Positions 1 to 64,000 of a stretch of DNA of 64,000 nucleotides are shown here, piece after piece (within the stretch, counting starts at the first letter, position 1; every line of letters starts with the position of its first letter). Location of the stretch: assembly GCA_030704615.1 (NCBI GenBank), contig CM060732.1, forward strand, positions 72,602,001 through 72,666,000, written 5' to 3'. A program made the position numbers and the translations under genes. The notes beneath the pieces were generated by a model. It was not told where the DNA came from, searched no databases, and saw nothing but the letters and a program-made list of their open reading frames with translations. Source of the stretch: Takakia lepidozioides (Eukaryota > Plantae > Bryophyta).

Positions 1-153
1 CCATGGTTGACATCTGGGGCATTGGGTACCTTTTGTCTACTTCAAATATTATTCTGGATGCGAAGCTTTTGGGTTTGATGGAGAAATGCAAGCATCAGGT
101 GCCAGACCAAAGGCCAACTGCAGCAGAGTGTCTGGAGTTGCTTGATGCATGAT
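1..153 (+). CDS. 3' end of a protein kinase (subdomains IX-XI); gene begins upstream of the window
   Basis: Frame 1 reads PWLDIWGIGYLL...KCKHQVPDQRPTAAECLELLDA*: DIWGxG (subdomain IX) and RPTAxECL (subdomain XI). Confidence 0.7.
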
Positions 154-867
154 ATGTAGTCTAGTAAATGATGCAGAACTTCGGGAAGCTGAGGTGTTCT
201 TGGCGGTTTATTAGGGAGCTGAAGTCTTGTTTAGACTCAAACCTTCTGGGTGGTTTATTAGGAAGCTTAAGTCAAAGCAAAGGTGCTACTGCCTAGATTT
301 ATGTTGATCACCTTCAATGGTTTCCTGCTTCCTTTGGCGCAGAATCTTGGTCTGTTTACTCCCGACACTTGCGCCTTCCCATCGCACTCAATAGACTGCC
401 ACAGTTCTGTCTGGATAAAGATATAAATTATGTCCGAAAACCCTTGTGGGTGACCAACCTTCAGGGTGCCACTCTGGCCAACCTAATGCCGAATGATAGT
501 ACCACAAGAAACGCAGACCTTCAGGTGAGTATTTGTATCAACAGCAAGGGGAGTCTTTTTGGTTCATTCACAGCAAACAGCAGACTGATTTAGAGACATT
601 CTCAAAATCCTCCTCGGAGCTCCAGTGTAACACGCAATGGACCCTTTCTCACAAGCGGACTAGGAAGAAAGGAAGAGCGCAAAGAGAGGATGAAAAAAGT
701 GGGAAAGGATTATATTGGCTGCACAGGCTTCGTTAGGGATGAACTCACTTTATCATCCGTGGGGACACATCCATTCAATTTTCATCCCTGTGATTCGGTG
801 GACGTCATCTATCTCCTCGTAGTCTCAATGGATGTATGAACCCCAAGTACTTGGATGTATAATAAAG

Positions 868-888
868 TTTAGGGTTTAGGGTTTAGGG
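868..888 (+). repeat. Three tandem plant telomere repeats (TTTAGGG)3, interstitial / telo-box-like
   Basis: tttagggtttagggtttaggg read directly. Confidence 0.75.
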
Positions 889-2078
889 GTCCATGTCGGG
901 TTTCAAATCTTCATCTGATTTTTGTTACGTCTCTTGCTTCTTGGTTGAACGGTGTTGTGTTTGTCTTCGCATCCTACTTTCTTTGTGGGATTGTTGGTTA
1001 TGGAAACCATGGTTGATGGTTTAGGGTGTCAGATAGTGCGTCAAGGAGGGAGTCTGGTGAGTGTAAGTTTGTAGGGTTTGCTACCAATGTGAAGAATGAG
1101 TTTTTGTTCTCTCTTCAGTACTTTGATGCATGTGACCTGCGAATCAGTAGTGTTGTTCAAACCTTTACGATTTCTTGAGTACCATCTTCAGAGGATATAA
1201 AGCTCTCGCCGAAATTGTGCGCATGTTTTGAGCTGTTAACAGTTTTATGTAGAATCTCAGGGGATTGCAGCCCAGCTCCCCCGATCAACATAGTGCATTA
1301 TAAGGCCTCCTTCTGTTAAATGTTATGGTTTTGATACTCTATAAAAAAATACACTACCATGTCAAGAGTGTTAAATGGTTATTTGTTATGACATCCTACT
1401 CTTCATAGTGTTAATGCACCTCCATAGTAGTTAGATTCCATAAAGACATACCCTCAAAATAGAGCATCCATTATGCCTTTCCTTGTTCCCCTGAAGTTAC
1501 GAATTGGAAAGCGACGGCTCTCGTTAAGGGCCGCAACGCCGCAATGGTGAGTTATGAGATAGAACATAGAAGAACACTGATTGGTTATTCTATAGGTAAA
1601 GAGCACCATCATCGGCTTTTGAGCATGTAGATGGTAATCAGCATGTCAGCCACCATGTGCAGCCATTTTCAGTTGCAGAAAATTAGCTGCGATTACAACA
1701 GCCCATCAATAACGTGCCTTCAAGTTGTTATTTTAAATTGAGGTGCAAGCACCGAAGCCACTCATTCATAGCACACTGATCTGTTTGTGATGACTTCTTC
1801 TATGATATGCAAATACTACGAGCTTATGTCTCTTGAGGAGAGGGCACACTCATGCTTTCATTGTTATTGCAGGGACTGTTTTGTGTTGAGATGGATGGAT
1901 AATCCGCATAAGTGTAAATTACAGTTGAGATCTAGCATAGGCTTAGATTTTGCAGTAAGGACCAGAAGATTGAGGTGCATGTGCTACAAGAAGTACAGAA
2001 TTTTTCCTTTCTGGTCATGCAGCTGCAAATTTAAGCTCGAGATTATCGAGGTGGAGCCAAGTTCTCGATTGCTGGTGA

Positions 2079-3592
2079 GTGTGTGGGCTTCCCAGAGGTT
2101 TTAACTGTGTAGTTTCTGAGATGACCATCAGTAGAATCTTGAAAAGAAAATACGAGTACCTTGGTCCAGTTAAGTCCCAGTCCAAGAGAGCAAGAAAGGC
2201 TCTGTGTCCACGTGTAGAAGAAGCCACGTTCGCCTGGTTCTGTCTCATGCAAGACCGTAGTGCCACAATTACAGATGATCTCATATGTATAGCTGCAAAG
2301 CGATTTTATGAGAGAGAACCTAGAATAGACGGCGAGAGAACTCTCAATTTCTCTCATGGATGGGTACATGGATTCAAAAAGAGATTTGACATTAGAGGCT
2401 ACACACGACATGGTGAGGAAGCTTCTGCAAGTGATTCCCCGGAGGCTGAATCTCAAAATGGCAGCAATACGTCAACAAGTCTCCACGTACGCCCTGGCTG
2501 ATGTGTTCAACATGGATGAGACAAAGCTCTTTTACAGGCTCGAGCCCAACAAGACTTTGGCAACTATGAGGCTAAGTGGGAAGAAACAACATAACGAATA
2601 AGTGTGGCCTTGACTGCAAATGCCGATGGTAGTATGAAGTTGCCACCTGTGACTATCAACAAATCATTACGGCCCCACACACGTAGGAATATCACACGTC
2701 CATTCAATTTGGGCATTCAGTGGTTTGCTAACAGTAAGGCTTGGATAACGATATTGCTATTTGAGAAGTTCCTGTTGGATTTTGAAAGACGGATGCGCAT
2801 TGCAGGGAAGGAAAATGTACTTCTACTCTTAGACAATTTCTCTGGTCATAAGGTGGTTAATCTTGCCGCAGACCAATTACGTATCACCACCATTGTCATG
2901 CTTCTTCCCAATACAACAAGCAAATGACAACCTATGGACGCTGGGGGATCATCAAGGCTTTTAAGGCGCATTACAAAAAATTATTTATCAGTCATCAGAT
3001 TGATTGTTTGATGAAAAACAAGAACCCTGAGATTGATGTATATCAAGCTGTACTTATGGTTGAAAAAGTATGGCGTGCTCACATCAGTTCTGATGTCATT
3101 AGACATTGCTATCGATACTGTGGTCTTTACAGCTTGCCAAATCTAGATGGTAGCAACGTCTCGTAGGGGCTGGACGCTCACGACGAACTTTCAGGAAATG
3201 GATATACTGCTACAGCAATTTGCAGAGCTCTCCATCATTCATAATAGTGAGGTTCCAACCATGGATGCATTGGAGTTTGTTGAATTCGAAACACAATTCG
3301 ATCTTAACACTTTTTGAGCATACTAATGACAAGATTTGGGACAAAGTGACCCCTGCAGAGGAGATCGTTGAAGAACAGACGACGAAGAAACAATTTTGCC
3401 ACAACAACCCGTAGTATCTTTTGTGAGGTTCAAGCTGCCATTGACACTTTGCATTTATATCTTGCGCATCAAAACTCCGATATTAGTGCTTGTCTCGTGA
3501 AGTATTTATCAATCCAGAAGGAAGTGATTTTAGCTAGGTATTCTACTTCTCGACAAACCGACATTCTTTCATATTTTCAACCTACTCAATGA
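2079..3592 (+). pseudogene. Degenerate pogo/Tigger (CENP-B-like, DDE_1) transposase
   Basis: Across frameshifted ORFs: HTH-like FSHGWVHGFKKRFDI, DVFNMDETKLFYR, ALTANADGSMKLP, NSKAWIT, LLLLDNFSGH, LLPNTTSK, GIIKAFKAHY, and C-terminal RQTDILSYF. Stops and frameshifts present; TIRs not located. Confidence 0.9.
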
Positions 3593-4149
3593 TTAAATGT
3601 TATATTTCATTGGCAGGACCTGGTTTACTGTGCCTTTTGTGACTGTTAATTTATGAAAAATCTCCCTGCTTTCCGGTTATATGTGATACCTGGCTATCTG
3701 TTAGAAATTTCATACTCTAGAGGCCTAACATTAAAGCAGGCCGACCAACGCTTTTTTTTAGGCGAAATGGAGCCTAAAGCGAAAAAAACAAAGGGCTGCG
3801 ACAGCCCTATGTAAAATCTTGGGAAAAAAAACAAAAAATGGGCCAGAAAATAGGTGCGCACACGGGCTGGTACCACAAAGCTCCAAGGGAACATGCGAGT
3901 TGCGCCATAAATACACGTTCCCCACAGCCCTACATCTAGCTGCTGTCGCCCCCATCGCGCGATCAACGGTAGAGATCTCGCCATGCAGCACGACCTGGAT
4001 CGTTGGATCGCCAAGGTTTGGCCACCGCAAGGGCAGGCCGTCGCCACTGCGCGCAGCCCTACGGAGCTTCACCATCGCCATCTCTCCTCGCAGCTTGCTT
4101 TCCAAATTTCGCCTAAGATCTTTATACTGTAGTTTTTTTTAGTACCATA

Positions 4150-4785
4150 TTGCTCTTTCACATTGGGCTATGGTGTTACCTTGCTATTTGAAATTGAGGT
4201 CGTGATGTTTGCTGGCCCATTGTAGGACTTCTTTGATTAATTAGTTTCAGATTTCAGATTGTGAATGGGCTGTCCTGCCTCACTTGATATCAATTTGTTC
4301 CTTCACCATCCTCAATGGTGCCACCTTGCTACTTGAAATTGAGGCTATGGTTTTTGCTGGCCATCTTTGGACTTCTTTGATTAATTATTTTAGATTTCAG
4401 ATTGTGTGGGCTACCATGCCTACATTGGTACGAGTTTGCTCCTTCAAATTGGACTATGGTGTCACTTTGTTATTTGATATTGAGGCGATGCTTACTGCCC
4501 CGGATTAAGACTTGACCAATTAATTTAAGATTTCAGATTTTAAATAGAGTTGATTAATTATTTTAGATTTCATATTGTGAGTGGGCTGCCATGGTACGAG
4601 TTTGCTCCTTCAAATTGGACTATGGTGTCACTTTGTTATTTGATATTGAGGCCATGATGCTTGCTGGCCCAGTTTAAGACTTGATCAACAAATTTCAGAT
4701 TTCAGATTTTAAATAGACTGTTATGCCTACATTGCTTCTTGACATTAGGCAATGGTGCCACTTTGCTATTTGAGATTAGGCTGTA
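4150..4785. repeat. About five degenerate ~145-bp AT-rich tandem units, probably the interior of a non-autonomous DNA transposon
   Basis: The motif atggtg(t/c)ca(c/t)ttg(c/t)tatttga...tgagg...tttcagatt recurs near 4168, 4315, 4455, 4620 and 4752. Confidence 0.7.
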
Positions 4786-5496
4786 GTGCCAACAAATGCA
4801 CTTCGACTATGGCATTGTAGCCACAATGCAACAATATGTGGCCTTGTAGCCACTACTTTATGCCTCAATTTTTATTTGTATCGCCTATCCAATGCATACA
4901 CAAAATACTCAAATCGCCATATTGCATGCAAATGAAATAGCCTGTAGCCAGTTGATTTTTAGCTAAGCATCTATGTCATCGCCACCTTTGCACTTAGGTA
5001 GCCATCTAGGCTTCTAAGTCAAAATGAAAAAAAAAGCCCTATCACAAAAATGATTGAAGGAAATACGAGAAAAGCTTAAAATAGAGAAAACACGGCGCAT
5101 TTCTACAGGCCGAGAAGATGTGAAAGAGGATTTAGGATGAATGTAGTTTAGGAATATCATTCATCTACCAAGCACGTCCATCCCTTTCCTTTGGGGCTCA
5201 TCCCGCTCTTTTGCTGCGAGGACGAGGCGAGGGAAGAGCGATGGTGGCAAGCACACTAAGTTAGTGGGTACCTCAGCACCTGTCCTGCACAACTAGGGCC
5301 TCCATTGCTTTTCACTGCTCTTGTGAGGAGCTGTGCCGTCCGATAGCTAACGAGGGCACAAGCCAGCTATGGCACTGAGCATCAAAGCGAATGCACATGA
5401 TAAAGGTGAGAGGCAGCGAGTTTAGTTGCACGAGCCATGTAATGGGCTTGGGCAAGGGGGTGTGAGTGAGGAGAGGAGGACTTGAGGGAGAGAGGG

Positions 5497-8400
5497 ATGC
5501 TAGGGGACAGTGGTGAGAGCTATGATGATATTTATGCGGAGGTTTCTGAGAGCGAGGTCGTCGAAGAGGCAGAGAAAGTTGAACAGGAGCATGCCATGCG
5601 GAAGAGCCAGAGGATTCCCCCATACTTCGCTTCTTCTTATGCGATTATGCCGAATCCCACATGCGTCCCGACAATCGACACACAAGCCTCAACATTGCAG
5701 CCTTCCTGTGTCTCAAATAGCTACCTTCCTGCAGTTTCGAGTTTTAGAAATTCACCAGGCAATTCCTTCTACTCACAGTCCAATCAGATATCAATCGGCA
5801 CAAATGTTCCAATTACTGGTGAGAACGCGATGTCTCTTTCACTTGGCAATGGTTTGCGGCCTCCTGCTGTCCCGGTGGGCCACCTTCCCCTTCAACCCAT
5901 GAACCATCAGAAACCTCCACCGCCATTAGAGGTGAAGGAGTGTCAGAGTCGTCAGCAAAGGAAGGGTGATGTGCACAGCTCACTTGGCGCCACCCAGAGT
6001 GTGGGGGTGCAGGGTCCTGGACCTCGGTGCTGGCCGAGTAACGGTACAGGGGCTTCGAGTAACGGGGTATCGAATACTGAGCAGTCTCCCCAAGAGGAAG
6101 GGGAGCTGATGTCACCCTTCCAGCGATGCCCGGTGAAGATATCTCAAATTTAAAGGGGTTGCTGGCGGAGAAGGATGGGGCAATCTCAATTCTCCGCTCT
6201 CGACTTTTGCAAGTAAAGCATATTCTTTGTTTTGGACTTGAGTGGTTGTCGCATCTCTGCTATAAAACCCACTCGCTTCTTTCTTATTGACGATTGTGTG
6301 TGACCTTTGTCCATATTGACCTGCTTGGTATACTTGCGAACACACCACATCCACAATATGCTGTTCAAGAAAGAGAATTGGATCGGAGATGCGTTACAGT
6401 CCTTAAGAAAAGGGCAGGGGGAAATTCTTCAGAAATTTGGAGAGAGGATTCAATGACTAGGATTCACTGATTGGCATTGAAGACAGAATGGTCTCAGAGC
6501 TCGTTTTTGAATACTCTCAACATAGTAGTAACAAGGTCAGTTTTATGGGCGGACATAAATCAGGCAAACATTATTTTAAGTAGTTTTGTTCAGGCCAAGA
6601 AGGAACCTTTGTATCGGGAGGATAATTGTTCTAATCGTGTTGTCTCTAATATATGATTCAGAATGACTCGGATCTGCATGAACTTAGGAAAGTGGTGGAA
6701 CCCACAGTACTTCTCTGAAAGTGCCACAGCCGCAGGTGTGTCCCTCAATGTCTTTTGAAATCGAGAACAGCCACAGGGTTGTAATAGTAGAACAGCTGTA
6801 CTATCAAGTTGAGTCACGAGTTATTGAAGGCTTTAGGAAGGGACCAACGTCAGGCAGATAACCAATTGAGTACTTTCTGTGGGGCTCTAACTTCTTTGCT
6901 CACTGATTCTCATCACTTCTGTCTTGTGTAAACATGTAGCAAAGAGAGCTGGAGCGCCTCGCCTCAGAGCTATCTTTCAAGGTGTGCACCCTTCCTGCCA
7001 CCCCACCCGTGTAAGGAGTGTATTATTGACTACACTACAAAGATGTTTGCTAGCATAAACCTTTTGTGCCAGAGATATTTACTCAGGGCAGGGGACAGGG
7101 GACAGGAGGACAGCAGAATGGGGGCTTATAGTGTGCCAGAAGGATTTGGGAATATATCAGTATGTCAAGTAGGTGCTTGATTTGTTAGAAGCTCTCATGT
7201 CTAGGATCAGAGTGATGTGACTACTGATGCACAATTTGCTTTGGCCCAAAGCACGTTGAAAAGTTTGGGGGAGGCAGAGAGCAAGCGAATGTACTCATGC
7301 CATTCCCTGCGAACATCGTCTTGCCATAGCCTTACAGCCATTTGATCCCACAGGAAACCAAGCCTGGGGAGCCTTTATGGGGTTTGTGCCCATGAGGGTT
7401 TAGCTTATCCCCGCAGCACTTATTTTCTGACAACTGCCATTAAGGCGCTCATAGAGGCACTTGACCGCATGCAAACTCAACAACCTGGTTGCAGGGTTAC
7501 TGATTTTGATTCTATAGCCCTGCATTACCACAGAAATGACATGCCTGGGGAAGGCAAGTAAGGATCTGTCTGTACATGGTTAGCCCAGATTTTCTTAGAC
7601 AATAGAGCCTTCAAAGAATGCACCATCACTGACCCTCTAGTTTCACGCGCAGGACAGAGGTGGTTGGGGTACGAAAAGTGAAATTCAGGTTTTTCTCTCT
7701 ATTTCCTCTAACAAAGGAAATGAACAGATTCTGAACAACCAAGGGGGGGAGAGAATGTACTCATAAGATGTTGTTTGCCGTAGCCAAAAGGGCCTGGGCT
7801 TTTTGCTCAGCCTCGAGACTTTCAAAGTTGGTAAACAGAGGTACAGGCACAATTCCCTTGATAGATTTGAGGAGAGCATCTCTCCGGTGAGGAGAGTCTC
7901 TCTCTGGGGGGGGGAAGAGAGAGAGATTGTACTCATAAGACGTTGTTTGCCGTAGCCTTGTGGCCATTGACCCCGCGCCCAGTTTGAGCGGGAACAAAAG
8001 GGACAGAACCTACCTCTGTCAGGGGCTGACGTTGGTAGTAAGACTTACCTTGACATATAGAATTAATCCGGGTTTTCCAGATATCCTCTAGAAATCCCTT
8101 CACACAAGCATCAATCTACTGTGTCCAGAAGAGAGAGAGAGATTGTACTCATAAGACGTTGTTTGCCGTAGCCTTGTGGCCATTGACCCCGCGCCCAGTT
8201 TGAGCGGGAACAAAAGGGACAGAACCTACCTCTGTCAGGGGCTGACGTTGGTAGTAAGACTTACCTCCATATAAAGAATTAATCCGGGTTTTCCAGATAT
8301 CCTCTAGAAATCCTTCACACAAGCATCAATCTGCTGTGTGTGATTTGCCCAAAAACTAGGCCTCAGGAGGGCCTGGGCTTTTGGCTCAGCCTCGACTTTC

Positions 8401-10783
8401 AAAGTTGGTAAACAGGGTACAGGCACAATTCCCTTAATAGATTTGAAGAGAGCGTCTCTTTGGTGAGAGAACCCCGGACAGTGTATCAGAAATGAATACT
8501 GTCTTCAGATTGCCCACACAACGGGCAATTGCACTCTCCCGTTCCTCTCTGCTTCTGTTTGCTGTTCAAAGGTAGGCTTCCTGCCCTGAGTTTAAATTTC
8601 AGTCTAGTGCCGAGAGTGGGTAGACCCTTGAGGTCATCCAAGATATCCCCTCCCATGTCACGGACTGGAAACAAGTTCAGGGAAGTTTTCTGCCTAACTT
8701 CATTTTCATCGGACAATTTCTGGTAACAGGCATGGCTTTGGACACTACAGCCTCTAAGTCGGATTTATCCAGCAGGTCAAGACTTGCGGGTCCAGATTCA
8801 GATCCTTGAGAGTCTCTTCTACTCTCTTCTGCCAGGACTTAGCCTGTTTGACAGGGCGGTCCTGTTTCCAAGATATAGAGTCGATTAACTTAGGATATCT
8901 GGTGTTGGGCATATGTTGACATAAGTGGGTTTCCCTTCTTTTTTCCTTCCCTGGATAATCTGGCTTAGAGTGAAGATATGGTCCACACAGCCCCTGTTTC
9001 GCCGAAAGCCAGCTTGGCCTTCGTGGAAACAACCTCTAGACTCCAGATCAACTCGAGACGATACTTATAACTCTGCAGAATGTCTTGCCAACAGCATTGA
9101 GGAGCGTGATGCCACGGTAGTTCCCCGGTTCTTCTCTGTCACCCTTCTTGTATAGATTGACAATGACCCCCTGTCGCCAGCGAAAGGGGATCATTTCAGT
9201 CTTCCAGATAAGGTTAAAGAGGAGAACTAGGGCCTCTATCATGGGATCACCACCGTGCTTGATAAGCTCGTTGACAATTCCATCAGGTCCACCAGCTTTA
9301 TATCCATTTAAATGTTCAATTGCTTCCACAATCTCAGAAGAACTAATGGGAGCATTATAAGCCATTGAAATTGAATCCAGTTCATCAGGGCTGTTTTGAA
9401 TCATAGGAACAGTTTTTCCAACTGTGTCCCTCCATTCAGCAGAAGACCCCTCACTGTTAGACCTAGAAGAAGTTCTGCCAAGGTTACCCCATGTAGATTT
9501 TGCTCGTCTTGTGTAAACTTTGAGAATTGGTAAACCATTCAGGTACCAAATCTTTCAGTTACACGACGCACAGGCTCCGCACACATAGGGGCAGATTGTC
9601 CGTCAGACTGCTTGGGGACAATTACCCCGTGTATAGATTTTGCTCGTCTTGTGTAGACTTTGAGGATTGGTAAACCATTTAGAGTACCAAATCCTTCAGT
9701 TACACGACGTTCAGGCTCTGCACACTTAGGGACAGATTGTCCATCTGACGGCTTGGGACAATTACCCCGTGTATAGAATTTGTTCGTCTTGTGTAAACCT
9801 TGAGGATTGGTAAACCATTCAGAGTACCAAATCCTTCAGATTCAAGACGTTCAGGTTCCGTACACTTAGGGGCATCTTGTCCTTCTGGCTGTTTGGATTC
9901 AACCTCATCCAGAGCATCAAACCGATTAGAAACTCTCAAGTTGAAGTTGTTGCCCTTGGTTGTCTTCCTAGAGCGCCCCATTGAATCACCAATGTCTAAG
10001 ACCGCTCTCCAGCCAGTCAAGGGACGATTCTTTGAGATTGAATTGATGCGGACTCTATTAGAAGCACTTTTGGTCATTGCACCTTCAACGCACCCCTGTT
10101 ATCAAGTCTCAAGATGGTACCATTAGCCATGAAATCCAAGCCTAAGCTAGAGCATGTAGTTTTAAAGGACACATCGTCCATCCTGGGATTCACCCCAAAA
10201 CTACACATGAAGCCCTAGATTTGCATAAGTAACCAATTCCAGGGATCACCCTGAGGAGTGTTGATGTTGATAGGAGCTAAATTTTTGATTGTTTCGCAGG
10301 CCATACACAGGAACCAACCCGAGCCCAAGTGCCAAGTATGCTAGACAGAGCATACGACTGCCCAATTTGGGCGGAGGGGCTGCCCCCAAGCGGTAGGAGT
10401 CCGCTTGTTACCATTCAGAGATCACACTCCAGGGTGTTGCAGGGAATGGCCCGTGTAGGCATATTCTAAAGAGGGAAAGGCCCCAAGCTTTCCAACTAAA
10501 TCCAATGCACTACCTTACCTGAAGCAAAGCGCTTCAGGTCAAAACAAACAAGGACACGAGGTCACAAGGCCGGCATTTAGTCACAGAGACATTAATGTAC
10601 TCCCGTTTCAAGTCCACCCAATGTCAATAGGCTTCCTAGAGGACAGGGAGAAAAGAGAGAGAGAGAGAGAGATTGTACTCATAAGACGTTGTTTGCCATA
10701 GCCTTGTGGCCATTGACCCCGCGCCCAGTTTGAGCGGGAACAAAAGGGACAGAACCTACCTCTGTCAGGGGCTGACGTTGGTA

Positions 10784-10820
<37 letters not shown>

Positions 10821-12564
10821 TACTCATAAGACGTTGTTTGCCGTAGCCTTGTGGCCATTGACCCCGCGTCCAGTTTGGATGGATCATAAAGGGACAGAAC
10901 CTACCTCAGTCAGGGCTGACGTCGGTAGTAAGACTTACCCTCATAAAGGACGTTGATTCGGGTTTTCCAGATATCCTCTAGAAATCCTTTCACACAAGCA
11001 TCAATCTGCTGTGTGTGGTTTGTCCAGTAACTAGGCCTCAGAAGGGCCTGGGCTTTTGGCTCAGCCTCGAGACTTTCAAAGTTGGTAAACATAGGTACAG
11101 GCACAATTCTCTAGATTGGAGGAGAGCTTCTCTCTGTTGAGAGTACCCCGGACAGTGAATCAGAAAATGAATATTGTCTTCGGGTTGCCCACACAACGGG
11201 CAATTGCACTCTCCCGTTCCTCTCTGCTTCTGTTTACTGTTCAAAGGTAGGCTTCCTGCCCTGAGTTTAAATTTCAGTCTGGTGCCGAGAGTGGGTAGAC
11301 CCTTGAGGTCATCCATGATATCCCCTCCCATGTCACGGACTGGAAACAAGTTCAGGGAAGTTTTCTGCCTAACTTCATTTTCATCGGACAATTTTCTGGT
11401 AACAGGCATGGCTTTGGACACTACAGTCTCTAAGTCGGATTTATCCAGCAAGGTCAAGACTTGCGGGTCCAGATTCAGATCCTTGAGAGTCTCTTCTACT
11501 CTCTTCTGCCAGGACTTAGCCTGTTTGACAGGTGGTCCTGTTTCCAAGATATAGAGTCGATTAACATAGGATATCTGGTGTTGGACATGTGTTGCAACTG
11601 ACCCCACCATCTGACCTTGAATTCATCTCGTCGGGAGCTTAAGGGATGCCAACTCACCCGAACAGCCACATTGGCTGTTTTGGAGCATGCTGACATGCAC
11701 TCCCTAAGCACCCCCACTTTAATGGATTCTAGAGACTTAGCCTGGTTGGAGTTATCAACCCATATAGCAGATCCGTACTCCAAGGCAGGTCTGATAACGC
11801 GGCAAAGCAAGGTTTTCTTGACCTCAGAGTAAATCCCTCTGCAGTGGAAAAATTTAGTGTGACTCAGCGCTTTGCCCTTGCCAGTCTGAACAACTTTCTG
11901 GATATGTGCATCCCAGTTACAGTTGGAGGAAAACTCAACGTCCAGGTATGTGTAGGGAGAGAGGACTGGAATCTCTTGGCTACCCCACTGCCACACTTAA
12001 GATCACTTCCTCCCTCTCCTCTGTCGTTGAATGCCACCACTGCACATATACTGACATTAGCCTCTAGCCCCCAAAGATCAACGTATCTCTTCGCGCAATC
12101 AATCAATTCCTGGAGGTTGGAAGGAGTCTCCCCTATGCCTGCGAAGTCATCCGCAAACATAAGGGCTGGAATGGTGGCATCACCCACCCTTAACCCAAAT
12201 CCCTCACGTTCCACATCCTCGAGGAGTTGATTGATGAAAACATTGAAGAGCAGAGGGGAGAGGGTACATCCTTGAGCTACACCTTGGTCTATGTCAAAGA
12301 AGTTAGACTTCTGTCCATTAACAGTGACACAGCTTTTGGTGTGAGCATACAAGTTATGGACAACTCTCCACAGTTTTCCCCCGCAAGACCAGAGGCGGAG
12401 CCATAGACCATCTCTCCACACTGTGTCATAAGCCCCACAGCCCCTGTTTCGCCGAAAGCCAGCTTGGCCTTCGTGAAAACAACCTCTAGATTCCAGATCA
12501 ACCTCGAGACGAGTACTTATAACTCTGCAAAATATCTTGCCAACAGCATTGAGAAGCGTGATGC

Positions 12565-12605
<41 letters not shown>

Positions 12606-15600
12606 TGTTGGGTCCCTAAAAACCCTCACCTAAAACCCTAGGCTATGGGGATGATGAAGCTAGCTGTTTGGAAATACAGGATCTGGAGGTGGAGGAAGCA
12701 AAGAGGGTGTCGCGTGAGAAAGATGAACGCCTCAAGGAGGCCCTAGATACAGCTTCAGCTCTCAGAGAAGAGCTTGAAAGTCTCAAGAAACTAAGGTCTG
12801 ATTGATTTCTAGCATGTCTCCCAATGTAAATATGGTTGGCCTTGACACACTTGCGTGTACATTCCAGTTGATCCAAACTTATAGAGTTACTGAACTTTGA
12901 AAGATGACAACCTTCTTCAGGAAAATTGAAGCAGTAGGAGGCAAGCGTCGGCGAGAGGATGGAGCCGAAGCCGAAGTAGATAATGTTGGCAGTCTATTCC
13001 AGCCCACCGATATGGGCAGGGAAGCTTATGGAGAATGCAGCAATGTTGGCCACAAGTCATTGCTAGTGAAGACAAGGAGCCCTACAAAACAAATGCAGCC
13101 AGGTAAAGACCCCTGGTCCCTGCCATGGGACACGGGAAGACCTCTGCCATGGACACACATGGGACAGCAAGCGGCCCTGGGCCTTCCCAGAAACACACTT
13201 TAGAGTCCCACCAGAACAAGGCCTTGTTTCAAGGAGAGTCTTCTGGTGCTGTGCCCTTTGAGACCGTGCTTAGAGCTCGGACACTCAATGATGGTGCGTA
13301 CACTCTTCTTGCTCTCCTTATTCTGTGTCTGACAGTTTTTGTCGTCTGTGGTCTGACAGTGATGTCTCTGATTTTGCCTTCTGCACACTTAGTTTTGCAC
13401 TGTTCCCTGCATGATTAACTGGTATACATATAGACAAACCTACTTTTTTATGACAGAAGGGCAATAACTTCTTATTGTGGTTGGCTGAATTGGAGGGCCT
13501 GAATCCCCAGTCAATTACCAGCTCAAAGCTTTGCTTTGTGGATCACATAGCTCAATACAGTTCTAGTTTGGACTCTGCAGGTTGTGTGAATTCAATTCCA
13601 ATAGAGAGGACAAGATCCGAGTCATATCAGGTAAGCACCCATGCTTTTTACCAAGTTTGTAACTTCCTTGTTTCCAAACACTTTGGATTGAATATGTGGA
13701 ATTCGAAATTCTCCTTTACTCACCAAAAATTCATCCTTTGTGTGTTTTAGCCTATGTTCAGGGGTTGTCTTTACCGACGTGCATGTTGAGGTCTTTTCCA
13801 GATGTGTCAGTACATGTCAACAAATCTCCCAGCTTTTCCTTTGCTGAATGACAGATTCCCGAGGTGCCTAGCGAAGAACCCACAACAACTGCCAATGGAT
13901 GTGCTGATGTGGGGATAGAGACAGGAAGGCCGGCTGCTCATGGGAGAGGTCCGGGGATGAAAAACGCTTTGGGTATGGGTGAACTTACTCACAGGCTCCA
14001 ACAAATTTGGGGTACTGGGGGTGCAAGAGATGATGGTGTTGCCCTCCTGCCTGAGATGTTTGCAGTGTGCCGCGAAGAGTTGTACCTTTTGTTAACAAAT
14101 GAGGCCTATGCGGATGATAGTAGGAAAGGAAGACTGTCAGCTCCAGAAGGTTCAAAATGTGCGGCTTGTTTGAAGCGAAGGGAAAGTCTTACCAGCCAGT
14201 TGACCCCTGACAAGAGAGATTCAGTTGCATTGAAGTTACATAACACTTTGGCAAACGTAAGCCATGTCTGCTACCCCTCAGGGTTGGGAAGGGTCATAGC
14301 AAGATGTGTGTCAGGTGTACGAGCAAGTAGCCTTTGTTAGGTCACCACCTGTTGCATGGGTCTGTCTATCTGTTCAATTTTGTCTTTCTCTGGCCTCTCT
14401 TGGTCTGTGTTGCCTACAATGAGACCCAAGATTGAAATTGGCCATTAGCAGAGAATCATGTATCGAGAAGTGATCCAAGAACCTCTCTTCATTTTGGCCC
14501 TTACGGAACTGAACGGGCAGTGAAATAAGACCAGACATGTTTTATACTGAATTTTTACTCCTTTTCTTTCTGCCATGAATGCAGGTGGCCAATAAGCTGG
14601 CGTCTGCAGCAACTCTCATTGGTCCCTTGCTCGAGTATTGCCACTTTGAGAATGTATGTGGAGAGAGCTGTCAACATTTGTCTGTGTTCTCTTGTTGTTA
14701 TCAAAGGCTTGTTCAAATGTGCCATAGCATGTTGTTTTTTGTGTTATTATGTCAATCAGTAAGTTTCTGCAAATGTAATTCATGTCAGTAATGTTTCTGT
14801 CGCATACTCTACAAGTCATCTTGCTGCCGAAACCTATGGCTGGCGGTCTCTGAACCAAATCTGGTCAGGTTGCACTTCAACTCGAATGAAATGGAAGGAA
14901 GTATCTGACTTTGTGATGATCCCCCTCAGATGCATTGTACAAAGTGCTCTTCATGTGTTGCACTGCATACTCCGCCACAACTCTGGCTGCAGGGAGAGGG
15001 TGCTTGGAAGGTTTGTGGCCACTTCGCTCTTTCGTCTTATTGGCCCAAATTTTTGGCTCTTTTCATTGTGTGATTTATATTTTTTTGGAATGTCTGTCTT
15101 ACAATAATGCATTAGTCTTTTGCTGGACGTCTCTATGTGCATGTTTTATCACCAATGTTGATTCTATGTCATCACATGCATGCCCAATGTGATGGATCCT
15201 TCTACCGCACCTCTTTACTGGTGGAATGAAAGTGATGAAGTCAGTGGGGTTGAGCTGAGCAAAGGGTCAATTGCAGGATTAATAACTTTTTAACATGCTC
15301 TACGTTGTTTCTCTACCAGCACTGGCTCCATAAACTCCAGCATTGATGCTCAACCCGGAGAAGCAGGTGTCTCGGTAAGCTTGAAAAAATTGAATGTGAG
15401 ATATGAAGGAAAAGGATGGTTCATTGCCTATGGCAGCCCTGAAGCAACTAACAAAAGGCCCAACTCACTTCCGGTGACTGAGGACAGGGCACTCTCCCTC
15501 GTTTCTCTTCACCAAGGATTATCTGCTGGCCGCTTGGGTCAGCCAGCAATCCAGTGGCCAAAATCTTGGACTCCACAAGGACCTTGCCAGATGGAACCAT

Positions 15601-18051
15601 GGGCAAGGTCACCAGAATTCCTGCTCCTAAGCTGCAAGATGCCAGTGGAGCTGAAAGGGAGGTGCCACATGGGAGTGATGAAACCAAGGTGGAGGAAGGG
15701 CACAGAGATCTACCTCCATTTGTCCAGTGGTTATTGGACTTGGCCTTGCAGTCTCTGAGCTCTGGTGTGAGATTTGAGGCAACAGCTATAATCTGCATAC
15801 TGGTGGTGCACAGTGAACCATTAGTAGAAAGGGCAAAGTAAGTCTCCATATTGATAATTATGCTCTCTCAAAGAGGAGAGCCAACTACAAATGGTTGTCG
15901 TTTATATGTTTGAACATTCCGCCAGTAACTCAGTCCTTCACAATCCATTTGGTGGTTCAATTGCATAACGAGTTTGTCCTGACCGACTCACTTGATGTGC
16001 AGATTTGGGCCTCTGTTTTGGGAAGGTGGCCTGGAATCACTGCTGAAGGAAAGTGTGGGTGTAGATGTACAATTGCAGGCTGTCCGGCTGGTGCACCTTC
16101 TCTTACATTGTAGGTCTGCACCCGATCTCTTCTCCACTCAATTGTTAGAATCTTTTCCCTACCACATAGCTTTTCATGATGGATCTGTAGCACAGGAGAA
16201 GCTCTAATGTATACATCATTTCCACTTTGTTGCAAATGCATAGTGGTAGCCATGTCACCCTGTCGGATTCTGTGTTTGCTAGAGCTGAATTCCATGTAAG
16301 TTGTATTTTTGATACTAATACCAGAGCGCAAGCCTATCGAGCATTAGCAGATGTACCTGTAAGCAAAGAAAATGTTCTTGTAACCCCATTGCAGGACCTG
16401 CTTGTGAATGAGACCGGTTTGTCATTTCCTGCAAATTTCAATGTTATATAGTGTTAGTGCAAAGTAACTTAAGTCCCCTCCTGTTATGATTCAGGTCCTG
16501 TTCTTTTCCAACGTTTTTGCACTACTGAGGAATCCATCCAGAGGGGTGATGCCTCAGAGACTGGAAGAAATCACAACTGCAGGCCAAATCAAACTGACAA
16601 ATTCACCATGGAGGAATCAAATGTTGACAGCCAAGTGGAGCGGAAAGAATCGGGAACAGACATGCACCGTAGGTCCAGGTTGGGTGTAGTCAGGTCTTCC
16701 AAGCAAGGGTTGGATGGAAAGGGCAGAAAATGGGAGGGGTTGGGAGCATTGGCTGCTTGTTTGAGATACACTGGCAACAGTCTCCAGGTAATTCCTCTCT
16801 TCAGTGTGGAGTTTGTTCAGGGGGAGTTCACATCTGTATGTCTGGACATTTTGCGAAAAGCACAGAAAAGATTGATTGTTTGACTCCCTCCCATGAGGGA
16901 GGGAATCAAACATTTGGGGTCCTTTGATGTGTTCTCTTTGGTTATCTTGTAATCCCACTGCGTCCCTTTGGTTTTCTACTTATTTCTTCTCTTCTCAGGC
17001 ATTCTTTGTCCCATGCTCTTTGGGCTTCATGGGACATTGTGAAGTTCCTTTCTTCCTCTTGGTTGTCCATGTAGTGCAAACTTATGAACAAATCGAAACT
17101 TGGAAATCTCAACTGGATTTCAATGGCACATTGGATTTCTGGACCAACTGTGAAATATTCTATACAAGTGCACTTTGAATCTTCTGTGCAGGAATACTCC
17201 TTGAGAAGGAATGTAGTACGTGTGCTGGCATTCCTCACTACATCTGGAGATTGTGGTACTGCAATCCTTGTTGAAATGCCTTTGAAGCAAAATGGTTGTG
17301 GACCAATAGGAGGCCCTACAGATGACCGGCAGCGAGGGGAAGGAGTCATAGGCGTCCAGAGTGACAGTTTGCAACAACCAGAGGTGGAAGGAGAGGCTTC
17401 AGGTGGCCTCCATGCAAAGCCGGGGAACAGTAATATAGGTGACTGGTTCATCAATTGGGGATGGAGTAGACAGGGCCTCAACGGAGCATGCTAGGCAAGG
17501 TGTAGTTCTAGATGAGGCAGAGAATGGGCAAAGTATTCCAAGGCATCTGGTAGCACTTTTGGGTATGGAGCTCGATGCAGAGGACAACGATGAAAAGACA
17601 AGTAATGCTACAGGCCCAGCAGAAGAGAGGTAAATGTACAGAAGGGGCTCATAACAGTCAGTCCTTGCACGACTTGACAGCATTGGACAGCGAGTTTAGA
17701 ATATTTCAATTGTGGGAAGGGAGGGGCATATCTGGCGTATGTAGGCACTTGAAATGACAAGTTTTGAGCCATGTGCAGGGCATGCTTGATTCGGGAGGCT
17801 CTGACATTGCTTTGCCAACTCTCATCGCACAGAGTTCATTCTTCAACGGTTTGGCATTGCTTACGATCGACAAAGAAACCACTAGAGTAACTCTTAGTGC
17901 CTTGAATCACTTGATTATTTGGGGCTCCCGGGGTGAGATGTCCAGTTCTGTCCAGAAAATGGCAGGCAACTTCACAGACATGGTGGAGCTAGCAAGAGGC
18001 CTGCGAAGACAGGTTATGTCAGGGTTGACGGAATTTCAGGATAGTCTCTAG
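5497..18051 (+). CDS. ATRIP: ATR-interacting protein (ATRIP / plant SUV2), multi-exon; early exons about 5497-6212, 6662-6735, 6940-6981, 12680-12795, 12921-13292, further exons to the stop at 18051
   Basis: Acidic N-terminus DDIYAEVSESEVVEEAEK. Spliced coiled coil EKDGAISILRSRLLQ|...|QRELERLASELSFK|DLEVEEAK (cf. metazoan KNGEIKILRDSLHQ...SELQFKDAE). C-terminal SUV2-type motifs VRFEATAIICILV, LLKESVGVDVQLQAVRLVHLLLHC, LRRNVVRVLAFLTTSG, LVALLGMELDAE, DMVELARGLRRQV. GT-AG sites phase-compatible; -1 slips in C runs must be corrected. Confidence 0.85.
7757..10100 (-). mobile_element. Non-LTR retrotransposon (LINE, RTE/RTEX-like) fragments: stacked 3' ends plus an internally deleted copy
   Basis: RT N-terminal motifs KAGGPDGIVNELIK and EPGNYRGITLLNAVGKTFCRV; C-terminal KLRAGSLPL...CPLCGQSEDSIHF; SNRFDAL motif in the upstream ORF; 3' ends abut (GA)n at about 7757, 7927 and 8142. 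Confidence 0.85.
9495..9850. repeat. Three ~140-bp tandem repeats in the LINE 5' coding region
   Basis: The unit tttg(c/t)tcgtcttgtgta...tgag(a/g)attggtaaaccatt...gtaccaaatc(c/t)ttcag recurs at about 9497, 9637 and 9778. Confidence 0.8.
10672..12568 (-). mobile_element. 5'-truncated LINE copy (RT core + CCHC) flanked on both sides by (GA)n, with an extra short 3'-end copy
   Basis: GVAQGCTLSPLLFNVFI, ALMFADDFAGI, RPALEYGSAIW, CPLCGQPEDNIHFLIHC; (GA)n at 10655-10671, 10788-10818 and 12568-12600. Confidence 0.9.
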
Positions 18052-19457
18052 GCAAGAAGTTTGGTCATAATTTAGGGAGCAAATATTTTCCCTGGATGTG
18101 TCATGGGGATAGCAAACCAGTAAGAGGTCCTTGCTGTAATCCATTTGTCCTCTACCCCTTCTTGCATGATTTGTCATATCCATGGCATTTCAAATTGGTC
18201 TAGTGGACTCATCTTCCATCTTCTCGATTCAGGCTTTCTCTTTTGCACAAAGTGCATATCAAATAGACAGGAGGTCACTGCATCATTGTCCTACAAAAGA
18301 GTTCGCATGCAGCTCCTATGAAAGAGTTGTTGGAGTACTATCAGCTAGGAGATGCGCCGTTTTTCCATGAAAGCAAACTTAATGCTGTGCTTCAATTTTT
18401 CGCTAGTCCGGAAATGTGTAGCTTGTTAAGTTTGCTGCAGTTTTTTGGGGTTCTGGTCTGCTTTGCAGCTGAAAAGAACAGCTTGACTGCCAGCTCACCG
18501 AATTCATAGAATGGTACACACTACACACGATTCTTTGTCAGTACACACGATACTAGTAAACGACATGGTTTCAATTTTCAGTTGTTGATGCCAGAGATAT
18601 CGGAGATGGAGTCATCTTATTTGCCGACCTCGTGGTCTTTACACCATAGAGTATCATCAATACATTGTCTCAACGTTAGTGTAACCCTACAGCTAAGAAA
18701 AGAAAAAGGTAAAGTTTGTTTAGCTTCTACAGCTGAGAAAAGAGAAAGATACAATGTTGTAACTGAAACATCAAGCACTTGTTTGGTCACTGCTCACTGC
18801 ACTCAAGTCATATCCAAGGTATGTGATAGATTTAGGTGGTGTAAAGAGGCAAAAAAAAACATTCAGATGGTACAGTTACACAGTTTTTTCTTCAAAAAGT
18901 ATGTGAAAGTTCAGGCAGTTTGAAAAAATGACGATGATGTGGCACTTAGGGACCCTCCTCGTGCTCTAGTCTAAACACTAATGTGCGACTGTTGGTCGTC
19001 ACTCGAATTGAGAAGAAAATCAAGGCACCTTCCTTCGTTAATATGATTTAGCTTGGTCATCTTTTTTGCCATATCTTTGCAAGTTCTTTGATTTTTGGAA
19101 ATGAACCGTTGCATTATGTTTCTCACTACGTCGTCTACTACAGGTTAATGGACGATGAGGCCAATTATGTAGGTTTTGCTGGTGGATTATACAATTATAC
19201 CACGGAATAAGTGTCTAATTGGCCCAGCAGATTCTGCCTATGCACCGACAAATGAATACACAAAAATATTATGTATGGAGGTACGTATATACATAATAAT
19301 CCTCATCATCAATCCTTTAGTAACGCGAGGGAATGCCCCTCCGTCCATCGGACTGTTTACACATTCCCTGGTACATACTATTTTCACAGCATTTCACCGT
19401 ATGGATTGCAAGATCGAATTTGTAACTTGGAATTCGACCTTTTATGAGACCCTAAAC

Positions 19458-20900
19458 TTAACCCTTAATGGACGAGCCAGTTTTTGGTGCACCCACTCTA
19501 AAACGAAACATACCCTCATGGATGAGGGTATATTTCTCATTTGACAAACATCCACACGGATGAACCGTATGAAGGACACCCTACCTACTTCATCCACTTG
19601 CTGTGAAAATTTCAGGTCATTTGGTTGTGTCATTAGAAAGACTATAACAAATTTCCAAGTTGAGAGTATTGTATACTCGAATTTGAGAGTGAAAAAATGG
19701 TTTGACCAAGCATTTGACCTACCAAAATCAAATTTCATTGATATAGGCCACCCACATTCTGATTATGAGGCACCTAAAGCATGTTGGCCTAAAATTTCAG
19801 AGCCCAAATCCAAAATCTCAGCGGGGTTGCGTTGTATGGGAAAATAGGGGGGTAAATAAGACCATAAGGTAGATGTGCAGATTAGTCCCCCCCCCCCCCC
19901 CCACACAAAGCAGCAAGCATCACCCAAAAAAACACAAACCGCAAGCATAAGTTGCACTAACCCCTCGTCCCAAAAATGTGAAAACACAACACCAAAACGC
20001 AGACCTCACACACCCACATCACCCACAGCCCGATGACCATCATACACAGACGACCCCTAAGTAGCAATATCCACCACAGAACAGAGAGAACCACACCCCA
20101 TGCAACACGCACATATGCACTCCACATTGGTGACCACTAGACCTGCCAATACAAGCCAACACCCTGGTGAACACTGACACATACAAACAATGCACACGGG
20201 CAGAAAAAGACCCACAAAACTGAATTTAGTCACCTCGATCCATGCGGTGTGCCTCATTCGGCACACACCAAGGCACAAGTGGTTGCCGTCACATCCAAGG
20301 CAATAATAGTGAGTGCGGATATGACATACAACAACCTATGTGTTGTGTGAAGGCACTGATGCAAATGTGCAAGAGATATTCTCGGTGTTGTCCATGTTGT
20401 TAGTGTAGGTTTATGTTGTCAAGGCATCTGTCAATGCCAGATTGAACTCTAAATGGCTCATGGCCTGCGCCCCATTTTGGTGACATGGGCTGAATGCAAG
20501 ATATATGCATTCACTATCGTTGTATCCATAAGAAAAAACAGCCGACGCCACCACGTCTTTATGCACAATTGCAAGTTGTACACACCCCAAAGCTGGTATT
20601 ATAGTACATCTACCCATCGCATATACGTTTGATATTGCACATGTGCAAGCACAGATGACACCAACATTCTTTGGTGTCCCATAAAATGTCTCACAGTCAC
20701 AAGAGAGGAGGGCTGCTAGCTGCAGATGTCAGTAAAAAGACTATTTTCTTGTCCTACCACAACACTGCAGCTATCTCTCTAGAAGCATGCATCATGTACC
20801 ATGACTGGCCTTGCTTTGGCAGTCTTTGATTTTGTCATGGATAACAAAAAGGAAGGAACGGCCCCTTTCTGTTTAGTCTAACTATAATATCAGTGGTCCA
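19458..20900 (-). pseudogene. piggyBac transposase remnant (C-terminal half and Cys-rich domain) with a candidate TTAA|CCCTT terminus at 19458-19466
   Basis: Minus strand reads W*DKKIVFLLTS, QYQTYMRWVDVL*YQL...KTWWRRLFFLMDTTIVNAYI, MSHLEFNLAL, and YYCLGCDGNHLCLGVCRMRH. Confidence 0.75.
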
Positions 20901-23302
20901 AGTGCCAAGTTTGGCCAAGTCATACAGAAGCTGGAGTGAGGTGAAGTAATTGTGAGTATGGTCCAAACCATGGGGTCCTGTGGCAAACCTAGTGACAACA
21001 TCACAACCTTCTCCCTTACCACTTTTCTGCCTCTAGCCCTCAGGCCTCCCTGGATTCTTGCCATAGTAAACTCAGAAATTATAGACTGTTAATGGCCATT
21101 GGAGCCAAAATGTCGCATTCCTCATGTTTTCCTTTTTGAGGCCTCGTTTTGTTCACGCGATGTCCACCTCCACTTGAAATGGTGGGAGTTGTCACGGACA
21201 TAGCCAATAAGAACTTACCGAGAGTAACTTCGGAAGTTACCGAGTTACCGGGAGTATACCAAATTACCGAGAGTAACTTGGGAAACTGCTCATGAAGCTT
21301 CCTTTGGAGGAAACTTCTCCATCAAGAAACCTCCATTGGGGAAGCTTCTTAGAAAACTTCCTAGTAGCTAGTATATATAGAAGGCTCGTAAGAAAGAAAT
21401 TCTCGACCCCTGTTGAAGTCATCGATGGACGACTGTTAGTATCATGAAACATTGACCGTGAAACTCGACCCCTTGAAGTGAAGCTTAAAAATCAAGCATC
21501 ACAGATTGTTTTCAACGTCATCCACTCTCCAACGAATCTTGTGATCCTTGGACTTCCCTGGTTTGTACTTCATAATACTGACATCGACTGGCGATCACAA
21601 AAAATTTCGGCAAGACAAAAATGCAAAAGTACCAAGGATATTCAACCCCTGTTTCTTGGAGCTATAGCATTCATGAGAGCTACAAAGAAAGACACGACAT
21701 TTGCACTTTATGCGACTCCGATCAAGACCATAACAGACCAATGTACTTCGACATTACCCACTCAATATCAAAATTTCAATGACGTCTTCGAGAGGAAAAA
21801 TGCAGACATGTTGCCAGAACATCGACCTTATGATTGTGCAATTGAGTTGCAAGAAGGAGCCCAACCACCATTTGGCCCAATCTACAATTTATCTAAGACG
21901 GAGTTGGCTGCTTTACGCGAATACATTGATGAAAATTTGTCGAGGAATTTCATTCGACATTCGAAATCACCCACGGGAGCACCTATCATATTTGTGAAGA
22001 AGAAAGACGGATCGTTACGCAGTGTGTGGACTATCGTGGGCTCAACAAAGTCACTATAAAAAATCGTTACCCACTACCGCTGATTTCCGGACTCCTCGAA
22101 CAACTTGGACGAACAATTTTTTTTCACAAAAGATTGACTTGAGCGGAGCCTACAACCTGGTACGAAATAAAAGAATGAGACAAATGGAAGACTGTGTTTT
22201 TGCACAAGGTACGGACATTTCAAATACAGTGTTATGTCTTTCGGTCTTATAAATGTTCCCAGCAAATTTTCCAACACATGATGAATGATATCTTTCGAGA
22301 ATTTTTAGATGACTTTGTAGTCATCTATTTGGACGACATTTTGATATTTTCACAAAACGAAGAAGAACATGGTCGTCATGTACGCCTTGTCCTTGATAAA
22401 TAGAGGAAAATAGGACTAAATGTCAAGTTGGAAAAATGTCTTTTCCATCAATCTGAAGTCGAAATTTTGGGCTACATCATTTCCGACAAATGAGTCTTTA
22501 TGGATCAAAAGAAAAATACAAACCATCATCGAGTGGATTAAATCAATGTCGTGCGCATACTTATCGCTACACAACTACATCGCTGTCCAAAACCACACAA
22601 CACATGTGCACACCACACACTAGTATACCACTAGTCCACCACTAATCCAGCCACTAGGCTACAACTAGTCAGTCACTAGGCTGCCACTATGCTACCCATT
22701 ATGGCAGTCACTAGTCCACACAATGATAAAGAAGAAGAATACAAGCACGAGCTCACAAATTTGAAGCATAAACTCATGCATATATAACCTCATCACTCAA
22801 ATACAAGTCAAGCCAAGTGCACCCCACGCCATGGGGAATCCACGCTACGGCGCCATAGCTAGGCGCCGTGAGGCTCAACTCGAGAAAGATGAGCCTCCCG
22901 CGCTTGCCGTGAAGATAACCACTCCAGGGCCTAAATCTGCATTGATCCCTGGATTGACACTTGGGCCAATCCCAAATGTCAATATGTAAAAGCTAATTAT
23001 TTCCTAGCTAGTTTCACACTAGTGGTAAAATAACTTGACAGCTGTCGTGCGCATACATATCGCTACACAACTACATCGCTGTCCAAAACCACACCACACA
23101 TTAGTATACCACTAGTCCAACCACTAGTCCAACCACTAGGCTACAACTAGTCAGTCACTAGGCTGCCACTATGCTGCCCACTATGGCAGTCACTAGTCCA
23201 CACAATCACCCCCCTAGCTGGTGCTTAGGTCCCTCTAAGTCCAGGTAGCCACAAGATGTGATAGTGACCATAGCCTCACTAAGTTCTCCACCACTATCCC
23301 TA

Positions 23303-23450
23303 CTACAGAACACAACCAATCTCCGTCAGGAACCTTCTCAGAGGTGGTGTCAAGCATCCCATATGCCAACCCCTTGAGCATCGATCACACACCAGCATGG
23401 TGGCTGCCCCTTTGGCAGATCCACAGAGCATGCACCTCAAACCTGCAGGT
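23303..23450 (-). CDS. PHD finger at the integrase C-terminus
   Basis: CMLCGSAKGAATMLVCDRCSRGWHMGCLTPPL matches C4-H-C of a C4HC3 PHD finger; the final W.C..C segment is disturbed by a frameshift. Confidence 0.9.
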
Positions 23451-23749
23451 ACCACTGCCAAGTTTGGGTCAACTCTGCCATCAACATTGGGAAGGTGACA
23501 TGGCGCACAATTACGCACATGGTCCTTCCAAGTCATGCCATCCCGACCCTCCAAGATCAGGACCCCTGAGGGCAACACCTCTCGAACCCTCAGAATAACA
23601 CGCCCTGCAGTAACATCCAGAGTCGTAGGAGCAGTCTGATGCAAATAAACGTAGTCACCAGGGCTAAACCTCCGAACCCCAGGACGATATCCTCCACCAC
23701 GTATAGTGGCATACCTCAATGTATCACGGTGTGTGCAATGGCAAGGTTC

Positions 23750-24620
23750 TCAAAAGCCATGGGCATGACTTTCTGAACAACTCTGCACGCTGATCACATG
23801 CACGTACCCACACGTCCGGATTGTCAAGGTTAAGGACTTGAGCAGTGTCCCCACGAATGGCTGCAGACAAATCCGGCTCTCGGCCAAAGAGAATGAAATA
23901 TGGTGAGAAGGAGGCAAGTGATGCTTGTTTGTTGAAACCTGTAGCCCATGGCTAACCAAGGAACCTGAAGATCCCAATCTCCTAGGTGTCCCTTCTGTAA
24001 GCCATACTTGCGCAAACCCCTCTTCACCGTCTGAACAACTCTCTCTGTTAAGCCATCGGCCTCAGGATGATCCCGAGAAGTGGTGCGGTGGTATCAAGGC
24101 TTTATCACACAAAGCCTGAAACTCCCCCAAGAACTCTCTCCCTTGGTCCGTGAGTACCTCAGCTGGAGCACCAAATCGGCTAAGCACACGATCCAAGAAT
24201 GCATACGCAGCCCCCTCACTAGCCTTGTCAGGCAATGGAACCAACTTAATCCACTTGGAGAAGTGCTCCACCATCACCAACACATATTTGTGGTGGCGCA
24301 TAGTCAGTGGCAACGGTCCTGCGAAGTCAAGACTCCACCTGTAGCCCAATCCCATGATTGGTAAAGGATGCAATTGTGGTGTAGGGGTGTTGAATGAAGC
24401 ACGCACCCTGTCACACACCATGCACCTAGCCACGAACTGTTGCACCTCTGTATGCATACCACGCCACCAGTACTGCCCTTGCAGTAAACTGTGAGTGCGT
24501 CGCACTCCAAAATGCCCCAACTCCTCATGGGCATGCATACTAACCGTGCACGCTGTGTGGGTGAGGCACAATCCTCACCCGACCATCCTCCACACTCGAA
24601 GTAGGTGTATCCCTCCCACT
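23750..24620 (-). CDS. DDE integrase (HHCC + catalytic core), frameshifted
   Basis: HEELGHFG...CMVC, WSLDFAGP, VLTDQGREFLGEF, GLTERVVQTVKRGL. Confidence 0.92.
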
Positions 24621-24889
24621 TGAACCTCTTGGCTCGTTGCAGGATCCGATCCCTCTCCCTGGCAGTCACAGTGGCTGCCGTGTCTCCCGTGCGGAGGTAG
24701 TTCAACACAGCCGAATCCTCATGTATATCTCTGGCACCACCTGACTCATCACTAGCCTCAGGGTCCTCAAACACTCCGTCTACAGTCATCCCTGTTGTAG
24801 GTCCAACCTGACCTCCCGATGCCAAGATACACAAAAAAGAACGTGTCATCCCGGCACCATCTCCTCGTCCGTCTCACCATGCCACGAGC

Positions 24890-26262
24890 TCCAGTGTCAT
24901 CCTGCTGCTCATGCATGGATTGCGACTCAATCCATCCGCATCCCGATTGACCAAACCCGGTCGATGCACAACCTGAAAGTCATACTCCTGGAGTATGAGT
25001 GCCCACCGTGCAAGCTCCCGTAAGCTTGTCTGACTCCAATCAACCACTTGAGTGGCTGGTGATCCGTGACAAGGGTGAAAAGATTGTCGTATAGATAGCA
25101 CCTGAAGTGTGCCACAGCCCACACTGCAGCTAAGCACTCTCCCTCATATGAGCTAGCATCTGCAGCGTTGTTCGAGCGGCTAGCATAAGCCACTACGAAC
25201 TTTCTTCCCTCATCATCCACTTGTGTGAGCACCGCTCCAAGCCCAGCATGCTCCAATCCGTATGCAGCTGAAAAGGGACGCCCCCTGATAGGTCGTCTCA
25301 GGATAGCGCCGAGGTCAACCCGCCTTGAGCTCTTGAAAAGCTCGTTCCTGCTCATCTTCCCACTGCCACTCCTGGTCCACCTTGGTCAGCTTGGTTAGAG
25401 CCTTTGCAATGGTACTAAATCCCTTGACAAACCGTCTATAATAGTTTGCCAACCCCATGAAAGCTCGAACTCGGCTCACATCCGTGGGGCGTGGAATTTG
25501 TGCAATGGCCTCTACCTTAGTCTGCTGTACCCCCAAACCTCCAGGATATATCATGTGACCCAGATACTCAATCTGGTTGTGGAAAAAACTTGCACTTCCC
25601 CGGATGCAACTTCAATCCGTGCGCTCTCAAGCGCTCCAATACCACCTAAAGGTGTCTCTCATGCTCCTCCATCGTAGAACACTAAAGATGATGATGTCAT
25701 CTATGTAGCACCGAGCAAAGTCCACCCCTGCTAGAATCCTATCCATGACTCTCTGAAACTCTACAGGAGCATTCTTAAGCCCAAATGGTAAGAACCGCCA
25801 CTGATATAGGCAATCCTTGCCGTGCTCATTGATCCCCCAGAATGTCGTCTTCTGCTTGTCCGCCTCCTTGATTGGCAACTGGTGATATCCGGATCGTAAA
25901 TCCAAAGTGCTAAAGACCTTAGCATGCCCGATGGCATCAAAGATCTCCTCTGGTGTTGGCATGGCATACTTATCGGACTTGGTCTGATGATTTACAGGCC
26001 GGTAATCACCGCACATACGTCTCTCCGTCCAATTGCCATAGACATCCTTCTTGGCTGGCATCACTGTGGCTGAAGCATACTCTCCACCAGAGAGCTCCAC
26101 CAAACCTGCCTCCCAGAGATCTTGAGTCCTCATCTGAATCAAAGACCTCTCCATGTCACTGTATCTATAGGGTCTCCGAAAGATTGGCGTGTCAGTGGCC
26201 AACTCAATACGGATCTCTTGACCCTTCAGTGCTCCCAAGTCCTTCAAACTGAAGCAAAGCAA
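24890..26262 (-). CDS. Reverse transcriptase and RNase H, frameshifted
   Basis: RMCGDYRPVN, FSTLDLRSGYHQ, LPFGLKNAP, YIDDIIIF, FMGLANYYRRFV, VVAYASRS, TDHQPLKW, DADGLSR. Confidence 0.95.
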
Positions 26263-26699
26263 TTCCTGTAAGCCCTCAGGAACCGCCGTATACGTCGTCT
26301 CTCTCCTCCGGTGACAATGGGTCCAATGTCAGGCTCCCAATTGTCCTCCGTAACTGCAACCTTAAGTCCAGTGGGCTTAGAGGTAGAGGACGCGTCCAGT
26401 GGTTGCTATGTTGCAACCTCTTGAGCAGTACTCCCTACCTGCTCAGTCAATGACAAGGCCTCATCCTGCCCCATCATCTCATCCTCAAGGACTTCTCCGA
26501 GAAAATCCCCAACCTCATCCATCACAACCTTGGCTGCCAACTCCCTCTGAACCTCGAGCACCTCCCACGTGTGCCATGGATGCATGCACCCCGTGGTCCT
26601 CACATGCTCACCCCCCCACTCACTGCCTGTACCGTCTCGGTAGGCAGAGAGACCATTGAGGGAGTGTACTCCGCACTCTGCGTTGCTCACCATAGCCAA

Positions 26700-27650
26700 G
26701 CTGATAATCCAGGTCAAGCAATTGAGATCCATTGCTTGCCCCAACACTTGACGACGTGATGCCTCAGAAAGAGACGACACCGCCGTGGTACCAGTGGTAA
26801 AACCCATTGCCGCTCACGCTCGTCAGCATTAGGCTCCACTAACTGCTGCAACTGAGCATCCCAGGAGGCCAGGTCCACTATCCTGGAAAGCATGCGATCC
26901 TGGGAAGCGGAGCAGTGTAGGTAATGCTGCTCGTGGTTGACCCACCTTGTTGACCACTGCCAAAGGCGAACGGTCATCGTGTCTCACACGCTGAGACTGC
27001 CTCCCTGTGTCCAAAATGTTATCCACTGTGAGATGTGCTGGCCGCTGCACCCCATCAAATGCACGCTTGAGCAGTGCGGGTGGCATCAAGTTAGTCCACC
27101 ATAGCCGTGGACGATGAGCCCGTGACCCCACTGTAGCTGCATCTAGCAACACTGCTGACCCAAGCCACGACCGGACTTGATGCACACTGGCCATCACCCT
27201 GCCCGAGAATCGCCCATCAGTGGCACATTCTCCAAGATGTATGCTGGAGATACAGCTTGATGAAGCTGCAAGTGGCGCAAAACCCCCGCACCATCTCCCA
27301 AAAAGACCCGACCCTCGAGTCTCGCAATCCATTGCATGCCCGGCTGATGAATGCCCTTGGCAGGGCCAACCTGCCACTACCAGATCAATGGAGCCAACCC
27401 GCTCCAAATCCTGCGCCCCCAGCAACGAAATGTCTGCTGGCAAGGCCTGCTGATATCCACGAATTGCAGACACCGACAACAACTCAGGGTACCGCTGCAC
27501 CAACTGAGCAACATGGCGAAGTGAAACACGTCGTGCAGTCTCATCCCTCTCCACATACAGGTAACGCCAAACTCGTACACCTGCCTGTAACACAGCAGCC
27601 AATCCGGTGCTGATCCCGCCAAACAAGTCCAGAAGACAAATGCCTTCATC
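26700..27650 (-). CDS. C5 cytosine DNA methyltransferase domain (DNMT3-like, unpermuted) inside pol
   Basis: Motif I LLDLFGGISTG; motif II YLYVERD; motif IV DLVVAGWPCQGHSSAG; motif VI YILENVP (27222-27242, shifted frame); motif VIII RAHRPRLWWTN; motifs IX-X ERER..GFTTGTT and RRQVLGQAMD. Confidence 0.92.
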
Positions 27651-28049
27651 CGGATACTGCCACACAATAGGTGTGGTGTCCAATGGAGACAATGAGGTGG
27701 TCCTGTGCAATCCCCACACTCTCCTCCTCTCCTGACGGTACAAAAGCCTCCACCAGGCTTGTTGCACCCGTCGATCAGCATCCCGCTGCAAATCCTTGCT
27801 CGTGCCCCACAATGGAGTCTGAGCAACCATGGTAGGCAACTCCGCCATACCATACATGTCATCCTGCTCTCCCGGAGGTGGTACATCCTCTGAATGAGCA
27901 TTGCCCTCAAGCAACTCTCTAGGCCAACTCACTGCCGCTGTGAATGCTGCTAGTGTCGGCATCTTGCCTCGCTGGGCAACCGCAACTCCTCCTATGAACG
28001 TCACAGGGAGCTGCACACGCCGGCCTCCCCTGACTGCCATGCAGGCCTA

Positions 28050-28425
28050 TAGGAAGCTGACTCCTCCCAAAAATCCAGGGTGAAGCCCATGGGGTACAAC
28101 ACTGCCCCACCAACCAGGACATCGTATGAGACCGCGTCTGTCACAATGGCCTTGGCTCGCATCACTGAGCCATCTGTAGGGTGATCCGGCCGTAGTCTGA
28201 TAGCCAACTCACCCGTGTCATGCCCCGAGCCTGCTCCGATCCTCCAGAGACGTCTGTATCTGGAAAGGACAAGGCTCCATATCCCGCCTCCGTGAGGCCC
28301 AAGCCTGCAATAGCAGCTCTGCCCAGCATCAGTGGCTGAGCTCCCCAGTCCAACAAGACCGCAGTGGCCGGTACCTCTTGCCTGCCGGTCCACTCAAAAG
28401 AAAATGCATCCTGGTTGTCTAACAT
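28050..28425 (-). CDS. Aspartic protease of the DNMT element
   Basis: VLLDWGAQPLMLG (D-S/T-G position altered to DWG) and YDVLVGGAVL. Confidence 0.7.
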
Positions 28426-29033
28426 GACAACTCCATGTCACCATGGCGCGCTCAATGGCTGGCCTAGCTGGCAGCTCCATCAACCTGGCAGCTGCAGCTT
28501 GCCATGGCGCCGCCGTGGCAGTCTTGACCCTCAAATCCGAGGATCCCTCCGGCACTACACCTCCCACTATCTCCGCAGAAGATGAAGTAACCTCCCCACT
28601 CTCACAGAGTGTAGCTGCCAGCCTGAACACCTCAGCTGGTTTTACCCCCCGGCGTCGCAATCATGGTAGCCGAACAATGGAGCCTGGCACACAGATGTGG
28701 CCGCTCCTAGCAGCACACTAGCTGCCGTAGCCTTGGCAACACTAGGTAGTGGTGCTACCCATGTAGCTCTCCCCAATGGCATAGTAACCTCCGCCTCGGT
28801 AATTCGGGTGAACTAGGTGCCATGGATGGCGTCGACACTGTCTCCGCCAATGTGAATGACTGAGGAAGCCTAGCCTGACGGCTTGCCTCCCCACGCTGTG
28901 ATCCAACTCCACCTCTGCACCTCGTGGCTCAGGAATTCGTGCTGCTCCTCGAGTCACGGCTGCAGCAGACTCCACCTGCACTAGTGGTAGTGCTGCTCCA
29001 CACATGAATCCCATGCCTCCCATATCTCCTCTC

Positions 29034-30400
29034 TCAGGAGCAGAGAGGACCATCCGGCCTTAGAGCCGGTACCACCTGAGCTGTAGCCATGGCAGCGAGC
29101 CTCTGCTCTAGCTGCTGAAGCCGGTTGGCCATGCCTTGGTCAACACCCTGACCTCCGCGTCCTTGGCCATGTTGAGCTTGCCTGGCCTGCACCTCGTGGC
29201 TGGCCACCTCGTCCTCTCTGGGCTGCTCCACCTTGCCCCCGGCCACCATTGTTCCCTTGAACTGGCCTGGGCGCAACTCAGGATGCAAACTATAACACTG
29301 GGCCTCTCCATGCCCGTGCTTGCCACAATGCCCACACTGCAACTGTGCAGGCTGTGCATGTGCCGGCCCTTTGCCTCCCTCTGGGCAATCCTTCTTGACA
29401 TGGGGTCCTCCACATGTCCAGCACACCACATCCGCCCGTTGTTGGCCAGCAAATGAAGGGAGAGACCCCTGCATCTGAGGTCCTCTCTGCCCTTCCCTGA
29501 GCTTCACCTGAGCCCCCTTGTTGCCTTGAGCACGTTGAGGTAGTGGTTGGCACCACTACCCCGTGGTGTCTCCTTAGCAAATCCCACCATGACCACTCGT
29601 TCCTCCACCATGTTGAGCTCTATCCGCTCTGCCAGCAAAACACATTTGCTTTGCTAAGTGGGTTGGGCCGCTTGTAGGAGAGTTGCATCCCGCACCCTTC
29701 TCCCTCAGCTCCTTGTCCAATATCCCATACCAGAATTGGACTGCCTGAGCTTCCGTAACCCTTGTGTTACATTTATCAAGCGCCTCATGCGAGTGAAAGC
29801 CTCCCTCAAGCTCTCGGTCGGCTTCCGTTGGAACTTGCAAGCTCCGCAACTTCTCTGTCCTCACCCCTTGGTAGTTTCCTCTCAACTTTTTCGAAGAACT
29901 CCACAACAGGGTTGAAGGCAGGCACGGGTACTAGTGCTGGTGCGGTAGTGGCTTGGGTGGACGTCGTAGCTACTGTACCACCAGTCCCACTAGTCCCACT
30001 GCTGCTTACTGAAGCTGCCGGTGCAGCGGCAGGTGTAGCCACTGCCCTCGTGGCTCTAGTGCCCCTAGTGATGGAGACATAGTCAGGGTGACCAGTACAT
30101 CCTCCACTCCTCGATCTCAACCTCATGCCCCCGCCTGAACTCATGGTAATCATCCATAGGCGCCCCTCAAGGTGCTGAAACAGCCCCTTCCATGCCATGA
30201 AAGGCGTAAATAGTTGTGGATTGTGCATTTGCTGCAAATCACACCAACTATCAAACTCTTGGATAAAAATCATCCAACTCGATGGTGCCCACCGCCCCAG
30301 AGTACCTTCATGGCCCCTTGGTAGCTCCATACATCTCCTCCATTGTGTCCCACAACAATGGCAAAGAAAACTTGCACCCGCCGGTATGAGTCCTCCTGAT
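29034..30400 (-). CDS. Gag with two CCHC zinc knuckles, frameshifted; start not resolved
   Basis: CWTCGGPHVKKDC and CGHCGKHGHGEAQC; capsid-like FIQEFDSWC and AVQFWYGILDKELRE. Confidence 0.8.
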
Positions 30401-31214
30401 TCACAATCCGAATCAGAACCTTCCGTAGAAACACAGGAGGTGAAGGTGGCCTAAACCGCACACCTCGTCTCGTGTACCCACTAGTATCGCTAGTGCTCGA
30501 ACGGCACTTCCCCAGCAACTAGTGGCACCTCCGTGTTGACACTCAACCGGTCATGAACATGTCCCTAACCCCTCTCCACAAGGTAACCGGGTAGAGAACT
30601 TGTTGCGGCTTATGGTTTGGAATACTAAGTTCCTAACATAGCCTATACCTGTACCTCCATCCACCGCAAGCACTCCTATGGTTGGCTGGTCATCACCTCC
30701 AACCTCACCACAGGAGAAACAATGATGGTCTGGCTGGTCATCACCCCAGCCTCACCATCGACAGCATGCTCTAGGACTGGCCGGTGATCAAATCCGGACC
30801 AATCACCTATAAAACAAGCGCCCACACAAAACTAGCATGGCGCACAGTCAGCATGCAGGTATGGAGGGGATCCAAACACAAGAAATCAGAACGACAACCT
30901 CCCCCACCCAAAAACAACTCCACGGTGTTGCTCCTGCAAGAACACCCTAGCCCCAAACCCGGACTGACTCTTGCCTCCACCTACGGAAAGGTCTTGGCCT
31001 AATGAGAGGGTGGAAACTACGAGGAAGAGAAGCTAAAGCAATGCCTAACCCCAACATGCCCTCATCCCAACACTCTTCCTCTCCTCTCTTCCTTCACTTG
31101 CATGACCATGGGAATATCATGAAGATACTCCTCAAACCCCCTCCACGAGCTTCAAAATTCGGCCTTCAAGACCACATACCAATCCTTAGGCAATCCACCA
31201 TGCCTCCACGAGTC

Positions 31215-31835
31215 AGCACAGGCCGTCCACAGGTCAACACGGGCCACCACAGACCAGCACAGGCCCACACAGCCCCAAAGGCCACAGCCTATCACAGCCC
31301 CCTCACAGCCCCATAGGCCACAGGGCACAGCCTGTCACAGCCCGACACAGGTCACAGGGGTCACAGCCCCAAAGGCCACAGCCCCTCACAGCTCGTCACA
31401 GCCCCACAGGCCACAGGCACAGCCTGTCACAGCCCGCCACAGCCCATCACAGCCCATCACAGCTCGCCATAGCCCGTCACAGCCCGTCACAGCCCGTCAC
31501 AGCCCCACAGGCCACAGGGCACAGCCTGTCACAGCCCCTCACAGCCCGTCACAGCCCCACAGGCCACTGGGCACAGCCCGTCACAGCCCCACAGGCCATA
31601 GGGCACAGCCTGTCACAGCTCGCCACAGCCTGTCACAGCTTGTCACATCCCATCATAGCCCCACAGGCCACAGGGCACAGCCTGTCACAGCCCCACAGGC
31701 CACAGGGCATAGCCTGTCAAGCCCCTCACAGCCCGTCACAGCCCCACAAGCCACAGGGCACAGCCTGTCACAGCCCGCCACAGCCCATCACAGCCCATCA
31801 CAGCCTATCACAGCTCGCCACAGCCTGTCACAGCC
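31215..31835. repeat. CACAGCC-based minisatellite in the long 5' leader of the DNMT element
   Basis: Dozens of cacagcc / cacaggcc / gtcacagcc units in tandem. Confidence 0.95.
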
Positions 31836-32706
31836 CCTTTGCTTTCTTTCTTGCACCCACCAACCTGAAAATACACGCTTTAGCGGGCTGGAAGCATGCT
31901 CCACACATGCCCTACAGGGAAACCAGCCCATTCCTTCCTTTCTTGCTTGCCCTCCAAGCTTGAAGATGGAAGCTTCAATGAGCTGAATACATGCTCCACA
32001 CATGCAACCTCTTCACACAAGAGGTATCAGCCCCCTATCTTGGCTCGTTAGCTCCTTGATGCTCTCTAAGACAAGACTAAGCACTCCACAGCCCTTGCCA
32101 AGCTCCTGAAACCCTAAGGCTTACATTTCCAGCCACAAGACACTCCTCTTGTGGTGCAAGAGCTCTTCTTCCAAGCTCTGAAACCCTAGGTGCACATTCC
32201 ATGGCCTTGCCGCACCTCTTAGCTCCTGTTCCAACCCTGCTCTTGCCATGACAAGAGCCCTCTCAATGTTGAAGCTCGAGATTGAAACCCAATCTCAACA
32301 TACTCCACAAAGTGCACTGATTTTCCCCAAGCCAAATCAGCCCTTTCGCTTGGTCTTGCAATCCTTCACACAATGAAAGCTTGCATTCCCAAGTCCAGTT
32401 CTCAGCTTTGTCACCAAAGCCACTATAACCTGCTTTTGACTGGTCCTCTTCCCAATCGTGCTTGCTCATGCATGTACATAATTTGAAACCATCAAGGTGC
32501 TCTGGAATTACCTGCAACATGCTGCTTTCATCTCTGAAGCTGAAGATCAAATGCCAAGATCTACCACCTCGTAACCCACATCGCCTCCGCTTCTAACAAC
32601 CAAGAGCTCCACGGTGCTCCTTGCATAACAACCTGGTTTCTCTCATTCTCAAGCAAAAACCACAAGTGCTACAACTAACTCGTATTTGGCACTCACAGAT
32701 ACGAGT

Positions 32707-32721
32707 TCATCTTTCTCGAGT
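32707..32721 (-). promoter_or_regulatory. Candidate self-priming primer-binding site of the DNMT element
   Basis: tcatctttctcgagt (32707-32721) is the exact reverse complement of actcgagaaagatga (32859-32873) inside the adjacent terminal repeat; no tRNA-type TGG PBS is seen. Confidence 0.75.
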
Positions 32722-33617
32722 GATAAAGAAGAAGAATACAAACACGAGCTCACAAATCTGAAGCATAAACTCATGCATATATAACCTCATCACTCAAATA
32801 CAAATCAAGCCGTGGGGAATCCACACTACGGCGCCATAGCTAGGCGCGGTGAGGCTCAACTCGAGAAAGATGAGTCTCCCGCGCTTGCCGTGAAGATAAC
32901 AACTCCAGGGCCTAAATCTGCCTTGACCCTTGGATTGACACTTGGGCCAATCCCAAATGTCAATATGTAAAAGCTAGCTATTTCCTAGCTAGTTTCACAC
33001 TAGTGGTAAAATAACTTGACATCAACTTCGGTCCGAGATGTACAATATTTTTTGGGATTTGCAAATTTCTATAGAATCTTCATCAATGATTACTCCAAAA
33101 TTGTTGCACCATTGACACGATTCACATGGAATGACAAATTTGTATGGGACGAGAAGACTGATCAGACATTTGAAAGGCTGAAGCAGACATTTACAACGGC
33201 TCCAATTCTGATACATGGAGACCCATCTAAACCATTCTTTTTGGAAGCAGATGCATCGGACTTTACACTTGGCGCTATACTTTCTCAATACGGTACGGAT
33301 AGCCGACTTCACCTTGTTGGTTTTCGTTCTCGCAAATTTTCCGCTGTAGAGATCGATTATGAAATCCATGACAAAGAACTTCTAGCGATCATCGATGCTT
33401 TTGAGGAGTGGCGTCATCTATTGGAGGGAGTTAAACATCAGGTCACTGTCTACACCGATCACAAAAACCTCAAATATTTTATGAGTGCTCATGTTTTGAA
33501 TTGACGTCAAGCAAGATGAGGTATGTCATTAGCAAGGTTTGATTTTGTTATAACCTATCGCCCCGGACATCTTCAAGGGAAACCCGATGCTCTTTCTTGA
33601 CGATCATATCTTGCGCA

Positions 33618-34294
33618 TGTCAAAGACGAGGACATGACTGAACACAAACAAGATATCAGACTTAGAGGTACAAAACTAGACACGAAATCAAGGTCGGCGT
33701 GGCCGAATGCATGATGGATAAAGAAGAATCAAGATGATTTTTATAACAATGAACAAGAGTACAAGATACTGGAATTCGACTTGAATACTAGAATGCTGGA
33801 AACTGGACTGGTGTACCAGAACCTGGAAACTGGACTAGAGTACTGGAAGCTGAACTGGGTACTGGGACTGGAAACAAAAGTAGCTTGAACTTGTGTTGGC
33901 GAGACTGAAGAGTGTCTAGTCTCGCCTCCTATATATACTGGATACTAGGAAGTTTCCTAAGAAGTTTTCCCAACCAAGGGAAGTCTCTTGAGAAGTTTCC
34001 CCTACCAAGGGAAGTCTCCTGAAAAACTTCTTTAACCGAAGGAAGTCTCCTGAGAAGCTTCCTCGACCAAGGGAAGTCTCTCGAGAAGCTTCCTCTACCA
34101 TGAACCTTCCTGAGTAGTTTCCTGAGTTACTCTCAGTAATTTGGTAGTTACTTCACGTAATTTAGTAACTCATGATAACTTATGGTAATTTATGGTAGAT
34201 CATGATAAACTACGGTAAATTGTGGTAACTTTTGGTAACTTGGTAACTTTTGGTATTTACTCCTGATAAATTCCTCTGGGCTATGTCTGTGACA
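33618..34294 (-). mobile_element. Solo LTR of the Tcn1-like family, inserted antisense in the host pol
   Basis: tgtcaaagac...gtgaca; reverse-complement homology to 42191-42818; flanks gcgca/gcgcc split host codons YLAPK. Confidence 0.9.
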
Positions 34295-35664
34295 GCGCCG
34301 AAAGAAGGGGTGACAGTTTTTGACCAACTAAATCGACCTTGAGACAACCCACATGTTACAAACGACTTCGAATTTAAAGACGATTTGCGTTATTTCAAGG
34401 GGCTTCTCTATGTACCTCCGGGACGTACACAACTCCGGATTCTCCAAACACGTCATGATTTTTCGGCTGGAGGACATTTTGGCTTCAATAAAACAATGGA
34501 ATTGGTATCTTGGGACTATTGGTGGCCGCTAATGTGGAAACTGGTGAAAGAATTTATAAAATTTTTCGACATGTGTGCTAGAGCGAAGGGACCAGGACAT
34601 CGACCTTACGGCCTTCTTCAACCATTACCCATTCCCAAGTGTCCATGGTTGTCCCTATCAATGGACTTTATTACAGACCTTCCAGTTTCGAACACCCATG
34701 ATTCAATCTTTGTTATCGTAGATCGTTTCACGAAGATGACACATTTTATTCCATGTAACAAGACGGTTACAGGTGAAGAGACGACAAAACTCTTTCTCAA
34801 CAATATTTACCGCATTCATGGACTCCCGGATGACATCGTATCTAATCCAGGACCACAATTCATATCAAATTTCAGGAGAGGATTATTTCAAAACACCAAG
34901 ATCAATATCTCAACAACCGATCATCCGCAGACTGATGGTCAAACCGAGCGCGTAAATCAGATGTTGGAGCAATATCTTCGCTGTACAATAAATTATCGAC
35001 ATGATAATTGGACGGACCTTTTGTTATTTGATGAGTTTGCCTACAACTGTCAAGGACGAGAACATGACTGAACACAAACAAGAGACCAGACTAGAGGTAC
35101 AAGACTAGACAAGAAGTCAAGGTCAGCGTGGCCGAATGCATGGTGGGTAAACATGAATCAAGATGATCTTTATAACAATGGACGAGAGTACAAGATACTG
35201 GAACTCGACTTGAATACCGGAAACTGCACTGGAATACCAGATACTGGAAACTGAACTAGAGTACTGGGACTGGGAACAAGAGTAGCTTGAACTTGTGTTG
35301 GCGAGACTGAAGAGTGTCCAGTCTCGCCTCCTATATATACTGGCTACTAAGAAGCTTACCCTATGGAGGTTTTTTGATGAAGAAGTTTCCTTAAGCAAAT
35401 GAGGTATTTTGATGGAGAAGTTTCCTCCAAATGAAGCTTCCTGAGCACTTTCCCAAGTTACTCTTGATAATTTGGTAAACTCCCGGCAACTTGGTAAGTA
35501 ATGATAAATCATGGTAGATCATGATAAATCACGGTAAATTATGGTAACTTCTGGTAAATGGTAACTTTTGGTATTTACTCCTGATAAGTTCATCTGGACT
35601 ATGTCCGTGACATCACCCCCTCCTCTAGCGCCGAGTTCCTTGAGGAGCGGTATCTTGGACTTGC

Positions 35665-36066
35665 TTAGAGTTGGAGAAAATCCAAAATCCGGCGAATGGT
35701 ACTTGCCAAGTATTCGGCTGTTCGTTCTTGACTCAAATGATTTATAGGTCCCTACAACCATCGATAGTGTCCAACACCTTGAACTTAGGACCACGCAGTG
35801 ATTTGAGCATTCTGATTTTCGAAGCTGCCTTCAAACATAATTTCGTTGCCCTCTGGGTCCAAAGCCTCAACTTCCAACAAAATTATCAGACTTCGAGTAG
35901 GCTCCACTTGCCGTCGTACGGGGTCCAGACGATGAAGTACGCGTCGCATTGGTGGCCCATCGTCTCGAGAGCATCGGCGTGATGTTGTAAGTCGTGAGAG
36001 TCGGAACGGCTGATCTGGTAGTAAGGTAAGCGACAACTCCAATGTATCTGGTTCTTGTGACTCCAT
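35665..36066 (-). pseudogene. Extra ~133-aa ORF between pol and PPT of the chromovirus (also at 41741-42134, +)
   Basis: MESQEPDTLELSL...EGNEIMFEGSFENQNAQITAWS(Q)VQGVGHYRWL(Q)GPINHLSQE...TIRRILDFLQL*; the two copies have stops at different Gln codons; TATATA about 40 nt upstream. Confidence 0.55.
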
Positions 36067-39000
36067 GCTGCCAATACAAGATGCAAGAGTGCTGGAAGTG
36101 TAGCTATATATACTGATGTGTGGTGCTCCTCCCTCCTTAGCATGTATCAGGTACATTGAATGTGGAGTCTTCACCTTGAAGCTAACCTGGCTGACATCAT
36201 CGTTGTGACGTCTTATTGACGTGTAGCTCGGAGCTTAGCTGGATATCGTCGATGAAATTCTTGGACTTTGTCAGATGCATTGGCGAGGTTGGATGAAGGT
36301 TTCCACGGTCGTTCTCTGATGTCGTAGCCTTTCCAATGTACGAAATACTCAAGACGTTTATACTTTGATTCGAGAGTCTAGGACTTCGTCGACTTCATAC
36401 TCAATTTCCTGATTGACTTCGATTGGTGGAGGTGGTACGAAGACTCTTCCTGGAATATTCGATGGATGATACAACTCCAATAATGAAATATGAAAGACTG
36501 GATGGATGCGCATACTTCGTGGGAGTTCAAGCCGAAAACTGACCAGATTTATTTGTCGAATAATTTTGAATGGTCCCAGATGTTGATAATCTAATTTCCT
36601 TGATGGTCGCGAGGTTTGTATGTCCCGTCGAAGAAGCCACACACGCTCCGACCTTGAACTGGGGTTGGAGTTGACGCCGTTGATTTGCATACTCCTTGTA
36701 TTATTTTTGAGTTTCTGCGAGGTGGAATGTAAGTTCCTTGTGAATCGTAGCAAGATGAGTAGCAAGGTTTTCTGCAGCAGAACTTCCAACAGTCTTCATG
36801 GGGAAATGGTTTGCTCGAGGATGATGACCATAATTGGAGAAAAATGGAGTTTGTTTGGTCGAAGAATGTATAGTGTTGTTGTAGGCAAACTCAGCCAATG
36901 ACAGAAGGTCCGTCCAATTATCTTGGTGATAATTTATCGTACAGCGAAGATACTGCTCCAAAATCTGGTTTACACGTTCGGTTTGACCATCAGTCTGTGG
37001 ATGATTAGCTGTAGAGAGGTTGATCTTAGTATCCAATATGTGAAATAATCCCCTCCAGAAATTTGATATGAACTGTGGTCCTCGATCAGATATGATGTCC
37101 TTCGGGAGTCCATGAATGCGGTAGATATTATTGAGGAAAAGTCTTGCAGTTTCCTCGCCGGTAACCGTCTTATTACATGGAATGAAATGTGTCATCTTCG
37201 TAAAACGATCTACAATAACAAGGATTTAATCGGTGGTCTTGGAAATTGGAAGGTCCGTAATAAAGTCCATAGACACGGACGACCATGGACCCTTGGGAAT
37301 GGGTAATGGTTGAAGAAGGCCGTAAGGTCGATGTCGTGGCCCCTTCGCTCTAACACATGTGTCGCAAGATTTTATAAATTCTTTCACGAATTTCTACATC
37401 TGTGGCCACCAATAGTCCCTGGATATCAATTCCATTGTTTTGTTGAAGCCGAAATGTCCTGCAGCCGGAAGATTATGACATGTTTGAAGAATTCGTAGTC
37501 GTGTAGGTCCTGGAGGTACATAGAGAAGTCTCTTGAAATAAAATAAGCCATCTTTGAATTCGAAGTCGTTTGTAACATGTGGGTTGTCTCGAGGTTGATT
37601 TAGTTGACTTCATAGTGTCGTAGCAAATTGGTTGCTCTTCAGTGCTTCCTGAATCTCCTGTATGATCTCTGCATCGTCATAGGTGGATATGGATAACCTA
37701 TTCAATTGGAGATTTGCTGGTTTCAAGATGATAGATTTCTGTTGGTCGAAAGCTGTCTCATTTTTTTTCGGCGCAAGATACGATCGTCGAAAAAGAGCAT
37801 CGGGTTGATGTCCGGGGCGATAGGTAATAACAAAATCAAACCTTGCTAGTGACATACCCCATCTGACTTGCCGTCGATTCAAAACACGAACACTCATAAA
37901 ATATTCGAGGTTTTTGTGATCGGTGTAGATAGTGACCTGATGTTTAGCTCCCTCCAGTAGATGACGCCACTCCTCAAAAACATCGATGATCGCGAGAAGT
38001 TCTTTGTCATGGATTTCATAATTGATCTCTGCAGCGGAAAATTTGCAAGAACGAAAATCAACAGGGTGAAGTCGGCCATCCGTACCGTATTGAGAGAGTA
38101 TAGCGCCAAGTGCAAAGTCCGATGCATCTGCTTCCAAAAAGAATGGTTTGGATGGGTCTGCATGTACCAGTATTGGAGTCGTTGTAAATGTCTGCTTCAG
38201 CCTTTCAAATGTCTGGTCAGCCTTCTCGTCCCATATAAATTTGTCCTTTCATGTGAGTCTGTCAATGGTGCAACAATTTTGGATTAGTCATTGATGAAGA
38301 TTCTATAGAAATTTGCAAAGCCCAGAAAACATTGTATATCTCGGACCGAAGTTGGTTTAATCCACTTGATGATGGTTTGTATTTTCTTCTGATCCATAAA
38401 GATGCCTTTGTCGAGAAGCCCAGAAATCAGCGGCAACGGATAACGATTCTTGATTGTGACTTTGTTGAGACCACGATAGTCGACACACATGCGTAATGAT
38501 CCGTCCTTCTTTTTCACAAAGAAGATAGGCGGCCCTGCAGGTGATTTTGAATGTCGGATGAAGTGCTTCGACAAATTTTCATCAATGTATTCACATAATG
38601 CAGCTAACTCCGTCTGGGATAAGTTATAGATTGGGCCGAATGGTGGTTGGGCTCCTTCTTGTAACTCAATTGCACAGTCATAAGATCGATGTTCTGGCAA
38701 TATGTCTGCATTTTTCTTCTCGAAGACATCTTTGAAATCTTGATATTGAGCGGGTAATGTTGAAGTACATTTGTCTGTTATGGTCTTGATCGGAGTCGCA
38801 TAGAGTGCAAATGCCGCATCCTTTTTGGTAGCTGTCATGAAAGCTCTAGCTCTAAGGAACATGGGTTGAATACCTTTGATATTTCTACATTTTTGTCTTG
38901 AAGAATTTTTTCGCGATCGCCGGTCGATGTCGGGATTGTGAAGTACAAACCAGGGAAGTCCAAGGATCACAGGATTCGTTGGAGATTGGATGACGTTGAA

Positions 39001-40380
39001 AACAATATGTGATGCTTGATCTTTAAGTTTCACTTCAAGTGGTCGAGTTTCATGGTCCACATTTCCTGATGCTAACGGTCGTCCATCGATGATTTCAACG
39101 GGGGCCGAAAGTTTCTTCTTTACGAGCGTTAAATTGTGTTGCTTCGCAAAGTTTTTGTCCATAAAACAAGCTGAAGCCCCTGAGTCCAAAAGTGTTTCTA
39201 CAAAGATATCTCGATTTTACACTGTGATTTTTACCGGAACTGTGAAGCAAGGTGCGGGGTCTGGAGGTAGAAAGAGACATTTTTTCGGTAAGGAATTTGT
39301 GGTGTCCAGCCGCATGGTCCCTACTGTGACTGGACATCTTTGTTTTCCGACCTCCTCATATCGAACACTTGAATTGTGCCCCGAGCTTTGAATCTTCTCT
39401 TGTTGGGGCAGTTTAATGCTATGTGATCTTCTTCTCCGCAATAGAGGCATAATCCATTCGAGCGTCGTCTTTGTTTTTCTTGTAGCGTCAATGGCTTGAA
39501 TCAGACAACATCAATCTGCATAGGATCTCTACCGGATGTCTGATGGATCGTTGTGTTTGGTGCCGTAGTAGTAGTGACATGATGCGTCGTCGACCATCCA
39601 GATCGCTTCTCTTGACGTCTTTCGATCAAACGATTATCGCATGCAATGACTTAGGTGATAAATTCACTCAGTGTGCTCACGTTTGGCATTGTCAGCAATA
39701 AATCTTTTACATCATCTTTTAGCCCACATCGAAACTGATTAATGAGACTCTTCTCATTCCAGTCGAGGTCGCACGCAAGTTGTCGAAATTCGATAGCATA
39801 AACGGAATCAGGATGTGCTCATTGTCGAAGATTTCGCATCTTTGTCTCTGCAACTCTCTCTCTATCATTCTCTCCAAACGTTGCAGTGAACTCGGACATG
39901 AATGCTTCAAAATTATATAATAAATGATTTTTTTCTTCTAATAGCGGTGCAAATCAAGATAGGGCAGTGCCTGATATAAGGGTGCCCACGAATCCCACTT
40001 GAATACCTTCATCGGGGTAGCGTTCTGGATGTAGTCATATGAACAGTCGTACTTGTTGAACAAAATCGCGAAATTTTGATCTCGTCCCATCAAATTTCTC
40101 GGGCATACTGATCTTTGGTTCTCTCATAATCTGTTGAAGATGAACCGTTGCAGTAGGAGCTGTTGCAGTAGGGATTCGTATGGTTGAAAATCCATTGTTC
40201 GACTCCTTTAACTTTTGAAATTTGTTGTTGCAAATTGTGGAGAGCGTTGCCAAGATCTTGAGACTGATCAACTTGCAATTGGGCGGTAGAGGTATGAAGT
40301 TCTTGCATCTGGAGCTGAAGACTCTGCAATGTGGCGACCATTTCCGCAAATGTGCCTTCCATCTTAACTGAACAAACTTT

Positions 40381-40391
40381 AGTCTCGCCAA
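40381..40391 (-). promoter_or_regulatory. Self-priming PBS of the Tcn1-like family
   Basis: Minus-strand ttggcgagact just after the 5' LTR is complementary to agtctcgccaa, which lies about 22 nt downstream of the LTR TATA (e.g. 42531-42541); Tf1-type self-priming arrangement. Confidence 0.8.
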
Positions 40392-43250
40392 ACTGTCAAG
40401 GACAAGAACATGACTGAACACAAACAAGAGACCAGACTAGAGGTACAAGACTAGACAATAAGTCAAGGTCGGCGTGGCCGAATGCATGGTGGGTAAACCT
40501 GAATCAAGATGATCTTTATAACAATGGACGAGAGTACAAGATACTGGAACTCGACTCGAATACTGGAATGCTGGAAACTGTACTGGAGTACCTGATACTG
40601 GAAACTGGACTAGAGTACTGGGACTGGGAACAAGAGTAGCTTGAACTTGTGTTGGCAAGACTGAAGAGTGTCCAGTCTCGCCTCCTATATATACTAGCTA
40701 CTAAGAAGCTTCCCCTATGGAGGTTTCTTGATGGAGAAGTTTCCTTAAACAAATGAGGTATCTTGATGGAGAAGTTTCATCCAAATAAAGCTTCCTGAGC
40801 AGTTTCCCAAGTTACTCTTGGTAATTTGGTAAACTCCCGGTAACTTGGTAAATAATGGTAAATAATGGTAGATCATGATATATCACGGTAAGTTATAGTA
40901 ACTTCCGATAACATGGTAACTTTTACAACAACACTACACATTCATCGACGAAACAAACTCCATTTTTCTCCAATTATGATCATCACCCTCGAGCCGATCC
41001 TCTCCATATGAAGACTGTCAGAAGCCCTACTGTAGAAGACCTTCCTACTCATCTTGTTATGATTCACAATGAGCTTACATTCCAATTAGCAGAAGCTCAA
41101 AAATAATGTAAGGATTATGCAGATCAACATCGACAAATTCAATCCAAGTTCAAGGTCGGAGATCGTGTATGGCTCTTTCGACGGAACATCCAAACCATGC
41201 GACCATAAAGAAAGTTGGATTATCAACGCCTGGGACCATTCAATATTATTCGTCAAATTAATCCGGTTAATTTCCAGCTTGAACTCCCACGAAGTATGCG
41301 CATCCACCCAGTCTTCCACGTCTCATTATTAGAGTTGTATCATCACTCAAGTATCCTTTGAGAGTTCATGTACCACCTCCACCAATTGAAGTCAATCATG
41401 AAATCGAGTATGAAGTCGACGAAGTCCTAGACTCTCGCATCAAGTATGGACGTCTTGAGTATTTCGTACATTGGAAAGACTACGACATTAGCGAACGCAC
41501 GTGGGAACCGCCATCCAATCTTGTCAACGCACCTGACAAAGTCCAAGAGTTTCATCAACGATATCCAGCTAAGCCTCGAGCCACACGTCAATAAGTCGTC
41601 ACAACGATGATGTCAGTCAAGTTAGCTTCAAGGTGAAGACTCCACATTCAGTGTACCTGATACACGCTAATGAGAGGGGAATACCACACATTAGTATATA
41701 TAGCTACACTTCAAGCACTCTTGCATTTTGTATTGGTAGCATGGAGTCACATGAATCAGATACATTGGAACTGTCACTTATCTAACTTCCAGACCAGCCG
41801 TTCTGACTCTCGCAACCTTCTCGACGACGTCCTCGGGAAGACGGGCCACCAATGCGACGCGTACTTCCTTGTCTGGACCCCGTACGACGGCAAGTGGAGC
41901 TACTCAAAGTCTGATAATCCTGTTGGAGGTTGAGCTTCAAACCTAGAGGGCAACGAAATCATGTTTGAAGGCAACTTCGAAGGTTAGAATGCTCAAATCA
42001 TTGCGTGGTCTCAAGTTCAAGGTGTTGGACACTATCGATGGTTGCAGGGACCTATAAATCATTTGAGTCAAGAACGAAGAACCAAATACTTGGCAAATAC
42101 AATTCGCCGAATTTTGGATTTCATTCAATTCTAAAGCAAGTCCAAGACTTTACCGCTCATTGAGGAACTCAGCGCTAGAGGAGGGGGTGATGTCACAGAC
42201 ATAGCCAAGAAGAATTTATCGAAAGTAACTTCCAGAAGTTACTGAGTTATCGGGAGTTATCAAATTACCGAAAGTTACCGTAGATTATCATGAGTTACCA
42301 AGTTACCGGAAGTTTATCAAATTACCAAGAGTAACTTGGAAAACTGCTCAGGAAACTTCTTTTGGAGGAAACTTCTCCATTAAGATACCTCATTTGTTTA
42401 ATGAAACTTCTCTATCAAGAAACCTCTTTTGTTTAAGAAAACTTCTCCATCAAGAAACCTCCATTGGGGAAGGTTTTTAAGAAACTTCCTAGTAGCTAAT
42501 ATATATAGAAGGCGAGACTGGACACTCCTTAGTCTCGCCAACACAAGTTCAAGCTATTCTTGTTTCCAGTCCCAGTACCCAGTTCAGCTTTCAGTACTCT
42601 AGCCCAGTTTCCAGTATTTGGCACTCTAATCCAGTTTCCAACATTCCAGTATTCGAGTCGAGTTCCAGTATCTTGTACTCTTGTCCATTGCTATAAAGAT
42701 CATCTTGATTCCTATTTACCCATCATGCATTCGGCCACGCCGACCTTGACTTCTTGTCTAGTCTTGTACCTCTAGTCTGATATCTTGTTTGTATTCAATC
42801 ATGTTCTTGTCCTTGATAGGAGTCCATACAAGGTTCATATGGTTGAGGGACCAAGGGAAAACCAAGGGAAAACGGCACGTGGATCAGACATTGTCCGAGG
42901 AGGATCTATCCGGAGTCCTGCTGGATACCCAGGAACACAAGCGGGGGATCGTCGGAGGAGGTGGCACGTGGAGTTCCAGGGGATAGCAGGGATCGGCCAG
43001 GGATGGGGAATCAGTCAGACCGGGGAATCTCGGAGTGCCGGGGACACGGGCCGGTCGTCGGAGGGTGTGCCACGTGGTTGTGAGGGGACGGCGGGGATCG
43101 GTGGGAGTCGGGACATGGGCGGGGGATCGTCGGAGGTGCGGATGCCACGTGGATGTCAGGGGGACGGTGGGGATCGGCCGGGGGATCTGTCTACCCGGGG
43201 GATCAACGCCCGCCGGGGACACGGGCGGGGGGCTGGGCGGGCGGGTGGGT

Positions 43251-43252
<2 letters not shown>

Positions 43253-43291
<39 letters not shown>
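43253..43291 (+). repeat. Poly(G) tract (~39 nt) after a GC-rich ggggatcg repeat region
   Basis: Read directly. Confidence 0.9.
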
Positions 43292-43293
<2 letters not shown>

Positions 43294-43309
43294 TTTCACG
43301 GGCTGTACC

Positions 43310-43549
43310 TCGCGGGCCGTACGGTTGGTTATTCCAGCCAACATAGCTATTTGCGAGCGTGGGTTCTCAAAGCAAAATTGGGTGAAAAATGACCGTAGAA
43401 ATAGATTGAAGTTGAGGACTTTGGATGCATTGATGCAAGTTTCTTTATGTGGGCTCGAAGTTGAGGCCATGAATTGGATTGCCATTTTTGAGATTTGGAG
43501 TGGCATGAAGGATCTTAGAGCTGTTCCATTGGCAATAAATTCAAATTGA
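43310..43549 (+). pseudogene. hAT transposase C-terminal dimerisation domain fragment
   Basis: LVIPANIAICERGFSKQNWVKNDRRNRLKLRTLDALM...IFEIW. Confidence 0.85.
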
Positions 43550-44133
43550 ATTTTATTCATAATTTTTATTATATGTGGTTGTGGAATGTGAAAAGACTTT
43601 CATTTCATGTGTATTATATAGAAAAATTATCTTTATGTTACATGCATGCTCGCCGAATGGCCGCCCGAAAAACAATTGAATGGCTGTCAAAATTACAGCC
43701 CTTCAAAATGAAAGGCGAAATTTTAAGGAAACTTGCAAATGAAAGTCTAAGGTACCCTTCAAAACTAAACACTCTGTGGAGAGGGGTACCACTGTATGTA
43801 GTGAAACTAGGTGTCAGGGGGTCATGAAACATTCTACAGACTAGGGAGGTGGATGACCTGCCTTTTATGGTGACATGTCATGTGGAAGACAACACATGGC
43901 AGCAGGAGAATTTGTAAGAACTGCAATCAGGACTACACTTTGGAAGTCTAAACTGTTCTTGTTGTTCTTTGGCAACAACCATTATTAGCAGTGATATACA
44001 TGACATGGAGAACTTGTATAGTGGGTGCGAGTGCGAACTCTTAATGTGCTCGCTTGTTTATGGTCCCATTTCAGCCGCAGGTCCAGTGTCTTTACATTGT
44101 TCTGACTTTGTGTTGTAAGTTGCTATGAGGGTA

Positions 44134-45130
44134 CAGTCTGCCCTGGATAAATGTTAACACTCGGGAGTAGAAGAAAAATAACATTTAGACAAGGTTAACA
44201 CATTAACAGTTTTTGAAGGGGTTAGTTGTAACACATTAACATTTACAGAATGTAACAATTAACAAATATAAAAATTATGAAAGTAACACTTATGAAATGA
44301 AATGTAATATATTCTATTCTCTCTTTGTTTGTGAGTTGTCTTTCATCTTTATTAATCACCTAATATCTAACTTATTAGTACAACACATCTATCTAACCAT
44401 ATGTGGGTGGGCCTATAGGAATTCCAAAAAGGCCTTGATGTGAAATGCATCGCAATTCACTTGATCATCCCCCTAAAAAGTGCGCAATCCTTTTTGGAAT
44501 TCCCTAGGCAGATAACCTATTCAGATAACCTCTACACCAATTTTTACTGCTCATTTGGTAGTTCTACTGATATAAGTTGTGGTGTCTATATATCAACAAC
44601 CAAAAAGAAAACTGCATAGGTATTTCAAGGATATTTTAACTACATTGACTAAAAAGACCAATCGATACCATCTACTTGCAAAATAGCTACGCAGGTATAA
44701 CTACCACATAACTTATGTGATCTCATCTCTCGGAAACGTCCAGCATGTCGTCTCAAAATGCTGAACATACATTGGTTGTATCTCAGAAATAACCTCCATA
44801 TCAAGTCTCCAAATGTTGTATATACACTTGCTTCATCTATTCACTTTAGTATTACCTCCCACTTACTTTCTGGTCTTCTGATTGGTTATGTTTTAAGATG
44901 GAATCTTATCATAATCTAGTTGGAACTTATACTACTTTCTCCTCTTATTAGGTGAAGCCTTTATCGTACACTTAACATTTATGGAGGGCAAATTAACAAA
45001 GAGGGGAGTAAACAATTGTTAACAAATAACACTTAACATTTGCTAGTGTGCACAAGTAGGGGAGTAAAATTTTCTTAACATTTATGGTAGTTTAACGTTT
45101 ATAGAGGTAACATTTATCCAGGGCAGACTG
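44134..45130. mobile_element. Non-autonomous Tc1/mariner(pogo)-type element (MITE-like), 997 bp
   Basis: Perfect 23-bp TIR cagtctgccctggataaatgtta / taacatttatccagggcagactg; TA on both sides; AT-rich, no ORF. Confidence 0.92.
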
Positions 45131-46555
45131 TAGTTAAGTGGAATCTTGTCTCATGTGTGCAGCAAGAGGAGGCATTTTAGCCCTTGTGGTAGACCTTCCA
45201 TGCAGTGTGAACCTCAGTCTCAACCATTTTCTTTTACGTTGTTATAGCTTCATGTGGAACACCTTCTGTTTTGAGTGTCTAGTATATTTTCTGGGTTGGA
45301 ACTGGGTAGTTGAATCACATTCAGGAGCGAGTGGAGATGCAATGGAATGGGCAGCAAGTGAGGACGGCATGGCATGACCCTGGACTGCGTGTTCAACGAC
45401 ACAAAGCTCTTTTGGTTTTGTTGACCCAATGGATGCCAGAATGTGGATGGAACGTGATATATATTCGTTCCATATTCTTTGGGGAAACAATAGGAATAAT
45501 ATAAGAACTTAATACACAGCATTCGATCTGACGATATGTTGCTGCCACGGCTCCTTGGGGGGGGAGGGGGGGCCTATCAAATCCTACACACACCCTCTTA
45601 CCCCGGATTCACAATCTAAATACTTTGGAATGCAAGAGGTTGTCAAGCAACGGTGTTTAGCCTATTGGTAGGGTGATGGCAGATCAAGTGACCAAGTTAC
45701 CAACTCCACCCACCCTTGAGAGGCCGAACCCTTACAAACTCACACAGCTGGGCATCAAAACCTACTTACAGCCTCAGGCCACAAGCTTCACACTCGCAAA
45801 AGACAGTATATTTCATTCCCAATCATCTGTTGAAGATGGGGTTATGAGACCCTCCATAATGAGACCATCAAATCGAGATACCAGGCCAGTTCAGGTCAAT
45901 TCTTGTGATAACGATTGTCCCATATTCTTAGCATTGTAAGTTTTACTTGCTCCAATAAATACAATAGGGCACAAGTTCTTGTCTCTTGCAAGACATAAAA
46001 ATAAAAAGCTCGGGGGAGGATGGGAGGTGAACGACATGCATTTCCTTGCATGTTACTTTTTCTCCTAATTTTTGTTTTACTTTCGTTTTCCATGTATTTG
46101 GACCGCTCCGTTGTCGAGGGTTCCAATACCAAAACTACTGACGTTTAGGCTCACACAAAGTAAGCTTCACACTCCCAAAGAAAAATATAGTTTGAACATT
46201 CCCATCTGGTTATGAGAATCGACCACTGGTTCCTCTTATTCCTCGATCCATACATAAACACGTAAAGATTGTTTCTAATTCAACACTGCATCTAATCCGC
46301 AAACATAATGTCATCTCTCCTCCACCCGCTGCTTTCCATCTGCAGGAACAGAAACTCAGTGCCAAACGGTTCCCTTTAACCTCTAACCATAGCCCCACTA
46401 GCAAAAAAGGAGCTAAGGACAAAGAGGGAGAGAACAGGCATCCACATAACAATCTTATGATCGTACACGGATTGCCATGAGCAATTGTAGCATCAACTCC
46501 CAAATCCTAGTTAGACCTGCTGCTGGTAGTGTAGACACCCTGCACTTACGATAAT

Positions 46556-47046
46556 TCACCGCTTCCCACCAGCTCCTGTCTTGGCTGCCTTGGGCTGAGG
46601 AGCCCGTGTGGCCTGCACCTTCCCGGAGCCCTTTGAGGTCTTGGCGAGCGCCTCCACCTTATTCGCCTTCCTGACATCTTTGGTCTTCTTAATCCGCTCT
46701 TTGATCTCACGCAGAGCACCCTCCCGTGCGGCAAGGCGGACCTCCGTCTTCTCAGTCCTCGTCTTGTTGATCAACTCGAGAGAAACCCCACAATGGAGCG
46801 CGAGTAGGGTTTGCTGATGGTCCTTCGTTTTCTCTTCACGGCCTCCGCATTGATATCCTTCTTGTGCTGCTTGCGGAACAAGGTCGTCCATGTCAGCTTC
46901 GACGGCTTGAGCCTGTTGTGGAAGTACCGCTTACATTTGCTGTTCAAAAACAGGAGCACCTGCGAATCCCTCCTCACGAATCTGATCCCTTGTACCGGGT
47001 AGATCTTGGAGCCACTGAATCTGCACACCTCCGTCTTGAGCACCAT
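46556..47046 (-). CDS. RPL24: 60S ribosomal protein L24 (eL24), intronless, one -1 frameshift in a G run (46786-46789)
   Basis: [27 protein letters not shown]...[16 protein letters not shown]...KPYSRSIVG then [30 protein letters not shown]...GGKR*. Confidence 0.93.
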
Positions 47047-47114
47047 CCTGCCCAGCTATGGCGGATCCCTCCACACCGATGTCACACTCTGCACTACAAA
47101 GCCCCGTCGTTCGT

Positions 47115-47205
47115 AAACCCTAAAATTCTGAAAGCTCGAATTATGGACGTAAACGCGTTCTTCATCCTCCCAAACCGGGATGAATCCGCTTTACCTAAAC
47201 CCTAA
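47115..47205. promoter_or_regulatory. Two telo-boxes (AAACCCTAA) upstream of RPL24
   Basis: aaaccctaa at 47115-47123 and 47197-47205; telo-boxes are typical of plant translation-machinery promoters. Confidence 0.7.
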
Positions 47206-48264
47206 ATCTCGATTTCCATTCACGGCTATGGCTTCTTCACCATTCTCTCCCCGCCGTTCTCTTCCCGCATGCTGCAGGAGCATGGCAGAGATCCAGGCGT
47301 TTGGTTTATGAACTTGGATCCATGGTGTTTCTCCTTCAGCTCTCGTTGAGAATAGAAGCAGTCTCATGCAGCAGCGTGCGGTATTTTGTAGTAGTAAACA
47401 AAACGGTGCATGTCTTCAACCTCGTCCACACTTGCCTTGGATATACTGTTGCAATGTTTGGAGCCAGTGTGTGATTTGGTTTGTTGAGTGAACACCAATC
47501 CATTTTTGCAATTCTTAAGCCCGTAGAGTAATGTAGATCTTAGAGACTTTGGTGGGGAAATGACTACTTAGAACATAGGAAATTGGCAAATGACTTCAAA
47601 TCACTGGCAACCAGGGAAAATCTCAGGCATGGACAGTTTTCAACTTCTTTCCTGAACACTGATTCAAGTATAAGTTAGGTCCCATCGACTGTACTGGATG
47701 GGTAGTCCAACTCTGCTTCCATCAACTACACAGCAGTATGTTTGGATAGTGCAAAGAGGAAATTTTGCCAGTATCTGTACAGTAATTTCATGTAGCTGTG
47801 TCGTGCACGGGCAAGATGTGCCACAGGTGCAGAGTGGTTAAGAGTGTGGGTTGAAACAATTTGGGTGCGTCTGTATCACCCTATGGTGCCTCAGTAACAT
47901 GGAAGCACCAGTCAGCGGTGGGAATTAGTGGTCACATCTGCTCTCTTTGGATCCTTTTTCTTCTGGCTCTTCACCTTTTCAAGAGTCAACATCTGCACAT
48001 GCATGGACCAGAAAACAAAAAAGTCGGTTCTTGGTGCTTCCTTTTTGTAACAACCCACTATCATCCAAGTTGGTTTCCTGCTATTCACTACACCTATTTC
48101 TGTTCCAAGGCGCCATCTAAAGATGATTATCGATCGTGCTCTAGGATTGTAGCATCCAATTCGAACATGATGCAAAATTGTTGTCCTTCATTAAATCAAG
48201 GAACCTTCCACCTTCACTTACTATCATCATTTGCATTTTTTAGAATAGAGCTTAGTTTAGGTGC

Positions 48265-51200
48265 TAGTTGCCTCTGAATTTTGTGTAGCCTGGTAAGGTC
48301 GGTGCATTAATCCGCACCTTGTCCTCAGTGTGAGACAACCGCTCCTCGAAAACTGCCACTGTGCGAGTAAGAACATCCAGCTGGCCAACTATGTGCTGCA
48401 CAGTCCCCATCCAGTGCTTATCAGCTCTTGTGTCCCATTTCCAAAACTTTCTTGGTGCTCTTTATCGTGGCCCCCCTTCTCTGCAGATGCTTTCCAACCA
48501 CTGCAACACAAACATGTATTTCATTGCTGCCTCAACTTTCAACAGACTATCCAGATGCCACACTTAACAAACTGTGGAGGCCTGGAGCTGTGGAATAGAG
48601 AAACCGCCAAGAGACAAGAAACCTGAAGGTTGGATTCAGAGACAGCAAGATAGAAGGAGAGCTCAGTTTGAGCCAAAAATGGCAGCAAACTTTTGCCACA
48701 GGTGTCACTATTGATTGAGAACGCTGTCAACGATCGGCAAAGTCAGCATGTCGCCCATCATTACGAGTAGTCATGTACATCTTTCCAGTTTTTTTTAAAT
48801 TGGATCGTTGTTCATATAGCGACCCCACTGCCAGTAGAACTGCAGACTACAAGCAGAGATGAAGAAGTACCCTCATGGACCCCAAGGAGAAGAGGAAAGA
48901 CGTACCTCCAAAGTTCTGCCAAAAGATTCCAGGTTTGCCTTTGAAATTTCAGGGCTCAAGGGGGAAGGGATGGGACGATCCTTGCTGCAAGGGGAATGAG
49001 CAGGACCATCCATACAGCGAGGGGATTGAACAGCAGGAACTTTACTGCAAGGGGACTGAACAGCGCTATCCTTACTTCGAGGGGAATGAAGTGCACAATT
49101 GTCTATGTCCCCATCTATCTCCATCTGCACACGGAATAGCATACTTCAGCTACAGGAAAAGTGCCAACCCCATGGAGATACTATCCAGTGTTTCTGAACA
49201 TCTACTTCCATAGGAACATAGCCATGGTCTCTCATGCTGCTTGTCTCACACAACTGTGTGTGTGCCTCTCTCTCAGATTGTGTTTGGGTGAAGATAAAAG
49301 CATAGAAACCCTGCTCCTGAGCAAATACAGTAATACTTGTGTCCTGAGCAAATACTTGTGTCCCTTGAGCCCTTGGTCTCTCCTGTGGACATGATAAATT
49401 CCAAAAGCCTGAGCATCAACCTGCTCTTTTCCGCAGGTGTGCTCCTCCACCAGTGCTTTGGGCCTGGTCCGTGTATCACAACCCAGTATCCGGTCCGCGA
49501 GATCTTTAGAATTGGTGCATACACACTGGCACGCATGGCATTGAGAGATACCGGGGCCCTCGTCATGCACAGTGCCAAGTAAAGCTGCAGAAAGAAGAGT
49601 TAACAAGCCCAATCAATAAGCCAGCCCAGGTTCAAATAAACAGCAACAAAGCACATGGATGTCTAGTTATACACACATACCCCCGTCGCCCACCACCCTG
49701 TGAAAAGCCATGCTGCTTATCAGTCATTTATTTTCTGTAGAGTTCCACAGGGACATATATGAGTGAATTCTAGCTAAAAGATAAAACTTCAAAACTCCTG
49801 TCCAATGGATGCTCGAAGCCTTACATAGTAGACACTTGTTGCTACCTGTTTCATCTGTAAAGTTGCAGTCCTAAACCATACAAGAGATATTGACTTGGTA
49901 CCTTGTGGATGACTTTCTGTTTGATCAAAATTTGTACGCCATAGCATCACCTGTACAGAGCTCTAACATGTCATTAACAGAACATCTCTGATAAAGGCTT
50001 GCAAGAGTTACGTAGAGAGTTGCTATACTAAAGAGCGAGCCAGAAAGAAAGAGCGAGACTAGAGCAGCAGCATGCATAAGTTGCCATTTGCAACTTAAAT
50101 GAAATCGAACTTAAACCCTAAACTATCGCCTCTTTACACACAAGAACGACTACCTGCTTACAGACAAACTTGTACACCGATATGAGCATACATCCGTAAG
50201 TACATCCATAATCATACATGTTCATCAGAACTTCCAGAGGCAAAATATTCGCCATTTGGGGAAAACACCGCACATGTAGTAGCACCTTCATGGCCCTGCA
50301 GAGAGTACAAGATCTGGCCCTCTCGCAGGTCCCAAACCTACAGTAGTATGGCCCCAGCAACCAGGTTAGACAAGACAGATAGTTGTTACTGGGTACAGAT
50401 ACAAATGCTCTTTCACTCCCACACCTGAAAATCAGTTCATATCTTGAGGGTACAGACTCCATACCACACATGTCACATTAACATTCAGAAGGAATTGGGC
50501 CACTACATTGGTAGTAGGATGCCCGTGATATGGAACGTGATATTGGCTATTACTTCATAGAGTCCCCTGTGTGATATTACAGAGCCAGTTGTGGCATTTT
50601 CAGCCTGTCAGGGCACGTGAGACAGGATAGTCCTGTAGCTCTTGTGCACAGTCAAGTTCATTCTGGGTTCAGCGAATAGAGTGGTGTTATAATGTACAAG
50701 CTGACATTGGCATCGAACTAAAAAGTGTAAAGCAGTGCCACTCCAAACCTCAATGTGAAACACATGTGACGCATGAGGCTGTGAGTGTACTGCCAGTCAC
50801 CCTGAAGTGAAAAGGGCCTGAACATACCTTGAGTGTTGAATCTTCACAAGTGGAAAGGAGAAAGTTGCCAGATGGGTGAAAGGAAACAGTATTCACGACT
50901 CCTGCATTTGCGGCGTAATGCTGGATCAGCATTCCGCTGCGAATGTCCCATATCTGACCCCCTCCTCAATGTTTCCAATACATGCGTCTTTGTGTCACTA
51001 GCCAATATGATGTCTTCTAACCTAGTTATAATTTTTGTTCTGTTTGTACTAAAATTGGAAATTTGAGGTCTACTTGCAGTTATTGAATCTGTAGAAATGA
51101 ACATGACAGCTTCAGATTTATGCTTTTCCAACTATCGTGGTTTGCATCTATTGCATCTTGTCACAGTTGTAGTCGGGTCACTAAAAGCACACTGCGCTCC

Positions 51201-53208
51201 CAAAGCAAGGCTCCTTCTAATACAACTCTACTTACTGGTCTATATGTACTAGCTCACACTAATGGATGTAACAAACTGATGCTACCCAGGAACCCCTTTA
51301 AGCTATAACAGCGTGAATTTGCAACAAGATTATGGACTACCAGGACTACTGATAAGCATGCACATGAAATCCTGACATCAGACTCTACAATTTTGATTAT
51401 CTTCACAAACTGTTTGTGAGGAATTGTCCTTAAAGGTTTGAAGTATAAGGAGATTGATAAGAGGGTGAAGCAGAGAGCCACCTGAATGCAATGGTCAGAG
51501 CCACCAGTGCCGATGCAAGTTCCATCAGGATGAAAACGCACAGAATTTATCATTCTACATGACGCGCGTAAAAACTCAGCTGAGCAGAATTTCCAGTAAA
51601 GTACCAGCTTGTGTGATAGGATACCAGTTGTGCCTTGCTGTTTTTTGCAATCAATAGCATCCTATAGCATACCGGTATCCAATCAAAATAATATAAATGA
51701 GACATCCGTAAGAAATATTCAGACAAAGTACAGGTGTTCTTTGTAGTGGACATTGCATGAGGGTATCATGTTTCATTGTATACCCCATGCCTTCACTGAA
51801 TTGGTGTACACACTCATGGCGTTCAAGGTCCCAAAGACGAACAGTCCTGTCATCGCCGCCTGAGACTACAAACCTGCAGCTTCACACCCCAAAATTTCCA
51901 TGTTGGTAGCAGTTCCCCTCAGCTTGTCATTCATTCCTTAAACTTGTTTGGCCCTGTATCTCTCTACCCTCCACCAAGAACCTGAGACACACAACAAGAC
52001 AGATCAATGTCTGTTGTCGACCTAAGCTACAACGGCTACTGCATACAAGGCACTGAGGTTGTGGTAAAAAATGTCCTAAGTACTTACCCATCATCAGGAC
52101 TAAACTCTGCAGACCGCAACCAGTTTAAATGGCCACTTAATGTGACAACAAACTTTTGTCCATGCACCAACCATACCTGCTCACTTCAACCAGTGTCAGA
52201 TCCACCCCAGATGGTACCTCGCCACAGGGAAATATAGTGTCTTATGGAACAGGGAGAATGAATAGATTTTCTCAGTTCACGCACAACAAAGAATCTGAAA
52301 GACTATCCAGCAAGAGTGGATGACAGCAACCTTGATATTCTTATCATCGGAACCAGAAAGCAAAAATTGCCCGTCGTGGCTGAAAGCAACCGTACGCACT
52401 GCCCCACCATGCGCTTTGATAACACTCGATTTCGCTTCTCTGCATATGACCGGACCAAAAACAAGTCAAGCTGTTCGTAAGCTCTCTGAGTTCTGTTCCC
52501 TCCCTAACTTTAATCCTACATTACCATTATGCGCAAGGCTTAAAATTGCTCTGTCTCCAAGTTTGACCTCTCCAAGCTTTGCAGGGTTAAGGTTGATGGT
52601 CGTGATCACGGAATGTATCAAGTGATTAACATAATTCGTATCTGCTTGGCATCACGCATTATGCTAGTCATTTTAGTGAGCTTCAATTTAAAATGCGATA
52701 TTCATTAAGGTTCATCAAAACTTGTTTGTCATTTCAAGACAAAACTTCTCATTATATCTCCTCTTCCTGTAGACAGTATGATAGAGGGAGGGGATCACAC
52801 ACACAGTAGGGAGCCAAAGCCGCACGGTCTTGTCTTTGGAACCTGAAGCCACCACGTTGTCCAACGGTGAGACAGCCACTGCGTATACTGCCCCCTGCCA
52901 CAACTCCATGATCAGAACTAAGATTAAACAAGTATCTTACATAAGCTATTAAGCAATTCAACAGGTTGAAATTCCACATACCGCGTGTAACAGCATACAG
53001 AGACACAGGGCACCTGATGTCCGAGGAAACGGTAGGGTCGCACAACGGGATGACGCAAATTAGGCCGGCAATGCAAGCTCCACAACAACACTGCACAATC
53101 AGAGCCCCCAGAGACCACGTGTTTCATGTGGGGCCTGAAATGCAAGGCCTTGACGCCCCCCTTGTGGCTTCCATAACTCGCCAGAATAACAGGATCCTGA
53201 TCCCCCAT
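48265..53208 (-). CDS. POC1: POC1 centriolar WD40 protein, multi-exon (3' end approximate)
   Basis: Exons give [15 protein letters not shown]...[105 protein letters not shown], and the C-terminal POC1 coiled coil [29 protein letters not shown]. Confidence 0.93.
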
Positions 53209-54419
53209 GTCTTCCCAACAATTGCTCGCAGTAATGAATTTAAAAAAAACGTCAGATGATAACACAAGAATCAAATGAAACATGAAGAGACAGAACAGCT
53301 GCAGATCCAACGAGAAGGAATTTAAGATTAATTGTTGTGGGGAAATCCATGGCAAGCGCAAGGCAAGAAGCCAGCCTGCCACACACAAAACTCGGTAGTT
53401 AGTTAGACGAATCTTGGACTGCACGACGACGAACACACCAACGATCGTTTCTCTTCAGCGTCCACTTCACTGCGTCCGAGTTGCCGACGTCAAAAATCAT
53501 TCTTCGTCAGCCTCACCCGGCCCCCCATTCTTATCGTAGTATAGCACGATGCTAGGTCCACATCCACGATTCGTTATCCTTCCCCCTTTCCATAAAATAG
53601 AACCCACTTCAGTTTTCTGCGGAGTGATGGCCACATGCCTGAAGACCGGGCGGCTCAAATTTGGGCTGTCAACTCTGGTACACTTAGAAATATTAACAAG
53701 GGGATCCTTAAAAGTACTCCACCAGAAAAGCTGTCCCTGTCAGTGGGCCATCGGCTATCCTAAGTACCCATATTTGTCAGTGGGCCACTGGCCAGTCTAC
53801 CTGCCTCACTCGATATTCTTCATAGCGCTATTGTCCGTGCAAGACAAAATCCTCAGCCAAAAGTAGAAGTAGCGTCAGCTCAGAGCCCTTTGAAGTCCTC
53901 TTTCATGAGTCATGACGGTTTGGAATCTTCACGGGGACCAACAGACCAGTAGTTGTCTCTTTTCACCACGAGGTTCTGATCTGAAAACTGGTGAAGAGCC
54001 GTCACGTCACTTCTCCCCAACCATGAAGTCACTGGCTTGCAAGACTCTCTACAGTCAGAAAGAATGGAGCTTTACAGAAGTAGATGAAGCTGAAGATCCA
54101 TCAGTAGACCTTCACACCCTTAATAGAAAATGATGTCGTTGAGAGTCAATTGGCCTCCCGTTCCTTTTCTGCGTATTCCATCCTTTTTGTAGAAGTCCCT
54201 CTGCCGCTGTGGAGGTGGACCCACCTCGTCGATATGGCCTGCAGGTGGAGCGCGGACATCGCCTTTGTCTGTAGCAAGTGGTAAGACGTGAGAACAGGAG
54301 GGAGGATTTCAGGTTTCCGGGGGTGGAACGTGACGCTTGTGCCTTTCTGGCTACAGAGGAGGGCAGTCCTTGAGGATCGTGGCTCAGATGTGGGCAGCTG
54401 CCTCACATGTAAAGTAGTC

Positions 54420-56330
54420 ATGGATGTATTGGGTAAGTTCAGCACTAATGCCGACTTGCAGCAATCTTTGAAGGACGCGGAGCGTGGAGCAAGGAATTCA
54501 GGTGAAGATGCTGAGGTAACACAGGTCTTGGACTGCGCAAAGAAAGAGATAGACTCGTTGTCTCTTAGGCATGTGTGGCAGGATGCCGCAGACCCATCTT
54601 CATCGTCAGGTGAACGGCTTTTACATGCAAAGGGCCAGAGAAAGATGACACAAGTACTGAAGCTACGTTATCCAGTTGAGGACCGAGTCGTGGGTCACGC
54701 GCTCGTGAAGGCTGCTGAAGGTGGCCATTGCAATGTTGTGCGCACGCTACGGAAAGGGCAGACAGAACAAGGTTTGAGTGTGTTGGCCTCTAGATTCTTT
54801 GCTTTTGCTCTTCTTAAAGCTGTAGAAGCAGGGGAGATCGACGTTGTCCTGGAACTCTTTAGGTCAACCAATTCGGCTGGCCTAGCTCTCGTGGGTCACG
54901 AGCTCTCCCAGGCCAAGGATGACGGGTATCCATATGTGAAGGTAAATCTTACAAAGAAGTGGTCTAAGAGTGTGGCAAACGTGAAGTCCCTCTTGCCCCC
55001 AGCGACCCAGACAATGCATTACGGGGTCTTGGAGCTGTGGGGAGCAAGGAGCGAACAAGAGTCCGTGCACGAGGCCACCAGGACTTGCTTCCACATCTAC
55101 TGCCTCTGGCGCTTGCTCGTGGTAGCTGCTGGAAGTGGCCATAACTCAGTCTTCCGAGAGCTTCTCCACCGCCGGGATGAGCACCATGCTCTGGCCCGGG
55201 AAAGGAGGAAGGGATGTATGGACCTAGGCAATGACCGGGTAGAGGACCTCGTGAGGACCACGACGAAAATAGATGATGACTTTTGTGAGCTAGTCCTGAA
55301 AATCACAGCAAAACTGGGGAGGGACTCGATGTTGTTTGCGATATGGCAAAGCACTCAAGGAGCCATATTCTTCAGGGACTTAAAAGGAGCAGAGGCTGAC
55401 TCACAATGGCAGTGTGAGGCTCGATCCCACTTTGGGCTGTGGGAGCTGCACATGGACGTTCCTACGCTGGTGATGGATATGGAAGGTTCCTATAAAGATG
55501 AGAAAGAGAAAGATTCAAGAATACTGCGACGGTATAGGTATATCCGGCCTGTACTGCCACAGTTGACCAAGTTGAACGTCCAGTTCAAGCTTTCCATTGA
55601 GATCACGCCAAATTACATTGAGCTTGTTGTTGGCATCAACCATGTCAGAGTCATTGTCGAGAATTCTTGTTGGGAGGAGAAGCAAACTGGCCATTTTCCT
55701 TCCTGTGTCAATCTCCGTCTCACCCCCCTCACAGCCAGCGAAACATCAGTATCCATGACAGGTTCATCTAACAACACATCCTACAAAGTGGGGGTGGGAG
55801 AGAATCTCAGAGTGGGGGTCCGTGCAAACTTCAAGTCTGGAGGTGGTGCAGCAGGCCTCAGTGTGTCAGCGGGCAGATCAAGCGCATCAAAGGTGGAAGG
55901 CAAGCCGTGGACGATGGAGCAGCTTCCTGTGAGTGGGGGACGGGGAGGCAGCTTCATCTGGACGCTGTCGAATTTGCAGGGTACCCCATTCGATCGCCTC
56001 AACCCTATGCTCATGGAAGCCAAAAAGTCAATCTGGCAGTTTGGACGGCGCATTCCTGTCAACCCTTTGCTCCTGTTGCCCTTTGGGAGCAATGGAGGTG
56101 TCAACTTCACTGGCAATGATTTTGATGACACTCTGGCATGGCGGTTTTCCAAGGATCTTGAGAACACAATCCTGGTGTTCAACATACAAGGCGAGGTGCA
56201 CACCACGTACATCACTCAGAACCATTTCTGGGAGACGAGAGTGATTCCTTTTGATACAAAGCTGGAGCAGAAGCTGGAGCCTTGCGGAGAACCTGGTGGA
56301 GGAGACAAGAAAAAGAAGAAAAAGAAATAG
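54420..56330 (+). CDS. Uncharacterised intronless protein (636 aa from first ATG): degenerate ankyrin-like repeats, beta-rich C-terminal domain, poly-Lys tail
   Basis: 2-kb open frame; ALVKAAEGGHCNVVRTL, ALLKAVEAGEIDVVLELF, LLVVAAGSGHNSVFRELL; Ser/Gly-rich alternating segment; ends DKKKKKKK*. The true start may lie upstream. Confidence 0.75.
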   Translation: MDVLGKFSTNADLQQSLKDAERGARNSGEDAEVTQVLDCAKKEIDSLSLRHVWQDAADPSSSSGERLLHAKGQRKMTQVLKLRYPVEDRVVGHALVKAAEGGHCNVVRTLRKGQTEQGLSVLASRFFAFALLKAVEAGEIDVVLELFRSTNSAGLALVGHELSQAKDDGYPYVKVNLTKKWSKSVANVKSLLPPATQTMHYGVLELWGARSEQESVHEATRTCFHIYCLWRLLVVAAGSGHNSVFRELLHRRDEHHALARERRKGCMDLGNDRVEDLVRTTTKIDDDFCELVLKITAKLGRDSMLFAIWQSTQGAIFFRDLKGAEADSQWQCEARSHFGLWELHMDVPTLVMDMEGSYKDEKEKDSRILRRYRYIRPVLPQLTKLNVQFKLSIEITPNYIELVVGINHVRVIVENSCWEEKQTGHFPSCVNLRLTPLTASETSVSMTGSSNNTSYKVGVGENLRVGVRANFKSGGGAAGLSVSAGRSSASKVEGKPWTMEQLPVSGGRGGSFIWTLSNLQGTPFDRLNPMLMEAKKSIWQFGRRIPVNPLLLLPFGSNGGVNFTGNDFDDTLAWRFSKDLENTILVFNIQGEVHTTYITQNHFWETRVIPFDTKLEQKLEPCGEPGGGDKKKKKKK

Positions 56331-56356
56331 TTGGGAGGGTTTTTAAGGTGTCTGTC

Positions 56357-58283
56357 TATGATCACGAGGCTCGTCTGGTGTGGAACTAACACCTTTCTCA
56401 TCTGGGAATGCAGCGTGTGTCACAAAGTTCCAAACAATGAACTATGCGCCGGTCACTCAAGTAGGCAATTCTAGTGCAACCTCAGCAAGTGCAGCTAAAG
56501 GAGGGATCCTGGACCTTCAGACTAAAGATCAAAAAGAGGGTCAAAACACACTATGGCAGGTCAATTTGAGCCACAATCACAAGACAGTTGTCTTGGTGGC
56601 ATAACCAGCTCCAACTCTTTAGTTCGCAGATATCATGTTCAAAAATTGGCAGCCTGCTGCATTTGATGGAATGGTGCCAGAGGGCTTTCCTGTCACCACA
56701 GGAAACAAACGATGATTCTAAAAACATTCACAGATATCAACAGACTAATTACCAGCAAGTCAAGAAATGCTATACAACAGGCTGTTCCATCTTGTGTTGT
56801 TTGGTTCCCTTTGCATCTGCCTCAGAAGTTTGAGTACAACAACAAAATTGATCCACTCGCTTCCACCACAACACTGGGAAGTATGTATAAATGCTCCTGT
56901 TTAAAGTTTAAAATCGGGAAACAAAATGTTGTGTGTTAAAGAGTAGCAAAGAAGGCACTAACATACTGACTAGTTGTTGCTGAATAGTTCACAATGCTGT
57001 GCTAATACATCTACTTACACAGATCCTACCACAAGAACCGTCAATACACCAACTTCGTGTCTCATAAACGTAGCAACAGGCTCTGCGATTCAGCCCTAGT
57101 GTGTGGCAAATTTTCCTGCCAGTTTTCAGCGGAGGTGAACCACTTCAGAACACTATGCCCTCGGAGCACTCCACTTGTCTGCAAGCATTTGCCACTCAAG
57201 TGGTTGAACGACAAGTACTTTAGGTACTCCGACCCTAGCGGTCCCAAATACGCGGGGAAAAGACAACAGAAATTAGTCCTAGCAAAAAATAACATGCAGG
57301 TACGTCGTAAATGCACGTCGCTCACCTCCCATCCTCCCCCGAGCTTTTTATTTTTATGTCTCGCAAGAGACATCAAGTTGTGCCCTATTTCAGTATTTAT
57401 ACCAACAGGTGAAAACAATACAAAGGATATGGGATAATCTTGATTACAAGACTTGGCCTAAACCGGCCAATTCATGTACCTTTCAGCCAATTTTCACACG
57501 GAACATTTCATAAATATGTCGAATCTTCAATGCCGCTGTGGAACTGAGAAGTAGCCTGCTTTTGTGTGTTGTATGTTGGGTACAACCTCTCTCTCTCTTT
57601 CAACGTCTCTCCCCCTGCGGATGCTCACTTGTGTACTGCTCCACTACAACTGCAGATGTCCAGAAACAATGACACTGTCGAGGGATACTTTAGTGGCACA
57701 CATCGTACATCATCGCACTCAAACTCCCCAATCCCAGGAAGCCTCCATCGGCCATGCACGAGTGGATAGGCTGCATACCTGCAACCAACTCCACCCACCA
57801 CATCACTTTTTCAAGTTTAAAAGTTTGTATCGGAGTCAAAAGGACGATCAAGATAACGGGATAAGATAGAAAGAAAATATTGACTTGCACCTGAGCTTTG
57901 ACTTTGATTGTGGAAATGTTGTTGTTGACAGGGACCTGGAGCATGGTGTGCGTACTAAATGGTTTCTCGGACCGACTTGGCCAGCTGAGTAGCTTCAAGT
58001 GCTGCAATTATGTACATAGAGACAAGCAATGTTGTGTACATCGAGCGTAGCCAACTCTCCCGAGGGATTTTAGAGTTCCCGTCTAAGTTATGATCACGAG
58101 GCTGGTGTGGAACGAACACCTTTCTGATCTGGGAATGCAGCTTGTGTCACAAAGTTCCAGACAACGAACTATGCGGATGCCACTCAAGTATGCAATTATA
58201 GTGCAAGCTCAGCAAGTGCAGCTTGTTGTACGGCGTTCAACAAATTTTCCTGCCAGTTTTCAGCGTAAGACCACTTCAACACA
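56357..58283 (+). repeat. Local direct duplications: 56357-56496 ~ 58089-58223 and 57107-57153 ~ 58241-58283
   Basis: Shared tatgatcacgaggct...gggaatgcag...cagcaagtgcagct and caaattttcctgccagttttcagcg. Confidence 0.8.
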
Positions 58284-59795
58284 CCGTGCCCCCTCTACAT
58301 ACTTGAATTTAGCAGGCAGATACCAAGATGGTTATTTTGTGGGCCAGTGCATCGATGGCACCGAGGGCCTATGTCGCCAATTTGAATGCTCGCTTGTTCA
58401 GATCACAATCTGAGTTCAATTCTTCTTTTCGCCTGTTTCCATAAAGGAGACGGAACGTCGCTACGGTCTGATGTTTGGTTCTCGCTTCATACCTCTTTGC
58501 ATAACAACCAAACTTACTACCTACCATGGGTCTCTCAAGCTGTGCACCCAGAGTAAATAGAATACATGTAGGTGGCTACTACGACCTTCATCACTTAGCC
58601 CTTCATGTAGAAGAGCTCATTATTGTCGTTCTTGAGATTATCTTTATAAGTCAAAGTTGCAAATAAGGTCTGTAATCAGAATGCCAAAACTTCTGCCGAG
58701 TCCAAAGAAGATCATAGATAGCCAGAGCTTAAGGGGTTGAAGACTGCTCAAGTACATTGAAATTCATAACACTACCCATCACACTGCCCACGATTGTACA
58801 TCATGGGCAGTGTTGATCAAGGTTGCCCTCTGTGCTGCCTCAATAGGGGGGAAAACTGCAAGTTTGTAGAATGATGGAATGGCACCAAACCCTCTGTGTG
58901 TTTGTCATTAAAGTTGCCCGTCACACATTAAGCCTCTTGATTGAGGACCTCCAGGGTGTCCTTTTGAAATGCCTAGGGGTTGCTAACTAGAAATGACACC
59001 AATGACATTAGAAGAAAGGGAGTGAAGGGTGAGAAGCTTAACTCTCAAATCACCCCTTTCTGTAATGGAGTGAAAACCCTAGAAGTTCACTTGATGTCAG
59101 TTCGCTACTAAAAGACCTCCTGTCTGAATAGTGTCTACAGCCGATTACTTTCTTTTTCAACTCACTTCTACGTATGTGAGACTTGTATGTTGATTGCATG
59201 ATTAACCACCCTGTTGGTTACATAAACAAAGATTGCCCAGTCATTCAGTCAAAATCCAGCCATTGGCACGGCCTATGCTCCGCCAATCTGCCCCCTTGCA
59301 CATCTGCACACACAAATTGTATGAAAAAAACGCTTTATATATTAACAAGAACTGCAGTGGAGGCACCCTAGATCAAACTTCGTAGACCACCTCAATCATA
59401 AGCCAAGCCTCTGGCAGCCCCAGACAGAAACACACCTGGTGCAGACAGACTAGGAGTTAAGCAAAGCGCTATCCCACAAAAAGACAATCTCAACAGGAGA
59501 CAGGAAACAAGACCCTAAAAAATCATGAATGGCCTGCAGAGTAGCAGACTCCACAGGGTTTGAAAGTGAATGCAGACAACCAGCCAGCAACACAGTGTCG
59601 AAGGCCAATGCACCAGCATGGATAAAAGGCAGCCAGGAACACAAGCTGCATGGTTTTGAAACGGCAAAACAGCAGAGGAGCCTTCCAGTAGCCTCCTATT
59701 GTTCAAGGAGGAGGGTTGGACCACCTCGCCATTTTATGATGACATCCAAGCACGCCATGGAAAAACCCAACGTGGCTCTAACATTTGTAAGGCAG

Positions 59796-62700
59796 TCACA
59801 GAGAGCACATAATCTGATTCACCTCTGAGAGAAGCATATACGTAGCATATGAGTGCTGAAGAAGTACATTGGCTGGAAATATGTCATCCACCGTTCTTTC
59901 ATTCATGGCATCCCGGGGCCATCTTACCATCCTTGGATCCAAGAGATAAAGTTGAAGTGGTACATCTGAGCTCAAAGAATCTGCAGTCAAATACCGAAAC
60001 ATAAATCTGCGCAAGACACATTGGAAAGCTTCTGCAGATATATTTGTCTGTATTCGTGTCTCATCCCCCCAAGAAGTCACCACTTTGACTGCGCTCTGCA
60101 ACTCCTCGACCAGACTAGGAGACAACGGAGCCCTGCATGCATCAAGTCAGATCATAAGGGCTAATTATAACAGTGTCTGCTTAGCCCTGTACTTGGGATT
60201 CTCCATCTATAATGGAAGCTGCAAGGGTGCCTTTGACATTTCCAAGAAGCTCATGGATCTAGAGAAAGCAGGGCACAAGAAAGGACACAAAATGAGCTCT
60301 ATATCATCCAAGGGAAGCTCAAAGAAAGTCCCTCATAAGGAGCTCCAAAACTGCAGTTCGACATCGGGAGATTCATGTAGGCAATAGAAGGTATGGTAGA
60401 AGAAAGAAGTGGGGCCCTCAAGAAGCAACTCAAAATCAATTTCAACATCCAGAAATTCTCAAAGGTGGAGAACCTCCTGTAGGTATACTTCTAGGCATCT
60501 CTGGTCCTTGTACTGAAGGAAATGAATGAAATGGTGCTTTATAACGTCCGCGAAGGACCTCAGCAAGAAAGACATCTATCAGAAGCCCGAAGGGCCTCTG
60601 GGACCAAAAGAGATTAAGTTTCAGAAACTGAAGCTGCAGAGAAGAAGAAATGAACTTTTTGATGTCCTTGAAAAGCTCAAAGAGACATGGGCTGCGACCC
60701 CATAACAAGCATAGTATAAGAAGTGTAGCGCTCCAAAGTTGTTAATGTGCAGATGGGAGCACATCTGAAATGATTTTACCTGTAGCGAGAACTGACCAAG
60801 TTTCCCACAGAGGCGCTGGCACAGTCCTCCAGCCCTTCATAGAGGCTGACAGCATGCTGCAGCTGTATGCTATCAAAGACTGACATTTCTGTGACTAGGC
60901 AAGCCTTCCCTCCCAGCCAGCGATTGCAGTAGTTGCTTAACAGTTCAAGGGGGTCGCCGCCAGTTCGACGAAGAAATCCAAGACACACATCCAGCAATGC
61001 TAGAAACTGTCCAGCTCGAGCATCTTTCATATCAATTTCTCTGTGTATGCTTCGCATGGTCTCTGAGCATAAAGGCTCTTGGTGAATGGCTTCCGCCACG
61101 TCAGAGAGAATAGTTGCATGCCGATGAAAAGCTTCATGCTCATATGCAAACTCAATCCAGCCCTGACAATGCAAATGAAATGAAAGGGTACTTTATAATG
61201 TCCGCGGAAAGCTCAAAGAGCTTATGGGACAAAATGGAAAACACAAAGAAATGAAATGAAATGAAATGGTACTTTATGACGTCCGCGTTATCTTTACCCA
61301 ACAGCATCCATTTCACCCATGTAAATATCCGTAGACTTTGCTGGCAGCAGACCACGCACAACTTTTAATACATAATGGAAGAATCTGACATCTTCTAAGC
61401 AGTTTTGAAAGAAATCTCTGGTTGTAAAGTCCAGTGCTGGTTCCACTGATCTGGCAAAATACCATCTTTGCCTGTTCTCCACCAGAAGTATGCCGGAAGA
61501 TATATCTTCTGATTTTTGACAGATGTCAAGACCATTCTATACAGTTTCTGTTTGATCACCATTTCAACATTCAAGAGAGTTTCCAGGATGGGCACTACCA
61601 AACAGCTTGCAAGGGAAAAGCAAAATGAGTGTGACTATTGAAGAAGAATGAACCTCACCGCATCCAAGTGAGATTTTCCCAAGAGGAGATGATCTGAAAG
61701 CTGCTGCTGGATAACAACATCATCATAGAGGGCTTGGAGGCCATGTCCATAGCGGAGGTCTGCCATGGCTGCCCTCTGTACCATATCCTCAACCCAACCC
61801 TGGTTGTATTGAATCACCTCTTCATCCTGAAAATTGGCAAAGCGGTACTTAATGTATATAATGGCCAAAAAATCCGCTAATTTGCTAACAAACCGAAAAG
61901 CTGGGTACATAGACATTAGGAGTTGCAACCACATTGGCAGATAGAAAATAGCTGTGGATTGAGATAAAAAACATAAGTTATGTTGCAAATCACTGACTCC
62001 ACAATTCAAACGAGATTAATTAAGGCATTCCAAACTCTGTTGAACTGAGTGCTTCGGAAGCAATCCTGTTCCTATACTTCTCGAAATCTTCCACATGTCT
62101 GGAAGGAAATGAAATGGCATTCTATAGCGTCCACATAAAGCTCAAAGAGCTTATGGGACAAGAGGAAGAAATGAAATGAAATGGTGCTTTATAACGTCCA
62201 CGGAAAGCTCATAGAGCTTATGGGACAAAATGGAAGAAAACATGAGAGAGGAAACAAAACCAGAGCCAAAAATAAAGCTATTGTTCGACTGATTGTCTAA
62301 GGGTGAAGGCCTTGTGCAGGTGAGCTGCCAAGCATTTCTGATCCTCATAGTGGACGACTTCAGTGAGACCGGGCACCCCGGAATAGAAAATTGAATATCC
62401 CATGGATCTCATAGTAGAAAGGCTATGCAAACTGGACATAGGCGGTCCTCGGTTGCAGGTTTTCCCATCTGCCAGTCTCTATCCGTAGGTTGTGGGACAT
62501 CTCAGGAAGGCCTTGGAATAGAGAATAGTATCTCCCCCAGATCTCATAGTAGGGATGGAATGAAAGAAATTTTCTTCAGTTTCAATCTTCCTTCTGTCAT
62601 TTTTTGAAGCAGGGCACAAGCCATCAGCACACTCCAGGTTGTCCCAGCTACCAATCTCTATCCGCAGACTGTGTGAGACCTTCCTAATGCTTAGGAGGGA

Positions 62701-64000
62701 TGGGGCTATAGTTGCAATTGGGCTGTAAGATTCTATGATCATGGAGGACAATAGGACAGCAGCTTTGTTTTAAGTTTCCAGGTCCGCCTAACATGAAGCT
62801 CCTGCATAAGGAGTTTGTTGCGATTGTGTTGGATTCCAAGCCTTCGCATACTTTGTAGCAGTAGGGAAGCACAGACAGTCCTTTTCCCTCACAGTAGTTG
62901 GAGACCCGAGAATAACATGTGGTCTTGAAACCAGCGTTCTCGAGTCTCATAGAGGTTGCCAGGGCTCGGACTGCAATTCAGACAACATCAACGACGCCTG
63001 AAGACATGTGCAGCTGTCCGAGCTCCTCTAAGACAACCTAGCTAGAGTATATGCATTTCTGATTGAGTACCAATCAATGTGCATCTAGTATGTACACATC
63101 TGCTAAACCACACCACTGCTGGTTTGTAAACTTAACGGTTACCCTTGATTAGAGACTGGGTCTCAGCATAACAGGGCTCAGGAAGGCTTCAATTGATGTC
63201 TCTGCAAGTTTCGGCTGCCTATCCAATAGTCATTATGGATATATAACTTGTTCAACGCACTACTCTATTTCCACCCATAGGAAATAGTAAGAGAAGATCG
63301 TTATAAAGAGAAGATCTTTCCAGACAACACAGTCTTTGCCATTTGGGTCAAGGCCCAGCAACCAGCAGAAGTGAGCAAATGAGTTGCCGCTGGAAAGTGC
63401 CACCCACCTTCAAGAGTTGGACGGGAACTGATTGTGGGGGTCTAATTTGTCTACTGGCCTGGAGCTGCCAAGGGGACCTGAAGGCCTGGATCTGCCGTTT
63501 GTCAATTGCTGCAACTGCATCTTCCAGAAATACATTTTGTTGGTTACGAAGGTTCTCCAGGATAGCTGTGATGTACATGCCTTGGTCACGGGGTTCCACC
63601 AGGCACATAGCCAGTGGACAGTTCCCATTCATAGATGGAATGGGCTGCTTGAACTCGTGGCACTCGTACCCTCTCACATTGCCCCGCAATAGGTTCCATG
63701 ACTCTGCAAAGTCGTCGAAGAGTGTCTGCAGCTCCCTTCAGGCATCCACCACTCAACAGCAAATAAATAAGTAGCTGCATGTATCATGGCATTTGAACTT
63801 TCTCTACCCAATCTCACAACAAAGCTCCACTTCTATCGAGAGACATTCTTGGTGCTCGGCGACAATAGAATCTTGAGACCAAATTACCTTTCAGCATCCT
63901 TATCTCCTTCCCTCCTGAGGGCATTGGGGCGGTTCAGGGTGGGTTCCCACAACCTACGGATAGAGACTGGCAGATGGGAAAACCTGCAACGGGAGGACCG
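59796..64000 (-). CDS. 3' exons of an RNF213/mysterin-like giant protein (exons about 63735-63408, 61827-61659, 61163-60780, 60132-59796); gene continues beyond the window
   Basis: FAESWNLLR...CLVEPRDQGMYITAILENLRNQQNVFL; IQY...YGHGLQALYDDVVIQQQLSDHLLLGKSHL; LDVCLGFLRRTGGDPLELLSNY...IQLQHAVSLYEGL; LRRFMFRYL...PLQLYL...FPANVLLQH. These parallel the RNF213 C-terminal domain as I recall it (LGFLSTAGGDP, FLQGKPRL, FPEEILL). Confidence 0.8.
60518..62237. repeat. Dispersed intronic repeat (about five copies) gaaatgaaatgg...acgtcc...aagctcaaagagcttatgggac
   Basis: Copies near 60520, 61175, 61255, 62105 and 62170, several directly at intron 3' ends of the minus-strand gene. Confidence 0.7.
62443..64000. 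repeat. ~55-bp inverted repeat pair (62443-62497 / 63945-64000)
   Basis: cggtcctcggttgcaggttttcccatctgccagtctctatccgtaggttgtggga versus its near-exact reverse complement at the window end. Confidence 0.85.

Follow-up and report, generated by a model that had tools for sequence, protein, structure and literature searches.

In a 64,000-nucleotide stretch of the Takakia lepidozioides genome (the window), we identified a broken member of a multi-copy land-plant retrotransposon family of Gypsy type that carries a DNMT3-like cytosine methyltransferase domain. Its sequence organization indicates that the methyltransferase is likely made in bulk together with Gag, and that the integrase likely cleaves within the long terminal repeat (LTR), at an internal palindrome. 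The original prediction had held that such a domain is not known as a component of LTR lineages of land plants; our literature search found no paper describing it there, and no earlier account of a conserved stop or of self-priming in these elements.

The element occupies positions 22547-33021 on the minus strand and thus extends beyond the originally predicted 23303..30400. It has no terminal LTR pair, and its repeats are split in the order A-internal-B-GC-A-B. Repeat A1 (32721..33021) forms the outer 5' end and starts with TGTC, and repeat B2 (22547..22723) forms the outer 3' end and ends with GACA. These ends are flanked by a 4-bp target-site duplication, with identical left (22543..22546) and right (33022..33025) copies. 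An uninterrupted homolog at 38413-38180 has the four bases once, and contigs in three sequencing runs join 22543 to 33023. Repeat A2 (22724..23040), which starts with TGTC and ends with TATCA, directly abuts B2 and is 96% identical to A1 (301 bases). Repeat B1 (23043..23208) begins immediately after the polypurine tract AGGGGGG (23209..23215) and is 96% identical to B2 over 162 aligned bases; an identical tract precedes B in moss-type loci. At 23037..23046, the outer ends lie head to head, two bases apart, and form the palindrome GACA-GC-TGTC, a candidate att site. Neither the split repeats nor this palindrome featured in the original prediction. The primer-binding site (32702..32720) directly follows A1 and is complementary to a stretch within it (32860..32878), a candidate self-primer and transcript start. 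Repeats, tract and primer site all read on the minus strand, and a tandem array with 10/32/52-bp periods (31202..31836) lies within the 2.3-kb 5' untranslated region.

Pfam and tblastn searches, together with translations in which breaks were read as X, gave the minus-strand order gag, zinc knuckles, protease, C5-methyltransferase, reverse transcriptase (RT), RNase H, integrase and PHD finger. The broken Gag-like region (29270..30343) has two CCHC zinc knuckles (Pfam zf-CCHC in relative P0156), and likeness to P0187 suggests a Gag start as far out as about 30520. The aspartic protease (28025..28440) was located with tblastn and the X-containing translation against relatives, one of which (P0139) matches Pfam Asp_protease_2 with a score below the cut-off. 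RT (25400..26330; PF00078, E 5e-18), RNase H (24910..25250; PF17917) and an integrase with an H2C2 zinc finger and DDE core (23740..24560; PF17921, PF00665) are, like the protease, broken. The PHD finger at the tail of ORF2 (23300..23435; PF00628, E 3e-7) is frameshifted before its last cysteines. The copy has the Ty3/Gypsy order protease-RT-RNase H-integrase with a DDE integrase, as well as TG..CA ends, a short target duplication, a primer site and a polypurine tract. It departs from canonical Ty3/Gypsy elements in lacking two terminal direct repeats (LTRs), the repeats being split A-internal-B-A-B. Membership of DIRS/Ngaro was rejected, although split direct repeats are present, because a DDE integrase was found and no tyrosine recombinase appeared when 12 and 18 proteins or frames were scanned with Pfam.

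With breaks read as X, the methyltransferase domain (26706..27650, minus strand), located by Pfam, family profile and X-containing translation, is 75% identical to P0121 over 330 residues. Its motifs are unpermuted: DLFGG (I), GWPCQG (IV), ILENV (VI), RAHRPRLWW (VIII), ERERxMGF (IX) and RRQVLGQAM (X). Identity with the circularly permuted plant DRM enzymes was rejected on this order. In searches with the family profile, DNMT3A (E 1e-22) and DNMT3B (3e-19) were nearer than DRM-type enzymes (2e-10 to 1e-7), DNMT2 (2e-10 or weaker) or bacterial enzymes (4e-8 or weaker). The closest solved relative is DNMT3A, also the best Foldseek match, which came from a poor structure model (mean pLDDT 54) and added little to the profile search. 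Motif order and profile E-values thus uphold the predicted DNMT3-like domain. Its position between protease and RT and its motif set were likewise as predicted; it is not a full enzyme in this copy, in which five frameshifts (near 27334, 27281, 27201, 26864 and 26808) interrupt it. Another 27 frameshifts lie in other aligned stretches of the element, giving 32 in all, some of which may be assembly errors, since a disproportionate share falls in base runs (59% in runs of three or more vs 33% background).

Relatives were found in Marchantia, Calypogeia, Riccia and Sphagnum; the Marchantia polymorpha member Mp_4g09160 (P0124) encodes an unbroken Gag-protease-DNMT protein of 1278 residues. Among 80 metagenome loci, the protease lies upstream of the methyltransferase in 50 of the 55 with room upstream and RT lies downstream in 51 of the 56 with room downstream; all seven domains occur in order in 17, and the methyltransferase follows RNase H in none. 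A one-off capture, by which the original prediction could have failed, was rejected, as the relatives and these loci carry the domain and it is fixed in the family. Copies in the same genome were seen solely through contigs of sequencing runs, whose summed depth is not a copy number. When the Takakia copy was compared with the loci, median pN and pS were 0.19 and 0.72 for the methyltransferase and 0.13-0.17 and 0.68-0.73 for RT. The domain is, on these sequence comparisons, under purifying selection of a strength close to that on RT and does not evolve neutrally. Of 81 loci, 79 keep the catalytic cysteine and 77 the motif VI glutamate; for the two arginines of motif VIII the counts are only 47 and 56, with changes that look like CpG decay in dead copies. 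A scan of IMG/VR gave one partial locus, and the P0152 query had no match. Domain trees name no donor, because they were midpoint-rooted (FastTree) and built without named host DNMT3, DRM or bacterial sequences.

We propose a life cycle, which we favour by a modest measure, in which the methyltransferase is made at the Gag level before the stop, packaged in bulk and directed at the cDNA, while the integrase cuts the internal palindrome. An in-frame TAG (26408-26406) parts ORF1, encoding Gag, zinc knuckles, protease and methyltransferase, from ORF2, encoding RT, RNase H, integrase and PHD finger in the same frame. Occasional readthrough at UAG-CAA-CC(A) would give a long fusion, and the methyltransferase would outnumber RT and integrase in the particle. 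Judging from the conserved pairing, the RNA would prime itself as that of Tf1 does, and this priming together with the polypurine tract would yield a linear cDNA with repeat B-GC-A at both ends. The integrase would cut the left-hand GACA-GC-TGTC after each CA, and both new ends would be joined to the target with a 4-bp stagger. Host repair of the two loose RT-made ends by end joining would then produce A-internal-B-GC-A-B, which would be replication-competent; alternatively, the two B copies would anneal and leave A-internal-B, a dead end. The released methyltransferase would add 5-methylcytosine to the cDNA no later than integration, and the PHD finger may guide the complex to chromatin.

Pairing between the primer site and the A1 stretch is kept in two families, with one compensated position (sequences and alignment fold). 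Available text on Tf1/sushi and plant Tcn1 describes these as self-priming Ty3/Gypsy elements (PMC7175516, PMC6317226), whose primer site also lies directly after the repeat and is complementary to a stretch of it, with a core of about 11 bases; they have terminal LTRs, whereas the Takakia element combines split repeats with a PHD finger and a methyltransferase. The primer site and polypurine tract of the Takakia element border the inner, not the outer, ends.

Ends and junctions were counted in one moss-type family from metagenome assemblies, in which repeats may be misjoined. All 18 distinct 5' ends start at A, 15 of them with TGTC (L046/L047, an internal fusion and not an end, were left out). 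The 4-bp duplication is exact in seven of nine loci with both outer ends and differs by one transition in the other two (L006, whose contig ends inside A2, was left out); a 5-bp duplication was seen in none of the nine and rejected. The two-base B-A spacing is kept in the Takakia copy and in all four loci retaining the junction, as GC in L006 and L064 and as AT in L038 and L073, and one contig in each of sequencing runs X2 and X6 spans the palindrome. The A-B joint varies among copies: it may lack filler, hold a single base or a filler of 17 bases, or retain nine bases of the primer site. In three separate truncated copies the junction falls at the first bases of B. The short form A-internal-B is the common one, with 11 distinct insertions (L040, whose contig stops one base past B, was left out); L025 and L073 are one insertion site with and without A2, so a later event or the assembly can also produce this form. 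The ends defined by primer site and polypurine tract differ from the outer ones and are joined imprecisely, so the integrase likely cleaves inside the LTR.

A possible, though rather unlikely, route for the same family and enzyme is ligation of the RT-made ends into a 2-LTR circle, in which the integrase opens one internal palindrome. This would also yield A-internal-B-GC-A-B with A-B joints that vary, and one-LTR circles would yield the common short form. According to the available text, foamy virus integrase cuts a head-to-head palindrome in 2-LTR circles, by which it is proposed to make processed ends (PMC1180852); that palindrome, however, is the joint of the RT-made ends, whereas the Takakia family has a separate, inherited site inside the LTR. 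With two equal sites, the circle should also give the mirror form A-B-A-internal-B equally often, but this form was found at none of the 18 distinct 5' ends, against the 3' form in the Takakia copy and four loci. Its absence is not decisive, since mirror copies might collapse more quickly or disrupt assemblies.

Retroelement stops usually come after gag. In the Takakia family the protease and methyltransferase also lie upstream, and the stop is conserved at the same place, so the methyltransferase, though in frame with RT, does not appear to sit inside pol as predicted; Gag-level packaging is likely, instead of packaging with RT and integrase as part of one polyprotein. In the Takakia copy the stop reads TAG CAA CCA (26400..26408, minus strand), a readthrough-type context. 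TAG or TAA followed by CAA stands at this site in 49 of 60 loci with both anchors by script, and inspection by eye added two loci. Among deposited proteins, those of Marchantia and Calypogeia stop 92-94 residues past motif X. A tyrosine codon replaces the stop in L021/L069, and four distant relatives (P0144, P0245, P0263 and P0305) have no stop between methyltransferase and RT. The Takakia copy and the divergent L032 have the exact CARYYA context and thereby share stop codon and 3' context with the readthrough motif UAG-CARYYA of tobacco mosaic virus, as defined in the available text of PMC4132726. After the stop the main moss-type family has CAA CCC, which fits CARYYA at five of six positions, and two codons downstream of the stop there is an ATG, so reinitiation is also possible. 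Passage of the stop by reinitiation, splicing or a second RNA, which would leave the enzyme at the Gag level, gains from this ATG, from TAA as the stop in 15 of the 49 CAA-context loci and from the exact context being counted in only two loci. We nevertheless hold it to be unlikely, as the Takakia copy, L032 and L066 lack that ATG, and the reading frame and Gln-Pro codons past it are kept across families with saturated synonymous sites.

No self-methylation footprint was found in the Takakia copy in CpG depletion or derived C-to-T contexts. CpG observed/expected is 0.51 for the element and 0.89-0.94 for neighbouring Gypsy copies, a depletion that shows no such footprint because a LINE in the same window matches it (0.39); the 14 CHH, five CG and five CHG derived C-to-T changes are close to availability. 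The related SymbioDIRS-Dnmt3 enzyme methylates CG de novo, according to the available text of PMC5890265. It is improbable that the Takakia-family enzyme has host chromatin, at the insertion site or at host genes, as its main target in place of packaged cDNA, or that it serves instead as a DNA-binding or structural module. The missing footprint is consistent with these roles, and bulk synthesis would exceed the need of one cDNA, but the catalytic residues are conserved, and the PHD finger lies on the integrase side of the stop, from where it would not direct the methyltransferase once the protease has cleaved.

Elements of this kind have been published: KnitGypsy-Dnmt3 of the charophyte Klebsormidium nitens (de Mendoza et al. 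2018; PMC5890265) also has an intronless, unpermuted DNMT3-type domain under purifying selection in a Gypsy polyprotein and a DIRS-like repeat layout although its domains are Gypsy, likenesses that rest on the available description, not on sequence. Our family is from land plants, with relatives in liverworts and peat moss, and its domain ends ORF1 before the conserved stop, in the same frame as RT, whereas KnitGypsy-Dnmt3 is from an alga and its domain is placed in the Pol ORF. The available text mentions neither a PHD finger nor self-priming for it, nor a target duplication or a route of integration, and no Klebsormidium-named match was among our family search hits. That split repeats are copied via RNA as in Ngaro/PAT-type DIRS elements, with both joints templated and no host repair, is very improbable: the repeat layout matches that of DIRS, a likeness already remarked on for KnitGypsy-Dnmt3 (PMC5890265), but no scanned protein or frame has a tyrosine recombinase, the element carries a DDE integrase and has TG..CA ends with a 4-bp duplication, and the A-B joint differs among copies and can retain primer-site bases. 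SymbioDIRS-Dnmt3 and SymbioLINE-Dnmt (PMC5890265) and EpiLTRs and DAM-LTRs (bioRxiv 10.64898/2026.05.21.726589) likewise encode their own DNA methyltransferase, and in the available texts self-methylation of cDNA is proposed for that group; they are of other element classes or have other enzymes (DNMT4-related, DAM), with chromodomains and not a PHD finger. The available text of the bioRxiv study also mentions 'streptophytes (Gypsy-DNMT3)' in passing.

More tentatively, at rather less than even confidence, the family may belong to a large green-lineage Gypsy clade in which an inherited palindrome within the LTR, with host repair of RT-made ends, has uncoupled integration ends from RT ends. In its bryophyte branch, DNMT3, at first located between RNase H and integrase, would have been relocated to the Gag side of a leaky stop, supplying bulk enzyme per particle and delivering pre-methylated DNA, and the clade would be invisible to standard LTR finders. 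An internal cut site, if true, would be a mode of integration for which the literature searched has no example among LTR retrotransposons. It would account for the DIRS-like repeats that went unexplained in 2018, and would also show why the lineage was missed by surveys that, in the available text, require terminal LTRs (PMC6317226). The Marchantia polymorpha members make the role of a retrotransposon-borne methyltransferase testable in a genetic model plant. Copies of the element also inflate DNMT gene counts in bryophyte genome annotations.

The element under study occupies window positions 22547-33021 on the minus strand. Its coding region (23300-30343, minus strand) has the domain order gag, two zinc knuckles, protease, C5 cytosine methyltransferase (DNMT), RT, RNase H, integrase and PHD finger, with the DNMT between protease and RT as the original prediction had placed it. 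The Pfam scan alone gave an E-value of only 0.0012 for the methyltransferase domain of this copy, because the domain carries five frameshifts. When read with X placed at the breaks, it was 75% identical over 330 residues to the related database protein P0121, and all motifs that the original prediction had named were found in unpermuted order. The claim of a full C5-methyltransferase thus holds for the motifs but not for the reading frame of the window copy. A profile built from 12 relatives, used in a search of solved structures, bore out the proposed likeness to DNMT3: DNMT3A (1e-22) scored best and DNMT3B reached 3e-19, ahead of DRM-type structures (2e-10 to 1e-7) and the bacterial enzymes M.HaeIII (4e-8) and M.HhaI (8e-7). 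DNMT3A was also the top structural match of a predicted, low-confidence model of the domain (mean pLDDT 54). The coding region of the window copy has few stops and at least 32 frameshifts, which favour base runs; as assembled, this copy is non-functional. Part of these breaks may be sequencing errors; the one near 27283 was absent from contigs of other copies in 4/4 runs compared.

A search with the DNMT domain matched 121 proteins of comparable length plus 33 longer proteins; species named among the matches were Marchantia polymorpha, M. paleacea, Calypogeia fissa, Riccia sorocarpa and four Sphagnum species. The comparison set comprised 80 metagenome loci, labelled moss-type because their linker matches a Sphagnum fallax protein. 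The protease was upstream of the DNMT in 50 of the 55 metagenome loci with room upstream, RT was downstream in 51 of the 56 with room downstream, and the complete ordered set of seven domains was present in 17. Relatives in named bryophytes and a domain order repeated across metagenome loci speak against a one-off capture, one of the outcomes that the original prediction had named as contrary to it. Neutral evolution was another, and it is contradicted by a DNMT pN of 0.19 against a median pS of 0.72 (synonymous sites saturated) between the window and the metagenome loci, with pN of 0.13-0.17 for RT and 0.13 for integrase, all from codons in well-aligned windows only, which biases every domain equally towards conservation. 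The catalytic cysteine was kept in 79/81 loci and the motif VIII arginines in 47/81 and 56/81, with substitutions typical of CpG decay. Contigs of the organism that carries the window, from four runs (two samples at most), covered every part of the element, including the methyltransferase, in many variants. A neighbouring gene matches Sphagnum and Ceratodon at 54-56%, so this organism is probably a bryophyte distinct from that behind the metagenome loci.

RT shared the frame of the DNMT in 41 of 57 rows compared, the others being displaced by indels, and despite the shared frame a stop codon lay between the two domains. As counted by script over 60 loci, not all of them independent, TAG (34) or TAA (15) followed by CAA was found in 49, 17-18 codons before the RT anchor; in L011 and L025 it was visible by eye. 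L066 had TAG TAG CCA at this position, L021/L069 had a tyrosine codon where other loci have the stop, and in the leftover loci the stop region was shifted or deleted. The window reads TAG CAA CCA at 26408-26400, identical to the divergent locus L032, and both agree with CARYYA, the readthrough context described for tobacco mosaic virus in the accessible part of PMC4132726. In the main moss-type family, the stop is followed by CAA CCC, with an ATG two codons further, so reinitiation could operate there. Deposited Gag-protease-DNMT proteins terminate at the matching place: from motif X to the protein end there are 92 residues in the Marchantia proteins P0124 (Mp_4g09160, naturally unbroken) and P0126, 94 in P0122 of Calypogeia and 88-110 in others. 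The stop thus separates the DNMT from pol, where it had been proposed to lie, and makes it the end of ORF1 (Gag-protease-DNMT). From the stop and the matching protein ends, Gag-level synthesis of the methyltransferase is likely in the bryophyte branch, with RT and integrase produced via occasional readthrough only. The stop was absent in four distant relatives (P0144, P0245, P0263 and P0305). Three Marchantia gene models, P0128, P0130 and P0134, join the DNMT to RT and lack the stop-bearing linker, as though gene prediction had treated it as an intron; its absence was seen for P0128 and P0130.

The insertion site is in the RT of an unrelated Gypsy retrotransposon that carries no methyltransferase (21448-22546 and 33022-35070, plus strand); an uninterrupted relative of the latter occupies about 36700-39216 (minus strand). 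This homolog and empty-site contigs fixed a 4-bp duplication and the ends TGTC..GACA. In sense order, the layout is A1 (301 bp), internal region, B1, GC, A2, B2, where A and B are split repeats. With the primer site directly after A1 and the polypurine tract before B1, reverse transcription should yield the repeat B-GC-A; the actual outer ends are the two halves of a palindrome, GACA-GC-TGTC, located inside that repeat. The moss-type family had the same end behaviour with different repeat sequences: 18/18 distinct 5' ends began at A, and of the nine loci that retain both outer ends, seven had an exact 4-bp duplication. The head-to-head junction with two-base spacing was kept in L006, L038, L064 and L073. 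The mirror form A-B-A-internal-B was not found among the window and the moss-type loci with resolved ends. The A-B joint differed between copies, with no filler, one base, 17 filler bases or 9 retained primer-site bases, and the junction of three truncated copies falls at B's first bases, indicating that the start of B was a free DNA end. The element stopped at B1 in eleven distinct insertions; one site (L025, L073) was found with either ending, which means that this shorter form can arise secondarily or through assembly. In both families the primer site is complementary to a stretch inside A, a pairing like that of the self-priming Ty3/Gypsy element Tf1 (available portion of PMC7175516). A GC-rich tandem array (31202-31836) extends the 5' untranslated region of the window copy to 2.3 kb, vs about 1.2 kb in moss-type loci. 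The copy in L049 (12680-13570; also L050) is rearranged: RNase H is cut off, inverted pieces of A and of the 5' coding region come next, and then an A fragment beginning just past the candidate self-primer, 9 primer-site bases, filler and B. This arrangement suggests that an intermediate of reverse transcription was captured at insertion.

Anatomy, conservation, stop, ends, duplication and variable joint are established for the element, and we propose the following route. The stop would be passed by readthrough and the RNA would prime itself. Integrase would cut after each CA of the palindrome, giving 2-base 5' overhangs such as processed retroviral ends bear. The left-hand palindrome would be used, its site becoming double-stranded first, and the loose ends would be repaired, either through end joining or through annealing between the B copies. 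The cDNA may be methylated by the element's own DNMT; a self-methylation footprint (CpG depletion, C-to-T contexts) was not found in the element sequence. The main rival to the proposed route is that a 2-LTR circle forms and is then opened at the palindrome; foamy virus offers a precedent for cutting a palindrome in such a circle (PMC1180852). A canonical LTR element was rejected because terminal LTRs are absent. A DIRS element was rejected too, as the Pfam scans of 12 and 18 proteins or frames showed a DDE integrase and no tyrosine recombinase. Expression at Gag level and an internal site of integration would both be unexpected to a specialist, and both are testable in Marchantia.

The element is a land-plant Gypsy-DNMT3 element, and the methyltransferase-in-Gypsy design itself is already published. 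KnitGypsy-Dnmt3 of Klebsormidium is under purifying selection and has DIRS-like repeats, according to the sections available of de Mendoza et al. 2018 (PMC5890265). The accessible text of a 2026 preprint (bioRxiv 10.64898/2026.05.21.726589) and of PMC12344493 mentions 'streptophytes' without naming land plants; the supplementary trees may include bryophyte sequences. Our literature search, with most subscription journals outside it, turned up no paper dealing with members in land plants, with the stop or with the route of integration. A DNMT profile search gave 473 clusters with an E-value of at most 1e-30. Among the best 150 of these distant relatives (proteins P0221-P0366 and P0146-P0153), the DNMT came after RT or RNase H in 68, before integrase in 19 more, and after protease or before RT in 12; 51 were domain-only. 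The protease-DNMT type formed one clade in the DNMT tree (22/113 sequences, support 0.96) as well as in the RT tree (4/54, support 0.95), both midpoint-rooted and built without host enzymes. One clade in both trees fits a single acquisition and a single later move of the DNMT within the polyprotein.

Elsewhere in the window, an intronless 681-residue frame (54285-56330, plus strand) had its best named matches in Sphagnum troendelagicum (56%) and Ceratodon purpureus (54-55%), with a precomputed Pfam domain in 0/14 matches; it represents an uncharacterised moss-type family. The frame at 52924-53454 (minus strand) resembles a WD40-repeat exon. Decayed LINE-type RT fragments were present at 9048-9554 and 11038-12625 on the minus strand.

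What the first reader, a model, noticed from the sequence alone, without database searches (positions are those of the whole stretch)
59796..64000. RNF213/mysterin-like gene in a plant-type genome
Seen: four spliced exons whose motifs follow, in order, the C-terminal domain of RNF213. Knowledge: RNF213 is an animal giant AAA+ ATPase/E3 ligase that ubiquitylates bacterial LPS in cell-autonomous immunity; I know of no angiosperm orthologue. Inference: either an ancient eukaryotic immune factor retained in a seed-free plant or a horizontally acquired gene. It would be a candidate non-NLR intracellular defence system.
Basis: partly seen in the sequence, partly recalled or inferred. Interest (0 to 1): 0.75.

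Follow-up and report, generated by a model that had tools for sequence, protein, structure and literature searches.

The report
RNF213-like giant ligase in seed-free plants
This is the spliced tail end of a plant gene related to the human antibacterial ubiquitin ligase RNF213; its moss and fern relatives are full-length giants with the ATP motor and the catalytic zinc finger, so this plant likely keeps a working copy, which would tag invading microbes for destruction if it acts as in animals (untested).

Summary
Confirmed, with corrections. The minus strand holds the last five exons (not four) of an RNF213-family gene. The 417-aa piece matches only RNF213 among solved structures (profile E 5e-32; fold search) and covers the end of the E3 module plus the C-terminal domain. 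The upstream part is off-window and no genome is held. A 56%-identical relative with the same intron sites runs through the AAA core and RZ finger. Ceratodon, Physcomitrium, Ceratopteris and Adiantum have 4,000-4,840-aa forms, and Mesotaenium a partial one. All lack the RING. Trees group the window with mosses and follow plant phylogeny; nesting inside mycorrhizal fungi is rejected, a sister position to all fungi is not. No named seed plant appeared among 120 listed hits. The scan found RNF213 relatives in fungi and protists before; none it listed was a plant. I found no paper on plant copies. Immune function is untested.

The parts
63408..63735 (-). Exon E1, distal E3 module (about mouse RNF213 4765-4860); phase-2 acceptor
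   Evidence: Open frame. The acceptor sits at the same codon and phase as in the relative L002/L001. Not covered by RNA contigs.
61659..61826 (-). Exon E2, end of the E3 module
   Evidence: RNA contig of run X5 covers it and splices it to E3; 52-61% identical to loci L002-L013 where matched
60780..61162 (-). Exon E3, first lobe of the RNF213 C-terminal domain
   Evidence: RNF213 best PDB hit; 62-66% identical to 13 of 13 loci; spliced to E2 (X5) and to E4 (X6 with 68 letters on the short side; X5 with only 26)
59823..60132 (-). Exon E4, second lobe of the CTD, including the loop that docks E2 in mouse
   Evidence: RNA contigs in X5 and X6; profile alignment to mouse 5072-5141
59241..59303 (-).
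   Evidence: GT-AG joint 59823-59303 in X5 and X6; matching tail in L001, L002, L005, L006 and P0225
58916..59240 (-). 3' untranslated region (at least to 58916)
   Evidence: X5 and X6 contigs continue from E5
63736..64000 (-). Intron upstream of E1, running off the window; holds an inverted high-copy repeat fragment
   Evidence: 46-nt perfect inverted match to 62452-62497; summed contig depth about 196,000 against about 55
61827..63407 (-). Intron E1-E2 with LINE-like 3' ends
   Evidence: GT-AG ends; repeats; same position as an intron of L002; not bridged by RNA

Best explanation
The window holds the spliced 3' end of an RNF213-family gene of a seed-free land plant (likely a bryophyte), which is likely a full-length, RING-less giant of about 4,500 residues and is predicted to work as an ATP-gated ubiquitin ligase. 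Shown: five exons encoding the end of the E3 module and the C-terminal domain, RNA splicing of three introns, and homology to RNF213 only. Shown in relatives: an AAA core with both Walker A motifs, an RZ finger with the catalytic Cys and His at RNF213 spacing, and no RING. Inferred mechanism: ATP binding in the AAA ring licenses the ligase; a ubiquitin-loaded E2 docks at or near the CTD encoded here and passes ubiquitin to the RZ cysteine, which passes it to a substrate. Inferred origin: inherited since at least the common ancestor of Zygnematophyceae and land plants, and apparently lost in seed plants. Inferred role, least certain (about 0.4): ubiquitin-coating of intracellular microbes or damaged membranes for autophagy.
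For: Homology. Splicing; DNA contigs run through three of these intron regions unspliced. Constraint: identity to L001 by codon position 0.67/0.77/0.47 over 412 codons. Full length in relatives: L001 is a 3,590-aa 5'-open frame, 56.5% identical over 418 aligned residues, and the spliced copy of the gene in L002, whose introns fall at all four window intron sites and at the E1 acceptor. Named forms of 4,011-4,842 aa in Ceratodon, Physcomitrium, Ceratopteris and Adiantum; Ceratopteris P0161 hits RNF213 at E 5e-128. RZ above the Pfam cut-off in 7 of 7 and 4 of 4 plant-clade proteins scanned, with catalytic Cys and His in 11 of 11. 23 of the 150 listed profile hits are 3,400-5,650 aa with the match in their last 350 or so residues. 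Trees: window with mosses 98/91, land plants 98/99; Mesotaenium sister to land plants 99. In mouse the RING is dispensable while RZ and CTD are needed (bioRxiv 2021.05.10.443411, passages).
Against: This gene's own AAA core and RZ finger were not seen (no genome). The mouse E2-docking residues are poorly kept: by profile alignment the Trp is absent in 11 of 11 streptophyte-clade rows, the Phe is Phe in 7 and Leu in 4 (Leu in the window), and the Asp, Tyr and Glu have no identical match in the window; this loop is hard to align. The zinc-binding His of the RZ finger is replaced in all 11 plant-clade proteins; a Cys two places after the first ligand could substitute, which is inferred. No CBM20 was detected in plant-clade proteins. 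The fold match is significant but loose (TM 0.37-0.41, rmsd about 11 A) and used L001, not the window's own sequence. Two fern models (P0164, P0166) match only the first 160-180 residues of the model, so CTD-less forms or annotations exist. Nothing here tests immunity.
Confidence: 0.72

Rival explanations
1. Same protein and chemistry, but a housekeeping role such as organelle, lipid-droplet or membrane quality control, not defence against microbes.
For: No immune evidence in any call. The CBM20 region under positive selection in simian RNF213 (PMC11549300, passages) was not detected in plant-clade proteins. A 2026 preprint reports RNF213 acting on damaged mitochondria (search listing).
Against: Several diverged copies in ferns (3 models in Ceratopteris, 2 in each Adiantum species), a decayed second copy in this organism's DNA run and apparent loss in seed plants resemble conflict-gene turnover (inference).
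Confidence: 0.4
2. In this genome the gene is truncated or decaying: only the tail survives or is transcribed, with no AAA core or RZ finger upstream.
For: The upstream part is unseen. The introns are full of high-copy repeats. A second fragment with a stop exists in the DNA run.
Against: Unbroken 417-aa frame, canonical splice sites at conserved positions, third-position-biased divergence, splicing in two studies. The window's branch is not long (0.31 versus a median of 0.78). E1 starts with a phase-2 acceptor matching an internal exon of L002.
Confidence: 0.08
3. The streptophyte lineage got the gene by an ancient horizontal transfer from a fungal or protist lineage, not by descent from the early eukaryote ancestor.
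For: A plants-plus-all-fungi clade is not rejected (p-AU 0.32). Deep branches are unresolved. No named chlorophyte or red alga appeared among the hits I could name.
Against: Nesting within fungi is rejected (p-AU 1e-6; 0.047 on the CTD). Fungi, animals and streptophytes are each one side of a branch in 100% of 200 bootstrap trees. Two unnamed rows join the streptophytes at 92/99 in the CTD tree; a longer member of one row's cluster has a composition I associate with chlorophytes (recalled), though it did not join them.
Confidence: 0.13

Closest known systems
Mammalian RNF213 / mysterin (PDB 6TAX, 7OIK, 8S24, 9G08, 9JW1)
   Same: End of the E3 module and CTD are collinear over mouse 4709-5141. 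Relatives share the dynein-like core with two Walker A sites and the RZ finger with catalytic Cys and His.
   Different: No RING; RZ zinc site C-x-C or H-x-C instead of C-xxx-H; E2-docking residues mostly not identical; no CBM20 detected; about 18% identity in the tail. The two sampled invertebrate proteins named RNF213 sit on a separate long branch.
Uncharacterised moss, fern and algal proteins: Physcomitrium patens LOC112295119 (XP_024402110.1), Ceratodon M758_7G045200, Ceratopteris KP509_37G042500, Adiantum GOP47_0011499, Mesotaenium ME000219S03301
   Same: Same clade; 34-50% identical over the window's model; RZ in all, AAA in the four full-length ones; RING-less.
   Different: Labelled only 'hypothetical', 'uncharacterized' or 'RZ-type domain-containing'. 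The window gene branches outside the Ceratodon-Physcomitrium pair and has a 20-aa tail exon shared with L001 and P0225.
RING-less RNF213-like proteins of Glomeromycota and Endogone, and of cnidarians, lancelets and echinoderms
   Same: Same CTD signature; AAA core 37-48% identical to L001. Most of the fungal forms scanned carry an RZ finger.
   Different: Separate clades. The listed invertebrate forms show no PF20173 hit in the precomputed domains.

Membership tests
RNF213 family (broad, eukaryotic) | C-terminal domain and distal E3 module homologous to RNF213 | tested here: met
   (E 5e-32, 9 of 9 hits RNF213); fold search 8 of 207 matches at E<=0.001, all RNF213 (model of the relative L001)
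RNF213 family (broad, eukaryotic) | Dynein-like AAA core with active AAA3 and AAA4, in this gene | not testable with these tools
   Off-window, no genome. Met in relatives: two Walker A motifs in L001, both mosses, P0225 and 4 of 5 fern models checked; P0161 vs RNF213 E 5e-128.
RNF213 family (broad, eukaryotic) | RZ finger with catalytic Cys and His, in this gene | not testable with these tools
   Off-window. Met in 11 of 11 plant-clade proteins (one is an isoform of another) and in 8 of 13 loci, the 8 with enough upstream DNA.
Vertebrate-type RNF213 | CHCC zinc site in the RZ finger (mouse C4451, H4455, C4471, C4474) | tested here: not met
   In relatives the His position holds Phe, Tyr or Leu; a Cys sits two places after the first ligand, and the two named mosses have His as first ligand (ligands)
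Vertebrate-type RNF213 | RING finger in the E3 module | tested here: not met
   No RING family in Pfam scans of 7 and 4 proteins. The RING cysteines of Lineus P0170 have no counterpart in 6 aligned plant-clade rows. The regex is insensitive: it also missed Mytilus P0171. Tested in relatives only.
Vertebrate-type RNF213 | E2-docking residues of the CTD (mouse F5092, W5097, D5101, Y5106, E5108) | tested here: inconclusive
   Window has Leu and Val at the first two and no identical match at the others. My count puts the Phe at 5093 in chain 7oik. The loop aligns poorly and no complex was modelled.
Vertebrate-type RNF213 | N-terminal CBM20 domain | tested here: inconclusive
   A 9-sequence profile built from non-plant relatives found nothing significant in 11 plant-clade proteins; Pfam none. 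Small profile; no fold test.
Vertebrate-type RNF213 | Orthology to vertebrate RNF213 | tested here: inconclusive
   No vertebrate sequence was in the trees. Lineus and Mytilus proteins named RNF213 are 32-33% identical to L001 in the AAA core versus 45-48% for RING-less invertebrate forms and lie on a long separate branch.
Vertebrate-type RNF213 | Ubiquitylates LPS and coats intracellular pathogens | not testable with these tools
   Needs biochemistry and cell biology. Animal data from PMC11549300 and PMC12440826 (passages).

The most novel reading that the evidence does not exclude
Seed-free plants and their algal sisters keep an RNF213-type cell-autonomous defence: a RING-less AAA+/RZ ligase that coats invading or symbiotic microbes and ubiquitylates non-protein surface molecules. 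This non-NLR immune arm expanded in ferns, was lost in seed plants, and can be knocked out in Physcomitrium.
Probability: 0.3. Interest if true: 0.85.

Novelty: new variant of a known kind. Interest (0 to 1): 0.6.

Why it matters
RNF213 is described as a vertebrate protein (PMC7311170, passage). A full-length, RING-less form in mosses and ferns, with a partial one in a zygnematophyte alga, moves the machine back to at least the streptophyte ancestor of land plants. It gives a natural RING-less version with which to ask what the RING adds. One gene was found in Physcomitrium patens, a knockout-friendly model (recalled), so two questions become directly testable: whether plants have ubiquitin-coat immunity against microbes, and what RNF213 did before animals. 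The limits: the proteins already sit in databases as uncharacterised RZ-domain proteins, relatives are widespread in fungi and protists, and no function is shown here.

Tried and rejected
No genome is held, so the upstream gene could not be read. E1 alone in PDB: 0 hits. Pfam on the four exons: nothing significant. ESM Atlas on the L001 tail: no usable hit, which shows nothing. No run is on record as RNA; X5 and X6 are guessed RNA, and I rely on their GT-AG joints. E1 and the E1-E2 intron have no RNA cover, which is not evidence either way. One X5 contig runs 15 nt into the E3-E4 intron (unspliced RNA or DNA). A stop-containing stretch in the E1-E2 intron (about 63050-62780) was considered as an extra exon and rejected because E1 and E2 are already collinear with relatives. 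Neighbouring genes have no match in the 13 loci, so there is no synteny evidence. The RING-UBL-TerD partner noted by earlier agents would lie at the 5' end and could not be checked. Literature: 10 searches. RNF213 with Physcomitrella or Physcomitrium gave 0 papers; with 'land plant' 1 fish phylogeny; the listings of the others showed nothing on plant RNF213. Searches did not force the term RNF213 and say little. [quoted passage not shown] The four eLife supplements held as text had no species hits, even for Danio, so its alignment file was probably not seen. bioRxiv supplements, most subscription papers and Otten et al. 2021 (recalled, not read) were not seen and may list non-animal homologues.
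Full report
Observation. Translating 59700-64000 on the minus strand shows four reading-frame blocks separated by GT-AG introns. Laying public contigs on the region refined the model. Two runs guessed to be RNA, from two studies, give joints with GT-AG ends that skip 59304-59822 (both runs, 166 and 255 letters on the short side), 60133-60779 (X6 with 68 letters; X5 with only 26, under the tool's 31-letter bar) and 61163-61658 (X5 only). DNA contigs run through these regions unspliced. The five exons give 417 residues without an internal stop. The E1-E2 intron is not bridged by RNA.

Identity. Exon 3 alone returns RNF213 as 9 of 10 PDB hits (best E 0.0018); exon 1 alone returns nothing. A profile with five relatives gives E 1.4e-8. 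A 43-sequence profile gives E 5e-32 over mouse residues 4709-5141, with all 9 hits RNF213. An AlphaFold model of the same region from the 56%-identical relative L001 (pLDDT 88.6) matches only RNF213 at E<=0.001 (8 of 207 matches), though loosely (TM about 0.4). By the domain limits in PMC7311170 (passages) and bioRxiv 2021.05.10.443411 (passages), E1-E2 are the end of the E3 module and E3-E4 the C-terminal domain, which docks the E2 in mouse.

Host. No genome is held. A decayed eL24 copy at 47043-46774 scores 146-152 bits against six chains that I recall as plant ribosomes, and 78 or less against others. An exon of a neighbouring WD40 gene has POC1 as its best named natural hit, a weak hint at a centriole-bearing plant. 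The gene tree places the window with mosses but outside the Ceratodon-Physcomitrium pair, so a bryophyte is likely; the group is not determined.

Is the gene full length? This can only be judged from relatives. A profile search of 1.84 billion representatives gave 201 hits; 23 of the 150 listed are 3,400-5,650 aa with the match in their last 350 or so residues. A metagenome scan gave 13 loci at 62-65% identity to exon 3. L001 is one 3,590-aa frame, open at its 5' end, with two Walker A motifs, an RZ finger and a tail matching exon 5. It is the spliced copy of the gene in L002 (13 blocks at 99-100% identity), whose introns fall at all four window intron sites and at the E1 acceptor, in the same phase. 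Window versus L001 identity by codon position is 0.67, 0.77, 0.47, as expected of a conserved coding sequence. Named relatives are Ceratodon (4,842 aa), Physcomitrium (4,704), Ceratopteris (4,661, 4,419, 1,088), Adiantum (4,672, 4,011, 3,279, 2,203) and Mesotaenium (1,868, 464). Against this reading: two fern models lack the CTD match, and a short second contig in the DNA run carries a stop in exon 3, so decayed copies exist.

Anatomy of the plant form. In 11 of 11 plant-clade proteins (one an isoform) the RZ finger keeps the catalytic Cys, the CxxC pair and the His nine residues later, at RNF213 and ZNFX1 spacing (ligands). The zinc-binding His is replaced in all of them; a Cys two places after the first ligand may stand in (inference). 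No RING was found by Pfam or by alignment to the Lineus RING. No CBM20 was found with a small profile. The mouse E2-contact residues are mostly not identical: the Trp is kept in 0 of 11 streptophyte-clade rows and the Phe in 7 of 11, with Leu in the window. Since mouse RNF213 works without its RING but needs RZ and CTD, a RING-less plant protein can plausibly use the same cysteine relay, but the docking detail has diverged.

Origin. A fast tree used the 182 proteins, of 324 with a hit, that cover at least 330 model residues, plus the window model. I picked 36 rows for a careful tree, dropping most near-duplicate cnidarian-like and fungal rows and, in that tree, the proteins named RNF213. Result: window, L001 and mosses 98/91; land plants 98/99; Mesotaenium and one unnamed row next, 82/83; fungi, animals and streptophytes each one side of a branch in all 200 bootstrap trees. 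AAA-core and concatenated quick trees (32 and 29 rows, LG+G4) agree. AU tests: plants inside fungi rejected at 0.047 on the CTD and 1e-6 on 1,529 columns; plants sister to all fungi not rejected, 0.32. Only one Endogone sequence anchors the long test, the root is not inferred, and no vertebrate was included. The Lineus and Mytilus proteins named RNF213 are more distant from the plant form (32-33% in the AAA core) than RING-less invertebrate forms (45-48%), so this is an RNF213-family member, not a proven orthologue of the vertebrate gene. In the search with L001 (574 hits, best 120 listed, 1,974-6,283 aa only) the top 9 rows were 8 named mosses or ferns and one unnamed; no named seed plant appeared. 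That suggests loss in seed plants but does not prove it; liverworts, Sphagnum and lycophytes were not named either.

How it likely works. ATP binding in the AAA ring gates the ligase; E2~ubiquitin docks at or near the CTD encoded here; ubiquitin moves to the RZ cysteine and on to a substrate. These steps are carried over from mouse and are untested in plants. The substrate is unknown. In animals the protein coats Salmonella, Listeria and Toxoplasma vacuoles (PMC11549300, passages) and its RZ finger ubiquitylates LPS (PMC12440826, passages). Copy turnover in ferns fits a defence role, but organelle quality control fits as well; I put defence at about 0.4.

Novelty. Ten literature searches found no paper on plant RNF213 (limits under Tried and rejected). 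The scan's index holds 48 RNF213 findings in at least 18 genomes; the 8 shown were fungi and protists, and none was a plant; a look-up by this sequence found none. The plant proteins are in databases but unnamed. Verdict: a real, RING-less variant of a known machine in an unexpected and experimentally tractable lineage, function untested; interest 0.6.

Noticed in passing
window 60515-60550, 61170-61290, 62100-62510, 63936-64000: High-copy LINE-like 3' ends (my recalled reading of the short reading-frame end and the CATTT-repeat tail) fill the introns; summed contig depth reaches 1e5 against about 55. One tail forms the pyrimidine tract just before the exon 3 acceptor.
   Followed up: partly
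window 61003-61052 (also 61346-61384, 58896-58973): DNA run X3 has extra contigs at single-copy depth with several differences; the one over exon 3 includes a stop. Likely a decayed second copy elsewhere in the genome.
   Followed up: partly
window 54285-56330 (+): Intronless frame of 681 codons stop to stop, covered by X5 and X6 contigs, tail-to-tail with the RNF213-like gene. Only weak ankyrin-like leads (Pfam E 0.25; Atlas 0.76); the C-terminal half is unexplained.
   Followed up: partly
window about 53450-48370 (-): Multi-exon WD40 gene; POC1 is the best named natural PDB hit for one exon, which would fit a plant with flagellated sperm.
   Followed up: partly
window 47043-46556 (-): Frameshifted, intronless eL24 (60S L24) copy of plant type, probably a retrocopy.
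   Followed up: partly
proteins P0223, P0224 versus L001, ferns, Mesotaenium: The first RZ zinc ligand is His in the two named mosses and Cys in the others, so the zinc site has been rewired within plants.
   Followed up: partly
proteins P0230, P0242, P0244, P0273 and many unnamed 4,000-aa rows: Cnidarians, lancelets, molluscs and echinoderms carry an expanded RNF213-like class with no PF20173 hit in the precomputed domains, separate from the proteins named RNF213.
   Followed up: no
window 21400-39200: Nested LTR-retrotransposon remains (reverse transcriptase, RNase H and integrase-like frames, read by eye), one with a DNA-methyltransferase-like frame at 26829-28046.
   Followed up: no
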